Part shown: positions 1-64,000 of the stretch, one piece after another
How positions within the stretch are numbered: position 1 is the first letter of the stretch
Layout of the letters: each line of letters opens with the position of its first letter
Source: Alphaproteobacteria bacterium
GTDB lineage: Bacteria; Pseudomonadota; Alphaproteobacteria; Micavibrionales; UBA2020
Direction of reading: 5' to 3'
NCBI GenBank assembly: GCA_035437825.1
Contig: DAOMYX010000001.1
Span: 113,220-177,219 of the forward strand
DNA: 64,000 nucleotides
Translations under genes and position numbers: made by a program
The notes under the pieces: model-generated
Seen by the model: only the letters and a program-made list of their open reading frames with translations
Databases searched by the model: none
What the model was told of the DNA's origin: nothing

Positions 1-1062
1 GCTGTCCTGATGCAATTCTTCGGCATAACTGCGGTGTTTCAGCATGGTGCACAGGCGGTCGATATCCGCGCTGTTCTCCTTGATGATTTTTTCGGCAAAA
101 CGCTCGAGCGCCTTGAGGTTTTCCGCGCTTGAATCGTCCATTGTCGGCGTCGGGTCCTGCGGGTCGGCTTCGCGGTTGATGAAACCGTCGAAGCTGAGCA
201 TACGCTCCCCCAGTTCATCGCGCACATCGTCCGCGATGTCTTCGGCGTTGATGCTGGTCGCAAGCGAGATGAGCAGGTTGCCGCTGGATTTGCTGACAAG
301 GCCGATGGGGCCGAGCTTGTTGAATTCCTCCGGCGACAGACTGTGGTCAACGTTGCCGGTGCCGACATGTACCATGACAATTTCCGCATCAGGCGGGGCG
401 AGTTTTTTGGCCTGCGTCAGCATGCGGCGCATCATGTTGCCCGCGAAAAATCCGCCGTCAATCAGCGCGTGGCGGTGGGTGACGTTGGGCATATCCTCGT
501 TCGGCACGGTTTTGTAATATTTCGCTGGGAAATACGTCGGCGCGGTGGTGCTGGCGCGCACGGCGTCTTTCATGGTCATCGAAGACCAACCCTCCGGCGA
601 GGGGTCTTTCTGACCTTTGAAATTGTTAATCCAGACAGGGCGGAAGTTTTTGATGTCGGTCGCCGGAATCATCAGATGCGTCAGCGAGTCTTTCATCTTC
701 GCCTCGCCGAAGCTGTTTTGCAGCGCATCTTCGAGGGGCTTGGGGTCGTACATCACGCCGCTCGAGATTTTGCGAAGCCCCTTGAATTTCATTTCGGGGA
801 AAATCTTCGGCGTGTGCTGGAAATAGAAATTTTTGATTTCAAGCGCGGAGTATTTCGGCTTGGCCGGTTCCTGCGGGTCGGGGACGGTGAGGCCGGCTGC
901 GATAATCGCGCCGGTCGAAGGGCCGCCGACAAGGTCGAACATCTCGGCAATCGGCTTGCCGGTGCGCTCTTCGATTTCCTGAAGCACACGGGCAGGGACA
1001 ACCCCGCGCACGCCGCCGCCATCAATGCACAAAACCGTAAAGATGCGTTTTTTGTTTTCCAT
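1..1062 (-). CDS. Patatin-like phospholipase (C-terminal end runs off the left edge)
   Basis: Not in the ORF track because there is no stop in the window. Manual minus-strand translation from the ATG at 1062 gives MENKKRIFTVLCIDGGGVRGVVPARVLQEIEERTGKPIAEMFDLVGGPSTGAIIAAGL (GGGxRG oxyanion box, G-x-S-x-G nucleophile elbow), and later HALIDGGFFAGN (catalytic Asp in DGG). The frame stays open to nt 1. ORFs 44..517(+) and 343..1080(+) are its shadows. Confidence 0.85.
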   Translation of the reverse strand, partial: MENKKRIFTVLCIDGGGVRGVVPARVLQEIEERTGKPIAEMFDLVGGPSTGAIIAAGLTVPDPQEPAKPKYSALEIKNFYFQHTPKIFPEMKFKGLRKISSGVMYDPKPLEDALQNSFGEAKMKDSLTHLMIPATDIKNFRPVWINNFKGQKDPSPEGWSSMTMKDAVRASTTAPTYFPAKYYKTVPNEDMPNVTHRHALIDGGFFAGNMMRRMLTQAKKLAPPDAEIVMVHVGTGNVDHSLSPEEFNKLGPIGLVSKSSGNLLISLATSINAEDIADDVRDELGERMLSFDGFINREADPQDPTPTMDDSSAENLKALERFAEKIIKENSADIDRLCTMLKHRSYAEELHQDS

Positions 1063-1504
1063 CGTGCTGGGCACCCGTGACTGGGCCGTAGCCCCGCTTA
1101 CGGGGAATACGGCAGTGATTTCAACGATAAACACACACCCTGTTCAGGCTTGTATATGGCGAGAACAGGAACGAGTGTATTGAAATTTACGAAAGGAGTC
1201 AGCCCCTAAAATCGTATTATGTGTACAAAAATGAGTGTAATTTTATTGCTTATTTGCCGATATCAAAGATTTTTCGATAATTTGAGCTAATTTTAACAAA
1301 AGATTAATCATAATGTTTAATCATGGGGTTAGGTACTTTTCTTTGCCTCCTTCTTGTCATGATTTGGGTGACAAACGCCGCCGATTGGGGGATAAATCGG
1401 CAAGGCTCTGTGGGGGGCTCGCATAACAGGGGATTTCTACTTTGCAGTCGGGCGCAAAGAATCAAAAATTGCAAGATGACGACACATCGTCGTCACAGGG
1501 CGGG

Positions 1505-4016
<2,512 letters not shown>

Positions 4017-4024
<8 letters not shown>

Positions 4025-4628
4025 AATCGCTAAAGCCGCTGTCTTCGTCGTCCGCCGCGAAATCGAGCGCCTGACGTGCGATGTCATAGCTGAACCCGCC
4101 GCGCGCCATGATGCCCATCTCCCGCGCCTGCTGCTTACGCCGGAGCAGCGGGTCGCTTTCCGGCTTTTGGTTAAAGCGGCCGATTTTACGTTTGCGCGCC
4201 AGTTTCAGCGCGGCGGCAAGTTCGGCGGGCAGGTCATCTGCCGCGCGTTCCCCATCCACGCTTTCAAGTGCCTTTTGGATGGTATCCGGGGCAAGGCCTT
4301 TGGATTTCAGGTTGGCTGAAATAGCCTGCCGAGATTTGCCCTGCCGCCGCAGGCTGGCCGTGCGCCCCTCGGCATAGAGGGTATCGTTCAAAAGGCCGCT
4401 TTTTTCGTAGCGTGCCACCAAATCATCGATAACCGGATAGAATTCATCCGCCGCCGTCCCGTGGAACAGGCAGGAGCGGTCAACCTTGCGCGTCAGCACC
4501 CGCCGCAGGTTTCCGGCCGAACTGGCATAGCGCTGCAAATAGTAAAGCGCCGCATTTTCCAAATAACGCGGTGTAATTTTGCGCGGGGTGCGCTTTTTTT
4601 TCTGGTCTTTGGCTGGCTTTTTGTCCAT
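4017..4628 (-). CDS. recX: Recombination regulator RecX
   Basis: 203 aa with a RecX-like N-terminus PRKITPRYLENAALYYLQRYASSAGNLRRVLTRKV. It converges on the kinase gene and overlaps its 3' end by 8 nt. Confidence 0.8.
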
Positions 4629-4658
4629 TTTCGACCATCTATGCTAGGATAGGACGCT

Positions 4659-5621
4659 ATGGCTATTCGTATCAAAAAAGACGGCACTGAACAATCGGGA
4701 CTGGTGGACGATAACGTCGTCCAGCCCTTCCGGCTGGAAAAAACCAATGTGCGCGGCCGCATGGTGCGCATGGGGGATGTTCTTGCGCGTATTATGACGC
4801 AGCATAACTACCCGCCCGCGGTCTCCGGCCTGCTCAGCGAGGTCACGGCGCTTTGCCTGCTGCTCAGCGCCATGCTCAAGTACGAGGGGGTATTCACCCT
4901 GCAAATCAAGGGCGACGGCCCTATCCGGATGCTGGTTGCCGATGTGACGCATCTGGGCGAGGTGCGCGCCTATGCCAGTTTTGACGAACAGGGTGTCAAG
5001 AAACTCGCCAAACGCAAAAAAGATACCGAAAACGGCCATTACCACCTTTTGGGCAAAGGTTATATCGCCTTCACGGTTGACCAGGGGCAGGTTGAAAACC
5101 GCTATCAGGGGATTGTCGAGCTGAAGGGCGACAGCATTGTCGAGGCGGTTCAGCATTACCTGACGCAGTCGGAGCAGATTAAGACCTCTTTCAAACTGGC
5201 TGTGCATCCGCAAGATGGCCAGTGGCGCGCAGGCGCGATTATGATACAGCAAATGCCCGAAGACGATGCGGGGCGCAAGGTTGCGGCCGAGGTTTCGCTC
5301 GACGACTGGGCGCGGGCGGTCATGCTGCTGGATACCTGTTCGGACGGGGAGATTTTGTCGCCCGCACTGCATTCTGCCGATGTGCTTTACCGCCTTTTCA
5401 ACGAAGACGGCGTGCGTGTTTATTCGCCCACGCATCTGCGTTTCAAATGCCGCTGTTCGCGCCACCGTGTGGAGGATATTCTGCGCACCATTCCGCGCGC
5501 GGAGCTGGAGGATATCTGCCAGAAAGAAGGGCATGTATCGATTAAGTGCGAGTTTTGCAGCGAAGAATATCTCTTCAACAGCAACGAGCTCGACGACGTC
5601 TATGAGGAGAAAAACACATGA
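4659..5621 (+). CDS. hslO: Redox-regulated chaperone Hsp33
   Basis: 320 aa. The C-terminal zinc/redox switch has paired cysteines: FKCRCSRHRV ... SIKCEFCSEEY. Confidence 0.9.
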   Translation: MAIRIKKDGTEQSGLVDDNVVQPFRLEKTNVRGRMVRMGDVLARIMTQHNYPPAVSGLLSEVTALCLLLSAMLKYEGVFTLQIKGDGPIRMLVADVTHLGEVRAYASFDEQGVKKLAKRKKDTENGHYHLLGKGYIAFTVDQGQVENRYQGIVELKGDSIVEAVQHYLTQSEQIKTSFKLAVHPQDGQWRAGAIMIQQMPEDDAGRKVAAEVSLDDWARAVMLLDTCSDGEILSPALHSADVLYRLFNEDGVRVYSPTHLRFKCRCSRHRVEDILRTIPRAELEDICQKEGHVSIKCEFCSEEYLFNSNELDDVYEEKNT

Positions 5622-6226
5622 TGAAAACCTTTTTTGCACGCCGCCGTTTTATGGGGCTGGCCGCGGGCTTTGCCGCTGTGCTGATGCTGTCGGGCTGCCT
5701 GACGTCAAACGTCGCTAACGAATGGCCGGATATCGCCTATGGCAAGACGCCTGCCGTGCGCGTCAATGCTGCGCGTCTGGATATTCAGGATGCTTACCGT
5801 GCCCCCATGGGCGCGCCGAACGTTGACCACTTGTTCAAGGTTACGCCATCTGTTGCGGCGCAAACGCTGGCCAGCCGTCAGGTCGTACCTGTCGGGTCTG
5901 CGGGGGTGATGCGCGTGATTGTGGAGGATGCTTCCGTCCGCCGCTCCACCTTGCCGCCGAAAGAAGGCATGCTGGGACTTTTCCCGACCGAACCCGACGA
6001 GCAGTTTGACGCCCGCGTTGCCCTGAGATTCGAATTGGCGGATGAAGCCGCGCCGGATATCGTTATCGGCCGCGCCAGCGTCGTGGCCACGCGCGAGCGC
6101 ACGCTTGCGGGCGGCGCAACGCTCGCGCAGCGTGAAAAGGCCTATCATGACATCGTGCAGGCGCTGGTTGATGATTTGTCGCAAGGTATCGGCACAACGG
6201 TGGGCAGCACTTTCGGCCAGCAATAA
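5618..6226 (+). CDS. Hypothetical lipoprotein
   Basis: 202 aa. N-terminus MMKTFFARRRFMGLAAGFAAVLMLSGC carries a lipobox (LSGC). Its ATG overlaps the hslO stop (ATGA), suggesting translational coupling. Confidence 0.6.
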   Translation: MMKTFFARRRFMGLAAGFAAVLMLSGCLTSNVANEWPDIAYGKTPAVRVNAARLDIQDAYRAPMGAPNVDHLFKVTPSVAAQTLASRQVVPVGSAGVMRVIVEDASVRRSTLPPKEGMLGLFPTEPDEQFDARVALRFELADEAAPDIVIGRASVVATRERTLAGGATLAQREKAYHDIVQALVDDLSQGIGTTVGSTFGQQ

Positions 6227-6243
6227 ACCGTTACGGTTCGCAT

Positions 6244-6280
6244 AAAAAAGCCGGTGTCAAAAAATTGCACCGGCTTTTTT
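6244..6280. terminator. Bidirectional rho-independent terminator between convergent genes
   Basis: aaaaaaGCCGGTGtcaaaaaattgCACCGGCtttttt: a GC-rich stem flanked by an A-run and a T-run. Confidence 0.6.
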
Positions 6281-6300
6281 ATGTGCGTTTCTACAGTGTT

Positions 6301-7743
6301 TTAATCGCGCCAGAAACGCGGGGCGAGCAGGACGAACATTGTCAAAAATTCCATCCGTCCCAGCAGCATGGCAATAGACAAAATCCATATCGCGTCTGCA
6401 TCCAGCGTGGCGAAAGTGCCGGAAGGGCCGATAATAGGGCCGAGACCCGGGCCGACGTTGCTGACCGCCGAAATCGCGCCCGACACCGCCGTGGTAAAAT
6501 CAAGCCCCGTCAGGTGCAAAAGGATGGTGACGGCCATCCAGGTCAGGATATGCACAAAGAAAAACACGGCAACCGACATCAGCACGTCGTTATCGACGAC
6601 TTTATTGTTGTAATGCACCTGAAACACGCCATGCGGCACGATAAGCCTGCGCACCTGCTGTTGCACCATCGCCCAGAGGATTTGCAGACGGAAGGTCTTG
6701 ATACCGCCAGCGGTTGAGCCTGAACAGGCGCCGAGATACATCGCGACAAAGGCGACGCCTTCGGCCAGCGGCCCCCACTTGCTGTAATCGCCGCTGGCAA
6801 AGCCGCTGGTGGTCATCAGCGTCGTCAGCATGAAAATAGAGCTGCGCACAGCGTCAAAGAAAGTCTTTTGCCCCGTCCAGAGCAGGAAAAACGCCACAAT
6901 CATCGAAAGCGAGAGCAAAATGCCGAAAAAGGCGCGCACCTGCGCATCGTCAACGACGGCGCGGCCGTTGCCTTTGAGCATGCGCACATACTGCACGAAG
7001 GGCAGCGCGCCCAGCCACATGAAAACGATAACAATCCAGTCGATAGTGGGGCTGTTGAAATGACCGATGGAGGCATCGTAATTGGCGAAGCCGCCCGTCG
7101 CCACCGACGTCATGGCGTGGCAGAAAGCGTCGAACAGCGACATGTCGGCTGCAAACAGCAAAAGCGCGCAGGCCAGCGTCAGCACGAAATACAGGGTCAG
7201 GATATAAAGCGCCATTTGCTGGGCACTCGGCAGAACCTTTTCCATGCCGAAGGACTGGGTTTTAAAAATCTGCATCCCCGATACCTGCAGGAGCGGCAGG
7301 ACGGCCAGCGCGACGACCAAGAAGCCGATACCCCCCAGCCATTGCAGCATGGCGCGCCAGAGCAAAATGCCCTTGGGCAGATCATCCAACCCCGTAATCA
7401 CCGTCGCGCCCGTGGTGGTCAGTCCGGACATTGCTTCGAAAAATGCGCGGGTATAGGACAGCTGAATTTCGGCAAAACAGAAAGGCAGCGCGGCGAAGGC
7501 CGTCATAAAAATCCAGCTGATGGACGCAAGGACAAATGTCTGGCGCAGGTTGAGCGCAAAGGATTTTTCGCGGTTTGAAAAAATGAGGGCAAAGCCGACA
7601 AAGGCGGTAATCAGCTGGGCGCTTGCAAAGACTTTCCAATCGCCGCTTTCATGTGCAAGGTCCACAAGCGCGGGCAACAACATCGCGGCGGACAGGATGA
7701 GCAGCAGGATGCCGATGATATAAAAAACGGGTTTGAAGCTCAT
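6301..7743 (-). CDS. trkH: Trk-type potassium uptake protein TrkH
   Basis: 480-aa polytopic protein with four P-loop-like glycine motifs (LTTTGATV, VATGGFAN, MTTSGFASGD, VSNVGPGLGP), typical of the TrkH/KtrB family. Confidence 0.9.
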   Translation of the reverse strand: MSFKPVFYIIGILLLILSAAMLLPALVDLAHESGDWKVFASAQLITAFVGFALIFSNREKSFALNLRQTFVLASISWIFMTAFAALPFCFAEIQLSYTRAFFEAMSGLTTTGATVITGLDDLPKGILLWRAMLQWLGGIGFLVVALAVLPLLQVSGMQIFKTQSFGMEKVLPSAQQMALYILTLYFVLTLACALLLFAADMSLFDAFCHAMTSVATGGFANYDASIGHFNSPTIDWIVIVFMWLGALPFVQYVRMLKGNGRAVVDDAQVRAFFGILLSLSMIVAFFLLWTGQKTFFDAVRSSIFMLTTLMTTSGFASGDYSKWGPLAEGVAFVAMYLGACSGSTAGGIKTFRLQILWAMVQQQVRRLIVPHGVFQVHYNNKVVDNDVLMSVAVFFFVHILTWMAVTILLHLTGLDFTTAVSGAISAVSNVGPGLGPIIGPSGTFATLDADAIWILSIAMLLGRMEFLTMFVLLAPRFWRD

Positions 7744-7764
7744 GCCGCGCGCATCCTCGTTTTC

Positions 7765-8184
7765 CTAGTTGATTTGCCGCGGCGTATCGGGCGCGTCCAG
7801 CGAAAAGGCGGGAATGTCGATATCGACCATGCGGCCATCCGCCGTTTCCATGGCATAGCTGCCCATCATGATGCCGCTGGGCGTCGAAAGGGGCGTGCCG
7901 CTGGTATATTCAAAACTTTCGCCGGGATTCAAAAGCGGCTGTTCGCCCACAACACCGGGGCCGCGCACTTCCTGCACACGGCCAAGCGCGTCGGTGATTT
8001 TCCAGTGACGGGTGCGCAGCTGCAAGGACTCCGTCCCTTTGTTTTCGATTTTGACCGTGTAGGCCCAGACAAAAATGCTTTTGTCTGGCACGGACTCGCC
8101 GTCCAGGTAAACGGGGTTGACCGAAACGGTGACGTTATGCGTGGTGCTGGAATACATGGACTGGCCGGACTGTTTGAAAGACAT
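7765..8184 (-). CDS. apaG: ApaG (DUF525) protein
   Basis: ApaG-like sequence VSVNPVYLDGESVPDKSIFVWAYTVKIENKGTESLQLRTRHWKITDALGRVQEVRGPGVVGEQPLLNPGESFEYTSG. I chose the ATG at 8184 because the longer TTG-started ORF (to 8247) would run through the upstream gene's terminator hairpin. Confidence 0.85.
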   Translation of the reverse strand: MSFKQSGQSMYSSTTHNVTVSVNPVYLDGESVPDKSIFVWAYTVKIENKGTESLQLRTRHWKITDALGRVQEVRGPGVVGEQPLLNPGESFEYTSGTPLSTPSGIMMGSYAMETADGRMVDIDIPAFSLDAPDTPRQIN

Positions 8185-8205
8185 GACATCATATCCGATT
8201 GACGC

Positions 8206-8237
8206 AAAAAAGAAAACCGGCCAGTTGCCCGGCCGGT
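8206..8237 (-). terminator. Rho-independent terminator of the OmpA-family gene
   Basis: Minus strand reads ACCGGCCgggcaactGGCCGGTtttctttttt immediately after the stop at 8278. Confidence 0.55.
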
Positions 8238-8277
8238 CTTCTTTCAAGTCTGCGTCTCTCGATGCAGCGCGCGAGGA

Positions 8278-9171
8278 TTACTCGAGCGTGATTTGAGCGC
8301 GGCGGTTAGCCGGTTCGCGGACACCGTCTGCCGTCTGGACGAGCAGGTCGGTTTTACCGCGGCCTTCGGCGCGCAGTTTGGCTGCATCCACGCCGCGTGC
8401 AATCAGACCGTTTTTGACGGCTTCTGCACGGCGCAGGGACAGTTTTTGGTTGTAGTTGTTACCGCCCGACGTATCCGTATGGCCGACAACAACGATGCCG
8501 TTGATGTCTTTGCGGCTGCGGATTTCCTGTGCAACGGCGTCAAGAACGTCGTTTGCGCTGGCGGTGATGTCGTTTTTGTCCCAATCGAAGAACACGATGA
8601 ACATCGCTTGTTCGACGGCAACCGGTTCGCCTTTCGGCATTTCGGTCACGGGGGCAGGGAAGGCCTCTTCAACAGGCTTTTTGCCAACAACGTCTTGCAG
8701 CGCTTTCAGCGCGTCAGCGAACTGGGTTTTGCAAGGAACGTCTTTGCTCCAGCTTTCTTCCTGCTGTTCTACCCAGCAGTCGAATTTCGCTTGCGCGACG
8801 CCGGCTTTGTCGGACGCGAGTTCGCGGCCGCCGTTTTCAAGCGCGTCAACGAGGTCGGCGCGGGCTTGGGTCAGGTCAACGATGTTTTTGTCGCTGAGAT
8901 CCCAGTCATCCAGAGTTTCCGGCATAACGACAACGCCGCTGGCAGAGGCGAGGCCTTTGCGTGCGAAGTGCAGGGCGTCAGCGTGATCCATGAATTGGTT
9001 TTGTTTCATGTTGGCATAGTCGCGGTATTCCGCAGCCAGCGTTTTGGTGAAGGGAGAGCCGACGGCTTGCGCTTTGTTCAGCGCGTCAACGGTCGAGTTG
9101 CTCGCCGCGCCAGAGCAGGCGGCGATAAGCAGCACGCCCATCAGGCAGATGACTTGTTTGACCAACTTCAT
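8278..9171 (-). CDS. OmpA-family lipoprotein (peptidoglycan-binding C-terminal domain)
   Basis: Start taken at MKLVKQVICLMGVLLIAACSG (lipobox). The C-terminus is OmpA-like: VVVGHTDTSGGNNYNQKLSLRRAEAVKNGLIARGV...REPANRRAQITLE. Confidence 0.8.
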   Translation of the reverse strand: MKLVKQVICLMGVLLIAACSGAASNSTVDALNKAQAVGSPFTKTLAAEYRDYANMKQNQFMDHADALHFARKGLASASGVVVMPETLDDWDLSDKNIVDLTQARADLVDALENGGRELASDKAGVAQAKFDCWVEQQEESWSKDVPCKTQFADALKALQDVVGKKPVEEAFPAPVTEMPKGEPVAVEQAMFIVFFDWDKNDITASANDVLDAVAQEIRSRKDINGIVVVGHTDTSGGNNYNQKLSLRRAEAVKNGLIARGVDAAKLRAEGRGKTDLLVQTADGVREPANRRAQITLE

Positions 9172-9443
9172 AATATAAGGACTCCTTGAGACTGAGAGCA
9201 TGACTTGATGAATAATCTGAAAGGCTCCCTGCCGCATTACTTTTGCCGGCACATACTTTTGTTTGTTTTCAAAAGGATGAAATTGACTTGGGTAACGTCA
9301 GGCAGGTCAATCTTTCTTATCTTTTAAACCCGTGGGTTGTAAAGATGTTTTGTGCCGGACGGGCAAGAAAAGAATTTTTTCATAAAATATAAGCCCTTGC
9401 CAAAATCGCGGAAAAGCGTCATAAGAGGGCGTTCCTACCAAAC

Positions 9444-9519
<76 letters not shown>

Positions 9520-9674
9520 ATTTTTTCTGAAAAATTTCGATGCTTCGGTCTATCCGGCTGATTTTATTGCCATAATTATAAACTATGGCCGCGCAGGATT
9601 TTTAACACTCCCTTGGTATCATTCTCAAGCAAGCTCCGAAGGGGGGCTTGAAACAATTTTTCCGGGAGCCCGTC

Positions 9675-10358
9675 ATGTCATCCACTTCTTTCTTCTCCGC
9701 CTCCAGCGTTTCGCATCGTTTTCTGTCCACGGCGGTTTGCGCGCTGATGGTACTGGGCGTTTTTTGCACGGCAAATGCCGCAGATGCCGAAGCGCGCGAG
9801 CGCAGCCGCAGCGGCAGCTTTGCGACGGGCAACGGCCGCTCCGCCACGGTGGATACCACGCGCAACGCGGCGCGCGGCGAAGGGCGCAGCATCCAGAAGA
9901 ATATCGAGACCGGCAGCGGCCGCGCCAGCAGCGTGAACACGCAAAAGTCCTATACCAAGGGCGAAGGCACGAATACCCAAAAGAGCATCACCACCAATAA
10001 CGGTAATTCGTATGGCTATAATGCGAACCGCAGCTACGACAAGGAAACCGGCGCTTATACCAATACAGTCGAAAGCCAGAGCGGCAAGTCTGTAACCTAT
10101 TCCGGCACGGCGGGCGACGGCCAGCGTAGCGGCAGCTACACGACATCCGGCGGCAAAACCGGCAGCTACGACAACACGGTCAGCAAGACTGAAAACGGTG
10201 TCGAGACAAATCGCAGCGTCACCACCGGAAATGGCAATACCTATACCAATTCCACGACGAAATCGCATGATGCCGAAACGAATACTGTAACGCGCAGCCA
10301 CACCGGCATCCGCGGCAATACCCGCGGCGGCAGCGTTACTTACGATTTTAACAAGTAA
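9675..10358 (+). CDS. Secreted S/T/G/N-rich low-complexity protein, first gene of the ECF sigma operon
   Basis: Signal peptide MSSTSFFSASSVSHRFLSTAVCALMVLGVFCTANA. The mature part has degenerate motifs GNGRSATVDTT / GSGRASSVNTQ / TTGNGNTYTNSTT. Its stop overlaps the sigma-factor ATG (TAATG). Confidence 0.6.
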   Translation: MSSTSFFSASSVSHRFLSTAVCALMVLGVFCTANAADAEARERSRSGSFATGNGRSATVDTTRNAARGEGRSIQKNIETGSGRASSVNTQKSYTKGEGTNTQKSITTNNGNSYGYNANRSYDKETGAYTNTVESQSGKSVTYSGTAGDGQRSGSYTTSGGKTGSYDNTVSKTENGVETNRSVTTGNGNTYTNSTTKSHDAETNTVTRSHTGIRGNTRGGSVTYDFNK

Positions 10359-10948
10359 TGACATCCCCGCTGCACACAGCGCAGGAAGAAGAGGCCGCCA
10401 CAGCCGCCGACGAGGCGCTGATGGCGGCCATCGCTTTGGGCGATGCCAAAGCCTACGACAAACTGGTGCGTCGGCATTTGAAACGCGCCTATAACGTCGC
10501 CTACGGCATGCTCTATAATGCGGCAGATGCGCAGGATGCGGCGCAGGACGCCATGATGCGCGTCTGGATATATGCCCCGACCTGGCGCGCTGGGGAATCT
10601 GCCGTCACGACGTGGCTGCACCGCATTGTTGTGAATTGCTGCTACGATTTTTTGCGTAAAAAATCGCGCCAGCCGCAGGGTGGCGAGGTTTCTGTCGATA
10701 TAGAGGATATGACGGCAAACACAGAGCAAGGATATGCGGACGCCGAAAAGAAAAAGCGTCTGCGCGCCATGCTCCGCAGTTTGCCGGAGCGGCAGCGGAT
10801 GGCGGTAACCCTGTGTTACCTTGAAGAGATGAGCAATGCCGAAGCCGCCGCGGTGATGGGCGTGCATATCAAGGCGCTCGAGGGACTTCTGGTCAGGGCG
10901 CGGCGGGCATTGAAGCCGATGCTCGAGGCGCTGGCTGACAAAGAGTAA
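10358..10948 (+). CDS. ECF-type RNA polymerase sigma-70 factor
   Basis: Region 2: LVRRHLKRAYNVAYGMLYNAADAQDAAQDAMMRVW ... WLHRIVVNCCYDFLRKK. Region 4: LPERQRMAVTLCYLEEMSNAEAAAVMGVHIKALEGLLVRARRAL. Confidence 0.9.
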   Translation: MTSPLHTAQEEEAATAADEALMAAIALGDAKAYDKLVRRHLKRAYNVAYGMLYNAADAQDAAQDAMMRVWIYAPTWRAGESAVTTWLHRIVVNCCYDFLRKKSRQPQGGEVSVDIEDMTANTEQGYADAEKKKRLRAMLRSLPERQRMAVTLCYLEEMSNAEAAAVMGVHIKALEGLLVRARRALKPMLEALADKE

Positions 10949-10966
10949 GAAACGGAGGCATAAAAG

Positions 10967-11317
10967 ATGAGCAAACGCGAAGAACAGGATAAGGAAGATG
11001 CGCTGATGCGGCAATTCAGTTTGCTGCGCGAAGACGCACCCGAAGACCTTCATGCCCGCATCGTGCAGGTGGCAACCGCGATGCCGCAGCGCAAAGTGGC
11101 CGAGACCGCGCCGCAAGCCGGATGGACGGCATGGCTGGCGACGCTTTTGCCGGATATGCGTATGGGTATGGCCTTTGCCTGCACCGTTCTGGCGCTGGTG
11201 GCGCTGCTGGGGGTGCATGTGGGGCAGCTGCAACAAACGGCGCCGCAGGGCGAAGAAGACGCGGCGGTTATTTTTTCAATGATTGACGGCAACATTGGCT
11301 GGGAGGAATGGTCATGA
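10967..11317 (+). CDS. Putative membrane anti-sigma factor (call by position only)
   Basis: 116 aa with a single TM (MGMAFACTVLALVALLGV), directly downstream of the ECF sigma gene. No zinc-binding HxxxCxxC motif. Confidence 0.45.
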   Translation: MSKREEQDKEDALMRQFSLLREDAPEDLHARIVQVATAMPQRKVAETAPQAGWTAWLATLLPDMRMGMAFACTVLALVALLGVHVGQLQQTAPQGEEDAAVIFSMIDGNIGWEEWS

Positions 11318-11766
11318 GCGAGAATTCTTGCAAGAAAAATTTCTGGATTTATACGGTTCTGTTTTTGTCCATCGTCGGCAACGTCTTTATGGCGGGCATC
11401 TTGGCGGGGCGCTATGGCATGCCGCCGGTGGCGCAGCGGATGGAACGCGCGGCCGAAGCCGTGAAAAGCTTCCGCAGCCTGCCGCCCGAAACGCGCGACA
11501 AGGTTAAAACCGTGTTGAAAAAAGAATTGCCGCAGGTGCGTGAAATGCTGGGCGATATCCGCGAAAAACGTGGCAACGTGCGCAGCGTACTGGAACAAAA
11601 AGACTACGACAAAGCCACTTTGCAAAAAGCCTTCGACGAGCTTTATAAATCCGTCGATGCGCTGCAGCTGCATGGCCAGAAAATCGTGGTCGATATGGCG
11701 GAAAGCCTGACACCGGAAGAGCGCGTCGCCTTGCTCAAAGCCATGCCCAAACCGCCCGGGCTTTGA
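11314..11766 (+). CDS. Periplasmic Spy/CpxP-like (heavy-metal-sensor family) protein
   Basis: N-terminal hydrophobic anchor/signal, a helical charged body, and an LTxxQ-like motif (LTPEERVALLKAM). ATG 11314 follows GGGAGGA and overlaps the upstream stop (ATGA). Confidence 0.55.
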   Translation: MSENSCKKNFWIYTVLFLSIVGNVFMAGILAGRYGMPPVAQRMERAAEAVKSFRSLPPETRDKVKTVLKKELPQVREMLGDIREKRGNVRSVLEQKDYDKATLQKAFDELYKSVDALQLHGQKIVVDMAESLTPEERVALLKAMPKPPGL

Positions 11767-11779
11767 TAGAGGTTACGCT

Positions 11780-12580
11780 TCAATGCAGGCCGGCGGCATT
11801 ATGCCCCGGCCTGTTTCTTTTTTTGATGGTTGCAGGCGTCATGACGCGGATAGCGGGGGCGATGCCGTTTTGAATGTCCTGATTGTCCAGCCTTTGGCGG
11901 TCGGCTTGCAACAGCGCCATGACCACATCGTCACGGCCGAAAGATTTTGCAAGGCTATAGGCACCGTCGCCGCCTGACGTTTTGCGCGACGGATCACTGC
12001 CTGCAGTGACAAGGGTTTTGAGGGACGAAAAATCCGGCGGGGTCAAGTCCGAGCGGAAACGTTTGACGGCTTTGGTCAGCGGTGTTTCACCGTTATTGCT
12101 TTCGGCGTGAATATCCGCGCCGCATTCTGCCAGCATCCACACAGACTGATGCGCGCCGACGCTTGCGGCATAGCAAAGAGGTGTCCAGCCGTCTTTATCG
12201 CGGGCATTCATGTCTGCCCCGCGCTGGAACAAAACCAAAAGGCATTGGTCGTTGTTATGATGGGCGGCGACATGCGTGCCGGTTTTATCGGCATCTTTGG
12301 CGCTGATAAGCTGCGGTTGGGCATCCAGTAGTTTTTTGAGCGCTTCGGCGTCCCCGAGACGCAGGGCGCGGAAATAGGCGGCTTTGGTGTCGTCGGGCGG
12401 GGGCGGTGCAGAATCCGGCGCGGGGGCGGCTGCGCGCCGGTCTGGCTGTCCCATATCGGGGCGGGCGGGGGGCGCAGCGGCGGCGGCCATATCACGGGCG
12501 TTCTGGCGGAACAGGTCGATGAGACCGCCAAATCCGAAGCCCCGTGTCTCTTTTCCGGCTTTTCCCTGATTTTGTGCCAT
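11780..12580 (-). CDS. Ankyrin-repeat protein with Pro/Ala-rich N-terminal region and basic C-terminal tail
   Basis: ANK repeats (GADMNARDKDGWTPLCYAASVGAHQSVWMLAECGADIHAESNNGETPLTKAV). No signal peptide. C-terminus is ...MTPATIKKRNRPGHNAAGLH. Start taken at ATG MAQNQGKAG. Confidence 0.8.
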   Translation of the reverse strand: MAQNQGKAGKETRGFGFGGLIDLFRQNARDMAAAAAPPARPDMGQPDRRAAAPAPDSAPPPPDDTKAAYFRALRLGDAEALKKLLDAQPQLISAKDADKTGTHVAAHHNNDQCLLVLFQRGADMNARDKDGWTPLCYAASVGAHQSVWMLAECGADIHAESNNGETPLTKAVKRFRSDLTPPDFSSLKTLVTAGSDPSRKTSGGDGAYSLAKSFGRDDVVMALLQADRQRLDNQDIQNGIAPAIRVMTPATIKKRNRPGHNAAGLH

Positions 12581-12785
12581 GTGCATCCTTATGTGACGTG
12601 TGGGGGTATAATAGCACCGCATTTAAGTTATGTCAATTTTTGAGCGCTATCTGGTCATGGTTAAGAAAAATCTTGACTCTGTCATGGCATAAGAATTATG
12701 TTGCCAACCATCTGAAAAGCCGCGCTTTTATGCCGCTATCCCGCTTTATCTAAAAATAAGCAATAATAACAAGGGAGTAATCTAC

Positions 12786-13361
12786 ATGGATATCCAACTT
12801 TCCGGTCGCAAGGTTCTGGTACTCGTTTCCAACGGCGTTGATGAAGCCGTTATGTCCACCGTTCAGCGCGATATGCTGAAAACGGGTGCTACCATCAAAA
12901 CCGTCGGCACGGAAAGCGGTCTTGTCAACAGCTGGAACAGCCAAAGCAACGGCTGGGGTCTTTATTTCCCCGTTGACCAGCAAATCGGCCAGACTCTGGG
13001 TTCCGACTTCGATGCGCTTGTTGTGCCCGCCGGCGCACGCAGCGTGCAGAAACTGGGTGCGAACCCGCATGCGGAGCGCATCATCTCCAGCTTCATCACC
13101 GCAGGCAAGCCGATGGCATTCATGGGCGATGCGGTCGAACTGCTCGCCAAAATCGAACTCGCAAAAGGCTTTACGGTTACGGGGCCCGAGCGCTCCCACC
13201 AAATCCTGGTCGCAGCCGGTGCGGTATGGAACGGCGCGGCAGAACACGTTGACGGCATGCTGATGACGGGCGACGGCGAAGATATGTCCGGCTTCATCCA
13301 GAACATGGCGGCACATATCGCCAGCGGTCCGGTTGAAGAGCAGCAACAAATCGCCGCCTAA
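12786..13361 (+). CDS. DJ-1/PfpI-like (class I glutamine amidotransferase-like fold) protein without the nucleophile Cys
   Basis: GRKVLVLVSNGVDEAVMSTVQRDMLKTGATIKTVG...DFDALVVPAGARS...GKPMAFMGDAVELL resembles the DJ-1/PfpI or catalase C-terminal domain. The protein contains no cysteine at all. SD AAGGGAG precedes the ATG. Confidence 0.55.
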   Translation: MDIQLSGRKVLVLVSNGVDEAVMSTVQRDMLKTGATIKTVGTESGLVNSWNSQSNGWGLYFPVDQQIGQTLGSDFDALVVPAGARSVQKLGANPHAERIISSFITAGKPMAFMGDAVELLAKIELAKGFTVTGPERSHQILVAAGAVWNGAAEHVDGMLMTGDGEDMSGFIQNMAAHIASGPVEEQQQIAA

Positions 13362-13382
13362 CCGGATTTACGGAGTTTTGTC

Positions 13383-14529
13383 ATGAAAAGCGAAGTCTTA
13401 GCAGCGGTGGAGGAAATCAAGGCCTCCCTCGACCTGCTGAGGAGGCATCTTTGACTGGGACCGTGCTGTCCACCGTCTTGCCGAACTGAACGCCCTCGCT
13501 GAAGACCCCAAACTTTGGGATAATCAGGAACGCGCGCAAAAAATCCTCAAGGAACGCACCCGCCTCGAAGGTCAAATCGATGGCGTGCGCGCCATCGAAA
13601 ACAACCTGAGCGACCAGCTGGGCATGATTGAACTTGCCGAGATGGAAGGCGATGCCGCACTCGTGAGTGAAGCGGAGCAATCCCTCTACGCCATCAAAAC
13701 CGACGTTGCGCGCCGCGAACTGGAAAGCCTGCTGTCCGGTGAAATGGACGGTAGCGACGCTTATCTGCAAATCAACGCAGGGGCGGGCGGTACCGAAGCG
13801 GCCGACTGGGCGGGGATTATCTTCCGCATGTATATGCGCTGGGCGGAACAGCATGATTATAAGCTCGCGCTGCTCGACAAACAGGACGCCGACGTCGCGG
13901 GCATCAAATCCGCGACGCTGGAAATTTCCGGTCCCAATGCTTACGGCTGGCTGAAATCTGAATCGGGCGTGCATCGTCTTGTGCGTATCTCGCCCTACGA
14001 TTCCAATGCCCGCCGTCATACCAGCTTTTGCTCGGTTTCCGTCACGCCTGTGGTGGATGACGATATCGACATCACCATCGACCCCAAAGACCTGCGCGTG
14101 GATACCTACCGCTCCGGCGGCGCGGGCGGGCAGCACGTCAACAAAACGGATTCCGCCGTGCGCCTGACGCATATCCCGACGGGGATTGTGGTTGCGTGCC
14201 AGAACGAACGCTCCCAGCACAAAAACCGCGACCAGGCGATGAAAATGCTGAAAGCGAAGCTGTACGAGCGCGAGCAAATGATGCGCGACGCCGAAAAGCA
14301 GCAGCGCGAAGACGAAAAGACCGAAATCGGCTTTGGCCACCAGATACGCTCTTACGTTCTGCACCCCTACCAGATGGTCAAAGACCTGCGCACGGGGCAT
14401 GATACGTCGGATACGCAGGGCGTTTTGGATGGCGACCTTGATGCGTTCCTCGAAGCATCGCTGGCGCATAAACTGAACGCCGGCAAAGACGGCGCGGGCG
14501 CGAAAGTCGCCTACGAAGACCTCGATTAA
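13383..14529 (+). CDS. prfB: Peptide chain release factor 2, needs a programmed +1 frameshift (join 13383..13451, 13453..14529)
   Basis: Frame 0 encodes [23 protein letters not shown] and hits TGA at 13452. The +1 frame continues [29 protein letters not shown]... into ORF 13585..14529, which has SPF-type ([15 protein letters not shown]) and GGQ ([16 protein letters not shown]) motifs. Confidence 0.95.
13441..13455 (+). promoter_or_regulatory. prfB: prfB autoregulatory +1 frameshift site
   Basis: Internal SD-like AGGAGG, then CAT CTT TGA C: the canonical CUU UGA C slippery/stop context. Confidence 0.9.
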
Positions 14530-14561
14530 ATTTCAATCTATTTTCAAGCAGGAGATACACC

Positions 14562-15068
14562 ATGGCCAGCGCGCATAACGCAAAACTCCCCAAAGAAGAT
14601 TTTGGCCGCGGTCTGTCGATTGCTGAAAAATTCAACGTCCGTGCCGCAGCACGCCCGAACCGCCGTGTGAAGACGGTTCTGAAAGAAGCCATCGGTTTCC
14701 TGCACGGCATCAACGGTGATATCGCCAAGGGCGCCGCCGTCTATAGCGGCAGCGCGTGGACGGGGCCCGACCTTGTTCTTGATAAAAAACAGGGGCAGGA
14801 AACCGCGCGCAGCAAAGAGCGCCTTGCCTACATGACCGGCGACGTCGGCCTGACGCTTGCGGCGGAAGATATACGCAAACTGTCCGATATCCGCCGCACG
14901 TTCAAACTGTCGTCCGACAAACAGGCGGCGGCATTGTCGATGCGCGTTTATGCGCAGGTGGCAGACGGTATCTGGCGCGGCAATGGCTTTAGCCTTGAAA
15001 AAGACGGCCAGCAACAGCCGCTGAACACGGACAAAATCCGCAGCATGGTGACGCAGCACGCGCGCTAA
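14562..15068 (+). CDS. Hypothetical protein
   Basis: 168 aa, SD AGGAGA upstream, host-like codon usage. The overlapping minus-strand ORF 14544..15059 is Arg/Ala-rich shadow. I recognise no motif. Confidence 0.55.
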   Translation: MASAHNAKLPKEDFGRGLSIAEKFNVRAAARPNRRVKTVLKEAIGFLHGINGDIAKGAAVYSGSAWTGPDLVLDKKQGQETARSKERLAYMTGDVGLTLAAEDIRKLSDIRRTFKLSSDKQAAALSMRVYAQVADGIWRGNGFSLEKDGQQQPLNTDKIRSMVTQHAR

Positions 15069-15106
15069 TCCCGCGACTGTCCGGCGGCCTCATTCACAAA
15101 AAATAA

Positions 15107-15703
15107 TCAGGGTGATTCGGGCGCGGTCTGCGGCGTTGTTTCCGCTGCGGGGGCGGTTGCATCTGCCGCTTTGCGGCGTGCGAAGACTTCTGGCGGCAGT
15201 TCCGCCGCCGTCAATTTCCAGCGCCAGTCGCGCAGGCGCAGGATGAACGTCATGCCCTTCGCTTCGATGCGGAATGTATCCGGGTTTTCAAAAAACGCGT
15301 GGTCGATGTCTTTGCGCGACAGGGGGCGTGGCTCTTTGTTCTGAATATCCTTGCCGTCAATTTTGACAAGCGCGCGGTCAAGCGCCATGCGCATGCCTGT
15401 CGGCGTGACGTAGGCATCGACGACCGCCTCTACGATTTTAGGCAGCATAACAAGGCTCGCCGCGCCGAAAATGCCGGTGCGGCCGTCCTGCCCCTTGGGC
15501 ACACGCGCGGCAAGATAGACATTTGCCTGTTCCTTCAGCGATTCACGCAGCATCGGGAAATCGACATGGGTTTCTATGACCTTTGCATCCATTTGCATTA
15601 CGCCCTTGTACAGGCGTTCCATGGCCAGATAGGGCGATGCAACGTAAAAGGCGACAAGCCCCAGCAGGGCGGCGGATACGGCGATTTTTGCAGGTGTTTT
15701 CAT
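15107..15703 (-). CDS. DUF2939-like membrane-anchored protein
   Basis: MKTPAKIAVSAALLGLVAFYVASPYLAMERLYKGVMQMDAKVIETHVDFPMLRESLKEQ matches my recollection of the DUF2939 N-terminus. Confidence 0.6.
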   Translation of the reverse strand: MKTPAKIAVSAALLGLVAFYVASPYLAMERLYKGVMQMDAKVIETHVDFPMLRESLKEQANVYLAARVPKGQDGRTGIFGAASLVMLPKIVEAVVDAYVTPTGMRMALDRALVKIDGKDIQNKEPRPLSRKDIDHAFFENPDTFRIEAKGMTFILRLRDWRWKLTAAELPPEVFARRKAADATAPAAETTPQTAPESP

Positions 15704-15749
15704 ACCCGATGATTACGACATTTTTGCCGCAAAGGGAATAGGGCGCGCT

Positions 15750-16322
15750 TTAATGGCGGCGGCGGATGGCGGGCAGCGATATCAACGGCACATCCTTCGC
15801 CGTGCCGTTGAGGCAGGCGGCGGGGCCTTCGGCTTTGTCGCGGTGTCTTTCGATGGTTTTGGCGAGCGCGTCATGGCCGCGCATCCGCGCGAGAACGGGG
15901 GCGTCATGCCCTTGCTCGCAGCTGGGGAAGGTATCCGCGCCACGCCAGAGCAAAGCTTCGGCAGCTTCTTCGGCATTTTGCCATGCGGCATACATCAGTG
16001 CGGTATAGCCGCGGCTGTTTTGCTTGTCGATGGTGGGGGCTGCCCCGTGCTGCAAAAGCAGTTTGACGATGTCGCTGCGCCGTGCCTGCGCGGCGGCCAT
16101 CAGCGGTGTGTCATCGGCGGCATAGGGCTTATCGTCCGGCTTGAATGGCTCCAGCCAGCAGGCGGCGCCGGCGCGGCTTGTGAGGGTTTCGGTGACTTCA
16201 GCCGTATTTCCGGCGCGGATAGCCTTGAAAAAGGCCTTGCGCTCCTCCGGTGTCGCGCCGGCGGTCTGGTCGAAAGCGGAAGATATGCCGTTTGCCTGTC
16301 CTGCGGTCACAGCCTGCACCAT
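15750..16322 (-). CDS. Ankyrin-repeat protein with basic C-terminal tail
   Basis: TPLMAAAQARRSDIVKLLLQHGAAPTIDKQNSRGYTALMYAAWQNAEEAAEALLWRGAD. No signal peptide. C-terminus is ...VPLISLPAIRRRH. Confidence 0.8.
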   Translation of the reverse strand: MVQAVTAGQANGISSAFDQTAGATPEERKAFFKAIRAGNTAEVTETLTSRAGAACWLEPFKPDDKPYAADDTPLMAAAQARRSDIVKLLLQHGAAPTIDKQNSRGYTALMYAAWQNAEEAAEALLWRGADTFPSCEQGHDAPVLARMRGHDALAKTIERHRDKAEGPAACLNGTAKDVPLISLPAIRRRH

Positions 16323-16527
16323 GTCGTTAAAAATTGAATTTTTTCATAATATTAAGGATTTTTCCTGCTGTCAACCCGCGCTTTGCCATGGGGGCGGAAA
16401 GGGGCATGTGCCTGAAATATGAACAGGTTTTTCCGAAAAACTGCTGGCAAAACGGCAGAGAATCCTTATGATGAGTGACCTAAATAATGACAATTTTTAT
16501 AAAGCCCACAATCCACGAGGATTTCCC

Positions 16528-19500
16528 ATGCGCCGTTCACGCTTTCTTGCCCTGACGAGTGTTTCCCTTGCTGCTGCGATGCTTCTGGCCACGACAGCGG
16601 TACAGGCAACGCAGCCCGCCGCGGTTCAGATGCTCGGCGTTTTGAAGCCGAAAGAGCAATGGAAAGTCGGCACGGTGGACAGCAGCGGCGCGCCTTATTG
16701 CGCCATGGTGGGCAAGTTCGACCAGGCCAGCACGCTGGCATTCGCGCGCAGTGCGGAAGGCTTCGGCTCCCTCGGTATCGAGTTCTATGACGACCTGTTC
16801 AAACCGGGCAAAAAATACGAAGTCACCCTGACCCTCGAAAACCTCGCCCCGCGCACATTCAGCGGGGAGGCAACGACGGCGCGCTCGCTGGTTTTGCAAA
16901 TCGGTGAAGACGATGCGCTCTATGATACTTTCAGCCGCAGCGAAACGTTGCGCGTCTCGACCTCTGCGATTGACGTGCGCTTCGCCATCAACAAATTCGA
17001 CAAGAAGTATAAAGAGCTTGTCACCTGCGCCACCGTTCTTGCGGGCCCGCAGGAGCAGGTAGAGCTGCCGCCCGCCGAAATGGCCGCAGCAGCCAAGGCA
17101 GAAGCCGAAGCCGCCGCCGCTGAAAAAACGGCCAGCGCCGAAAAACCGGCAGCACCGTTTACAAACTTTTTCCAAAGACTGCGCGCCAAGGCAGCGGGGC
17201 AGGAAGAGCCCGCAGCCACCCTTCGGCAGTATTCCGAAAGCGACATTGTCTGGAACGATGAAAAATCCGCCGCAAAAACCGCCGCGGCCGGCAAAAAAAA
17301 ATCTGACGACACCGCAGCCGTAACCCTGCCGCTGCCCAAACCGGGCACGCATAAGGGCGAAACGATTTTGGCGGCCTCCACCACGGCGGCGCCATCTGCT
17401 GTCGCAGCGCCTGCTATCAATGTGGATTCCGCCCCGCTGGCAGAAATGCCCGCGCCCGAAACAATGGATATGCCGCAGGAGCGTAAACTGCTCGCCTCCA
17501 TGGCGGTGACCGGTCATGCGGTCATGGCTGAAAACGTGGGCATGAGCGCGCGCGAGATGGAAAAAATCCAGGCCGCCAAGCTGGAGCGCGATATGGCGCG
17601 CAAGGAACAGGAAATCGCCACGCTGGCCGCCGAAACCACCAAGGCCGCACAGCAGCAGGTGCAGGAATCCGGCCGCCGTCAGGAGGCGATGCTGGTCGAG
17701 GCGAAAAACCTTCAACAGCAAATCGCCACGCTGGAAAAGTCTATGCTTGAAAAAGTGGCGGCGGAGAAAGCGGCTGAAAAATCCGCTGTTGTCGCTGCTG
17801 CTGCGCCTGTGGCAGAAGCTGCCGCCGCGGCTAAACTGGCTGATGATGCGCGCCTTGCAAAACAGCAAGCCGAAGAGCTTGCCAAAAAACAAGCCGATAT
17901 GGACAAGTTGATGGCCGCACGCGAAGCGGAAACCCGCAAGCTGGCCGAAGCCCTGAGCAAGACAGAGGCTGAATTCAACACCCGCGTCGCCACGCTGGAA
18001 AGCGAGCGCAGTGTTTTGCGCGGCCAGCTGGATACGGCTATCACCGAAAGCCGCACCGTCGTGCCTGCGCTTGAATCTGCGAAGCGCGAGGGGGATACGA
18101 AAATCCGTGCGCTCGAAGAACAGTTGGGGGCGGCCGAAGCGGCGCGTGCCTCGTTGCGCCAACAGCTGACGGATGCGGAAACCGCGAACAAGGAACTGGC
18201 TGAAAGCCTGAAGGCGCAGCAAATGGAACGCGCCCGTGCCGAAGAAGCCCTGCGCCGCGCCAGCGAGCTGGAAGCGCAGCTGGCAGCACAAACCCGTCAG
18301 GCAAAAGAGCTGGAACTGGCATTGGCCGCTGAAAAAGCAAAGCCGCCCGTGACGGTAGAAGTGCCCGTGGAAGTGCCTGCCAAGGCCGACCCGAAGCTGG
18401 CCGAAGAAAAGGCGCAGCTTGAATCGCGCCTGAACAACGCTGTCGCCGCGCGCGCGGCCGAGGCAAAACGCCTCGCCGAAGTCGAAGCTCTGCGCAAAGC
18501 AGAAGCAGAGCAACTGGCGAAGATGGAAAACGAACGTAAGGCTGAAGCAGAACGCCTTGCAAATCTGGAGCAGGAGCGTGTAGCAGCTGCCGCCCGCATG
18601 GCAAAGCTGGAGGCGGAGCGTAAGGCCGAAGCGGAGCGTATCGCCAAGCTGGATGCCGCGCGTCAGGCGGAGGAGGCTGCCAAACTGGCACAAATCGAAG
18701 CCGAGCGTATAGCAGAGGCAGAACGTATTGCGAAGCTTGAAGCCGAGCGTAAAGCGGAAGCAGAGCGCGTGGCCAAGCTGGAAGAAGAACGCAAGGCGGA
18801 AGCGCTGCGTATCGCCAAGATTGAAGCGGAGCGCAGAGCAGAAGCCGAACGCGTCGCCAAGATGGAAACCGAGCGTAAAGCGGAAGCAGAGCGCGTGGCC
18901 AAGCTCGAAGAGGAACGCAAGACGGAAGCGCTGCGTATCGCCAAGATTGAAGAAGAGCGTAAAGCAGAAGCCTTGCGCCTCGCCAAGCTGGAAGAAGAAC
19001 GCCGCCTGCAAAGCGTGCGTGCCGCCGAGCTGGCGCAGGAGCGTGAAGCTGCCCGTATGAAAGCGGACGAAGAAATCCGCCGCCTGCGTGAAGAAAAAGC
19101 GGCGCTGGAGCAAAAGCTGGCGCTTGAACAAAAACAAGCTGCCGCGCAAAAGCTGGCGCTGGAGCAAAAACAGGCCGCTGATAAATTTGCCGTGAAAGCG
19201 GCCGCGATGAAAACGGAGCAGGCGGTAGCAGCCTTGCCGGCAGTGACGCTGAAGCCTGCCGCACCTGCGCCCGTAGCCGCTGCGCGTGCCTTGCCGCCGC
19301 TTGAAAAGCGTGAAGTGGCCGCTGTGCCCGCCGTACCGCCGTCACCGGCTGTCGGGGCGCGTAGCCTGTCGCGTCTTGAGCCGGCAGCGGGTGATTCCGA
19401 CCTGACCTCGGGCGGTAACCGTGCCGAGGCTTTCCTTGAGGGCATCATGAAGCATCACCGCCCGCAAGGCACAGCCGCACCCAAAAACGCTGTGAAAACG

Positions 19501-20205
19501 CCCTCCGTGCCTGCGCCTCAGGCGGCGAAAGCTGTACCGCAGGCGGCTATGCCGTCTTCTGTCCGTCCGCAAGTTCCCGTTGTGGAAACGCCGCGTTTGC
19601 GCAATGCGCCTGCGGCTGCGGCGCCCACCGGACGCGCCGTTAGCCTTGAAACCCTGCTGGAGCAATCCGGCGTGCGCGGCGCGGTGTTTCAGCCGATGCA
19701 GCAATCGGGCGCGGAAGCTTCGCGCCAATGGTCTTTGGGTCGTTTGAGCGGTCTTTACGAACAAATGCCCGCCGCAGGCCAGCCCTTCGACCGTCTGACG
19801 CAGGATTATGTCGGGCGTTACCGCGACGATTGCCCGCAGCACCTGACGGTGAAAATGGGCAATCCCGAACAAACGCCCGCGGGTGTGGTTTCCAGCGGCA
19901 CGCTGTCTTGCGCGATGCCGGGCAATGCCTATGAAACCTCGATGTTGTTCGTGCAGTCGGGCAGCGGTTTTGCCGCGATTTTGCATTCCGGCAACCCGTC
20001 CGACGCAGCGCAGGTAAAATCGTTGGGAGATAATATTTTCTACACGCTGTCATCGTCGGCAGGGCTGTCGCCTTTACCCGCAGCAGCGGCAGCGTCCGCC
20101 GCGCCGCAAGCGCAGTATGATGCCCGCCGCACGGTCATGTCGCCGGAGCCGCCGGTTTCCGCTGCGCAGCCGTCTGGTGAATTCAATACGGTTGTTATCG
20201 AATAA
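16528..20205 (+). CDS. Very large secreted coiled-coil protein with conserved N- and C-terminal globular domains
   Basis: ATG at 16528 follows GAGGA. Signal peptide MRRSRFLALTSVSLAAAMLLATTAVQA. The central several hundred residues are A/E/K/R/L-rich heptad-like sequence, including a 14-aa repeat array. The C-terminal domain has two Cys. It is a paralogue of the next gene. Confidence 0.8.
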   Translation: MRRSRFLALTSVSLAAAMLLATTAVQATQPAAVQMLGVLKPKEQWKVGTVDSSGAPYCAMVGKFDQASTLAFARSAEGFGSLGIEFYDDLFKPGKKYEVTLTLENLAPRTFSGEATTARSLVLQIGEDDALYDTFSRSETLRVSTSAIDVRFAINKFDKKYKELVTCATVLAGPQEQVELPPAEMAAAAKAEAEAAAAEKTASAEKPAAPFTNFFQRLRAKAAGQEEPAATLRQYSESDIVWNDEKSAAKTAAAGKKKSDDTAAVTLPLPKPGTHKGETILAASTTAAPSAVAAPAINVDSAPLAEMPAPETMDMPQERKLLASMAVTGHAVMAENVGMSAREMEKIQAAKLERDMARKEQEIATLAAETTKAAQQQVQESGRRQEAMLVEAKNLQQQIATLEKSMLEKVAAEKAAEKSAVVAAAAPVAEAAAAAKLADDARLAKQQAEELAKKQADMDKLMAAREAETRKLAEALSKTEAEFNTRVATLESERSVLRGQLDTAITESRTVVPALESAKREGDTKIRALEEQLGAAEAARASLRQQLTDAETANKELAESLKAQQMERARAEEALRRASELEAQLAAQTRQAKELELALAAEKAKPPVTVEVPVEVPAKADPKLAEEKAQLESRLNNAVAARAAEAKRLAEVEALRKAEAEQLAKMENERKAEAERLANLEQERVAAAARMAKLEAERKAEAERIAKLDAARQAEEAAKLAQIEAERIAEAERIAKLEAERKAEAERVAKLEEERKAEALRIAKIEAERRAEAERVAKMETERKAEAERVAKLEEERKTEALRIAKIEEERKAEALRLAKLEEERRLQSVRAAELAQEREAARMKADEEIRRLREEKAALEQKLALEQKQAAAQKLALEQKQAADKFAVKAAAMKTEQAVAALPAVTLKPAAPAPVAAARALPPLEKREVAAVPAVPPSPAVGARSLSRLEPAAGDSDLTSGGNRAEAFLEGIMKHHRPQGTAAPKNAVKTPSVPAPQAAKAVPQAAMPSSVRPQVPVVETPRLRNAPAAAAPTGRAVSLETLLEQSGVRGAVFQPMQQSGAEASRQWSLGRLSGLYEQMPAAGQPFDRLTQDYVGRYRDDCPQHLTVKMGNPEQTPAGVVSSGTLSCAMPGNAYETSMLFVQSGSGFAAILHSGNPSDAAQVKSLGDNIFYTLSSSAGLSPLPAAAAASAAPQAQYDARRTVMSPEPPVSAAQPSGEFNTVVIE
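18460..19060 (+). repeat. In-frame 42-nt (14-aa) tandem repeat array inside the coiled-coil gene
   Basis: About 13 units of type ERKAEAERVAKLEE / ERKAEALRIAKIEE. Two roughly 90-nt stretches starting at 18745 and 18871 are near-identical (period 126 nt = 3 units). Confidence 0.85.
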
Positions 20206-20238
20206 ACGGGGCGAAGCATAAAGCGCAAAGGTAAAATA

Positions 20239-21681
20239 ATGATGATGCGCCCTGCGATAGTTGCCGCACTTCTGGCTGTCGGTCTTATTTTTACCGCAGC
20301 GCCGCTATCCGCGCAGGCCTTGCGCAGCGAGCCGGGCGAGTGGGTCGTCGGCCCTATCAATATCAAATCTTCAAACGGGCTTTCTTTCTGCTCGATGAAA
20401 ACGCGCTATGCGAACGGGCATTCGCTGGTGGTCGCCAGCGACAGCAAAGGCGCGCGTTCGCTGGCCATCGATTTCGGCAAAAAATCACTGACAGCGGGTT
20501 CGCAATACTACGTTACGTTTTATGTCGGCCCCATCCACCGCACCATGGTGGCGATTGCCGCAACGACCGATGTTTTGATTGCCCAGATGGGCGATGACCG
20601 TGATTTTTTCGACATGATGCGCAGCAAAGATGTGCTGGATGCGGATTTCAACAACCAGCAGCTGAGCTTTTCTCTGAAGGGCGCAGCGCAGGCGCTTGAT
20701 GAACTCGCTACATGCACCAGCGCGCAAGGGCAGGGACAAGCCTATACACAGGCTAAACTGCCGACGCCTGCGCAGGCCGCGGCCAAGGCCGCCGAAGCCA
20801 AAGCTGTCGCGGCGGAGCTGGCGCGCAACGAAGACATGAAAATAAGCGAACAGGCCGTCAGTACCAGCCTTTCCGACGAAATACAGCGCCTGCGCGAAGA
20901 AAACCGCCGCTTGCAGCTGGAAAATCAGGCCGTATCCGCACGGCTGCAAGAGGGAGATTTGGCGGCGGCACAAGCCGAGCTGACGGCGCTGGCGGAGCTG
21001 GAGCGGCGCGAGCGTGCCCTTAAAATCGAAAACGAGCGCCTGCGTGATGAAACCGACAGCATGCTGGCGGTGCAGGAAAGCCTTACCCCGTCAACCCGCA
21101 CGCCCGGCACGGCGGCGGAAGCGGTTTCGGTGCGTTTCCAAACCCCGCCACCGCAGGCTATCCAGCCTGCCGCAGGCCACCCGGCGGCGCAGGCCATGGA
21201 TGATGCCGTGATGTCACCTGCCCCCGAAGCTATAGAAGCGGCGGTGGTGATGCCGAAAGCCCAAGCCCCCAAACCGATAGCGGCACGCACTTTGGCGTGG
21301 CTGGCGCATGACGGCGCAGCGGCGGAAACGGCAGGCGGTATTTCCGTATGGCGGTGGGTGAGTGGTAACAGTCTGGTTGCTGTGCAGCCTTGGCCCGCGG
21401 CGGGGACGTCAGCTGTTGCCGAATATTTGTCCGTCCTTGAAGCGCGCTGCGGCGGCGACTTCGCACAGCAGGCGGCGGCGCCTGTTGCTGTATCCGGCAA
21501 CGTGAATGTTGTGACGGCGGAAGTGGCCTGCATCGATGCCGACAATCAGGCGGCCGCGGTGCTGGCGTTTATATCTGACGGTTCGGAAATGGCGGTGGTG
21601 ACGTTTGAAACAGGGGCGGAGACGATTTCTGATGCCCTTGGTCAGCGGCAGTCGCTTTTGGCACGGGTTTCCGGCGAATAA
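20239..21681 (+). CDS. Secreted coiled-coil protein, short paralogue of 16528..20205
   Basis: Signal peptide MMMRPAIVAALLAVGLIFTAAPLSAQA. By eye the N-domain (GEWVVGP...LSFCSMKT...LSFSLKGAAQALDELATC) and C-domain (YLSVLEARCGGDF...AEVACID...AAVLAFISDGSEMAVV) align with the ends of the upstream giant protein. Confidence 0.75.
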   Translation: MMMRPAIVAALLAVGLIFTAAPLSAQALRSEPGEWVVGPINIKSSNGLSFCSMKTRYANGHSLVVASDSKGARSLAIDFGKKSLTAGSQYYVTFYVGPIHRTMVAIAATTDVLIAQMGDDRDFFDMMRSKDVLDADFNNQQLSFSLKGAAQALDELATCTSAQGQGQAYTQAKLPTPAQAAAKAAEAKAVAAELARNEDMKISEQAVSTSLSDEIQRLREENRRLQLENQAVSARLQEGDLAAAQAELTALAELERRERALKIENERLRDETDSMLAVQESLTPSTRTPGTAAEAVSVRFQTPPPQAIQPAAGHPAAQAMDDAVMSPAPEAIEAAVVMPKAQAPKPIAARTLAWLAHDGAAAETAGGISVWRWVSGNSLVAVQPWPAAGTSAVAEYLSVLEARCGGDFAQQAAAPVAVSGNVNVVTAEVACIDADNQAAAVLAFISDGSEMAVVTFETGAETISDALGQRQSLLARVSGE

Positions 21682-21746
21682 GGCGGCGCGAGGCGCAAGA
21701 TAAATTCTGATATATCAAATAAAGAAAATATAATTTCTGTTTGATT

Positions 21747-22262
21747 TTAATGTTTTTTATTGCGGTAATAACGGCCGCAAGCTTCCATCAATGCTTCGCG
21801 CAGCTCTTTGCCCGTTTTGCCGCCGTCGCCTTTCAGGTGGCTGGCAAGTACGGCCTTGATAGACATTTTATGCGCAACGACGATGTCGAGAACGTCGCGG
21901 TCCATATCTTCAACCGTTTCAAGAAAATTTACCAATATATGGCTGATATCACTGATAAGCGGGTAGTGAAACATGCTGCCTTGTGCCTTCATTTGCATGG
22001 CAGGGTAAATCATAGCCTCGATAGCTTCTTCGCCTTTTGTCGTGCCGGCTTTGGCATCTGCGATAGCTTCGACCAGCAGGTCGAGCAGCATATTTGCAAT
22101 GGGCTCGAAATTTATGGTGTTTTTTTCAAGCAATTCCTGTGCTTTCATCAGCACAGCCTCGTCGATGCCGCCGCTGCCGACTTTTTCTTTAAGACGGTTG
22201 GGCGGGCTGATAAGTTCTGCGCGGCGGATTTTCTGCTGCTGCGGAAAAAGTTCTTGAGACAT
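21747..22262 (-). CDS. Hypothetical helical protein co-transcribed with a response regulator (possible degenerate HPt-like partner)
   Basis: 171 aa, 33 nt downstream of the regulator gene. Segment PAMQMKAQGSMFHYPLISDISHILVNFLE is only loosely reminiscent of HPt signatures. Confidence 0.4.
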   Translation of the reverse strand: MSQELFPQQQKIRRAELISPPNRLKEKVGSGGIDEAVLMKAQELLEKNTINFEPIANMLLDLLVEAIADAKAGTTKGEEAIEAMIYPAMQMKAQGSMFHYPLISDISHILVNFLETVEDMDRDVLDIVVAHKMSIKAVLASHLKGDGGKTGKELREALMEACGRYYRNKKH

Positions 22263-22294
22263 GGCGCTTTATTCTTTTTTCTTGTGCGTGTGGA

Positions 22295-22891
22295 TTAAGA
22301 CGTGGTGCCGGTTTCCTGCGTGTGTTTACGCAGGATTTCCCGCGCTTTTTCAGCAGCGGAGAGAGTGGCCTTGATACGCTCGGGCGAGCTGAACGGTTCC
22401 GGCTGGTTGTCGCCGCGGCGGTCGGGGCCGGCGTAGTTTGAATCGCGCTTGCGGCGGCGGTCGGGACCGAAATATTTATCGCTGACCACGAAGTAGCGCG
22501 GCATTTCGATAATTTGTTCGATGCGCTGATAGAGCGCGCGCGCGGTGAAGGGCTTGACGAGAAATTCCGTAATGCCTGAATCTCGCGCCAGCAGCACGCG
22601 TTTTTTCTGGCTGTACCCCGTCATCAGGATGATGGGGGTGAAGGGGTTGGGGCTGTCGCCGGAGCTGCGGATGCGGCGGGTGAGCGCAAGGCCGGAGTCC
22701 GGCTCCTGCATCCAGTCGATAATCACAAGGTCAGGCTCCAGCGTGCAAAACTTTTCGTAGCCTTCTTGCGACGTGAAGGCGGTGTGAATATCCGTCACCC
22801 CGAAAGTGATGAGGATGGACTTGGTCAAATCGGCCATGGCGCGGGTGCTTTCGACCAGCAGCACAGTCATGTTTTTAAATTGATAAGCCAT
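22295..22891 (-). CDS. Response regulator: receiver domain plus basic C-terminal extension with two GPDRR motifs
   Basis: Receiver landmarks: DLVIIDWMQ (phospho-Asp), ILMTGY, FLVKPF. C-terminal YFGPDRRRKRDSNYAGPDRRGDN. No recognisable DNA-binding domain. Confidence 0.85.
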   Translation of the reverse strand: MAYQFKNMTVLLVESTRAMADLTKSILITFGVTDIHTAFTSQEGYEKFCTLEPDLVIIDWMQEPDSGLALTRRIRSSGDSPNPFTPIILMTGYSQKKRVLLARDSGITEFLVKPFTARALYQRIEQIIEMPRYFVVSDKYFGPDRRRKRDSNYAGPDRRGDNQPEPFSSPERIKATLSAAEKAREILRKHTQETGTTS

Positions 22892-23068
22892 GATAACTTT
22901 ATGTATATATCCGTGCGGTATGGCACATTAACCATCTAATCCCGAAGTCGTTTGTTTTCAAGCAAAATCGCGCTTTTCTGCCTCTTGGCGGCATGCTAGA
23001 ACAAAAGGAGACTATTCTTATCTTAACGATAAGCCCTTAAAGAACGTTAAACCCGCGGGACTAAAATC

Positions 23069-23824
23069 ATGGCCGGCCATTCCCAGTTTAAAAACATTAT
23101 GCACCGCAAGGGCGCGCAGGACAAAAAACGCGCCAAACTGTTCAATAAATTGGGGCGCGAAATCACCGTTGCCGCCAAAATGGGGCAGCCGATACCCGAA
23201 GGCAACCCCAGATTGCGCGCCGCCATTCTGGCCGCCCGCGCGGCCAACATGCCCAACGACCGTATCAAACGGGCGATTGAATCGGCGAACCCCAATAGCG
23301 GGGATGCCAATAACTTCGACGAAGTCCGCTACGAAGGCTACGGCCCCGGCGGTGTTGCCGTGATTGTGGAGGCGCTGACCGACAACCGCAACCGCACGGC
23401 GGCGGAAGTCCGCTCCGCCTTTTCCAAAAACGGCGGCGCGATGGGGGAGACGAACTCCGTCAGTTTTATGTTCGCCAAAATCGGCTCGGTCATCTATCCG
23501 GCTTCTGTTGCGGGCAATGACCAGATGTTCGAAGCCGCCGTCGAGGCAGGCGCCGAAAATGTGGAGAGCGATGGCGAGACGCACGAAATTGCGACCCAGC
23601 CCGAAGATTTCATCACAGTGAAAGAGGCGCTCGAGAAAAAGTTCGGCGCGCCGCAATCCAGCGGCATCATCTGGAAACCGTCAAACACGGTTTCGCTTAA
23701 TCAGGAACAGGCGCAAGAGCTGTTTGATATGATTGAAACGCTGGAAGACAGCGATGACGTGCAAAACGTTTTCGCCAATTTTGACATCTCCGATGATATC
23801 ATGGAGAAACTGATGGCGTCCTGA
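23069..23824 (+). CDS. yebC: YebC/PmpR family transcriptional regulator
   Basis: [39 protein letters not shown]..., the characteristic N-terminus. It lies upstream of ruvCAB, as is common. Confidence 0.9.
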
Positions 23825-23862
23825 GGGGCGCCCTGCGGCCGGATGGCCAGGCGGGAGGCGAC

Positions 23863-24369
23863 GTGAGGATTTTCGGCATCGATCCGGGGCTGCAGCGCAC
23901 CGGCTGGGGCGTGGTCGATGTGACGGGCAACCGCCTGACGCATATTTCCCACGGCGTTATCCAGACCAACGCCAAGGCCGAAACGGCCGAACGTCTGACG
24001 CATATTTTCGAAGAGCTCATGAAAATGATTACCCTGTGGCAGCCGACCCATGCCGCGATTGAGGAAACATTTGTGAATAAAAATCCCGCATCCGCGCTGA
24101 AACTCGGCCTTGCCCGCGGCGTCGCCATGATGGCGCCGGCTAAGGCGGGGCTGCGCGTGGCGGAATATCCGGCCAATCTGGTCAAAAAATCCGTCGTTGG
24201 CGCAGGCCATGCGGAAAAAGAACAGGTGCAGGCGATGATACGCGTGCTGTTGCCGGGTATCGAGGCCAGCCACGACGCGGCCGACGCGCTGGCCGTGGCG
24301 ATTTGCCACGCGCACCACGGCGCGACGCGCGAAAAACTCGGCGGTATCATGTCGGGGGGCGTGCGATGA
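23863..24369 (+). CDS. ruvC: Holliday junction resolvase RuvC
   Basis: GTG start after GGGAGG. MRIFGIDPGLQRTGWGVV...AIEETFVNKNPASALKLGLARG...DAADALAVAICHA. Confidence 0.9.
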   Translation: MRIFGIDPGLQRTGWGVVDVTGNRLTHISHGVIQTNAKAETAERLTHIFEELMKMITLWQPTHAAIEETFVNKNPASALKLGLARGVAMMAPAKAGLRVAEYPANLVKKSVVGAGHAEKEQVQAMIRVLLPGIEASHDAADALAVAICHAHHGATREKLGGIMSGGVR

Positions 24370-25016
24370 TTGCGAAGCTGACAGGGGTTATCGACAGCGT
24401 CGGGCTGAACTACGTTATTATCGATGTGAACGGGGTTGGTTATCTGGTTTATGCGTCCAGTCGCACCTTGTCGCGCATCGGCAGCGCGCGCGGCACGCCG
24501 GTTGCGCTTTTGATTGAAACGATTGTGCGCGAAGACCAGATTACGCTTTATGGTTTCGCCGATGCGGCTGAGAAAGACTGGTTTCAAATTCTTTGCACCG
24601 TGCAGGGTGTGGGCGCGAAGGTTGCGCAGGGTATTCTGGGCACCGTGCAGGTGGAACAGTTGCCGCTGGTCATCGCCTCGCAGGATAAATCGGCCTTGCG
24701 CCGCGCGGACGGGGTGGGGGATAAACTCGCCCTGCGTATCGTGACGGAACTGAAGGAAAAAGCGGGTAAAATGGCGCTGGGCGCCGCCGCGCAGCAAAAA
24801 GCGGGCAAGGCACAGGCGGCTACGGGGGCGAAGGCTTCCGCCGCTGTGGTCGAAGTGCCGCAGACTATCAGCAATGACGCCGTATCCGCGCTGATTAATC
24901 TCGGCTACGGCCGCGCGGAGGCTTTCGGCGCCGTTGCCAATGTTATCCGCGATAAGGGCGAGGGTATCGCCCTTGGCGACTTGATACGCGAAAGCCTGAA
25001 GGAGCTGAGCGCATGA
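24366..25016 (+). CDS. ruvA: Holliday junction DNA helicase subunit RuvA
   Basis: [29 protein letters not shown]...; HhH region [16 protein letters not shown]. Its ATG overlaps the ruvC stop (ATGA). Confidence 0.9.
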
Positions 25017-26086
25017 CAGCAGAACAAAACGCGCAGCGCGCCGTCGGCGGCGAATATAATGCGGATACGGATGCGGGCGAAACGTCCATCCGCCCCTTGT
25101 CGCTCGAAGAATTCATCGGCCAGAAAAAGGCGCGTGAAAACCTGCGCATTTTCATCGACGCCGCCAAAAAACGCGGCGAGGCGCTGGACCATGTGTTGCT
25201 GTTTGGTCCGCCCGGTCTTGGCAAAACGACATTGGCGCAGATTGTGTCCAAAGAACTCGGCGTCGGCTTTCGCGCCACCTCCGGTCCTGTGATTTCGCGC
25301 GCGGGTGATTTGGCCGCGATTTTGACGAATTTGCAGCCGAATGATGTTTTGTTCATCGACGAAATCCACCGCCTGAATGCGGCGGTCGAAGAAATTCTTT
25401 ATCCCGCCATGGAAGACCGCCAGCTGGATTTGATTATCGGCGAGGGGCCGGCCGCGCGCAGCGTGCGCATCGACCTGCCGCCCTTCACGCTTGTTGCGGC
25501 AACCACGCGCAGCGGTTTGATTACGCGCCCGTTGCGTGAACGCTTTGGCATTCCGCTGCGGCTTGAATTTTATAACGCGGAAGAGTTGGCAGGTATTGTC
25601 ACCCGCGGCGCGAAAATTCACGGCATGGATATAACGGACGAGGGCGCATTCGAAATCGCCCGCCGCAGCCGCGGCACGCCGCGTATCGCCGGACGCCTGA
25701 CGCGCCGTGTGCGCGACTTTGCGCTGGTCGCGGACGTTAAAACCGTCGATGCCAAAATCGCCGATGCTGCGCTGCTGCGCCTCGAAGTCGATGCCAAAGG
25801 GCTTGATAGCATGGACAGACGCTATATGGCCTGCATCGCCGAAAATTACGCCGGCGGCCCTGCGGGGGTGGAAACCATCGCCGCCGCCCTGTCCGAACAG
25901 CGCGACGTGCTGGAAGAAGTCGTCGAGCCGTATCTGATGCAATGCGGCTTCATCATCCGCACCCCGCGCGGGCGCATGATTTCGGATGCGGGATACAAAC
26001 ACCTCGGCCTCACGCCACCTGCCAATGCCAAAGACCGGCAAATGGCCCTGCAAATGGATTTGCCGGTGGATGGGGATGTTGCCTGA
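25013..26086 (+). CDS. ruvB: Holliday junction DNA helicase RuvB
   Basis: Walker [12 protein letters not shown], Walker [11 protein letters not shown], sensor [16 protein letters not shown]. Overlaps the ruvA stop (ATGA). Confidence 0.95.
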
Positions 26087-26096
26087 TAAGTGCTGG

Positions 26097-26130
26097 ACAC
26101 CGGCCTGCGCCGGTGTGACGGTGTTTCTTG
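26097..26130 (+). terminator. Possible ruvB terminator hairpin
   Basis: ACACCGGcctgcgCCGGTGT followed by a T-rich stretch (gacggtgtttcttgtctt). The U-tract is imperfect. Confidence 0.35.
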
Positions 26131-26209
26131 TCTTATCCTGAATTTCAAAAATGAAAGTCATTCCCGCGAAGGCCGGAATCCAGAGGTCTTTGTTTGATGC
26201 GCGGACTGC

Positions 26210-27064
26210 CTAGAAAAACAGAGGCAACATCACCAATAGCGCCATCACGCCCCATATAAGTTGTTCGCGCGCGGTGCGTTCTTTCCACACCCAGGCGGCC
26301 AGCAGCATGATGACGGGCTTGGTCGAGGCCTGCACGGTGACAACGGTGGTCACGGGGTTGATGCTGACCTGCTGGTAGAATTTCACCAGTTCTGTGGCGG
26401 CGTAGGTCAGCCCCGCCAGTATCGCGGGCGCGGCGAAAAGAGCGCTTTTCCACACCATCATCTGCCCGCGCAAAAGAATGACCGATAGCAGCAGAAGAAC
26501 GACATGCGATACGCCCAGCAGCATGCACCAGTTCATCCCGCGCGATAGTAGCGCATGGTCGAGCGAGCCGAGCAAAACCGAAAGCCCGACCAGCAGGGCG
26601 TAGTGAATGCGGGAGCGGTTATCGAGGTCGGACAAATGCCCCTTGAAGAAAAACGCCGCCGCCAGCGCGCAAAGGCCGAGTGCCGATGCCCATTGCCCGG
26701 GCGCGAGCTGTTCGCCCAGAAGCGCGTTGGTAACGGAAAGAATACCCACCGCCAGCGGCGTGACGTAATGCCGCGATGACAGGCTGATTTGCATCAACTG
26801 CTGGCTGACGACCAAAAGCACATAAAGCAAAACGCCTTTGCCAATGGCGAGCGCCAGCATCAGCGGATGGTTTTGCAAAAAAACAAAACCGTCCCGCCAC
26901 AAATCCGCAAAAACCGGCGCGGTAGCGGCGAGGCCGGCCAGCACCCAGACGCTGACGAAAACGGGTGCGGTGCGGTGGTCGAGCCGGACGCTGCAAATTT
27001 TGAGCGTGACCAGATGCGCAATTGTTAAAACGAAAAGCAAAAGCAGGAGAAGGTGGGGGAGCAT
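26210..27064 (-). CDS. Polytopic membrane protein, DMT/EamA-like
   Basis: 284 aa from ATG MLPHLLLLLLFVL, hydrophobic throughout with about 10 predicted TM stretches. Family assignment is tentative. Confidence 0.5.
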   Translation of the reverse strand: MLPHLLLLLLFVLTIAHLVTLKICSVRLDHRTAPVFVSVWVLAGLAATAPVFADLWRDGFVFLQNHPLMLALAIGKGVLLYVLLVVSQQLMQISLSSRHYVTPLAVGILSVTNALLGEQLAPGQWASALGLCALAAAFFFKGHLSDLDNRSRIHYALLVGLSVLLGSLDHALLSRGMNWCMLLGVSHVVLLLLSVILLRGQMMVWKSALFAAPAILAGLTYAATELVKFYQQVSINPVTTVVTVQASTKPVIMLLAAWVWKERTAREQLIWGVMALLVMLPLFF

Positions 27065-27181
27065 GAAAAACCCTTGTTGTCCGCCTGCCAGTATGGAGCC
27101 TCTGCGGCGGGTTTGCAATTCGCTCGACAGGGGGACGAAATGGGGTAAAATCGTCCAAAACAATCAAAAAAAGAAGAAAAC

Positions 27182-27586
27182 ATGACCAAAATTCACCAGC
27201 TTCCCGTCCGCGTCTATTACGAGGATACCGATGCCGGCGGCATCGTCTATCACGCCAGCTATATCCGCTTTGCCGAGCGGGGGCGCACCGAAATGCTGCG
27301 CGATGCCGGGTTTGAACATGCCCAATTATTCAAGGAACAAGGCATCGCCTTCGCCGTTGTTGCCATGAACATAAATTTCCGCGCGCCCGCCAAGCTGGAC
27401 GAGCTTTTGGTCGTCAAAACCTCTATCAGCCGCCTTGGCGGTGCCAGCATGGACATGCAGCAGGATATTTACAAGGGTGGCGACTTGATATGTGAAATAA
27501 AAGTCACGCTCGTCTGTATTGATAACGCGCTGAAAGCTGTTAGATTACCGCAAGCCGTCAGGGACTTATTTAAATCAGAGGTTTAA
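27182..27586 (+). CDS. ybgC: Tol-Pal-associated acyl-CoA thioesterase YbgC
   Basis: 4HBT fold N-terminus VRVYYEDTDAGGIVYHASYIRFAERGRTEMLR. Position immediately upstream of tolQ. Confidence 0.85.
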   Translation: MTKIHQLPVRVYYEDTDAGGIVYHASYIRFAERGRTEMLRDAGFEHAQLFKEQGIAFAVVAMNINFRAPAKLDELLVVKTSISRLGGASMDMQQDIYKGGDLICEIKVTLVCIDNALKAVRLPQAVRDLFKSEV

Positions 27587-27595
27587 GAGAGAATT

Positions 27596-28333
27596 ATGGA
27601 TCCGACCATTGCCGTACAGACCACGCAGCTTGCGGGCACCGTGCATCACGATTTGTCCGTTATGGGACTGTTTTTGCAGGCCGATATCATCGTCAAATCG
27701 GTGATGCTGATTTTGGCCGGCTCGTCCATCTGGAGCTGGGCGATTATTTTCGACAAGTGGATTACGTTCAAATCCATCAACCACAAGGCAAATAAATTCG
27801 AAGCGGCTTTCTGGTCGGGCGAAGTGCTGGATAAACTCTACAAAAGAATCCAGAACAAGCCGGGCGACCCGATGGCGCAAATTTTCTGCGCTGGCATGAA
27901 CGAGTGGAAACTTTCCGCCGAAGCTGCCGTGCATATCGACGGCGATTTGCGCGCAGGGCTGCAGCAGCGTATCGACCGCGCGATGGTGAGTGCCATCGGC
28001 CGCGAAGTCAGCAAGCTGGAGCGTTATATGACCTTCCTTGCGACTGTCGGCTCCACCGCGCCTTTCGTCGGTTTGTTCGGCACGGTCTGGGGTATCATGA
28101 ACAGCTTCGCCGCTATCGCGGGTTCGCAAAACACCAGCCTTGCCGTCGTCGCGCCGGGTATTGCGGAGGCGTTGTTTGCAACCGCCATCGGCCTTGTCGC
28201 CGCTATCCCTGCGGTTGTGGCATATAACAAATTCTCGACCGACCTCAACCGCTATAGCGACCGGATGGAGGCGTTCTCGACCGAATTCAGCGCCATCCTC
28301 GGCCGTCATTTCGAACAGCAGGGCAAAAACTGA
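27596..28333 (+). CDS. tolQ: Tol-Pal system protein TolQ
   Basis: MotA/TolQ/ExbB motifs: FLATVGSTAPFVGLFGTVWGIMNSF...APGIAEALFATAIGLVAAIPAVVAYN. Confidence 0.9.
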   Translation: MDPTIAVQTTQLAGTVHHDLSVMGLFLQADIIVKSVMLILAGSSIWSWAIIFDKWITFKSINHKANKFEAAFWSGEVLDKLYKRIQNKPGDPMAQIFCAGMNEWKLSAEAAVHIDGDLRAGLQQRIDRAMVSAIGREVSKLERYMTFLATVGSTAPFVGLFGTVWGIMNSFAAIAGSQNTSLAVVAPGIAEALFATAIGLVAAIPAVVAYNKFSTDLNRYSDRMEAFSTEFSAILGRHFEQQGKN

Positions 28334-28773
28334 TGGGCGTCAAACTCGGCAATAGCGGCGGACGCCGCCGCCGTGCACACGGGGTGATGGCGGAAATCAA
28401 CGTCACGCCCTTCGTGGACGTGATGCTGGTTTTGCTGGTTATCTTTATGGTGACCGCGCCGCTTTTGACTGCGGGCGTGCAAATCGATTTGCCCAAGGCG
28501 GATGCGCAGGCGATTGGCCAGCAGGATAACGCGCCGCTCGAAATCACGCTGGACCGTCAGGGGGCGCTGTTTGTCGGTGAAACCAAGATGACGGTGGAGC
28601 GTTTGACGGTGATGCTGCAATCGATTGCGGCGGAAACGACCGAACGCCGCGTTTATATCCGTGCGGACCAGGCATTGGACTACGGCAAAGTGATGGAAGT
28701 CATGGGGCTGGTCAGCCGCCTCGGCTTCACGAAAATCGCATTGGTGACCGACCCGACATCGGGCAAGAAATAA
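28333..28773 (+). CDS. tolR: Tol-Pal system protein TolR
   Basis: ExbD/TolR: MAEINVTPFVDVMLVLLVIFMVTAP. Its start overlaps the tolQ stop (TGATG). Confidence 0.9.
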   Translation: MGVKLGNSGGRRRRAHGVMAEINVTPFVDVMLVLLVIFMVTAPLLTAGVQIDLPKADAQAIGQQDNAPLEITLDRQGALFVGETKMTVERLTVMLQSIAAETTERRVYIRADQALDYGKVMEVMGLVSRLGFTKIALVTDPTSGKK

Positions 28774-28795
28774 CTTTTGGATTGGAAACTGGCGC

Positions 28796-29620
28796 ATGCG
28801 CCTTTCTTCTGTTGGCATATCGGCAGGATTTCACATCGCGGCAGTGATTGTCACGATGGTCAGCCTGCCGTGGCTGAAGAAGGATTTTGAAATCCCGCCG
28901 CCCGTGATGGTCGAATTCGTCGAAATGGGCAAGGTGACCGAAACAACCAAAGTCGCCACACCGACGCCGCAGAAAAAAGAAGAAAAAAAGGACGAGCCGC
29001 CACCGCCGCCCGCGCCCAAGAATACGGCGAAAGAGCCGACGCCGCCCGCACCCAAAAAGCCGGAGCCTAAAAAAGACGAAAAGAAAGACGCGAAGCCGGA
29101 GGTTGACCCCCTGGCCAAGGCCGACAAGAAGCCACCGCCCAAAAAGGACGAGAAAAAACAGCCCAAAAAAGACGACGCCAGCGATTTCAATTCGCTGCTT
29201 AAAAACCTTGCCGATTCCAAACCGGCACCGGCCAGCGATACGAAACAGCCGGATATGGGGCTGACGACGGCAGCGCCGGAAGTAGGGGCAAAAGCCCCCC
29301 TTGGCCAGAAAATGACCATGAGCGAGGAAGACGCCCTGCGCCGCCAGCTGGAGGGCTGCTGGAGCTTCCCCGCGGGCGCCAAGGATGCCGAAGATTTGAA
29401 CGTCGAGATTTATATGGTTATAAACCCCGACCGCACGCTGCGCGAGGCGCGGGTGGTCGATACCGCCCGTTATAACCGCGATAGTTTTTTCCGCGCGGCG
29501 GCGGACAGTGCGCTGCGGGCGGTGAACAATCCTTCCTGCTCGCCTTTTGCCGTGCCTCCTGATAAATATGATGTCTGGAAGACGACTGTCGTGAACTTTA
29601 ATCCGCGTGAAATGTTCTAA
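28796..29620 (+). CDS. tolA: TolA-like envelope-spanning protein
   Basis: N-terminal TM ([17 protein letters not shown]), Pro/Lys/Glu-rich spacer ([39 protein letters not shown]), and a C-terminal globular domain. Position between tolR and tolB. Confidence 0.75.
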
Positions 29621-29649
29621 ACCTAACGAACACCTATCAACAGAGGTCA

Positions 29650-30987
29650 ATGATGCGTAAATTTTATGGTATTTTTCTGGCAGCGGCGATGATGCTCGGC
29701 ATGACGCTGGCGGCCGTGCCCGCGCAGGCGGAACTGCGCATCGACGTCACCAAGGGCAACGTCACGCCGATGCCCATCGCCATTCCGGATTTCAAGGGCA
29801 GCAACGGCGCCGATAACGAAATGGGCGCCAAGATGACGCAGGTGATTGCGGCGAACCTCAACCGCTCCGGCCTGTTCCGCACGCTCGACCAGCGCTCTTT
29901 CATTCAGGATTCCATCGCTGCGCAGGCTGGCCCGCGCTTCGGCGACTGGCGCGCCATCAATGCGCAGGCCTTGGTGACAGGTGTTCTCAGCAAAACGGCC
30001 GAGGGTAAAACCCGCGTTGAATTCCGCCTGTGGGATGTTTTCTCCGAACAGCAAATGGTCGGCACCGCTTATATGACGACGCCGGAAAACTGGCGCCGCA
30101 TCGCACATATCATTTCCGACGCGATTTACAAGCGCATCACGGGCGAAGACGGCTATTTCGACAGCCGCATCGTTTATATTTCTGAAACCGGCCCTGCGAA
30201 CGCGCGTGAAAAGCGTCTGGCCATTATGGATCAGGACGGCGCCAACCACCGTTATCTGACCGATGGCCGCGCGCTGGTGCTGACCCCGCGTTTCTCGCCG
30301 ACGGAACAGAAAATCACCTATATGGCGTATTACAACAACAAGCCGCGCGTCTATGTCTATAACATCGACACGGGCAAGCAGGAAGTTCTGGGCGATTTCC
30401 CCGGCATGACCTTCGCGCCGCGCTTTTCGCCCGATGGCCGCCGCGTTATCATGTCGCTGTCCAAAAACGGCAACAGCGATATTTATACGCTCGACCTTGG
30501 CTCCCGCGCTGTGCGCCAGCTGACGAATGACAGCTCCATCAACACCAGCCCCAGCTTCGCGCCGGATGGGCGTCAGGTGGCGTTTGAATCCGACCGTGGC
30601 GGCACGCAGCAGATTTACGTCATGAATGCTGATGGCAGCGGCGCCAAGCGTATTACCTTTGGCGATGGCCGCTATGCGAACCCCGTATGGTCGCCGCGCG
30701 GTGATTTGATTGCCTTCACCAAAATGCTGAAGGGTCAGTTCTATATCGGCGTTATCCGCCCCGACGGCAGCGGCGAGCGTTTGATTACGCAGGCCTTCCA
30801 CGTCGAAGGGCCGACATGGTCGCCGAACGGCCGCGTGCTGTCTTACTTCAAGGAAAGCCCGACGGGCGTGCGCCGCACCGGTCGCAGTGCGCAGGTCTAT
30901 ACTATCGACCTGACAGGGTATAACGAACAACGCCTGCCGCTGCCGCAGGATGGTTCCGACCCTGCATGGTCGCCGCTGAATAAATAA
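29650..30987 (+). CDS. tolB: Tol-Pal system beta-propeller protein TolB
   Basis: Signal peptide, then repeated propeller blades ([44 protein letters not shown]). Confidence 0.95.
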
Positions 30988-31008
30988 GCGTAACAATAAG
31001 GTATAAAT

Positions 31009-31038
31009 AAAAAAGCCCGCAGTGTGCGGGCTTTTTTA
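31009..31038. terminator. Bidirectional rho-independent terminator after tolB
   Basis: aaaaaaGCCCGCagtgtGCGGGCtttttta between convergent tolB and the rhomboid-like gene. Confidence 0.65.
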
Positions 31039-31050
31039 TTTAGGGCGTTT

Positions 31051-31803
31051 TTAATGCGGGCTGTGCCAATCGTGACCTTCGCCCGAGCGCTCCATAGAGC
31101 GTTTATGCAGGGGCAGGTCGATGATGACGCTGCGGTCGCGGAAGATGAAGTAGAGAATATACCCGACCCAGAACGCGCCAAAGTGAATGGCCGATATGCG
31201 CAGGTATTCAAGCGAGAAGATGTCAAGGATGTGGGGCATGCTATCCACGCTCCACCACAGACCGAGACCCGCGTCAATCAGCAGGTAAATCGCAGGCAGC
31301 CATTTGACGCTGATGCTGCTTTCCTGCAGCCAGTAAATAATATCGACCTTGATATTGGGGAAACAGGCGATATAGGCGCCCATCACGGCAAAGGCCGCGC
31401 CGCCGAACCCGACGACGGGCAGCACATCGCCGCCCGTACCCCAATGCAGCTGCGCGAAGAGCGCCCCCGCAGCGGTGAGCAGGAAGAACACAAGATAACG
31501 CAAATGCCCCATGATGTATTCGACGTTATCGCCGAGCATCCAGAGCATATAAACGTAAAGCCCCAGCAGGAAGGGGTTTTGATGTATAAACATGCTGGCG
31601 CCCATCGCCTGCATATCGGCCTTGTTTGAAAACGCCACGCTGTCGCCGGGTTTCAGCATATAGGCATCGAGCGCGGCCATGGTGAAATTGCGGTCTTTGA
31701 AAACCGCATAGGCGAGGACGCCGAGACCTGCGAGGATAAAAGTCCAGTTCAGCCAATGGTTGTCGCGGTGGTGGTTGTCATCGCCGACGGGAATAACGGG
31801 CAT
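31051..31803 (-). CDS. Rhomboid-like membrane protein lacking the catalytic serine
   Basis: WMLGDNVE (rhomboid WxxGxxxE box), VVGFGGAAFAVMGAY aligning to the GASGAIFGLLGA box with Gly at the Ser position (codon 31402..31404), and SAIHFGAFWVG (His box retained). Confidence 0.55.
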   Translation of the reverse strand: MPVIPVGDDNHHRDNHWLNWTFILAGLGVLAYAVFKDRNFTMAALDAYMLKPGDSVAFSNKADMQAMGASMFIHQNPFLLGLYVYMLWMLGDNVEYIMGHLRYLVFFLLTAAGALFAQLHWGTGGDVLPVVGFGGAAFAVMGAYIACFPNIKVDIIYWLQESSISVKWLPAIYLLIDAGLGLWWSVDSMPHILDIFSLEYLRISAIHFGAFWVGYILYFIFRDRSVIIDLPLHKRSMERSGEGHDWHSPH

Positions 31804-31810
31804 GGCGGCC

Positions 31811-32305
31811 TCACTTGCTCAGGCTGCGGGCGAAGGGGGCGAATTCCTGCATAACGCGGCTGTAAACATCGCGCTTGAACGGCACGACGTAATCCAGCAG
31901 CGTTGTCAGCGGCACCCATTTCCACTGCCCGAATTCGGGGTGCGAAAAAGCATCCAGCCGGATATCGGCATCGCTGCCCGTAAATTCCAGCGCCACCCAT
32001 TTTTGCCGCTGGCCGCGGTAGCGGTTGTTCCAGAGTTTCTGCGCGGTGCGCGGCGGGATGTCGTAGTAAATCCATTCGTCAATCATGCCGAGGAGCCGCG
32101 CGCTGCGCGTGCCGATTTCCTCTTCCATTTCGCGGAAGGCGGCGACGTCGATTTCTTCGCCCGCGTCGATGCCGCCTTGCGGCATTTGCCATGCGCCAGG
32201 GCCGTCCAGACGTTCGCCCACGAAAACGAGTCCTTCGCGGTTGAACAGGGTAATGCCCACGCAGGGACGATAAAGGTTATCGTCTCTTTCAATCAATGCG
32301 CTCAT
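31811..32305 (-). CDS. rppH: RNA pyrophosphohydrolase RppH (Nudix)
   Basis: YRPCVGITLFNREGLVFVGERLD..GAWQMPQGGIDAGEEIDVAAFREMEEEIG (Nudix box). Confidence 0.9.
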   Translation of the reverse strand: MSALIERDDNLYRPCVGITLFNREGLVFVGERLDGPGAWQMPQGGIDAGEEIDVAAFREMEEEIGTRSARLLGMIDEWIYYDIPPRTAQKLWNNRYRGQRQKWVALEFTGSDADIRLDAFSHPEFGQWKWVPLTTLLDYVVPFKRDVYSRVMQEFAPFARSLSK

Positions 32306-32306
32306 G

Positions 32307-33296
32307 TCAGGGGGTCCTTGGATTTGCGGCGGCGGTTTTAAGTATTTCTGTCGGCGTTGTCAGCGTAAAGCCGCGGCGCGCAAGCCCCTCTGCCCATTCG
32401 CTGATGATTTCAAGCGAAGCCGGATAAGGCGCGGCGACGCCGAGGGCATAACCTTTGCTCTCCGCCGCTTTTTCCAGCTGGTATAGCTGTTGGCGGATAT
32501 CGCCGGGCACAGGGACGGTATCGATTTGCACATCCGCCGAAAGATAGCCAACGCCTGCGTCATGCGCGAAAGTGGCGGCGGATTGCAGCCCTGCCATGGC
32601 GGGGTTTTCGAAAAACGGCAGGCTCCGGCGTTTCAGCTGTTCCATCAGTTTCATCATGCCGCTTTCATCGCCCAAAAAGCGCGAGCCCATGAAATTCATC
32701 ACAGCATCCGGCTTGCCGAGAGACAGCAGCCAATGCAGGCTGGCGCTGTTTTCCGCATCGCTTTTGCGCAAGAGCAGCGCGCGCGGTCCCGGGTCGTCTT
32801 TGGGGTAGCTGAGCGGTTCCATCGGCAGCAGTAAAATCGTCTGGCGTCCGTTCCCTTTCGCCTGCTCCATCAAGGCTTGCAGGCGCGGCGCGTAGGGCGA
32901 AAAGGCAAGTGCGACAGGCGCAGGCAGTTTCTGCATCGCGTTCAGCGTAGCAGCTTCGGACAGGCCGGCATCGGTCAGGATAAGGGCGATGTTGGCCGTC
33001 TTTCCGGCGGGCAACGTCACCGCGCCTGTGTCTTGCGCAGGGGTTGTTTGCGGGTCTTGGTTGCCTGCTATATCTTCCCCTGATTGCGGCAGGGCAATGA
33101 TGGCCTGCGGGATGCGTGCATCCCACGCCTCGCGCGTGGCGGGGGCATGGTGGTAAATCCATGCCGATACGCAAAGCATCAGCACCAGATAAGCGGCAAT
33201 ACCCTGCAACAGGCGCTTTTTATAAAGCGGCGACAGGCGGGCCCAGAAAGAGCCCGCCTTGCCGTTTTTATCGCCTGTTGAATGGATGTCGTTCAT
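32307..33296 (-). CDS. Divergent polysaccharide deacetylase family protein (YibQ-like)
   Basis: N-terminal TM; IALILTDAGLSEAATLNAMQKLPAPVALAFSPYAPRLQALMEQAKGNGRQTILLLPMEP. Located upstream of ctpA, as is common. Confidence 0.75.
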   Translation of the reverse strand: MNDIHSTGDKNGKAGSFWARLSPLYKKRLLQGIAAYLVLMLCVSAWIYHHAPATREAWDARIPQAIIALPQSGEDIAGNQDPQTTPAQDTGAVTLPAGKTANIALILTDAGLSEAATLNAMQKLPAPVALAFSPYAPRLQALMEQAKGNGRQTILLLPMEPLSYPKDDPGPRALLLRKSDAENSASLHWLLSLGKPDAVMNFMGSRFLGDESGMMKLMEQLKRRSLPFFENPAMAGLQSAATFAHDAGVGYLSADVQIDTVPVPGDIRQQLYQLEKAAESKGYALGVAAPYPASLEIISEWAEGLARRGFTLTTPTEILKTAAANPRTP

Positions 33297-33311
33297 CTGC
33301 CTGTTTCTGCG

Positions 33312-34748
33312 TTACGGCGTGGTCGGTGCAGGTTGCTGCGGGGCAGGCGCGGGGGCGCTGCCAGCGGAGCGGTAAAGCGAAATCCCCTGCAGAACGTCGA
33401 TAGCGCGGATAAGTTGGTAATCGTCGTTCTTGTCCGCTTCGGCTTTCGCGTCTTTGCCAGCAGGCTTGGTGGCGTCTTTGCCTGCGGCGTCTTCAGGCTT
33501 TTTGCCATCGGGCTGCAACGTCGGCTCTTCGACCTTTTCGGCCGCGTTCGGGTTTTTGAGCGAGCCTTTCAGGTCTGCTTCGTGGATTTCGCCAAAAGCG
33601 TTTTTCTCTTCGACGATTTTGGCGCGTTCGACCACGATATCCGGCGTGATGCCAAGTCCCTGAATGGATTTGCCGGACGGGGTGTAGTAGCGCGCCGTCG
33701 TCAACTTGATGGAACCGCCGCCCGGTACTTCGAGCAGCGTTTGCACGGAGCCTTTGCCAAAGGACGTCGTGCCCATGACAATGCCGCGCTTGTGGTCTTG
33801 CAGCGCACCCGCGACAATTTCAGATGCCGATGCAGAACCGCCATTCACCAAAACCACAACCGGCAGGCCGCGGGCAAGGTCGCCCGGGGTTGCGTTGTCG
33901 CGGCGGGTGTCTTCTGCTTTGCGCCCGCGGGTGGAAACGATTTCGCCTTTATCGAGGAAGGCGTCGGATACGGCAATTGCCTGGTCAAGCAGGCCGCCCG
34001 GGTTGTTGCGCAGGTCAAGGACGTAGCCGATGATTTTGCTGCCGGCTTCTTTGTCTATATCCTGAAACGCTTTTTGCAGGCCGGTGAAGGTCTGGCCGTT
34101 GAAAGCGGACATACGGATATAACCGACATTGCCGCCTTCGACGCGGGAGCGGACGGATTTAATCTGGATAACGTCACGCGTCAGCGTCAGGCGCATCGGC
34201 TCCGCCGCGCCGGCGCGGACAATGGTCAGCACGATGTTGGTGCCGACACGGCCGCGCATTTTATCGACGGCGTCGTTCAGCGACATGCCCATAACCTGCT
34301 GGCCGTCGATTTCGACGATAAGGTCGCCGGACTGGACGCCGGCGCGGGCGGCAGGGGTATCGTCAATCGGGGATACGACTTTGACAACGCCGTTTTCCAT
34401 GGTGACTTCGATGCCAAGGCCGCCAAATTCGCCGCGGTTCTGCACCGACATCGCCTTGGTTTCTTCCTCGGTCATATAGGTGGAGTGGGGGTCGAGGTTC
34501 GACAGCATCCCGACCAGCGCATATTCCAGCAGCTTGCGGTCTTCGACGGGGTCAACATAATCGGCGCGTACGCGTTCAAACACTTCGCCAAACAGGTCAA
34601 GCGCGCGGTAGGTATTGGCTGGAACGGATTTTCCGGCCGAACGTGCCTGCCCGCCACCTGCGAAAACAGCCGTATAGGACGTCGTCATAAAGACGGCGAT
34701 AGCAAGGGCACTGGCGGCGGCGGTCAGTTTTTTTCTTGTCGAAGTCAT
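33312..34748 (-). CDS. ctpA: S41 carboxy-terminal processing protease
   Basis: PDZ segment (PAARAGVQSGDLIVEIDG) and the catalytic region VVLVNGGSASASEIVAGALQDHKRGIVMGTTSFGKGSVQ. Confidence 0.9.
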   Translation of the reverse strand: MTSTRKKLTAAASALAIAVFMTTSYTAVFAGGGQARSAGKSVPANTYRALDLFGEVFERVRADYVDPVEDRKLLEYALVGMLSNLDPHSTYMTEEETKAMSVQNRGEFGGLGIEVTMENGVVKVVSPIDDTPAARAGVQSGDLIVEIDGQQVMGMSLNDAVDKMRGRVGTNIVLTIVRAGAAEPMRLTLTRDVIQIKSVRSRVEGGNVGYIRMSAFNGQTFTGLQKAFQDIDKEAGSKIIGYVLDLRNNPGGLLDQAIAVSDAFLDKGEIVSTRGRKAEDTRRDNATPGDLARGLPVVVLVNGGSASASEIVAGALQDHKRGIVMGTTSFGKGSVQTLLEVPGGGSIKLTTARYYTPSGKSIQGLGITPDIVVERAKIVEEKNAFGEIHEADLKGSLKNPNAAEKVEEPTLQPDGKKPEDAAGKDATKPAGKDAKAEADKNDDYQLIRAIDVLQGISLYRSAGSAPAPAPQQPAPTTP

Positions 34749-34750
34749 GG

Positions 34751-35950
34751 CTATATCTTGTCCTGTTTGCGTTGTGCGACCAGAATTTTCTGGGGATTGA
34801 CGGGGGTGCCGTTACGGCGGAGTTCGTAGTAAACGGGGTGATGTTCTGTGTCGGACTTATCGACGCTGCCGACAGGCTCGCCGGCGGCGACGCGTGCGCC
34901 CACGACGGTATCGACACGGCCGAGGCCGGCTATAAGGCTATGATACCCCCCGGCGTGCTCGACAATCAAGATATGCTTGTATTTGTGGAACGGGCCGGCG
35001 AAGCGCACAACGCCTGCCAGCGGTGTGACCACGCGGGCATTGCCGCGGGCGTTATAGGTAATGCCCTTGCTGGGTGCGCCAAGGTCATCGATGTCGCCAA
35101 ATGCCGTGCGCACCGTGCCCGGCACGGGGGAGCTGGCCGTGCCTGTGGGCGCGCGCAAATCAGGTGCGCCCGCCGTGCGGTCTTGCGCCGCCGCTTTTTG
35201 CGCGGCTTGCGCAGGCGTGGGTTTTGCGCGCGGCGTTTCAATTTTTTCAACAAGTTCTTCGAGGTTTTTGGCTTCGCGGGTCAGGCGGGCGACTTCGGCA
35301 TTGTTGGCGTCGCGTTCTGCCTCGGTTTGTTTGAGGGCGCTGCGGCGTTCTTCAAGCAGTTTGTTCAGTTTTTCTTCGTCTGCGTTGATATTGGCGAGAG
35401 CCTGCTGCTGCGCCGTGCGCTGCGCGGCGATATCGTTTTCGATTTTATCGAGCGCTGCAATTTCCGCGCGCAGGGCAGATGATTTTTCATGCAGCTGCGG
35501 GATAAGCGTTTTCATCAGGCGTGCGGCGCGCGCGGCCTCCAGCGGGTCGGACTGCGTCATCATTGTCGGGGTGGATGTACGGGTGAAACGCTGCGCTGCG
35601 GTGACAAGCCCGCCGACGGCCTCTTGCTCTGAAAACAATTTGTCTTGCAGGGCGGATTTTTGCCTTTGCAGTTCTGCCGCGCGGCGTTTGCTGGTGGAAA
35701 GGTCTTCTTCCAGCTTGCGCAGGCCTTTTGACATATCAATCAGTTTTTTTTGCAGGTCTGTGGTTTCCTGCTCCAGCGCGCGGGATTTACGGCTGAGCGC
35801 GTTTTGCGTCGCCTGTTTTTGTTCTATCGCGGCTTCGATTTTCTTTTTTTGTGTGGCTTCCTGCGCTTGGGCGGGCAGGGATGTGCCCGCGCATAAAGCC
35901 AGCAGGAAAAATGCCATCAGCGGGGTATGTGCGGCGGTCAAACGCGGCAT
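34751..35950 (-). CDS. EnvC-like murein hydrolase activator / M23 (LytM) domain protein
   Basis: Signal peptide from ATG at 35950 (MPRLTAAHTPLMAFFLLALCAG), a long coiled coil, and a C-terminal LytM domain (VRFAGPFHKYKHILIVEHAGGYHSLIAGL). Confidence 0.8.
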   Translation of the reverse strand: MPRLTAAHTPLMAFFLLALCAGTSLPAQAQEATQKKKIEAAIEQKQATQNALSRKSRALEQETTDLQKKLIDMSKGLRKLEEDLSTSKRRAAELQRQKSALQDKLFSEQEAVGGLVTAAQRFTRTSTPTMMTQSDPLEAARAARLMKTLIPQLHEKSSALRAEIAALDKIENDIAAQRTAQQQALANINADEEKLNKLLEERRSALKQTEAERDANNAEVARLTREAKNLEELVEKIETPRAKPTPAQAAQKAAAQDRTAGAPDLRAPTGTASSPVPGTVRTAFGDIDDLGAPSKGITYNARGNARVVTPLAGVVRFAGPFHKYKHILIVEHAGGYHSLIAGLGRVDTVVGARVAAGEPVGSVDKSDTEHHPVYYELRRNGTPVNPQKILVAQRKQDKI

Positions 35951-35963
35951 CTTGTGGCGACCT

Positions 35964-36413
35964 TCAGGCCCTGTGATACGGATGCCCCGCAAGGATTTGC
36001 TGGGCACGGTAAATCTGTTCTAACAGCATAACCCGAACCATCATGTGTGGCCATGTTTGTTTGCCGAATGACAACAAAATTTTCGCTTTGTCACGCACGG
36101 TTTTATCGAAACCATCGGCGCCGCCGATGAGCAGGATAATCTCGTTTCCCGGCGCCTGGTCACGCCAGCGGGAAAGTTTTTCTGCAAACTCAGGGCTTGA
36201 ATAGCTCTGTCCGCGCTCGTCAAGGGCGACGACAAAAGCGTTTTCCGGAATGTGTTTTAAAATCAGCGGCGCTTCAATTGCGGAGGTCGCAGCCTTGGGG
36301 CTGTCGATTTCCTCAATCTTCACCGGCCAGCCAAGGCGTTTGATGTATTCATCGCAAAGCTCGCGCAGAGGCGATGCTTTCATACGGCCAACGGCGATGA
36401 TTTTTATTTTCAT
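35964..36413 (-). CDS. rlmH: 23S rRNA (pseudouridine1915-N3)-methyltransferase RlmH
   Basis: 149-aa SPOUT protein MKIKIIAVGRMK...LLIGGADGF...SFGKQTWPHMMVRVMLLEQIYRA. Confidence 0.9.
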   Translation of the reverse strand: MKIKIIAVGRMKASPLRELCDEYIKRLGWPVKIEEIDSPKAATSAIEAPLILKHIPENAFVVALDERGQSYSSPEFAEKLSRWRDQAPGNEIILLIGGADGFDKTVRDKAKILLSFGKQTWPHMMVRVMLLEQIYRAQQILAGHPYHRA

Positions 36414-36440
36414 TTTTATTCAGATAGTTTTGTCGATTTA

Positions 36441-36986
36441 TTAAATCGATTTATAAAGCGTGTAGTCGGTGGCGCTGAAGTCGGTGGACCAGAGCTTTTC
36501 AAGGTTATAGAAAGTCCGGACTTCTGCGCGGAACAGATGCACAATCACATCGCCCGCATCGACGATAACCCAATCACCTGTCGCGGCACCTTCGATGCGT
36601 GCCTTGTGCCCGTCCTTGGCCAGCCGCTCTTTCAGTTTTTGCGCCATGGCGGCAACGTGGCGGGAGGAGGTACCCGTCACGATGACCATAAAATCCGCAA
36701 TCGCGCTTTTTCCGGCAAGGTCGATGGACACGATGTTATCGCCCTTGTCCTGGTCGAGGGCCTTCACAATCATCTGGTGCATGGCCTTCGCGCGGTTATC
36801 ACCGGCGGCGGGCTTTGCGGCTTTTTTCTCGGGCGCGGGTTTGACGGCTTTCAGTGCCGGTTTGGCGGCGGCTTTTTTCGTGGCCGTTTTCACTGCTTTT
36901 TTCTCGGCCTTTTTAATGGCTTTTTTTACAGCTTTCTTCGCGGGTTTTTTGGGTGGGGTAGCGATGGTCGCCTCCTCTTGGGTCAA
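36441..36986 (-). CDS. rsfS: Ribosome silencing factor RsfS with Lys/Ala/Pro-rich N-terminal extension (start uncertain)
   Basis: The core (KALDQDKGDNIVSIDLAGKSAIADFMVIVTGTSSRHVAAMAQKL...VIVHLFRAEVRTFYNLEKLW) is RsfS/iojap. The 5' 68 codons encode PPKKPAKKAVKKAIKKAEKKAVKTATKKAAAKPALKAVKPAPEKKAAKPAAG. The ORF-track start is TTG. An internal ATG (MHQMIV) would give a canonical-length protein. Confidence 0.75.
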   Translation of the reverse strand: MTQEEATIATPPKKPAKKAVKKAIKKAEKKAVKTATKKAAAKPALKAVKPAPEKKAAKPAAGDNRAKAMHQMIVKALDQDKGDNIVSIDLAGKSAIADFMVIVTGTSSRHVAAMAQKLKERLAKDGHKARIEGAATGDWVIVDAGDVIVHLFRAEVRTFYNLEKLWSTDFSATDYTLYKSI

Positions 36987-37002
36987 AACGAATGTGTGCC
37001 GG

Positions 37003-37040
37003 CAACAAAAAACGCAAGCGCGGTTTCTGCGTCTTGCGTT
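37003..37040 (-). terminator. Terminator-like hairpin between nadD and rsfS
   Basis: Minus strand reads AACGCAAGacgcagaaaccgcgCTTGCGTTttttttgttg. It ends about 17 nt upstream of the TTG at 36986. Confidence 0.5.
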
Positions 37041-37169
37041 AAATCATCGGGCAAAGAAGATATAAACCTGTGCAAAAGCGTCAATCCGGACTTGTTTATC
37101 CTGCTTTCATTATACCGCCTTCCGGCGGGCGGGGCAATAACCGTGAATGCACCTGAAAAACAGGCTTTT

Positions 37170-37790
37170 TCAGGCTTTTGTCCCGCCGCGCGCCGCGCGG
37201 ATGGCGGTTGAGGAGATATGATTGAGCGGAATATGCAGGATGGTCCAGACCGGCAGGGCACGGTCTTTCAGGGTCGTGGCCGCGCTTTCGGGTATCAGGC
37301 GGTGGCGGTAGCGTTCTGTGGCGGGGCAGGATTTAAGGCTGTTGCCGTGCGGCGGACGGTCGAGAACGCAAACGGCCGTGGTTTCAAAAATATCCTGCCA
37401 GTCCTGCCAGCGGTGCACCTGCCGCAGGTTGTCCGTGCCCATCAGCCAGACAAAACGCGTGCGCGGAAAAACCTGCCGCAGTTTGGCCAGCGTATCGGCG
37501 GTGTAGCGGGTATTGAGGTGCTGTTCTATGTCGGTGACCACAATTTGCGGGTGGCGGCTGGCGCGTTTCGCGCTTTCAACGCGCGATGCGAGCGGCGCCA
37601 TGCCCTTTGTCGATTTCAGCGGATTTTGCGGGCTGACCATCCACCACACGGCATCAAGCCCCAGATGTTTGAGCGCCATCAGGCTGATATGCCGGTGGCC
37701 TTCATGCGCGGGGTTGAACGAGCCGCCCAAAAGCCCGACCGTGCGGCCGGACCATAGGTTGCTGGTATAAAGCGACGGTGCCGTGCGCAA
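37170..37790 (-). CDS. nadD: Nicotinate-nucleotide adenylyltransferase NadD
   Basis: VGLLGGSFNPAHEGHRHISLMAL (HxGH nucleotidyltransferase motif), SSTAIR near the C-terminus. TTG start 4 nt after the putA stop. Confidence 0.85.
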   Translation of the reverse strand: MRTAPSLYTSNLWSGRTVGLLGGSFNPAHEGHRHISLMALKHLGLDAVWWMVSPQNPLKSTKGMAPLASRVESAKRASRHPQIVVTDIEQHLNTRYTADTLAKLRQVFPRTRFVWLMGTDNLRQVHRWQDWQDIFETTAVCVLDRPPHGNSLKSCPATERYRHRLIPESAATTLKDRALPVWTILHIPLNHISSTAIRAARGGTKA

Positions 37791-37793
37791 GAC

Positions 37794-40700
37794 TTATTCC
37801 TCGCTCAGCGATACCAGTGTGGTATTGCCGCCGGATGCAGTGGTGTTGATGGTGATGGTGCGCTCGGTCGCGAAGCGGGGCAGGTAATGCGGCCCGCCCG
37901 CCTTGGGGCCGGTGCCGGAGACGCCTTGTCCGCCAAACGGCTGCACGCCGACCACCGCGCCAATCATGGAGCGGTTGACATAGCAATTCCCCGCGCGCAC
38001 GCGGCGGCACAGCACCTCCATCGTGTAGTCGATGCGCGTATGCACGCCGAACGTCAGGCCATAGCCGCTGGCGTTGATTTGCTGGATAACGCTTTCGATG
38101 TCTTCGCCCTTGAAGCGGATGATATGAAGGACAGGGCCGAAAACCTCGCGTTTCAGCGATGACATATCGGGGATTTCAAAGGCGCAGGGGGCGAAGAAAT
38201 ACCCCTTGGGCGCATGGGCGGGCAGGGTGACCTCGGCCACTTTTTTGCCGACGCCTGCCATGCGTGTTGCATGCACGTCGAGCATTTCAAGTGCAGCCTT
38301 GTCGATAACGGGGCCGATGTCGGTTGCAAGGTCAAGCGGGTCGCCAAGGCTCAACTCCTTGCACGCGCCCGCCAGCATTTCGATGACTTTATCCGCGATG
38401 CCGTCCTGTACGAACAGAACGCGCAGGGCAGAACAGCGCTGCCCTGCGGAGCGGAAGGCGCTGGTAATCACGTCATCAACGATTTGTTCGGGCAGGGCGG
38501 TTGAATCGGCAATCATCGCGTTCTGGCCGCCGGTTTCGGCAATCAGGGGCACGATGGCGCCTTCGCGCGCGGCAAGGCTGCGGTTGATGATTTGCGCAAC
38601 CTCGGTCGAGCCTGTAAAGGCGACACCCGCAATGCGCGGGTCGGCGACCAGATATTGCCCCGTAACCTCGCCGGTTGCGGGCAGAAAGCAAAGCGCGCCC
38701 TTGGGCACGCCTGCCTTGTGCAAAAGCGCGGCGGCGTAATGCGCGATGAGCGATGTTTGCTCCGCCGGTTTGGCGATGACGGTATTGCCGGCCATCAGTG
38801 CGGCGGCAACTTGGCCGATGAAAATCGCCAGCGGGAAATTCCACGGGCTGATGCACAGGAATACGCCGCGGCCTTCCATTTGCAGCGTATTGCTCTCGCC
38901 CGTCGGGCCGGGCAGGATTTGCGGCGCGCCGAAATGGGTGCGGCCTTCGGCGGCGTAGTAGCGGCAGAAATCAACCGCCTCGCGCACTTCTGCAAGGGCA
39001 TCGGGCAGGGTTTTGCCGGCTTCGCGCACGCAAAGCGCCATCAGCTCGGCCATGTTTTCTTCCATCAAATCCGCCATGCGTGCAAGCGCGCCCGCGCGCT
39101 CGGCCGCGGGGGTGGCGTTCCATGTGCCGAAGGCTTCATGTGCTGTGTGCAGGGCAAGGCCGCAATCTTCCTTGCTGGCGAATACGACGCTGCCGATGCG
39201 GCGTGCTATGTTGGTCGGGTCGAAAACGTCTTGCGCACTGCCTTTGCGCATATCGCCGCCAATAACGGGCGCGGCTGTCCATGTTTTTTCGGCGTGGGTT
39301 GCGATGTCTGCAAGCAGTTTATCGCTGAGCGCGCCATTGGCGAATTCGATGCCGCGTGAATTTTTGCGGCTGTCGCCGAAAATATCGGCTGGCAGCGGAA
39401 TCTTCGGATGCGGTTTGCTTTGCAGCGCTTTCATATAGCCCACGGGGTCTTGCAGCATTTCATCAATCGGCACGGCGTCATTTTGCAGGCGGTTGACGAA
39501 GTTTGTATTCGCGCCGTTTTCCAACAGGCGCCGCACCAGATAGGGCAGCAAATCCTGATGGCTGCCGACGGGGGCATAGATGCGGCAGGGGTATTTGCCT
39601 TCGCCGCGCCCGACGATTTGGTGATAAAGCGGCTCTCCCATGCCGTGCAGACGCTGGAATTCAAAACCGGTCTGGTCGGCGCCCGCCATTTCCATGATGG
39701 CGGCGACAGTATAGGCGTTATGCGTGGCGAACATCGGATAAAACACATCGCGCCGCGCCAGCATCTTGGCCGCATTGGCAAGATAGGATACATCCGTCGC
39801 GTTTTTGCGCGTGAAAACCGGATAGCCCGGCAGGCCGTTCACTTGCGCGTATTTCACTTCGCTGTCCCAATAGGCGCCTTTGACAAGGCGCACCATCATG
39901 CGCTGGCCTGTTTCTTCGCACATATTGGCAAGGATATCGATAACGCGCGTACAGCGTTTTTGATAGGACTGTATGGCAAGGCCGAAACCGTCCCAGCCTT
40001 TCAGCGACGGGTCGCGAAAAACATTACCGATAATTTCGAGGGACATTTCAAGCCGGTGCGCTTCTTCGGCGTCCACCGTCATGCCAATATTATATTGGGC
40101 GCATTTTTGCGCAAGCTTCAGGAGTTTTTCGCTTAAATCAGGTACGCATGTTGCGCGTTTGGCGTATTCATAGCGCGGGTGAAGGGCGGAAAGCTTGACG
40201 GAAATGCCCGGCGCCTCGATGCAGCCGCGGCCCATGGCCGCTTTGCCGATGGCGTGGATGGCGCTGTCATAGGCGTCGAAATAACGCTGCGCATCGGCCG
40301 TCGTGCGCGCACCTTCGCCCAGCATGTCGTACGAATGGCGGGAGCCGTTTTTTTCGGCGTCTTCAGCGCGCAAAAGCGCTTCGCCGATGCTGCGCCCCAT
40401 CACGAATTGCTGTCCCATGATTTTCATGGCATGCAGCATAGCCTGACGCACCACGGGTTCGCCCACGCGCGATACGATTTTTCCTGCGATGGCGGAAACG
40501 GAGAGGGCTTTTTCCTCCTCCACATCCGCAATCACCTTGCCCGTCAGCATCAGCGCCCAGGTGGAGGCATTGACGAAAAGGCTGTCGGCCTTGCCGATAT
40601 GCTTGTCCCACTCCGCGCCGCCGATTTTGTCGCGTATCATTTTATCGGCTGTGTCGCTGTCGGGGATGCGCAAAAGCGCCTCCGCAAGGCACATCAGGGC

Positions 40701-40961
40701 GATGCCTTCGCGCGTGGTCAGGCCAAACTCGTTCAGGAAACGGTCAATCCCGCCGAAGCGGCGGCGGTTGTCGCGCACGGTTTGTATCAGTTGACGCGCG
40801 CGGGCTTTGACGCGCAGGGTGCCCGCATCGTCAAGTGGGATAAGCGCGAGATGTTCCGCCACAGATTTGTTTTCATCCAGATGATAGGCGTCATTGAGCG
40901 GCAGGTCAGACGTGCCAGCGCGGCGGCTTGACGGCGGCAGGGATGTGGCGGCTTGGGGCAT
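37794..40961 (-). CDS. putA: Bifunctional proline dehydrogenase / L-glutamate-gamma-semialdehyde dehydrogenase PutA (no obvious N-terminal RHH domain)
   Basis: 1055 aa. PRODH barrel (HSYDMLGEGARTTADAQRY, VRLVKGAYWDSE) and ALDH domain (FTGSTEVAQ, ETGGQNAMI, GQRCSALR). Confidence 0.95.
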   Translation of the reverse strand: MPQAATSLPPSSRRAGTSDLPLNDAYHLDENKSVAEHLALIPLDDAGTLRVKARARQLIQTVRDNRRRFGGIDRFLNEFGLTTREGIALMCLAEALLRIPDSDTADKMIRDKIGGAEWDKHIGKADSLFVNASTWALMLTGKVIADVEEEKALSVSAIAGKIVSRVGEPVVRQAMLHAMKIMGQQFVMGRSIGEALLRAEDAEKNGSRHSYDMLGEGARTTADAQRYFDAYDSAIHAIGKAAMGRGCIEAPGISVKLSALHPRYEYAKRATCVPDLSEKLLKLAQKCAQYNIGMTVDAEEAHRLEMSLEIIGNVFRDPSLKGWDGFGLAIQSYQKRCTRVIDILANMCEETGQRMMVRLVKGAYWDSEVKYAQVNGLPGYPVFTRKNATDVSYLANAAKMLARRDVFYPMFATHNAYTVAAIMEMAGADQTGFEFQRLHGMGEPLYHQIVGRGEGKYPCRIYAPVGSHQDLLPYLVRRLLENGANTNFVNRLQNDAVPIDEMLQDPVGYMKALQSKPHPKIPLPADIFGDSRKNSRGIEFANGALSDKLLADIATHAEKTWTAAPVIGGDMRKGSAQDVFDPTNIARRIGSVVFASKEDCGLALHTAHEAFGTWNATPAAERAGALARMADLMEENMAELMALCVREAGKTLPDALAEVREAVDFCRYYAAEGRTHFGAPQILPGPTGESNTLQMEGRGVFLCISPWNFPLAIFIGQVAAALMAGNTVIAKPAEQTSLIAHYAAALLHKAGVPKGALCFLPATGEVTGQYLVADPRIAGVAFTGSTEVAQIINRSLAAREGAIVPLIAETGGQNAMIADSTALPEQIVDDVITSAFRSAGQRCSALRVLFVQDGIADKVIEMLAGACKELSLGDPLDLATDIGPVIDKAALEMLDVHATRMAGVGKKVAEVTLPAHAPKGYFFAPCAFEIPDMSSLKREVFGPVLHIIRFKGEDIESVIQQINASGYGLTFGVHTRIDYTMEVLCRRVRAGNCYVNRSMIGAVVGVQPFGGQGVSGTGPKAGGPHYLPRFATERTITINTTASGGNTTLVSLSEE

Positions 40962-41019
40962 CGCACGGGTCTCCGGTTTTTGATTTTTTGTGCGTTCAAT
41001 TTACCCGTTTCAGGGGTTG

Positions 41020-41041
41020 TTTGCATGGGGCAAAATGCAAA
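41020..41041. promoter_or_regulatory. Perfect 7-bp inverted repeat upstream of putA (candidate operator)
   Basis: TTTGCATggggcaaaATGCAAA, about 60 nt upstream of the putA start codon. Confidence 0.3.
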
Positions 41042-41110
41042 TTCCGGATTGCGGTGTTTATGTACCGTTTTCTTTAATTATTTGATATAAAAAGAAAAAT
41101 TGACATAAAA

Positions 41111-41139
41111 TTGACGCAGGTGCAGCAAAAAGCTAGGAT
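41111..41139 (+). promoter_or_regulatory. Predicted sigma-70-type promoter of 41189 gene
   Basis: TTGACG - 17 nt - TAGGAT, about 50 nt upstream of the ATG. A second aaaaTTGACA copy lies 11 nt upstream. Confidence 0.35.
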
Positions 41140-41188
41140 ATGCTTGTATCAAAAACAGTAGAGAAAAAACGAAAGGGAAGGTCCCTGA

Positions 41189-42661
41189 ATGACCGAAAGA
41201 CATAGCATCCGCGATGTTAAGAATACGTTCGAAAGCATCCTTGGCGAAAACGCCAAAGTCATCCGCGATATTGACGATACTATCAGCAAAACAAAATCGG
41301 ATATGGAGACGGTGGGCGAGCTTTACACCCGTGCGCTCGACAAATTTGTAACCGCGCAGCTGCGCCCCATAAACAGCGAAATGCTGAAATCGCTGTCCGG
41401 CCTGACTAACCATAAGCATGATTTCGAAGAAAAATATCACGACGATATAGCGGCCGCGCGCGCAGCCGAAATCCGCCTGAGCGGCCTTGTCGCCACGCAT
41501 GGCGAAGAAAAGACGCTCAAGCAGAAGCTGGAAACGCTGGGTAGCGAGAGCGCGACGCTGGGCAATCAGATTTTGAAATTGTCCGAAAGTATAGACAGGC
41601 GTGAAAAGGCCTTGAAGCCTGTCAATTATTTCAATGCTGCGGTTGAATACAAAAACAAGCCGAAGTTGAACGAAGAGGACATTGGTTATTTTTCTTCCAA
41701 AAAAGGTTTCGCGCATGCTTGGGCATGGCTGACGGACAGTCATTACCGCGGTGGCCGCGCGTTGATACGCAGTTTTGCCGAAAAAGGTGAAACCATCCCC
41801 TCCGTGCAGCTGGCGCAGCGTCAAGACCGCGATGCGCGCGGGGAAAAGTCAACGCGCGTTGCCGAAATTGCAGCTGAATCGAACCGCATCCAGCCCGTCT
41901 TGAAAGACATGCGCGCGGCAGCGGATGCCGCCGTCAGCGAGATGACGGTGCGCGAAAATCTGAAAAAACAAATCGTGGCAAGTTTTGAAGACATGTCGTT
42001 CTTTAACCGTGCAGCGAAAAAACTGGGCGGCAAATTCCCCGTATTTGTGACAGAGCAGCGCGCCAAGCTGGAAAACCTGCGTAAAATCCACGACGGCGCG
42101 GTTAAAACCCGCCAGACGGTGCAGCAGGCGGGCGGCAAGCTGGACAAGCACATGTCCAAACTGCGCCGCGGTGCAAGCCAATCTGGCAGCACGCGCATCA
42201 CCATCGACCTCAAGGGCATCCAGACCAGCTTTGCGGGTATGCAAACGGGTGTGCGGACGGCTACGGCGCAAATGCGCCAGACCAGCACGGCGGTGCGGGA
42301 TTATAAATTCAGCCCTGCGTCGTCGGCCTCGTCTGCGACATCCACCGCACCGGGCGGCATGGACCCTGTGTTTTTCATGGCGGTCATTATGATGAGCGAT
42401 ATTACGCATGTGCCGAGCGTGCCCGATGTATCCGTGCCGGATGCGGGGGCTGCGATTGGTGACAGCTTCAACAGCGCCGCGCTTGACGGTGCTGTGGGCG
42501 CAATTGACGTTAATGTGCCTGATGTGAACGTCAGTGTGCCGGATATCTCGGTGCCTGACATTTCTGTGCCCGATATTTCGGTGCCGGATATTTCCATCTC
42601 CGTATCCGATTTCGGTGGCGGCTTTAGCGGCGGCGGCGGATTTGACGGTGGTGGGTTCTAA
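41189..42661 (+). CDS. Hypothetical helical protein ending in (VPDIS)n pentapeptide repeats and a Gly/Phe-rich tail
   Basis: 490 aa, SD GGGAAGG, no signal peptide. It has long charged helical regions, a short hydrophobic patch (MDPVFFMAVIMM), and a C-terminus VNVPDVNVSVPDISVPDISVPDISVPDISISVSDFGGGFSGGGGFDGGGF. Confidence 0.7.
   Translation: MTERHSIRDVKNTFESILGENAKVIRDIDDTISKTKSDMETVGELYTRALDKFVTAQLRPINSEMLKSLSGLTNHKHDFEEKYHDDIAAARAAEIRLSGLVATHGEEKTLKQKLETLGSESATLGNQILKLSESIDRREKALKPVNYFNAAVEYKNKPKLNEEDIGYFSSKKGFAHAWAWLTDSHYRGGRALIRSFAEKGETIPSVQLAQRQDRDARGEKSTRVAEIAAESNRIQPVLKDMRAAADAAVSEMTVRENLKKQIVASFEDMSFFNRAAKKLGGKFPVFVTEQRAKLENLRKIHDGAVKTRQTVQQAGGKLDKHMSKLRRGASQSGSTRITIDLKGIQTSFAGMQTGVRTATAQMRQTSTAVRDYKFSPASSASSATSTAPGGMDPVFFMAVIMMSDITHVPSVPDVSVPDAGAAIGDSFNSAALDGAVGAIDVNVPDVNVSVPDISVPDISVPDISVPDISISVSDFGGGFSGGGGFDGGGF
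42515..42610 (+). repeat. 15-nt in-frame tandem repeat (VPD[IV][SN]) with synonymous variation
   Basis: gtgccggatatctcg / gtgcctgacatttct / gtgcccgatatttcg / gtgccggatatttcc: the units differ almost only at wobble positions. Confidence 0.85.
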
Positions 42662-42683
42662 GCGCCCGCAGCTTTGCCTCAAT

Positions 42684-42718
42684 AAAAAAGGCCGGTGTTC
42701 ATGCACCGGCCTTTTTTA
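42684..42718. terminator. Bidirectional rho-independent terminator
   Basis: aaaaaaGGCCGGTGttcatgCACCGGCCtttttta between convergent 41189 gene and atpF. Confidence 0.7.
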
Positions 42719-42733
42719 TTGGGCAAATCTAAA

Positions 42734-43234
42734 TCAGTTCAGACGTGCGGGGATTTCGTCAATCGCTTCGTCAACCAGCTTGGCGCCGCGCTTGGCAAGC
42801 GCGTCTTCCAGCATGATTTCAGCGGCGCGGGTGGCGATGTCGGCCGCCTGGTTGCGCAGTTCCTGTACGGCGGCGGCTTCGGCGCGCTGAATGCGCTCAA
42901 TCAGCTGCGCTTCGCGGCGCTTCAGGCTGTCTTCAAGACGCTGCTGCGCTTCCTGTTCCAGCGACTGCGCGTTTTTCTTCGCGTTATCGATGATTTTTTG
43001 CGCGGTTTGCAGGGCGTCACGGTGTTTCTTTTGCGTTTCAGACAGAAGGTCCTGCGCCTCTACGCGCAGACGTTCTGCTTCTTCCAGCTCCGCGCGGATG
43101 CGGTCGGTGCGGGCGTCCAGCATGTCGGTAATCGGCTTGCGGCCTTTTTTCCAGACAATCGCAGCGAAGGCGATGGTGGAGAGCAGAACCCAGAAATTGC
43201 TGTCGGCCAGAAGACCGGTATGTTCGGCAGCCAT
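42734..43234 (-). CDS. atpF: F0F1 ATP synthase subunit b
   Basis: 166 aa. N-terminal TM (FWVLLSTIAFAAIVW) followed by a long charged helix. Last gene of the atpI-B-E-b'-b operon. Confidence 0.85.
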   Translation of the reverse strand: MAAEHTGLLADSNFWVLLSTIAFAAIVWKKGRKPITDMLDARTDRIRAELEEAERLRVEAQDLLSETQKKHRDALQTAQKIIDNAKKNAQSLEQEAQQRLEDSLKRREAQLIERIQRAEAAAVQELRNQAADIATRAAEIMLEDALAKRGAKLVDEAIDEIPARLN

Positions 43235-43238
43235 GTTC

Positions 43239-44039
43239 TTACCCTTCCTGCATCAGTTTCATGACGACTTTTTTGGCGTCGTTTTTATTGGCAGCCGAAC
43301 CGGAGACTTTCTGCACGATGTCGGCGGCAACTTCGGCGGAAATATCGGCCAGCGACAGAAGGGCTTCTTCTTTCGCTTTGCTGATGTTTTGCTCCGCGCT
43401 GGTAATGCGGTTGCGCGCATGTTCCATGAAGCGGGCGTTTTCCGCGTTCATCTTTTTGGCATTTTCCTGTTCGCGCGCGCTCAGGGTCGCTTGCGCTTCT
43501 GCCTGTGCTGCCGCCATGGAGGCGTCAAGCGTCTGGCGGATTTTCGCGGCGTCTTCCTGCAGGTGTTCTGCACGGTTCAGGTTGTTGTCACGCTGGGTCT
43601 GGCGCATGTCCAGAACTTCGGTCACACGCGGCAGCGCCACGCGGGACATCAGGGTATAAAGCAGGACGAAAGACACCAGCAGCCAGAAAATCTGGCTGGG
43701 GTAGGTCGAGGGGTCGAGCTGCGGCAGGCCGGATTTTTTGTGTTCGCCGTCGTGTGCCGCTTCAGCTGCGGCGGCGTCCACATCGAAAGCCTCTTCGGTT
43801 GCAGCTTGCAGCGGCAAATCCGTTTTGGCTTCGTTTGAGGAAGGGGCAGTTGCTGCGGGGGCTGCGCGTTCGGCCGTTTTCTCGGCGTCTTGCGCAGCTT
43901 CCGTGACAGCGTTGTCAACGGACACGCCGACCGTGCGTTCTTCGGCCCATGAAGATGCCACAGGCGCACTTGCCATCAACAAGACGGTCAGCGCCAGCGC
44001 GGCAAAGGGCAGGGATACGAACGGTCGGCGTGTTGCCAT
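43239..44039 (-). CDS. atpF2: F0F1 ATP synthase subunit b' with ~100-aa N-terminal extension
   Basis: Core LPQLDPSTYPSQIFWLLVSFVLLYTLMSRVALPRVTEVLDMRQ... is typical b'. The extension begins with a signal-peptide-like MATRRPFVSLPFAALALTVLLMASAPVASSWA. An alternative GTG start at 43781 would remove it. Confidence 0.8.
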   Translation of the reverse strand: MATRRPFVSLPFAALALTVLLMASAPVASSWAEERTVGVSVDNAVTEAAQDAEKTAERAAPAATAPSSNEAKTDLPLQAATEEAFDVDAAAAEAAHDGEHKKSGLPQLDPSTYPSQIFWLLVSFVLLYTLMSRVALPRVTEVLDMRQTQRDNNLNRAEHLQEDAAKIRQTLDASMAAAQAEAQATLSAREQENAKKMNAENARFMEHARNRITSAEQNISKAKEEALLSLADISAEVAADIVQKVSGSAANKNDAKKVVMKLMQEG

Positions 44040-44064
44040 GACTTTATTTCCTCTTGGTATGCGA

Positions 44065-44289
44065 TTAGCCCAGCAGAACGATGAGGGCGATCAGCAGTGC
44101 GAACAGGCCGGTTGCTTCGATAAGCGCGAAGTACAGCAGGCCAGCGCCTTTAACGGTCGGAGCAACGGAGGGGTTGCGGCCGATAGCGTTGATGATGCTG
44201 GAGAACAGCATGCCGAGGCCGAGGCCGACGCCGAAAAGCGGCAGAACAGCGAGAGCAGCGCCGATCATTTTTGCAGATTCGAGTTCCAT
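44065..44289 (-). CDS. atpE: F0F1 ATP synthase subunit c
   Basis: 74-aa hairpin protein. Loop IGRNP; proton-binding Glu in FALIEATGLFALLIAL. Confidence 0.95.
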   Translation of the reverse strand: MELESAKMIGAALAVLPLFGVGLGLGMLFSSIINAIGRNPSVAPTVKGAGLLYFALIEATGLFALLIALIVLLG

Positions 44290-44349
44290 AGTGATTTTCC
44301 TTCTTTTTTCTGTGCGTTGGTTAGTTTTGGTTTGAAACGAGTTCCTGGG

Positions 44350-45093
44350 TTAGTGCAGTTCAATCGCGTCTTTGAGGTACATGCAGGTCAGTACCGCGAA
44401 AACATACGCCTGAATGAAGGCGATAAGGATTTCGAGGCCGACCAGCGCCGTGTTGATGAGCAGCGGCAGAACCGCGCCCGCCATGCCAAGGCCGGAGCTT
44501 GCCGCCATCATGACCGAAAAACCCGCGAAGACTTTCATCATCGTGTGGCCGGCAACCATGTTGGCGAAAAGACGGACAGAAAGGCTGATCGGGCGTGACA
44601 GGTAGGACACGATTTCGATCAGGATAATCAGCGGTGCCAGAAAGATAGGCAGACCCGCCGGCAGGAACAGCGTGAAGAAGTGCAAACCATGGCGGAAAAT
44701 GCCAACCAGCGTGGCGGTCAGAAAGACCATAAGTGCCAGCGTACCGGTTACGACGATATGGCTCGTGAAGGTGAAGGAGTAGGGTATCATGCCGAGCATG
44801 TTGCCCATCAGGACAATCATGAACACGGAAAAGACGAAGGCGAAGTACTTGCGTCCTTCGTGGCCGAGGGCTTCATGCACCATACCAGCGACGAATTCGT
44901 AAATCATTTCGGTGACGTTCTGCCAGCGGTTCGGCACAACCGATTTGCTGCGCATGCTGAGCGTCATAAGGAGCGTGGCAGAGATAACAGCCAAACCCAT
45001 CCACAGCGAAGACTGCGTGAAGGACACATCGTAACCGCCGATATTGAGCGGGATGAGGGGCTTGATGACAAACTGCTGAAGCGGATTGGCCAC
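44350..45093 (-). CDS. atpB: F0F1 ATP synthase subunit a
   Basis: 247 aa. Essential-Arg helix SLSVRLFANMVAGH, C-terminal LIAFIQAYVFAVLTCMYL. Confidence 0.95.
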   Translation of the reverse strand: MANPLQQFVIKPLIPLNIGGYDVSFTQSSLWMGLAVISATLLMTLSMRSKSVVPNRWQNVTEMIYEFVAGMVHEALGHEGRKYFAFVFSVFMIVLMGNMLGMIPYSFTFTSHIVVTGTLALMVFLTATLVGIFRHGLHFFTLFLPAGLPIFLAPLIILIEIVSYLSRPISLSVRLFANMVAGHTMMKVFAGFSVMMAASSGLGMAGAVLPLLINTALVGLEILIAFIQAYVFAVLTCMYLKDAIELH

Positions 45094-45111
45094 GCGCGTG
45101 TTTTCCTCTTT

Positions 45112-45477
45112 TTAATCCGTTTTGCCGTCTTCGCCGCTGGCGCCGTCTTTGGGGGCGTCCGGTGCGGTGGGTTTGAAGCCGACCTTGTAGTCCTGTCCGG
45201 TTTGCGACCGGTAGATATTCAAAAATCCCGCAGCAAAACCGACGAAGACGAAGAAAATTACGCCCCACGGTTTGGTGTCCAGCCAGCGGTCAACCCAGTA
45301 TCCCAGGAAGATGCCGACGGCCAGCGCCGCGACCAGATCCGTTCCCGCGCGAAGGGCTTTGCCTTTTTCGTCCTTGCCGGGCTCGCCGCTGCCGTCGTTG
45401 CCGCCGGTCACTATCTGGCGTTGCCTTTCCTGCGCTTCGCGGATTTTTCGGGCCAGTTCACCGGACTTGTCGTTCAT
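45112..45477 (-). CDS. atpI: ATP synthase protein I (AtpI-like small membrane protein)
   Basis: 121 aa with two TM segments (LVAALAVGIFLGYWVD, WGVIFFVFVGFAAGFLNIY), immediately upstream of atpB. Confidence 0.7.
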   Translation of the reverse strand: MNDKSGELARKIREAQERQRQIVTGGNDGSGEPGKDEKGKALRAGTDLVAALAVGIFLGYWVDRWLDTKPWGVIFFVFVGFAAGFLNIYRSQTGQDYKVGFKPTAPDAPKDGASGEDGKTD

Positions 45478-45638
45478 CGGAAAAACACCCGTTAAATCGT
45501 GATACGTCGCGCATTTAAGGCAACGGGAAATTACGCATAGCGCCCTGAAATGTCAACAAATACCGCAAATAATACCCCATGCCGTCTTATGGGAAAATTA
45601 TAAGAGGGCAGGTACTATAAAACAGGCTGATTTTATTG

Positions 45639-45971
45639 CTATTTTCGAGCCTTGACCGGGGCGCAATAGATATCGTGCAGGGCGCTGATAATCGCAGCCA
45701 CGTTCTCGTTTTTGATAAAATAGTAAAGTGTGCGGTGTTCGCGGCGGAAATCGACGATTCCCTCGGCGCGCAGGCGAGCCAAATGCTGCGAAAGGGCGGT
45801 CTGGCTGATTTCCAGATGTCCCAGAATATCCGTGACACACATTTCACCCTGCGTCAGCAGGCACAGTATCATCAGACGGCTTGGGTTCGCCAAATTCTTC
45901 AGAAAAGCCGAGGCTTCGTCGGCGTTCCGCTTCATGTCCTGTACGGCTTTTATTTTGTTGTTAACGGCCAT
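45639..45971 (-). CDS. ygaV: ArsR/SmtB-family regulator, YgaV/BigR-like
   Basis: LANPSRLMILCLLTQGEMCVTDILGHLEISQTALSQHLARLRAEGIVDFRREHRTLYYFIKNENVAAIISALHDIYC resembles E. coli YgaV, including the conserved Cys positions. It is divergent from a rhodanese (ygaP-like) operon. Confidence 0.8.
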   Translation of the reverse strand: MAVNNKIKAVQDMKRNADEASAFLKNLANPSRLMILCLLTQGEMCVTDILGHLEISQTALSQHLARLRAEGIVDFRREHRTLYYFIKNENVAAIISALHDIYCAPVKARK

Positions 45972-45998
45972 AGCTATTCCTGTTGACTTTAACTTTAG

Positions 45999-46020
45999 TA
46001 TATCCTAATATTAGAATATA
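45999..46020. promoter_or_regulatory. 22-bp near-perfect palindrome overlapping the -10 of the divergent promoter (candidate YgaV operator)
   Basis: TATATCCTAAT|ATTAGAATATA (1 mismatch between half-sites). TTGACT (45983..45988) - 17 nt - TAATAT (46006..46011) lies upstream of the CMD gene. Confidence 0.45.
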
Positions 46021-46068
46021 CGCAATTTAAAATACCCGCAGGACTATTCAACCACAAAGGAGCCAGTC

Positions 46069-46428
46069 ATGTCCAAGAACTATCACAATGTTACGGGAGA
46101 TATTGTCGAATACATCCGCCAGCTGAAGCCGGCCATCCCCGATACGCTCAAGGGGTTTTACGATATGGCGGGGGCGGCGACCAAGGACGGTGCGCTTGAT
46201 AAAAAGACGAAAGAGTATATCGCGCTGGCCATTGGCGTTTCCACGCGCTGCGACGGCTGCATCGGCTTTCATGCCAAGGCGCTGCATGAGCTGGGCGCAA
46301 CACGGCAGGAAGTGGCCGAGGTGCTGGGCATGGCGGTCTATATGGGCGGCGGCCCGTCGCTGATGTATGCGGCAGATGCGCTGCGCGCCTATGACCAGTT
46401 TGCCGCAGGTAAGGAACAAGTCGCTTAA
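46069..46428 (+). CDS. Carboxymuconolactone decarboxylase (AhpD-like) family protein
   Basis: DKKTKEYIALAIGVSTRCDGCIGFHAKALHELGATRQEVAEVLGMAVYMGGGPS, an AhpD-like CxxC motif. Confidence 0.85.
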   Translation: MSKNYHNVTGDIVEYIRQLKPAIPDTLKGFYDMAGAATKDGALDKKTKEYIALAIGVSTRCDGCIGFHAKALHELGATRQEVAEVLGMAVYMGGGPSLMYAADALRAYDQFAAGKEQVA

Positions 46429-46452
46429 ACCACATGCAAAAGGAGAAATATC

Positions 46453-47013
46453 ATGTCTGATATCCGCAAAGTCACTCCGGCAGACGCGGTCAAAGACGGC
46501 GGCTGTCTTATCCTCGATGTTCGCACGGACATCGAACATCGCGCATCCTGCCTGCGCGCGGCGCATGTGCATGTGCCGCTGGATACGCTGGACGCCAAGG
46601 CTTTTATCGCCGAGCACAAGCTGGACGGCGGCAAGCCGTTATACATTCTTTGCCGCGCCGGTGCGCGTGCGGCAAAGGCGGCGGCGGCTTTTCATCAGGC
46701 CGGATTTGACAACGTGCATGTTATCGACGGTGGCATTCTGAACTGTGAAACCTGTGGTGTGCCTGTGAAAAAAGGGGAGGTTATCTCGCTTGAACGTCAG
46801 GTGCGCATCGCTGTCGGGGCACTGGTATTGTTGGGCACGCTGCTGGGCAGTTTTGCCAGCCCGTGGTTTTATATTCTGCCTGCGTTTTGTGGCGCGGGGC
46901 TTTTGTTCGCAGGTGTAACCGAATGGTGCGGCATGGCGATGCTGCTGGCGCGCGCGCCTTGGAACAAAGCGGCGGCAGGTAGGGCTCCGGTCAAGAGCTG
47001 TTGCAATATGTAA
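46453..47013 (+). CDS. ygaP: Rhodanese domain protein with C-terminal membrane (DUF2892-like) domain, YgaP-like
   Basis: Rhodanese active-site loop YILCRAGARA. The C-terminal hydrophobic hairpin RIAVGALVLLGTLLGSFASPWFYILPAFCGAGLLFAGVTEWCGMAMLLA. Confidence 0.8.
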   Translation: MSDIRKVTPADAVKDGGCLILDVRTDIEHRASCLRAAHVHVPLDTLDAKAFIAEHKLDGGKPLYILCRAGARAAKAAAAFHQAGFDNVHVIDGGILNCETCGVPVKKGEVISLERQVRIAVGALVLLGTLLGSFASPWFYILPAFCGAGLLFAGVTEWCGMAMLLARAPWNKAAAGRAPVKSCCNM

Positions 47014-47211
47014 AAATAAGCCCCTCTGGCCTTCGTCCCGGCATTTGGGTAAAATGCCTTATCGCAAGGCATTATAAAAAGAATCCCGAATTGCCGGGCC
47101 CGGACTGTCGGGGCGAGTGCGCATTCCAAAAGAAGCGCAACCAGAGCGAATAGCGTGTGTGTCTAGAACCTGTAAAACCGATTTTGTTTTCAGCACTTGA
47201 AGGACACGCAG

Positions 47212-48015
47212 ATGAGCAACGACAATCTTCCTCCTAATCCCGTGCCCGCAAACGGCACGCCGGATACACCCAAAAAATTCTTTGTGCGTTTTTCAAAAAT
47301 CGAAGACGAGCAGAAGGTTTTTGATTTTTATGACCTGAATACGCACAAAAACGTGCTGCAGCGTGAAAAAGACCTGATGAAAGGTCTGATTGACGACGGC
47401 GCGGTTGTGATTATCGAAGACGAGAAGGGCACGATTGTCGCTGCCAGCATTACCTATCCGCATAAAGAAAAAGACAGCGACGGGGTCGAACATGTGAAGT
47501 GGCAGGAAGTCGGCACAACGCGCATCGCGCTTAACGGCTATCCTGGTTTGTTCGACGCCATGATTACCATGCAGGTACTGCGCGCGTTTCTGGTGGAGCC
47601 GCCGGAGGAGCGTTTCGTTGCGCAAATGTTTACCGACCCCGTGCAGAAAATGGCTGGCAAGCTGGGCTGGCGCCGTTTGGACGAACAATCCGTTTCTCCG
47701 CATCTGGTCGAAAGCAAGGAAAAGATGGTACCGCCCGGAACGTCCGTGGGCACGGTCAACTGGTTCCACATGGGACGCGAGGGGTTGCCCGTCATGGCCG
47801 CATGGATGGTCAAGACGCTGGATAACCCTGTTTTGGAAAACAAGAAAACGGGCGAGAAAATCCAGCTTGATTTCAGCAAGTCCAGCTTCTTTAATATGTT
47901 CCAAGAGGAAATCAAGCATCTGGCCAAACGCGATTTCGGCTCGCCCGATGCGCCCGACATGCAAAAGGGTGTGCAGCAATCCCGCGACAAATGGCTCAAG
48001 AATTTTTTCCGCTAA
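47212..48015 (+). CDS. GNAT-like protein of unknown function, paralogue of 53196..53927
   Basis: KKFFVRFSKIEDEQKVFDFYD...GAVVIIEDEKGTIVAASITYP...EVGTTRIALNGYPGLFDAMI (R-x-x-x-x-G-x-x-G-L-F resembles GNAT motif A). Roughly half the first ~60 aligned residues are identical to the paralogue by eye. Confidence 0.65.
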   Translation: MSNDNLPPNPVPANGTPDTPKKFFVRFSKIEDEQKVFDFYDLNTHKNVLQREKDLMKGLIDDGAVVIIEDEKGTIVAASITYPHKEKDSDGVEHVKWQEVGTTRIALNGYPGLFDAMITMQVLRAFLVEPPEERFVAQMFTDPVQKMAGKLGWRRLDEQSVSPHLVESKEKMVPPGTSVGTVNWFHMGREGLPVMAAWMVKTLDNPVLENKKTGEKIQLDFSKSSFFNMFQEEIKHLAKRDFGSPDAPDMQKGVQQSRDKWLKNFFR

Positions 48016-48045
48016 ACGGACTTTTCACATAGGGGACAACAGGAC

Positions 48046-49224
48046 ATGACCGTACTCGGCAAGCTTAAAGAGCAGAACAAGGAATTCACCACCTGGCGCC
48101 GCCACCTGCACCAGAACCCCGAAACGGCTTTTGAAGAAGTCAAAACGGCAGATTACGTCGCCGGTCTTCTTGAAAGCTGGGGCATCGAAGTGCACCGCGG
48201 CATGGCCAAAACAGGCGTCGTCGGTGTTATCCGCGGCAAAAAGGGAAATTCTAGCCGCGGTATCGGGCTGCGCGCCGATATGGATGCGCTGAATATTTTC
48301 GAAGAAACCAATCTGCCCCACAGTTCCAAAACGCCGGGCAAGATGCACGCCTGCGGCCATGACGGCCATACCAGCATGCTGCTGGCGGCCTGCAAACACC
48401 TTGCCGAAACCCGCGAATTTGACGGCAACGTTTATGCGATTTTCCAGCCGGCAGAAGAAGGCGGCGGCGGCGGCGATGTGATGGTGCAGGAAGGGTTTTT
48501 CAAACAATTCCCCTGTGAATCCGTTTTCGGCATGCACAACTGGCCGTGGCTGCCCGCAGGCACGATGGCGATTTGCGAAGGCGCCGTTTCGGCATCGACC
48601 GACAGCTTCGATGTTAAAATCACGGGCAAGGGCGGCCATGCCGCTTTCCCGCATACCACGATTGACGTGATTGTCTGCGCATCGCAAATCGTGTCTGCTT
48701 TGCAGCACCTTGTCAGCCGTGTCACGGCGCCTGCCGACAGCGTGGTTGTGAGTGTTTGCAAATTCCATGCAGGTACCAGCGCGCATAACGTCCTGCCGGA
48801 AACGGCGGAAATCGGCGGCACCGTGCGTACGCTGAAGCCCGAGCTGCGCCAGCTGATGGAAGAAAAATTTCGCCATGTGGTCAAAACCGTCGCCGATGCT
48901 TATGGCGCACAGGTGGATATCAACTGGCACAAGGGCTACCCGTCCTGCATCAATACGGCGGCCGAAACCGATTTCGCACGCGAAGTCGCCAAGGAAGTCG
49001 TGGGGACGGAAAAAGTATTCCCCTTCACCCCTATGATGGGCGGCGAAGACTTCGCCTATTTCCTCGAAGCGTGCAAGGGTGCCTATATCATCCTCGGCCA
49101 GGGCAAAACCGACAATGACCCCGGCCTGCATAGCCCGCATTACGATTTCAATGACGAGGTTCTGCCGGTTGGTGCGGCCTATTGGGTTCGCCTTGCCGAA
49201 ACATGGCTGGCGCAAAAATCCTGA
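48046..49224 (+). CDS. M20-family amidohydrolase (N-acyl-amino-acid/hippurate hydrolase type)
   Basis: WRRHLHQNPETAFEE..., metal site MHACGHDGHTSML, QPAEEGGGGG. Confidence 0.85.
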   Translation: MTVLGKLKEQNKEFTTWRRHLHQNPETAFEEVKTADYVAGLLESWGIEVHRGMAKTGVVGVIRGKKGNSSRGIGLRADMDALNIFEETNLPHSSKTPGKMHACGHDGHTSMLLAACKHLAETREFDGNVYAIFQPAEEGGGGGDVMVQEGFFKQFPCESVFGMHNWPWLPAGTMAICEGAVSASTDSFDVKITGKGGHAAFPHTTIDVIVCASQIVSALQHLVSRVTAPADSVVVSVCKFHAGTSAHNVLPETAEIGGTVRTLKPELRQLMEEKFRHVVKTVADAYGAQVDINWHKGYPSCINTAAETDFAREVAKEVVGTEKVFPFTPMMGGEDFAYFLEACKGAYIILGQGKTDNDPGLHSPHYDFNDEVLPVGAAYWVRLAETWLAQKS

Positions 49225-49254
49225 TAGCGGCCGGAACATGAAGAGAGTATGAAT

Positions 49255-49287
49255 AAAAAACAGGGGCACAGTGTGCCCCTGTTTTTG
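49255..49287 (+). terminator. Rho-independent terminator after the amidohydrolase gene
   Basis: aaaaaaCAGGGGCACagtGTGCCCCTGtttttg. Confidence 0.65.
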
Positions 49288-49306
49288 CGAAAAGGTGTAA
49301 AAGACG

Positions 49307-50050
49307 ATGCGTAATTTATTTTTTGTTTTCTGTGCGGTTTTGATGTTTTCGGCAGGTGCTGTCTCGCAAGCGCAGGCCGGCAGTTTCTGGGACGGGCTTT
49401 TCAGCAGCGGGCCGAAACAAAGCAAGGCCGTGACGGCGCTCAGCCAGAACGATGTGCAGGAAGCGCTGCGCGAGGCCTTGGTGGTATCAAGCCAGAGCGT
49501 GGTGACAAAGCTTGGCCGCACGGGCGGGTTCAACAGCGACAAAAACATCCGCATCCCGCTGCCCGCCGCATTGCAGCCGGTGGACAAAATTTTGAAATCT
49601 GTGGGCATGGGCGCCCTGACGGCTGATTTGGAGGGGCGTTTGAACAAAGCGGCCGAGCTGGCAACGCCGAAAACGCAGCAAATCCTTTTGGATACGATTT
49701 ATAAAATGACGTTGTCGGACGCCAAGGCGATTTTGACGGGCGGTGATAACGCAGCCACGGCCTATTTGCGCAAGAGCGCGGGCACGCAGCTGAAAGATGC
49801 CATGCGCCCGATAGTGACGGAGGCGCTCGAGGATGCGGGTGCGGTGCAGGCTTATGACCTTGCCATGACCCGTTACCAGACCGCGATGCCGATGCTGCCG
49901 GATGTAAAAGCGAACCTGACCGATTACGCCACCGACAAGGCGCTGGACGGCATTTTCTATTATATGGCGCAGGAAGAGGCCGCGCTGCGCAAAGAGCCCA
50001 TCAAAGCGACCAGCAAGTTGGTAGAAAAGGTTTTTTCGGCGGTGAAATAA
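49307..50050 (+). CDS. DUF4197-like periplasmic protein
   Basis: Signal peptide MRNLFFVFCAVLMFSAGAVSQAQA; LSQNDVQEALREALVVSSQSVVTKLGRTGGFNSDKNIRIPLP...LNKAAELATPKTQQILLDTIYKMTLSDAKAILTGGDNAATAYL. Confidence 0.7.
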   Translation: MRNLFFVFCAVLMFSAGAVSQAQAGSFWDGLFSSGPKQSKAVTALSQNDVQEALREALVVSSQSVVTKLGRTGGFNSDKNIRIPLPAALQPVDKILKSVGMGALTADLEGRLNKAAELATPKTQQILLDTIYKMTLSDAKAILTGGDNAATAYLRKSAGTQLKDAMRPIVTEALEDAGAVQAYDLAMTRYQTAMPMLPDVKANLTDYATDKALDGIFYYMAQEEAALRKEPIKATSKLVEKVFSAVK

Positions 50051-50147
50051 CCGGCATGTCGGGAGGGGATTAGGGACTTGCCCGCGTTATGTAATTTTGA
50101 TATAACGCGGCAATCCCAAAAAACAAACCTAGCCGGACACGCAAACA

Positions 50148-50729
50148 ATGGCCGACAACAAGAATACTGACGATAAAAACACGGAAAAGAACGGCAAGCC
50201 GAAAAAGGACGCCGACCCCTTGGTTATGCTTGAAAAAGAGCGCAACCGCCTGCAGGAGCGCTACGACACCCTGACCGGCAAAGCGCGGGGTGAAGTGGGC
50301 GATGTCGGTTTCTGGGGTGCGGTCGGTGCGCTGGCGCTGATGGCGGACTGGACGTTTACGGGCGGACTTGGCACGGCTTTCGCGGCCTGGAGCGCGGGCG
50401 AATACGTCATGTACGCGCGCCGTGCGCGTGAAGTGGGTAAAGAGCTGAAGGTCGTCAAATCGCGCATTCAGGACATGCAGCAGGCGCGGTTCGAAGCGCA
50501 AATCCAGCAAATGAAACAAGCCCCGCAAAAAACGCAGGGCGCTGTACCCGATACAAGCTTGAAAGATGAATTCTCCCCTGCGGCGCAGGCAGAAATTGAA
50601 GCCCTGCGCAGCAAACTCGCGACGCTGGAAAAGCAGGTCGGGCAAATGCAGGAAGACAAAGCGGGCGGGCTTGATAAACCGAAATTCAAAAAGCCCTTCG
50701 GCAAAAAACCGGACGAGCCGAAATCCTGA
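50148..50729 (+). CDS. Hypothetical membrane/coiled-coil protein with Lys/Pro-rich termini
   Basis: 193 aa. Central hydrophobic hairpin (VGFWGAVGALALMADWTFTGGLGTAFAAW), a C-terminal coiled coil, and tail GGLDKPKFKKPFGKKPDEPKS. Confidence 0.55.
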   Translation: MADNKNTDDKNTEKNGKPKKDADPLVMLEKERNRLQERYDTLTGKARGEVGDVGFWGAVGALALMADWTFTGGLGTAFAAWSAGEYVMYARRAREVGKELKVVKSRIQDMQQARFEAQIQQMKQAPQKTQGAVPDTSLKDEFSPAAQAEIEALRSKLATLEKQVGQMQEDKAGGLDKPKFKKPFGKKPDEPKS

Positions 50730-50732
50730 TTA

Positions 50733-51413
50733 TCAGGCTTTACCCAGCAAATCCTTGTAAGAGGCCGCGCGCGGCGGTGTGACGGGGCGGGCATTTGCCG
50801 CGTCTTTTTGCTGCTGCACGCCTGCCTTCAAAATCTCGGCAAGGCTGAAATTCTCATGCATGCGTGCAATGTCGTAGGCCGTCTGACCTGCGTGGTTGTG
50901 CTGTTCCAAATCCGCGCCGCGGCGGATAAGAATTTGCGCGATTTCGCGCCGTCCCAACGCCGCCGCCCACATCAGCGCGGAGCGGTCGAGCATATTCAGC
51001 TGGTCCATCGCCGCGTTTTTATCGGTAAGGTTACGCACCGTTTTCACGCTGCCTGAAATGGTGGCGAGGATAAGGGGCGTGTTGCCTTCGGAATCTTTGG
51101 CGTTTACATCGGCGCCTGCCTGTATCAACAGGTCGGCGATATATTCCTGCCCTTTGCGGGCGGCAATCAACAGGGGCGTGCTGTCATGGGCGTTGCGTAT
51201 TTCAAGCGCCGCACCGCGCGCGATAAGGTCGGTAATTTTTTGGCTATTGGGCGTGTTTTGGGCTACTTCCAGAAGCAGCGACATGCCGAGCGCTTGCTGC
51301 TCCGGCGTATAACTGCGCTGCGGCGCGGTTTGTTGCTGCGCTGCGGGGGCGGCGGCAGTTTCACCGCGCTGGCCGCTGACGGCCTGATTGAAACGTGACC
51401 CTTGTTGGCTCAT
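50733..51413 (-). CDS. Ankyrin-repeat protein
   Basis: ATG at 51413 (MSQQGSRFNQ) is preceded by GAGGA; the ORF track starts 2 codons earlier at TTG. ANK repeats: DSTPLLIAARKGQEYIADLLIQAGADVNAKDSEGNTPLILATISG. Confidence 0.8.
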   Translation of the reverse strand: MSQQGSRFNQAVSGQRGETAAAPAAQQQTAPQRSYTPEQQALGMSLLLEVAQNTPNSQKITDLIARGAALEIRNAHDSTPLLIAARKGQEYIADLLIQAGADVNAKDSEGNTPLILATISGSVKTVRNLTDKNAAMDQLNMLDRSALMWAAALGRREIAQILIRRGADLEQHNHAGQTAYDIARMHENFSLAEILKAGVQQQKDAANARPVTPPRAASYKDLLGKA

Positions 51414-51472
51414 AGTCAAAATCCTCTGAAATCAGATACTAAGGAACCGGAACGGTATTTAAATTATCCAAA

Positions 51473-51501
51473 ACACTATCAAATCTCTAATATAATGTCA
51501 A
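51473..51501 (-). promoter_or_regulatory. Predicted promoter of ankyrin gene 50733..51413
   Basis: Minus strand reads TTGACA - 17 nt - TAGTGT inside an AT-rich intergenic region. Confidence 0.35.
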
Positions 51502-51620
51502 GTTTTAGTATAATAGGGTAATTTTATAATAAATTTTTTGACTTTATTTCAAAGGGTTATGGCGGCTTTGCCGCCGCGCTAAATGAAAATGATTATCAAC
51601 TGATTGGCGAGGCATCATGC

Positions 51621-52262
51621 CTAACGATTCAGGCCCGCATTTTTGGCGCGGCGTTTCAGCGCCGGCATGTGCAGCGGCGCAACGTCTTTTTCCAGCGGGA
51701 CGCCAGCGGCCAGTGCGGCATCAAACGCCGCCTTCGCCGCGCGGCGCTGTGTGCCGAGCGATTGGATATCATTTGCGATATGCGGCTTGCCGTTATCTAT
51801 GGCGAAATCCGCGGCGGTTTTTCCGTTCGGGCTTTTGATGTCGGTGCGCGCCCCCGCATTGACCAGCAGCGCCACAACGTCGCGCGCCCCCAGATTGGCC
51901 GCCCACATCAGGGGCGTCATGCCCTTGAAGCCCGTGTCGTCAAGGCGTGCTTTGTGTTTTATCAGCAGCGCGGCGGCGTCCGCGTCTTTGAGCAGTACCG
52001 ACATCATCAAGGCTGTCGCGCCGTTCTGGTTGCGTGCTTCGGTATTGGCGCCGGCCTCCAGCAGCGGGCGGATGGCGTCGCCGCAGTGGCTGGACGAACA
52101 GGCCACAAGCAGCGGCGTGCGTTTTTGAATGTCATCGCCTGTTTGCTCAAGGTCCGCACCTGCGTCAATCAGGCGTTTGATTTCGGCCATATCTGGCGCA
52201 GCGCCGCTTATTTCCTTCAGCAGCGCAAGTCCGTCGCGGATATGTGCTGCAAGGGTTCCCAT
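51621..52262 (-). CDS. Ankyrin-repeat protein with basic C-terminal tail
   Basis: Start taken at MGTLAAHIRDGL, whose ATG overlaps the stop of the upstream 66-aa ORF (TGATG). ANK repeats: RTPLLVACSSSHCGDAIRPLLEAGANTEARNQNGATALMMSV. C-terminus is ...APLHMPALKRRAKNAGLNR. Confidence 0.75.
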   Translation of the reverse strand: MGTLAAHIRDGLALLKEISGAAPDMAEIKRLIDAGADLEQTGDDIQKRTPLLVACSSSHCGDAIRPLLEAGANTEARNQNGATALMMSVLLKDADAAALLIKHKARLDDTGFKGMTPLMWAANLGARDVVALLVNAGARTDIKSPNGKTAADFAIDNGKPHIANDIQSLGTQRRAAKAAFDAALAAGVPLEKDVAPLHMPALKRRAKNAGLNR

Positions 52263-52462
52263 CAGCGCGCGGGACTTTCGCCGCCGCGGACGCGCTTTTT
52301 GATGGCGGGCGGCTGAAGTACGGCGATGCTGTGCTCTTCGCCATCGTTGTTTTTTGCAGGTGTTACCGCAACCGCTGCAGCTGGCGCGGATGGCGACGTT
52401 TTCTTGGGCGCAGGTGGAATGTAACCATCCCACATTTCTTTCAACTTGTATTTGCCCAGCAT
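52262..52462 (-). CDS. Small (66 aa) Pro/Ala-rich protein with basic C-terminal tail
   Basis: MLGKYKLKEMWDGYIPPAPKK...IAVLQPPAIKKRVRGGESPAR. AAGGA lies upstream of its ATG. It is coupled to the ankyrin gene downstream and sits 21 nt after the 87-aa ORF. Confidence 0.5.
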   Translation of the reverse strand: MLGKYKLKEMWDGYIPPAPKKTSPSAPAAAVAVTPAKNNDGEEHSIAVLQPPAIKKRVRGGESPAR

Positions 52463-52483
52463 GGCGTGTTCCTTTTATGCGGA

Positions 52484-52747
52484 TTATTTGGGGCCTTGCG
52501 GGCCGCGTTTTTTGACGTTGATGGGGGGCAGCAGGTTGATGTTTGCGGGTTCCTGCTGCTTCATTTTAAAATCGGCGGGCGCATGTTCGTTCCAGATTTC
52601 GCCTGTGGGGTCGATGCTTTTTTGCAGGCCGCGCAAACGGCTATGCGCTTCGGAACCGCGGCGCCAGACACTGTGGTCGTCGCTGTAGTCGTAGTACCAG
52701 TCATGCGATTTAAGCAGCTTGATATAATTTTCCTGTTCAGGCGTCAT
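52484..52747 (-). CDS. Small (87 aa) protein with basic C-terminal tail
   Basis: MTPEQENYIKLLKSHDWYYDYSDDHSVWRRGSEAHSRLRGLQKSIDPTGEIWNEH...NINLLPPINVKKRGPQGPK. GAAAGG lies upstream of its ATG, and codon usage is host-like. Confidence 0.55.
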   Translation of the reverse strand: MTPEQENYIKLLKSHDWYYDYSDDHSVWRRGSEAHSRLRGLQKSIDPTGEIWNEHAPADFKMKQQEPANINLLPPINVKKRGPQGPK

Positions 52748-52805
52748 CGCGGCGGCCTTTCAATACACTTTTTCTTCAAATGATATGGAGAGGGCAGGAT
52801 AGTCA

Positions 52806-52828
52806 ATCTTGACATAATATGTCAAGAT
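52806..52828. promoter_or_regulatory. Perfect 10-bp inverted repeat (3-nt spacer) carrying TTGACA on both arms
   Basis: ATCTTGACATaatATGTCAAGAT, located between the stop of the HTH gene (52830) and the 87-aa gene start (52747). Confidence 0.4.
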
Positions 52829-52829
52829 G

Positions 52830-53108
52830 CTATTCGGCTTTATCCGATAATTGCGCGGCTATCCAGGTCAAGACATGCGGCCGGACAGTCGGCTGGGGCA
52901 GGTTTTTAAGGGTCGTCCAGCGGTCAACCGCGCCCTTGGACAGGCCGAAGCCCGCGCGAAAGGCCGTTTCATCAAGCCCAAAGCGGGTCAGGGCGGTATA
53001 GACAGAATCTGCAAAATCGCTGTCGCTGATGTTTTGCGCAGCGGCAAGGGTGGCCAGCCTTCTTAAAAAAGCTTCCTTTTCCAGCGATTTAACATTTGAT
53101 GGCGACAT
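52830..53108 (-). CDS. Small putative helix-turn-helix DNA-binding protein
   Basis: 92 aa from the ATG at 53108, which is the C-terminal part of the 353-aa track ORF (the rest is antisense shadow of the GNAT-like gene). FGLSKGAVDRWTTLKNLPQP resembles an XRE/Cro-type HTH. Confidence 0.5.
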   Translation of the reverse strand: MSPSNVKSLEKEAFLRRLATLAAAQNISDSDFADSVYTALTRFGLDETAFRAGFGLSKGAVDRWTTLKNLPQPTVRPHVLTWIAAQLSDKAE

Positions 53109-53195
53109 TTTTATGTCCTTTTTGAGTATTACTGGTATCATATTCGACAACGGCACTAAAGGGTGGTTCATTTTTTTTAAAGCAAGGGTCTGCCC

Positions 53196-53927
53196 ATGGC
53201 CAAGAAGCTCTTTGTCCGCTATGCCGAACCAGCCGATGAAAAGGCGGTTTTTGATTTTTATTCCAACAATGAACACGAATTCGTCGCCAAGCGCGAACCG
53301 GATGTCTGGCGCGAGCGTATCGCCTCCGGCGCTGTCACGCTGATTGAGGATGAAGACGGTAAAATCGTCGCCTCCGCCATTTCCTATCCCGTGCTGGTGA
53401 AGAACGAGCAGGGCGAGGAAGTGCACAAGTGGACGGAGCTTGGCTCGGTGCGCATCACGCAGGAAGGGCTCGGCCTTTTCAAAACGCTGCTGAGCGCGCA
53501 GGTTATGCAGGCTTATATGATGGAGCCGCCGGAAGACCGCTTTGCGATTGAAATTGTGATTGGCAATCAACGCTCCAAAAACGCATTCCTGAAACATGGT
53601 GCGGTGCCGTTTGATATTCCGAAGGATTTGCAGGATGCCGTCGGCTATTCCATTTCGCCCGACGATGCGGGCTTGCCGGTGGAATGGTTCCAGCTTTCGG
53701 TCGAGCACATGCCGGGTATTGCAAAAACGCTGCTGGATGCCGAAAAAAATCCGAAAATAAAAGACCGCACGACGGGCGAAGAATACGAACTGGATTTCAC
53801 CCGCTGCGCAGTCATGAAAAACCTGCGTCCCGCTCTTGAAAATCTGGCTGGCAGCGATTACGGTGATGCCAAAGTGCCTAATGAAAAGCACGGCATCAAA
53901 TCTTTCCGGGATAAATTCGCACCGTAA
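53196..53927 (+). CDS. GNAT-like protein of unknown function, paralogue of 47212..48015
   Basis: KKLFVRYAEPADEKAVFDFYS...GAVTLIEDEDGKIVASAISYP...ELGSVRITQEGLGLFKTLL. It shares the 16-nt string ggtttttgatttttat with the paralogue. Confidence 0.7.
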   Translation: MAKKLFVRYAEPADEKAVFDFYSNNEHEFVAKREPDVWRERIASGAVTLIEDEDGKIVASAISYPVLVKNEQGEEVHKWTELGSVRITQEGLGLFKTLLSAQVMQAYMMEPPEDRFAIEIVIGNQRSKNAFLKHGAVPFDIPKDLQDAVGYSISPDDAGLPVEWFQLSVEHMPGIAKTLLDAEKNPKIKDRTTGEEYELDFTRCAVMKNLRPALENLAGSDYGDAKVPNEKHGIKSFRDKFAP

Positions 53928-54598
53928 TGAATGCTGACAATAAAAAACCTGAACTGAGCCCTGAACAAAAAGCTGTCAAGGCGCAGAAAAGCCGCCGCGA
54001 CGGGTATGTTTTGATATTCCTCGCGCTGATGCTTTTTGCCGTGGGGACTTATTTCAGGGAATCTGACAGCGCGCATCATAAATTGCTGGTGCATAACGGC
54101 GCTGTGGGCTCCGTTTTTGAACAAAGCGTGCTGGTCATGCTCAAGCACGATGCCTCGGGCGGCTATGGGGTTATCATCAACCGTCCGGATGAAAAAAATC
54201 CCGGCTATTTCGTAGGCGGTCCGATGGAGCCTGAAAAAATCTCAGCCCTTTACAAAGGCGTCGCGAATTTCGAAGGCGGCGTGCCTGTAGGCGATACGGG
54301 GCTTTATTATATCGAGGGCGCGCGTGCGGAGGAACTGCGCAAGCTGAACCCGCCCCCCGCGTGGTTTATCGTTATCCGCGGTTATGCGGGCTGGTCGCCG
54401 CGGCAGCTTGACCGCGAAATCTTGCGCGAATGGTGGAAGATTGCGGATATGGATTTGCCGCTGGTCACCGAAACATCGCCCGAATTTATCTGGCGCGCGG
54501 CAACGGACAAAGCGGCTCTTGCCGAAGAAGCCGCCAAACGCGGCATAGAGCCCGCCGCGCTTGAAGAAGAGCGCAAGAACAAAAAAGACGGTCTTTAA
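53927..54598 (+). CDS. YqgE/AlgH-family protein with N-terminal transmembrane extension
   Basis: Core VFEQSVLVMLKHDASGGYGVIINRP...GGPMEP...IRGYAGWSPRQLDREI is AlgH-like. It is preceded by a basic segment and a TM (GYVLIFLALMLFAVGTYF). Its ATG overlaps the upstream stop (TAATG). Confidence 0.7.
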   Translation: MNADNKKPELSPEQKAVKAQKSRRDGYVLIFLALMLFAVGTYFRESDSAHHKLLVHNGAVGSVFEQSVLVMLKHDASGGYGVIINRPDEKNPGYFVGGPMEPEKISALYKGVANFEGGVPVGDTGLYYIEGARAEELRKLNPPPAWFIVIRGYAGWSPRQLDREILREWWKIADMDLPLVTETSPEFIWRAATDKAALAEEAAKRGIEPAALEEERKNKKDGL

Positions 54599-54604
54599 TC
54601 CGCT

Positions 54605-55522
54605 TTATTTGCGGCGTGCCGCACGCTTCTTTTCAGCTTCTACCGCGTAATCGCCCGTGCCCTTGTGGAATACTTTATCGGTATCCAGCAGGGTGCCTGC
54701 TTTATGCTCCGGCTTGTCTTTCAATTCGGCATAAAGCGGCGTGAAGTCGGCATAGGTGTCGTTGAACAGCTGCTCGAAACTGTCGATGACGAAATAGTTG
54801 TCCTGAAAATCGTCAATCTGGTAATGCGTTTGCAGCAGGCGCTTCACGTCAAATCCGATGCGGTGGGGCGATACGCTTTCAAGCGCGAAAACGGACTCCG
54901 TCGGCGATGACAAAATGCCCGCACCGTAAATGCGCAGGCCGTCTTTTTGCCGGATAAGCCCGAATTCGACCGTGTACCAGTAAAGCCGCGCGATTTTATG
55001 CGTCATGCCCATGCCGGCGGCTTTCAGCCCGCCCTTGCCGTATTCTTCCATGTATTTGGCGAAAGTGGGGTCGGCCAGTAGCGGCACATGGCCGAAGACG
55101 TCGTGGAATACGTCAGGCTCTTGAATGTAATCGAGGCTGTCGCGCGTGCGGATGAAATTTCCGGCCGGAAAGCGGCGGTTGGCCAGAAGCTCGAAAAACG
55201 GCTCGTCCGGAATAAGCCCTTCGACAGGTACCACCTGCCAGCCCGTGCGCTTCATCAAAATCGCGTTCACTTCGTCGAACGACGGCACGCGCTCCGCATC
55301 GATGCCGAGCGTTGACATGGAATCCATGAACAGGTCGATGGCGCGGCCTTTCAATATTTCCTGCTGGCGTTTGAACAAAATGCGCCAGACGTCGTTTTCT
55401 TCTTCTGTATAGATGTGCTGGGGCACGATAAAGAAATCAAGGTCGCCGCGCGTCCATCCATCGCCCGGATTATAGTGCTTTGCCGATGCAAGGCCGCGGT
55501 CTTCGGGGATGTTGTTGGTCAC
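54605..55522 (-). CDS. phhA: Phenylalanine 4-hydroxylase
   Basis: Iron ligands PDVFHDVFGHVPLL and LYWYTVEFGLI. GTG start overlaps the maiA stop (GTGA). Confidence 0.9.
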   Translation of the reverse strand: MTNNIPEDRGLASAKHYNPGDGWTRGDLDFFIVPQHIYTEEENDVWRILFKRQQEILKGRAIDLFMDSMSTLGIDAERVPSFDEVNAILMKRTGWQVVPVEGLIPDEPFFELLANRRFPAGNFIRTRDSLDYIQEPDVFHDVFGHVPLLADPTFAKYMEEYGKGGLKAAGMGMTHKIARLYWYTVEFGLIRQKDGLRIYGAGILSSPTESVFALESVSPHRIGFDVKRLLQTHYQIDDFQDNYFVIDSFEQLFNDTYADFTPLYAELKDKPEHKAGTLLDTDKVFHKGTGDYAVEAEKKRAARRK

Positions 55523-56208
55523 GACGCTTTTCCTTTCATGAAACTGGGACGCTGGTCATCGGGCGTATCGGGCTGGTTTTCGGGGCAGGACGCAACGAAA
55601 GCCGGCAAATCGGCGCAGGCCGCATCAATCGCGCTGAGCACAGGCCATGCCGCCATATCCATTTCATAGCGGCGGGCGTTGTAAACCTGCGGCACAAGGC
55701 ACATATCCGCCATGGTCGGCGCATCGCCGCAAACGAAGCTGCCTTTGTAAAAAGGGCTGCGGGTGATAAGGGCTTCAAGCGCGTCAAAACCCTGGCGTAT
55801 CCATTTCTGATACCATTCCATTTTTTGCGCCTGCGTGACGCCAAGGTCTGCTGTCAGGTGATTGAGGATTTTCAGGTTGTTGATGGGGTGAATGTCGGCA
55901 ACATTTACCAGCGAAACCTGCCGTACATACGCACGCTCTTCTGCGCCCTGCGGCAGCAAGGCGGGCGCGGGGAATTTTTCTTCAAGATATTCCATGATGG
56001 CCATGGATTGCGTCAGGATGAAATCGCCATCGACCAGAGTTGGCACCAGCGATTGCGGGTTCAGCGCCTTGTATTCCGGCTTGTGCTGTTCGCCGCCGTC
56101 GCGCACCAGATGCACGGGGATATATTCAAACGGAATGTTTTTGAAATGCAGCGCCAGCCGCGCGCGATAGGCGCAGGACGACCTGTAATAGCTATAGAGC
56201 TGCATCAT
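55519..56208 (-). CDS. maiA: Maleylacetoacetate isomerase (zeta-class GST)
   Basis: MMQLYSYYRSSCAYRARLAL (zeta-GST SSCxxRxRIAL motif) ... NPQSLVPTLVDGDFILTQSMAIMEYLEE. This is only the last ~229 codons of the 693-aa track ORF. Confidence 0.9.
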   Translation of the reverse strand: MMQLYSYYRSSCAYRARLALHFKNIPFEYIPVHLVRDGGEQHKPEYKALNPQSLVPTLVDGDFILTQSMAIMEYLEEKFPAPALLPQGAEERAYVRQVSLVNVADIHPINNLKILNHLTADLGVTQAQKMEWYQKWIRQGFDALEALITRSPFYKGSFVCGDAPTMADMCLVPQVYNARRYEMDMAAWPVLSAIDAACADLPAFVASCPENQPDTPDDQRPSFMKGKAS

Positions 56209-56341
56209 GGCGATGACCCCTGAATATCCTGATAAAACCGATGGTTGGATTTTATCGGGCGGCGGGCAGGACGGGCAAGTCTGTCCGCACTGCACAATTA
56301 CATAATACCACACTTTTGATGTAAGTTCATGATACCCTTGA

Positions 56342-56370
56342 TTGACAGGTTGGCGCGTTATGTCTAAATT
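56342..56370 (+). promoter_or_regulatory. Predicted promoter of the tandem ankyrin genes
   Basis: TTGACA - 17 nt - TAAATT, about 40 nt upstream of the ATG at 56413. Confidence 0.35.
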
Positions 56371-56412
56371 TTGATTTCTCATATTTATATCAACATTCAA
56401 TGCGCGGGCGTC

Positions 56413-57267
56413 ATGGGCTGGATAAAAACCCCTGAAGAAAAAGCGGCAGCACGTCAAAAACGTCTCGATAAGGGGCTGTTCAAGGACGATACGCGCAAGG
56501 TCATCGCCGCGCTTGATGCGGGCGCCAATCCGAACGCGCGCAACGAATACGGCTATAGCGCTATTTCCTATCAGGCCTCCAGCCGCCGCAATGAAGCGGT
56601 GAAGGTACTGCTGGCGCGCGGCGCAGACCCGAACGGCAAAACTGATAACGATTATTCCGCCCTGATGGCCGCGGCGTCGCATAATGATGTGGAGCTGGCA
56701 AAGCTTTTGTGCGACCACGGCGCGCATATTAATGCGCAAAGCCACGATGGCCGCACGCCGCTGCACCATGCCGCCTATTGGGGGCGTGGAAAAATCATCC
56801 AGTTCCTGCTGTCGCAGGGGGCGGATACCACATTGCGCGATGGGCGCATGAACAGCGCGGCCGATATCGCGGCCAAAGAAAACTATCCGGGCGTTGCGGC
56901 GCTGCTGCGCGGGGAATTGGACGAAGTGCCCAAAGAAGATGCTGCGCCGGCCGCCGGCGTATGGCATTTGACGGCGCCCGATGAAATTGCGCGTATTGAT
57001 GACAAGCCGGCTATCGGCTATCGCATTACCGAGATTTTTAACTTTGGTGCAGGGGTATATAACCGCATCGCGCGTAACCTTTCGACCGACCACGAAAGCC
57101 AGTCTATGCGGCTGTTCGATGAAATGCACGGCAGTCCGATATTGCAGCAGGCAGCAGATGCCTTTGTGCGTTTGGGCGGCGATGCTGAAAACGCTGCTGC
57201 CGCCCAATCTTTGACGGCCAAAAAACCCGCAGGCCTGACGCTGCACCCAAGCGGCAGGAGCGCCTGA
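56413..57267 (+). CDS. Ankyrin-repeat protein with conserved unknown C-terminal domain (tandem copy 1)
   Basis: ANK repeats: GANPNARNEYGYSAISYQASSRRNEAVKVLLARGADPNGKTDNDYSALMAAASHNDVELAKLLCDHGAHINAQSHDGRTPLHHAAYWG. C-domain: WHLTAPDEIARIDDKPAIGYRITEIFNFGAG... Confidence 0.8.
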   Translation: MGWIKTPEEKAAARQKRLDKGLFKDDTRKVIAALDAGANPNARNEYGYSAISYQASSRRNEAVKVLLARGADPNGKTDNDYSALMAAASHNDVELAKLLCDHGAHINAQSHDGRTPLHHAAYWGRGKIIQFLLSQGADTTLRDGRMNSAADIAAKENYPGVAALLRGELDEVPKEDAAPAAGVWHLTAPDEIARIDDKPAIGYRITEIFNFGAGVYNRIARNLSTDHESQSMRLFDEMHGSPILQQAADAFVRLGGDAENAAAAQSLTAKKPAGLTLHPSGRSA

Positions 57268-58094
57268 TGGGTATGTTTTTCGACAGCAAACAGGAAAAAC
57301 TCGACCGCCGTGTTTACAAGGCGATTGACGCCAAGAGCGTTGCCAAGCTGCAAGAGGCGCTCGACGCCGGCGGCGCGCTTGAAGCCAACGGCTATTGGGG
57401 CTGGGTTTATCATGCGGTGAATGCCCGTTTTGACGACGGCGTTTCGGTTCTGCTGGAACGCGGTGCCCCCGTGGATGCGCGCGGGCCTTACGGCTATACG
57501 CCGCTGCGTATCGCGGCCACCAGCGGTCACCGCGATATCGCCAATGTTTTGCTTGCTGCTGGGGCGGATATTCACGCCGTTGATGAAACGGGCTGGACAC
57601 CGCTGCACGGTGCCGCGCATGCGGGCAAGATGGACATGATTGTGTTCCTGCTGGAACATGGCGCGGATATGCAGGCGCGGGATAAACACATGAATACCCC
57701 TGCCGATATTGCGGCCAAGCAATACCCGCGCATTGCCGAATACCTGTGGGAAAAAATGGGCGTGGGGCAGGAAAAGCAGGAAACGGCGCCGCTGGAGCCC
57801 GGCTGGCATCTGACAGGCGATGATGAAATCGCCCATGTGTCCGACAAACCGGCGATTGGCTACCGCTTTACGGATGTTTTTAATTTCAGCGCCAAAATCC
57901 ACACACGGATTGCCGAAAACACCCGGACGCATGCCGAAAGCAGCAGCGTGAAAACATTCGCGGATTTGGAAGATAGCGCGCTGCTGGAGCAAGCTTTCGA
58001 AGCCTTCCGCGCACGCGGCGGCAAGGCGGATGATTATACGCTCGACAAGCCTAAAGCGCAGCCGGGGTTGCACCGGGGCGGCCCTCAGCCCTAA
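57267..58094 (+). CDS. Ankyrin-repeat protein with conserved unknown C-terminal domain (tandem copy 2)
   Basis: Its start overlaps the upstream stop (TGATG). ANK repeats: GYTPLRIAATSGHRDIANVLLAAGADIHAVDETGWTPLHGAAHAGKMDMIVFLLEHGADMQ. C-domain: WHLTGDDEIAHVSDKPAIGYRFTDVFNFSAK... Confidence 0.8.
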   Translation: MGMFFDSKQEKLDRRVYKAIDAKSVAKLQEALDAGGALEANGYWGWVYHAVNARFDDGVSVLLERGAPVDARGPYGYTPLRIAATSGHRDIANVLLAAGADIHAVDETGWTPLHGAAHAGKMDMIVFLLEHGADMQARDKHMNTPADIAAKQYPRIAEYLWEKMGVGQEKQETAPLEPGWHLTGDDEIAHVSDKPAIGYRFTDVFNFSAKIHTRIAENTRTHAESSSVKTFADLEDSALLEQAFEAFRARGGKADDYTLDKPKAQPGLHRGGPQP

Positions 58095-58115
58095 AATAAT
58101 AACCGGCGTTTTTTC

Positions 58116-59144
58116 TTACCCGCCATGTCCGCTGCGGCGTGCGGCGCGGCGTTCTGCCAATGACACATACTGGTATTGCGATACCTTTTGGTCAATCGCG
58201 CCGAATATCGATTTGCCGTTTGCATCCAGCATTTCGATTTTGACTGTTTCGCCGAACTTCATGAAGGGGGTTTTAAATTCCCCGTGTTCGACTTTTTCCA
58301 GCATGCGTTTTTCGACGATGCAGGAATGTCCTTTGCTGCGGTCAACGTTGGACACCGTGCCGGAGCCGATAATCGTCCCCGCGCAAAGCGGGCGGGTTTT
58401 GGCGGCATGGGCGATAAGCTGCGCGAAGTCGAAAACCATATCGACGCCTGCATCCGGCTCCCCGAATTTTTCGCCGTTCCAGTAGCTGAGCAGCGGCAGG
58501 TGCAACTTGTTGTCTTTCCACGCGGCGCCCAGCGTTTGCGGCGATACCGCAACAGGCGAAAACGCGCTTGAGGGTTTGGATTGCAAAAAGCCGAAACCCT
58601 TGGCCAGTTCCGGCTGCGCGATATAACGCAGCGTCACGTCGTTGACCAGCATGACCAGCTTGATGTGGCTGCCGGCATCCTCGGCCGTTGTGCCCATGGG
58701 TACGTCGTCGGTGATGACGGCGACTTCGCCTTCGAAATCGATGCCCCAGTCGTCCTGTGCGAAAACGATGTCATCCATTGGGCCGAGGAAGCTGTCGGAG
58801 CCGCCTTGGTACATCAGCGGGTCTGTCCAGAAACTCGGCGGCATTTCGGCACCGCGTGCTTTGCGTACCAGCTCGACGTGGTTCACATACGCGCTGCCAT
58901 CTGCCCATTGATAGGCGCGGGGCAGGGGCGATGCGCACTGTTTAGGGTCAAACGGTTGCGGCGCGGCCTTGCCGGTCTCAAGGTCTTTGCAAAGCTGTTC
59001 CAGCTGCAAATGGCAATCCGGCCAATGCTCCAGCGCGTATTGCAGCGTCGGGGCGATTTTTTCTGCCGATGTGGCCTTCGTCAGGTCGCCGCTGACCGCC
59101 ATCAGCCGCCCGTCGCGACCGTGTTTGTAGGAAGCGAGTTTCAT
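58116..59144 (-). CDS. Fumarylacetoacetate hydrolase family protein (probable FahA)
   Basis: 342 aa; ...WGIDFEGEVAVITDD...LVMLVNDVTLR...GTIIGSGTVSN.... FAH-fold motifs and position between hppD and maiA. Confidence 0.8.
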   Translation of the reverse strand: MKLASYKHGRDGRLMAVSGDLTKATSAEKIAPTLQYALEHWPDCHLQLEQLCKDLETGKAAPQPFDPKQCASPLPRAYQWADGSAYVNHVELVRKARGAEMPPSFWTDPLMYQGGSDSFLGPMDDIVFAQDDWGIDFEGEVAVITDDVPMGTTAEDAGSHIKLVMLVNDVTLRYIAQPELAKGFGFLQSKPSSAFSPVAVSPQTLGAAWKDNKLHLPLLSYWNGEKFGEPDAGVDMVFDFAQLIAHAAKTRPLCAGTIIGSGTVSNVDRSKGHSCIVEKRMLEKVEHGEFKTPFMKFGETVKIEMLDANGKSIFGAIDQKVSQYQYVSLAERRAARRSGHGG

Positions 59145-59162
59145 TTTTCTGTTCGTTTCTGC

Positions 59163-60218
59163 TTATGCTTTCAAAACGCCGCGGCGCACTTGATCGTCTT
59201 CCAGCGACTGGAACAGCGCCTTGAAGTTGCCTTCGCCGAAGCCTTCGTTGCCTTTACGCTGGATGATTTCATAGAAAATCGGGCCGATGGCGTCTTTGGT
59301 AAAGATTTGCAAAAGCAGCCCCTGGCCTTTGGTCGGCGCGCCGTCCACAAGGATGTTCAGGGATTGCATGCGGGCGAGGTCTTCGCCGTGGCCGGGCACC
59401 CGTTCATCCACGCGGGCGTAATAGGTGTCTTTGGTTTCCTGAAAGTCGATACCTTTGGCGTTCAGTTGTTCGACGGTGGCATAGATGTTGTCGGTGCCGA
59501 AGGCGATATGCTGGATGCCTTCGCCGTTATAACGCTTCAGGAATTCCTCAATCTGCGATTTGTCGTCGGAGGATTCGTTGATAGGAATGCGGATTTTGCC
59601 GCAGGGGCTGGTCATGGCCTTGGATTTCAGGCCGGTCAGCTTGCCTTCGATGTCGAAATAGCGGATTTCGCGGAAGTTGAACAAATCGGTATAAAAATTT
59701 GCCCATTTGTCCATGTTGCCGCGGTTGACGTTGTGCGTCAGGTGGTCGAGGTAGGTAAGGCCGACGCCTGCATTGGGCGCGGTGTCGGTAAAATTGAAAT
59801 CTGTCTGATAAATCGAACCCTTGTCGCCATAGACATCGACAAAGTACAGAACCGAACCGCCGATGCCGACGACGGCGGGGATTTTCAGCTCGCCTGCGCC
59901 GATGCTGCCTTCAAACGGAACGGCGCCTTTTTCAAGCGCACGGGCGTAGGCTTTTTGCGCATCCTTGACGCGGAAGGCCATGGCGCGCGCTGCACCGCCG
60001 TTGCGGTCGGCGGCATAGGCCATCGCTTCGGGCTCTTCGTTCAGGATGAAGTTGATATCGCCCTGTTGCCACAGCGTGACTTTTTTGGATTTATGCGTCG
60101 CGGTTTTTTTGAAGCCGAGGTTGGTGAACAAATCGACCAGTTCCTGCGGGTTCTTGTGGCAGTACTCCACGAATTCAAAACCGTCGGTGCCCATCGGGTT
60201 TTCAAACAAATCGGCCAT
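59163..60218 (-). CDS. hppD: 4-hydroxyphenylpyruvate dioxygenase
   Basis: 351 aa; FEFVEY...GEGIQHIAF...LLQIFTKDAIGPIFYEIIQRKGNEGFGEGNFKALFQSLE. Confidence 0.95.
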   Translation of the reverse strand: MADLFENPMGTDGFEFVEYCHKNPQELVDLFTNLGFKKTATHKSKKVTLWQQGDINFILNEEPEAMAYAADRNGGAARAMAFRVKDAQKAYARALEKGAVPFEGSIGAGELKIPAVVGIGGSVLYFVDVYGDKGSIYQTDFNFTDTAPNAGVGLTYLDHLTHNVNRGNMDKWANFYTDLFNFREIRYFDIEGKLTGLKSKAMTSPCGKIRIPINESSDDKSQIEEFLKRYNGEGIQHIAFGTDNIYATVEQLNAKGIDFQETKDTYYARVDERVPGHGEDLARMQSLNILVDGAPTKGQGLLLQIFTKDAIGPIFYEIIQRKGNEGFGEGNFKALFQSLEDDQVRRGVLKA

Positions 60219-60424
60219 GGCGATGTCCTTCCTTCAAAGTCTGCGTGAATGTCATTGAACGGGAATGAGTATTGATGCTTTTGCCGCTAAATTCAAGCCG
60301 TTCGGGGCAGAGAAGGGACTGTTATATTTCTGAAAAACATGATGCTTTGCACCATTTTTGGGCTTGGTTTTCCATGTTTGCAATTCTAATATGGCAACAG
60401 TTTTGATTTACCACAGGAAAGTTT

Positions 60425-61363
60425 ATGTCCAGCACCCCGCGCGGCCAGATGTCATTGCCGTTTATTCCGCCCGCATCCTGCGATTTGCGCGTCAGTTTCG
60501 AATTCTTTCCGCCCAAGACGGAAGAAATGGAAAAAACGCTCTGGGCTTCGCTGGATGTTCTGGCGCCGCTGCAGCCGTCTTTCGTTTCGGTGACGTATGG
60601 TGCTGGCGGCTCCACGCGGGCGCGCACCCATGACATTGTCACGCGCATACAGGCGCAGACAGGTATTGGCGCTGCCGCGCATTTGACATGCGTCGGCGCC
60701 ACGCGCGGCGAAATTGACGCGATTGCGCGCACCTATCTGGAGGTAGGCATCCGCCATATCGTCGCGCTGCGCGGTGATTTGCCGGGCGGGCAGCAGAAAT
60801 ACGTTCCGCATCCGGACGGTTATGCCTATGCCGCCGACCTTGTCGAAGGCCTGCGCCAAATTGCCGATTTCGATATCAGCGTTGCGGGTTATCCCGAAAC
60901 GCATCCGGAAGCGCAAAGCGCAGAAGCCGACCTTGAAAACCTGCGCCGCAAGGTGGATGCAGGCGCAAGCCGTGTGATGACGCAATTTTTTATGGAGCCG
61001 GAAGATTTCTTGCGCTACCGCGACCGCGTGGCGGCGATGGGCGTTTCCGTGCCCGTTGTGCCGGGTATTCTGCCGATTACGAATGTGGATAGAACCGTAT
61101 CTTTCGCCAAGGCCTGCGGCGCGAAAATCCCCGCATGGATGCCGACATTGTTCGAAGGGCTGGATGACCAGCCCAAAACCCGTCAACTTGTCGCGGCGAC
61201 GGTGGCGGCTGAGCAATGCCGTGTGCTGTATGAACACGGCGTGCGTGATTTCCATTTCTATACGCTGAACCGCGCCGACCTGACACTCGCAATTTGCCAC
61301 ATGCTGGGCTTGCGTGCTGCACCCGCGCAGGACGTCAAGGCGAGGGCAGGCGGCGGCCTGTGA
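60425..61363 (+). CDS. metF: Methylenetetrahydrofolate reductase
   Basis: VSFEFFPPKT...FVSVTYGAGGSTR...HLTCVGATRGEI...VALRGD...GYPETHPEA...QFFMEPEDFLRYRD. Confidence 0.9.
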   Translation: MSSTPRGQMSLPFIPPASCDLRVSFEFFPPKTEEMEKTLWASLDVLAPLQPSFVSVTYGAGGSTRARTHDIVTRIQAQTGIGAAAHLTCVGATRGEIDAIARTYLEVGIRHIVALRGDLPGGQQKYVPHPDGYAYAADLVEGLRQIADFDISVAGYPETHPEAQSAEADLENLRRKVDAGASRVMTQFFMEPEDFLRYRDRVAAMGVSVPVVPGILPITNVDRTVSFAKACGAKIPAWMPTLFEGLDDQPKTRQLVAATVAAEQCRVLYEHGVRDFHFYTLNRADLTLAICHMLGLRAAPAQDVKARAGGGL

Positions 61364-63062
61364 TATAGGCCACAGCTTTTTTATTCTTGTTCGCGGCATC
61401 CGGCGCCGGTTTGCGAAACGGCTGCATCAACCTGTCATAGTTCTGGTCAAGGAAAGCCAGCGTTGCGCCCGTAATGCCCGCGACGTTAAGAGCGGTGGGG
61501 CCGATGCGCCCGCCCGCGCCCGGGCGTTCAGGGTATTTATACGCCGTCACGGTCATGTGGCCTGCAACAGGCACGCCGATAACGCTGATACCTTTGGATG
61601 CCGCGCCCTGCGCATCGACAAGCGAAAACCCGTTCGTGACTGCAACACCCGCCTTCGTCCAGTGCGGGGTGGCTTTACCGTTTTCCAGCAGATCGGCCCA
61701 CAGCGGGTCGCGCACCACGGATTTTTTGGGGTCGAAGCTGACGCTATTGCCCATGCCCGAAAATACGAAATCATGCGTGCCGACGCGCGTGGCGGGCTGC
61801 GCCTTCAGGTTCAGGATGGAGGCAAGCTTTTCAATGAAATTTTCAGGCGCAGGCGATGGCGTATAGATGGTTTCCATCTTGCCGTTCACTTCGCGGATGC
61901 TTTGAATGCTGGCGGCGACAACCTGAACCCGTCCGCTGTTCATGGCCTGACGGACGCAGCGGCCAATATCCGGCGTCACGCCGACGCGGTTTGTGGTCAG
62001 CAGGACATCGTGTTTTGAAAACAGCTGCGCGAGCTGTTGTTTCGGGAATTTTTCGGCAACCTGCGGCACGAAACGCTCCCAGTAGGTGATGATTTCTTCG
62101 GATGTATATCCCGCGCGCGTCAGTTGCTTGAATTCCTTGACGATGGATTTGACAAGGCCGGGCACTGTCGTCGCCTGCATAAACGCGGGCGGCGTTTTGG
62201 TGAAGGGGAGTTCGGATTCCGGACGCGGCTCCCCACGCAGGCGGCTCGCCATATATTCTTCGACGGGGGTGTCTTCGTAAGGCTTATGCATCAGCGCGCG
62301 GCGGGACATCATGGTGATTTTGCCTTCGTGGCCGCTGTGGATAAGCCTTGCGGCGATGTCCATGGAGGTCAGGCCGGTGCCGATAATCAGCACATCGCTG
62401 TTTTTGTGTTTGCACACATGCGCGAAGAAATCATTCGCGGATTTTGAATAAGGCGTTTCGATGAAACGCGGGCTGTTCGCGGCAGCTGCAGCGAATTTGG
62501 GCGCCAGCGCATCTTGAAAACCGGTGGCCAGTACAACGTGCGCGCATTTAATTTTCTCGCCGCCATCCAGTGTAATGGTGGTGTGGTTTTTATGTTCGGC
62601 GACTTTGGTTGCCTGTGCCATGACATAGCTGACGCGCGCCTTGCTGCCGGCTTTTTCAATCGCAAGGCCGACCAGATGTTGCAGGTAATCGCCGTACAGC
62701 TGGCGCGGCGGGTTGGTCAGGCATACAGACATGTCCGGATTTTTCTTGGACAAATCCTGAATGTATTCAACAAAAGTCGGAAAGCCCGCGGGCTGCATAC
62801 CGGCAGGGAACGGGTTGACGCGTTTCGCGCCGATGTTCAGGTTATGCTTTTTATATTCAGGCGCTTTGCCGTAGGCGAGGCCGGCGTGTTTTTGTTCTTC
62901 CTTGCGCTCGACCAGACGGATATCGACGGGCGATGTAATCGTTGCGTCATCGGCGATGCGCAGCAGGGTGTGCAAAAGAACAGATGTGCCCGCAAAACCG
63001 CAGCCGACGATAACAAAGGGCTCGCTGGCCGTTGAAAAGGAGCTTTTGGGCGACTTGGGCAT
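61335..63062 (-). CDS. FAD/NAD(P)-binding domain protein of unknown function
   Basis: 575 aa. N-terminal Rossmann dinucleotide motif FVIVGCGFAGTS, and a second one, VLIIGTGLTSMD. Its 3' end overlaps metF by 29 nt (convergent). Confidence 0.7.
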   Translation of the reverse strand: MPKSPKSSFSTASEPFVIVGCGFAGTSVLLHTLLRIADDATITSPVDIRLVERKEEQKHAGLAYGKAPEYKKHNLNIGAKRVNPFPAGMQPAGFPTFVEYIQDLSKKNPDMSVCLTNPPRQLYGDYLQHLVGLAIEKAGSKARVSYVMAQATKVAEHKNHTTITLDGGEKIKCAHVVLATGFQDALAPKFAAAAANSPRFIETPYSKSANDFFAHVCKHKNSDVLIIGTGLTSMDIAARLIHSGHEGKITMMSRRALMHKPYEDTPVEEYMASRLRGEPRPESELPFTKTPPAFMQATTVPGLVKSIVKEFKQLTRAGYTSEEIITYWERFVPQVAEKFPKQQLAQLFSKHDVLLTTNRVGVTPDIGRCVRQAMNSGRVQVVAASIQSIREVNGKMETIYTPSPAPENFIEKLASILNLKAQPATRVGTHDFVFSGMGNSVSFDPKKSVVRDPLWADLLENGKATPHWTKAGVAVTNGFSLVDAQGAASKGISVIGVPVAGHMTVTAYKYPERPGAGGRIGPTALNVAGITGATLAFLDQNYDRLMQPFRKPAPDAANKNKKAVAYITGRRLPSP

Positions 63063-63195
63063 CGGCGATGCGTCCTTAGAAAATATGGATTTGATGAAAA
63101 CCTAAGAGAATTTACAGGAATTTATTAACATAATCAATAGAAATAAGGGGGTACCAACACGAATTTTGCCGGAAATTCGGGGTAAAACCAGCCCG

Positions 63196-63984
63196 TTAAT
63201 TGTTTTTCGGGCCGTCCTTGCGGCCGGCGTCGTATGCCTTGCGCCATGCCGCGCGCTGGTCGTCGTATTCACGCAAAAACGCGGTTATCGTATCCGGTAC
63301 GGCGGGGCGGGGCGTCTGCACAATCATTTCCTGCAAGGTACGCAGGCCGCTGTCTGAATCATCAATCCGGCGGTAGGTTTCCACCGCTTTGTCCACGCGC
63401 TGGCGGAACAGGGTTTCGTTTTGCGCGAAATCGCCTTCGCCGCGGTTCATCAGGTCATAAAGCCCTTCGGCATGCAAAACGTAGCAGGTGATTTTGCATT
63501 GCAGGACGAAGGATTCAAATTTCTCCGTCTCCACGCCGTAAGCTTTCAGCTGCCGCACGGCCGCGCCCGCAAGCCGCAGGGCGTCGAGTGCATCGTCAAT
63601 CAGCCCGCCTTGGCCAAGTTCATGATATTTTTCGCAGTATGTCTGCATACTGTCGTGCGCGCGGTGTACCTGCTGGGCGAAACGGTCGAGGATATCCAGC
63701 ACCCGCAGTTCGGCCAGTTTGTCATCCATGCTATGCACATGGGCGGCGCGGGTGAACTGGTCGAACAGGAAATGCGTCTGCGGTGCCTTGCTGGCGGGAC
63801 CGTTGTTGTCGAACTCGTTTTCGGGTCGTTTCAGGTTGCTATCGGCGCGGTCGATATCCGTCTGCACAAAACCGTTTTCAGATGCCGGCAGGACGCTGCG
63901 GTGCGGGCGGGCATGGGGTTGTCCTTTGGCGTCAAAGACATAACCTTCACGCTCGGCAAAGGCGCGGTAATGAACGAAGCCCAT
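63196..63984 (-). CDS. Hypothetical protein (frame stays open upstream to the window edge, so it may be longer)
   Basis: 262-aa ORF with host-like composition and a helical central part. I recognise no motif. Confidence 0.45.
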   Translation of the reverse strand: MGFVHYRAFAEREGYVFDAKGQPHARPHRSVLPASENGFVQTDIDRADSNLKRPENEFDNNGPASKAPQTHFLFDQFTRAAHVHSMDDKLAELRVLDILDRFAQQVHRAHDSMQTYCEKYHELGQGGLIDDALDALRLAGAAVRQLKAYGVETEKFESFVLQCKITCYVLHAEGLYDLMNRGEGDFAQNETLFRQRVDKAVETYRRIDDSDSGLRTLQEMIVQTPRPAVPDTITAFLREYDDQRAAWRKAYDAGRKDGPKNN

Positions 63985-64000
63985 CGCCTCCGCATCCGGC

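Follow-up and report, generated by a model that had tools for sequence, protein, structure and literature searches.

The locus described here raises a simple question: what are two ankyrin genes doing in the middle of a phenylalanine/tyrosine degradation cluster? In the analysed stretch of DNA (64,000 nt, hereafter the window), one side of the pair is occupied by phhA, encoding phenylalanine 4-monooxygenase (54605..55522, minus strand; TIGR01267, 337 bits, cutoff 265), and maiA, encoding maleylacetoacetate isomerase (55519..56208, minus strand; TIGR01262, 273 bits, cutoff 171). The other side holds a gene that can be placed in FAA_hydrolase at the family level only (58116..59144, minus strand) and hppD, encoding 4-hydroxyphenylpyruvate dioxygenase (59163..60218, minus strand; TIGR01263, 398 bits, cutoff 277). 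The TIGR and Pfam models thus confirm all four flanking genes as they had been named in the original prediction. The pair itself is transcribed from the plus strand, divergently from maiA and convergently with the FAH-family gene, whose stop lies 21 nt from that of the second ankyrin gene.

Gene 1 (56413..57267, plus strand, 284 aa) and gene 2 (57267..58094, plus strand, 275 aa) have the same architecture, in which ankyrin repeats are followed by a linker, a C-terminal domain, which we refer to as FNF, and a basic tail. The start of gene 1 was set at ATG 56413 rather than TTG 56371 because the N-terminus in the family reads MG[WF][FI]KT.EEK. The two genes overlap by one base: the TGA stop of gene 1 (57265-57267) and the ATG start of gene 2 (57267-57269) form TGATG, and an AGGAG Shine-Dalgarno sequence within the end of gene 1, read directly in the sequence, precedes the second ATG at 10 nt (junction, 57252..57269, plus strand). 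The proteins are 40% identical over 253 aa (BLASTP, E 7e-55), and over the C-terminal 77 aa identity rises to 51% (tblastn, E 2e-23). The reading frames, the overlap and these identities bear out the proposal that the genes are tandem ankyrin paralogues sharing a C-terminal domain, here of ~ 80 aa. No further copy of this domain was found in the window by tblastn; ankyrin genes of all kinds number six there.

The pair had also been credited with its own promoter, TTGACA-N17-TAAATT, a sigma-70-like sequence with a 10/12 match located 43 nt upstream of the gene 1 ATG (56342..56370, plus strand). By itself, the promoter scan was non-significant (2 sites found, 2.1 expected); it is conservation across orthologous loci that upholds the assignment, with the -35/-10 block retained whereas the surrounding intergenic sequence diverges. 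TTGACAG...TTATGTCTAAATTTTGATTTCTCATATT is conserved across the window and loci L008, L009, L010 and L012, and TTGAC-N-TTATGnnTAAA is seen again in distant type-A orthologues. The terminator count did not rise above that of shuffled sequences, and gene 2 is not followed by one; the best Rfam score in or near the pair (E 0.82) did not amount to a match.

In both genes the ankyrin-repeat region comprises 4-5 repeats; it extends over 56476..56922 (plus strand), or roughly aa 22-170, in gene 1 (Ank_2, Ank and Ank_4 in Pfam) and over 57324..57761 (plus strand), or roughly aa 20-165, in gene 2 (Ank, Ank_4 and Ank_2). Both genes exceed the Pfam gathering thresholds for ankyrin-repeat proteins, scoring 104.7 and 65.9 bits for Ank_2 (cutoff 27.3; E 3.9e-30 and 5e-18 for genes 1 and 2, respectively) and 75.0 and 74.7 bits for Ank (cutoff 21.1). 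In an AF2 model of the full-length single sequence, the ankyrin part of gene 1 consists of paired helices with pLDDT 64-93. The NCBIfam equivalogs of the Legionella proteins AnkY, AnkH, AnkG, AnkX, AnkF, AnkI and AnkC reached 14-63 bits against cutoffs of 450-1400, and these matches were restricted to generic ankyrin repeats.

A second question concerns the nature of the FNF domain, which follows the ankyrin repeats after an acidic/Pro linker of variable make-up and spans 56953..57228 (plus strand; W184 ... LGG; family HMM 1e-33) in gene 1 and 57795..58055 (plus strand; family HMM 5.6e-34) in gene 2. Across the family, the hallmark residues of the domain are a W, an F-N-F motif, an N and an E; W6, F31 and N32 are conserved at 100%, T28 at 97%, N44 at 95% and E50 at 93%, with tail residue K92 at 91%. 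As the single full-length sequence gave pLDDT <50 for the C-terminus, an alignment-based AlphaFold run was required; with 105 aligned sequences, the model reached pLDDT 90.9 and pTM 0.78, and the predicted fold comprises five antiparallel beta strands plus helices. A Foldseek search of the PDB and BFVD with this model returned no significant match (significant E-value, TM>0.5). At the sequence level, the C-terminal ~ 100 aa matched no Pfam family at E<=10, and in NCBIfam there was nothing for gene 1 and one chance match for gene 2 (E 0.074, 12 bits, cutoff 489). For the C-terminal region, PADLOC gave no match, the best PHROGs score was E 0.057, and the best scores against PDB sequences were E 0.55 (phmmer) and 0.91 (profile). 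Thus, the FNF domain appears to belong to no described family, in line with the original prediction, which could assign it to none. Pfam, NCBIfam and residue conservation revealed no enzyme-like or DNA-binding signature in it. A catalytic role for the conserved Y/T/N/N/E/S residues was considered and rejected; the domain is small and has no known catalytic motif, and a binding role would therefore be more likely.

The basic tails LTAKKPAGLTLHPSGRSA (57211..57264, plus strand; pI 11.2) and LDKPKAQPGLHRGGPQP (58041..58091, plus strand), with pI in the range 10-11, complete the two proteins, and the corresponding family motif is hydrophobic-x-K-[PK]-x-L-x-x-P-G. A net tail charge of at least +2 occurs in 75% of family members vs 45% of neighbouring housekeeping proteins, which is a modest contrast with the background. 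At the opposite end, no N-terminal signal peptide was found in the family, and N-termini are hydrophilic. N-myristoylation through an MGxxxT/S N-terminus was also considered and discarded; other members often carry S, K, R or P at position 2.

How widely is this architecture distributed? A word-indexed protein search was insensitive here (the C-terminal fragment gave 0 matches, self included, and the 105-sequence profile gave 3), and an exhaustive HMMER search retrieved 479 matching cluster representatives. In the best 150 of these 479, the FNF domain always (150/150) ends the protein, with 0-29 aa (median 12) after it, and in 139 of the 150 ankyrin repeats, variable in number across the family, are the sole Pfam domain; a fusion to other repeat types, for which a search had been suggested earlier, was not found. 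Some 30 MAG species, carrying the label Micavibrio or Alphaproteobacteria, account for the matches; their genomes, of about 2-3 Mb, hold 2-10 copies, 2-4 per array. The protein of gene 1 occurs in identical form in MAGs, where it is annotated merely as 'ankyrin repeat domain-containing protein', and our literature search retrieved no paper connecting Micavibrio or Micavibrionales with the FNF ankyrin family. Of 73 junctions within arrays, about 55 measure -4, -1 or 0 to +6 nt. Ankyrin-FNF orthologues are 55-70% identical, compared with 88% for the adjoining FAH and 95% for HPPD, and gene 1 of the window is a chimera, with its ankyrin part from gene 1 and its C-terminal domain from gene 2 of three-gene arrays. 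Tandem duplication and unequal recombination drive the evolution of the arrays, which outpaces that of their neighbours. The pair in the window is one tandem array of a lineage-specific, multi-copy, fast-evolving family.

The genomic positions of the arrays bear on the question of origin. Family arrays occupy three conserved sites, between phhA(-maiA) and fah-hppD (site A), between an acyl-CoA dehydrogenase gene and glyA, and between ftsH and glmM (site C). The order phhA / 2-4 family genes / FAH-HPPD recurs in 26 assemblies, in which the flanking proteins are as low as ~ 68-75% identical. In Micavibrio aeruginosavorus ARL-13, the genes for HPPD (GMV_268), FAH (269), maiA (270) and phhA (271) are consecutive (PMC3189940, supplementary file 4). 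The family is missing from this genome at all three sites, and ftsH and glmM are contiguous; since the sites are empty and hppD-fah-maiA-phhA is unbroken there, the pair is an insertion, albeit an ancient and vertically inherited one. The idea of an accessory module inserted into the cluster thus stands insofar as the pair interrupts genes that are contiguous in ARL-13, whereas GC content and synteny indicate that the module is neither recent nor mobile.

A recently acquired horizontal island, or an artefact of annotation or assembly, is suggested by the orientation of the pair opposite to that of the cluster and by the relatively AT-rich upstream spacer (GC 0.50). The genes themselves, however, have a GC content of 0.57-0.61, equal to that of the flanks; nearby tRNA, integrase and flanking repeats are all absent, the only tRNA of the window lying at 9444; and no family members were found on IMG/VR viral contigs. 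Moreover, the locus was recovered in identical form from four independent assemblies, and 71 of 72 best cross-genome matches of site-A genes are again site-A genes, across ~ 30 species. In composition, tRNA/integrase, repeats and distribution, the pair does not qualify as a genomic island or mobile insertion. The synteny data already contradict this explanation, which we regard as extremely improbable.

The same synteny could be taken to mean that the pair assists or regulates phenylalanine/tyrosine catabolism, which would explain its retention between phhA-maiA and fah-hppD: the position beside phhA is the one kept in those 26 assemblies, and the pair and maiA have a divergent intergenic region of ~ 200 bp in common. 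However, orf243, DUF179, MTHFR and the FAD oxidoreductase in the wider neighbourhood are equally syntenic, and the linkage to phhA therefore reflects general collinearity. Paralogous arrays stand at two unrelated housekeeping sites, some genomes retain the array at the phhA site though maiA or FAH-HPPD is missing there, in ARL-13 the cluster is complete, contiguous and free of ankyrin genes, and the FNF domain is devoid of the signatures that an enzyme or a DNA-binding regulator would carry. The original prediction had held that the same gene order in relatives, combined with a conserved metabolic role, would speak against an accessory insertion; the shared order is indeed there, and the metabolic role finds no support. 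Nothing links the pair to this pathway, and such a role is very unlikely.

If neither catabolism nor recent transfer accounts for the pair, what might the proteins do? The reading toward which we lean, tentatively and as a possibility, is that each of them joins a variable ankyrin binder to a constant C-terminal module for docking or export. The ankyrin solenoid would be the variable target-binding part, and the C-terminal domain with its tail would dock all family members onto one common partner, for which some export or translocation machinery is the likeliest candidate. The proteins might then act as effectors delivered into another cell, either a prey bacterium or a eukaryotic host, and the place inside the Phe/Tyr cluster would be historical rather than functional. 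We count for this reading the C-terminal constancy, residue conservation and independent fold of the FNF domain, the hydrophilic N-termini, the tail charge, the fast turnover, the three unrelated sites and the ARL-13 cluster intact without the family. Three other ankyrin proteins and two small proteins of the window end in conserved basic P-[PA]-x-[IL]-KKR tails, which were also counted in its favour. Against it, no secretion-system genes adjoin any of the three sites, and the tail-charge contrast is small. The C-terminal signals of type I and type IV systems are not known to be compact beta domains, and those of type I are reportedly poor in K, P and G. Among cultured relatives, M. aeruginosavorus ARL-13 is the only one sequenced; it encodes type I and type II secretion but neither type III nor type IV (PMC3189940), an inventory that cuts both ways because ARL-13 also lacks the family.

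Known effector families offer partial parallels. In the Bep proteins of Bartonella, a BID domain and a positively charged C-terminal tail form the bipartite VirB/VirD4 type IV secretion signal. In their sequence features, the FNF proteins resemble Bep effectors in being tandem paralogues with a variable N-terminal part, a constant C-terminal domain of ~ 100 aa, a basic tail and no signal peptide. Of the two parts of the bipartite signal, the basic tail is present in the family and the BID domain is absent; BID is an all-helical bundle, whereas the FNF domain, with its predicted strands, has no Pfam match, and the N-terminal part consists of ankyrin repeats instead of the FIC or phosphotyrosine motifs of Bep. 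Legionella Ank/Leg proteins, Anaplasma AnkA and Ehrlichia Ank200 are likewise ankyrin proteins without a signal peptide, often in multiple copies, and are exported by type IV or type I systems through a signal in their C-terminal regions; none of them has an FNF domain, however, and the FNF hosts are uncultured Micavibrio-like bacteria. As for RTX-type type I substrates, no HemolysinCabind or similar Pfam match was obtained, no transporter genes were found at the three sites, and the basic FNF tails differ from the non-basic C-terminal signal of such substrates.

A narrower version of the effector reading holds that the FNF domain together with the K-[PK]-x-L-x-x-P-G tail is itself a folded export or translocation signal and that, with the P-[PA]-x-[IL]-KKR tails, it would mark a whole effector repertoire of uncultured Micavibrio-like bacteria, destined for prey bacteria or, in view of the ankyrin repeats and the NLS-like basic tails, for eukaryotic hosts; this we consider speculative and rather unlikely.

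The absence of a signal peptide and of secretion genes beside the sites also suits proteins that stay in the cell. They could be intracellular adaptors or scaffolds, in which ankyrins recruit clients while the C-terminal domain and tail dock onto a cytoplasmic machine (e.g. FtsH) or onto each other, a possibility that we consider real if somewhat doubtful. In 23 loci, the site-C array follows ftsH directly and in the same orientation. The usual overlaps (-4, -1) or near-contacts within arrays would be expected for stoichiometric co-production, and such close coupling is just as compatible with paralogues that form hetero-oligomers inside the cell. Ankyrin repeats combined with a constant C-terminal adaptor are a known logic in ASB/SOCS-box and poxvirus ANK/PRANC proteins, which the modular design of the FNF family parallels in its variable ankyrin target-binding part, small constant adaptor and large paralogous families. 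PRANC/F-box and SOCS box modules, however, are short and helical and recruit ubiquitin ligases, whereas the FNF domain is predicted to be beta-rich, is bacterial and remains outside Pfam. Moreover, the three sites have no functional neighbour in common, M. aeruginosavorus keeps ftsH-glmM contiguous without the family, and rapid divergence and copy-number turnover are less expected of housekeeping adaptors.

Predator self-protection, in which the ankyrins would bind and inhibit the cell's own lytic enzymes as in Bdellovibrio Bd3460, was weighed as well, and it seems to us improbable. Bd3460 is reportedly exported with a signal peptide, is encoded beside the DD-endopeptidase that it partners and lacks any further domain at its C-terminus, whereas the FNF family has no signal peptide, no adjoining partner enzyme and the additional domain. 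None of the three sites has a hydrolase or toxin gene as a neighbour, and it is the cultured predator M. aeruginosavorus that is without the family at all of them. The lineage label is, on the other hand, Micavibrio-like, the paralogues are multiple and fast-evolving, and Bd3460 is a documented ankyrin-repeat immunity protein of a bacterial predator (PMC4686830).

These data correct a tempting misreading, as the genes are neither part of the Phe/Tyr degradation pathway nor recently dropped into it. At minimum, the databases gain a new domain family whose structural model is confident. Micavibrio-like bacteria, often encountered in sludge, lakes and groundwater, are candidate 'living antibiotics'; their mode of action on other cells is poorly understood. 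With 2-10 copies per genome, fast evolution, absence from the cultured species and a eukaryote-like scaffold joined to an unannotated constant domain, the family is a plausible handle on the interaction biology of the clade. If the export-signal reading is true, the lifestyle of this clade would differ from that of the cultured epibiotic predator.

The pair consists of two plus-strand ankyrin paralogues, gene 1 (56413-57267, 284 aa) and gene 2 (57267-58094, 275 aa), in which the stop and start codons share one base as TGATG and an AGGAG lies 10 nt 5' of the gene 2 ATG. Gene 1 probably begins at the ATG at 56413, rather than at the TTG at 56371 given by the ORF finder, because the resulting N-terminus MGWIKTPEEK fits the family pattern MG[WFL][FI].T..EK. 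Both proteins score far over the Pfam threshold for ankyrin families at roughly residues 20-170; they are 40% identical across 253 aa (E 7e-55), and identity rises to 51% over the last ~80 residues ahead of the tail (tblastn E 2e-23). No further copies of this C-terminal domain were found by tblastn within the 64-kb window. The ORFs, Pfam matches and pairwise identity thus confirm the overlapping paralogues with a common C-terminal domain described in the original prediction. Its naming of the flanks also holds: phhA, maiA and hppD each exceed the NCBIfam equivalog cutoff, and the fourth flanking gene encodes an FAA_hydrolase-family protein. The catabolic cluster (54605-60218) does not include a homogentisate 1,2-dioxygenase gene (hmgA); in the cultured relative Micavibrio aeruginosavorus ARL-13, hmgA (GMV_1404) lies away from the cluster (PMC3189940).

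The C-terminal ~100 aa, which could not be assigned to a family at the outset, were unmatched in Pfam even at E<=10 and unrecognized by NCBIfam, PADLOC and PHROGs, and PDB sequences gave no match to single-sequence queries or to a 105-sequence profile. AlphaFold did not model this region successfully from a single sequence; with the 105-sequence alignment, it predicted five antiparallel strands and, after them, two or three helices (pLDDT 90.9, pTM 0.78, five models in agreement). Foldseek, suggested earlier as a check, returned nothing significant for this model from BFVD or from the PDB, where the top match was a divergent polo-box (E 0.13, TM 0.45). The region, which we refer to as the FNF domain, is therefore a real, unannotated and, as modeled, confidently foldable domain.

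An exhaustive HMMER search with a two-domain profile against 1.84 billion cluster representatives yielded 479 proteins with FNF domain matches at E<=1e-3, of which 173 reached E<=1e-10. In all 150 matches listed, just 0-29 residues (median 12) separate the end of the domain from the C-terminus. The proposed search for fusions to other repeat types had a negative outcome: in 139 of the 150 listed, the Pfam content is limited to ankyrin repeats, and the remainder are mostly short fragments. In the consensus, W.L...DEVA.V..K..IGYRLTEIFNF..R.YT.IA.N..T.AESQ....FDE..D...L..A...L..LGG, the W and F-N are invariant, and the second F of FNF, A69, T, N, E, GG and Y are at least 90% conserved. Downstream of LGG, 8-14 variable residues precede a conserved tail, hydrophobic-x-K-[PK]-x-L-x-x-P-G, with its K conserved at 91%. 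The tail net charge is at least +2 in 75% of the members of the FNF family (ankyrin proteins with this domain and tail), compared with 45% of neighboring housekeeping proteins.

Another basic tail occurs in the window, which has four ankyrin genes besides the pair; with six in 64 kb, such genes are very dense for a ~2.5 Mb genome. Three of the four, together with two small proteins without a Pfam match, share P-[PA]-x-[IL]-KKR (more fully L-x-P-[PA]-x-[IL]-K-K-R). The five minus-strand genes (11780-12622, 15750-16322, 51621-52433, 52262-52462 and 52484-52747) encode the tails TPATIKKRNRPG, LPAIRRRH, MPALKRRAKNAG, PPAIKKRVRGG and PPINVKKRGPQG, which are kept in the orthologues of loci L009-L012 of the genome scan, while the residues upstream diverge. 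The KKR tail looks like a classical nuclear localization signal or a basic tail for secretion, and it and the FNF-family tail may be signals of one kind. The same-strand run at 50733-52747 (-) comprises ORFs of 87 and 66 aa and two ankyrin genes (213/270 and 226 aa) without the FNF domain. At 16468-20205 (+), a 1245-aa protein without a Pfam match has a signal-peptide-like N-terminal segment and a long Ala/Glu/Lys-rich coiled-coil region with about a dozen tandem repeats like AERIAKLEAERKAE.

Identical proteins are present in bioreactor-sludge MAGs, with no annotation beyond 'ankyrin repeat domain-containing protein' or 'hypothetical protein'. A pattern-based scan in which each GTDB species was represented by a single genome gave 83 confirmed stretches at 77 loci in about 30 assemblies, all of them MAGs, labeled Micavibrio sp., Alphaproteobacteria, Rhodospirillaceae, Bdellovibrionales and, in one case, 'Patescibacteria'. 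The three loci of the last (DASPMW01, 'Patescibacteria group bacterium'; L028, L043 and L053) show the same sites and flanking genes as Micavibrio-like assemblies, so that mislabeling, or else a contaminated bin, is probable. An HMM search of the scan loci found 2-10 copies per assembly, in arrays at three conserved sites. Site A (26 assemblies and the window) has phhA(-) with or without maiA(-), 2-4 family genes (+), then FAH(-), HPPD(-) and MTHFR(+); site B (15 loci) has 1-2 family genes between acyl-CoA dehydrogenase(-) and glyA(+); and site C (24 loci) has 1-4 between cpoB-tilS-ftsH and glmM-NAD kinase, on a single strand throughout. The best cross-genome match of a C-terminal domain lies at its own site type in 71 of 72 cases for A, 17 of 17 for B and 46 of 48 for C, so the three site-specific subfamilies are old and were inherited vertically. 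Of 73 junctions inside the arrays, about 55 measure -4, -1 or 0 to +6 nt, and the overlap in the window is therefore a family trait.

Is the pair, then, an insertion? Relative to ARL-13 it does interrupt the cluster, as originally proposed: there HPPD, FAA hydrolase, maleylacetoacetate isomerase and phenylalanine-4-hydroxylase are consecutive (GMV_268 to 271). All three sites are empty in ARL-13, with ybgF, tilS, hflB and glmM consecutive (518-521) at site C and only a 207-nt ORF and rpiB between glutaryl-CoA dehydrogenase (984) and SHMT (987) at site B; its gene tables name no ankyrin gene (supplementary files, PMC3189940). M. aeruginosavorus was also absent from the matches of the scan, which, being pattern-based, is supportive rather than conclusive. 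The notion of a recent or mobile module, however, did not survive: the same gene order recurs in 26 assemblies, including genomes whose FAH and PhhA are just 68-75% identical to those of the window, the GC of the pair equals that of its flanks, and no tRNA, integrase or flanking repeat was found nearby. A recent island or artefact is thus scarcely credible, and the insertion is ancient. A role in Phe/Tyr catabolism is highly improbable, since the whole neighborhood is collinear (orf243, DUF179, MTHFR, FAD oxidoreductase), so that linkage to the pathway is no evidence for a common function, and in some genomes the array stays beside phhA although maiA or FAH-HPPD is missing from the site. The conserved 243-aa protein (53196-53927, +), without a Pfam or NCBIfam match, occurs in every case together with the DUF179 gene upstream of phhA at site-A loci and has a paralogue at 47197-48015 (+).

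The arrays themselves diverge rapidly. Between the window and L010, flanking FAH, PhhA and HPPD are 88, 88 and 95% identical, and the orthologous family genes just 55-78%. The window, L008 and L009 have two-gene arrays, and L010-L012 three-gene arrays. Window gene 1 is most similar to gene 1 of the latter in its ankyrin part (55-60%) and to their gene 2 in its C-terminal domain (78-80%), while window gene 2 is closest to their gene 3 along its whole length. From these split matches, gene 1 looks like a chimera formed by unequal crossover that reduced three genes to two.

Each site type has its own conserved, predicted sigma-70-like promoter. The site-A TTGACA -35 and TTATGnnTAAA(T/C)T -10 region are kept from the window to distant orthologues, which bears out the promoter assigned to the pair. 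Besides these elements, a 29-nt block, TTATGTCTAAATTTTGATTTCTCATATTT, within 56342-56400 shows full or almost full identity among the window, L008, L009, L010 and L012; in distant orthologues (upstream regions compared, L008-L032) a second box, CTATGT(T/C/A)AAT, lies ~20 nt 3' of the first TATG..TAAA box, and site-B arrays carry TCGTATGTAAAATAC upstream. The block or second box could be an operator or 5' leader element.

Family members thus pair an ankyrin region that varies with a C-terminal domain that is constant and folds independently, and end in a conserved basic tail; they lack a signal peptide, and their genes have promoters of their own, are tightly packed, and have undergone a lineage-specific expansion in relatives of an obligate predator. 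The ankyrin repeats would supply variable target binding, and the constant module would dock each member onto one common partner. The most likely reading, though a tentative one, is that this partner is an export or translocation machinery, because the domain is strictly C-terminal, the tail is basic, and family turnover fits, as does the genomic setting, with the further ankyrin genes and KKR-tailed proteins of the window. The closest analogy is the bipartite signal of Bartonella Bep proteins, likewise a domain with a positively charged tail, although the Bep domain is helical, unlike the predicted strands and helices of FNF, and the Bep signal depends on a type IV system. Secretion genes adjoin none of the three sites, paralogues are coupled in arrays and site C adjoins ftsH, all of which favor the main rival, a purely intracellular adaptor or hetero-oligomer, which is almost as likely. 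An immunity role like that of Bd3460 in Bdellovibrio would be distinctly less probable for such proteins in predator relatives.

The ankyrin part of the family is ordinary, and no paper on the family was found; the ankyrin-only partnership, the three array sites and the restriction to uncultured Micavibrio-like genomes appear unreported as far as we could find. Against the libraries searched, the FNF domain and tail represent a putative new constant C-terminal module of modular ankyrin proteins. FNF is a solid, well-delimited new domain family, known here from sequence and predicted fold, and its proteins offer a sequence-based starting point for understanding the biology of a predatory lineage that is uncultured.
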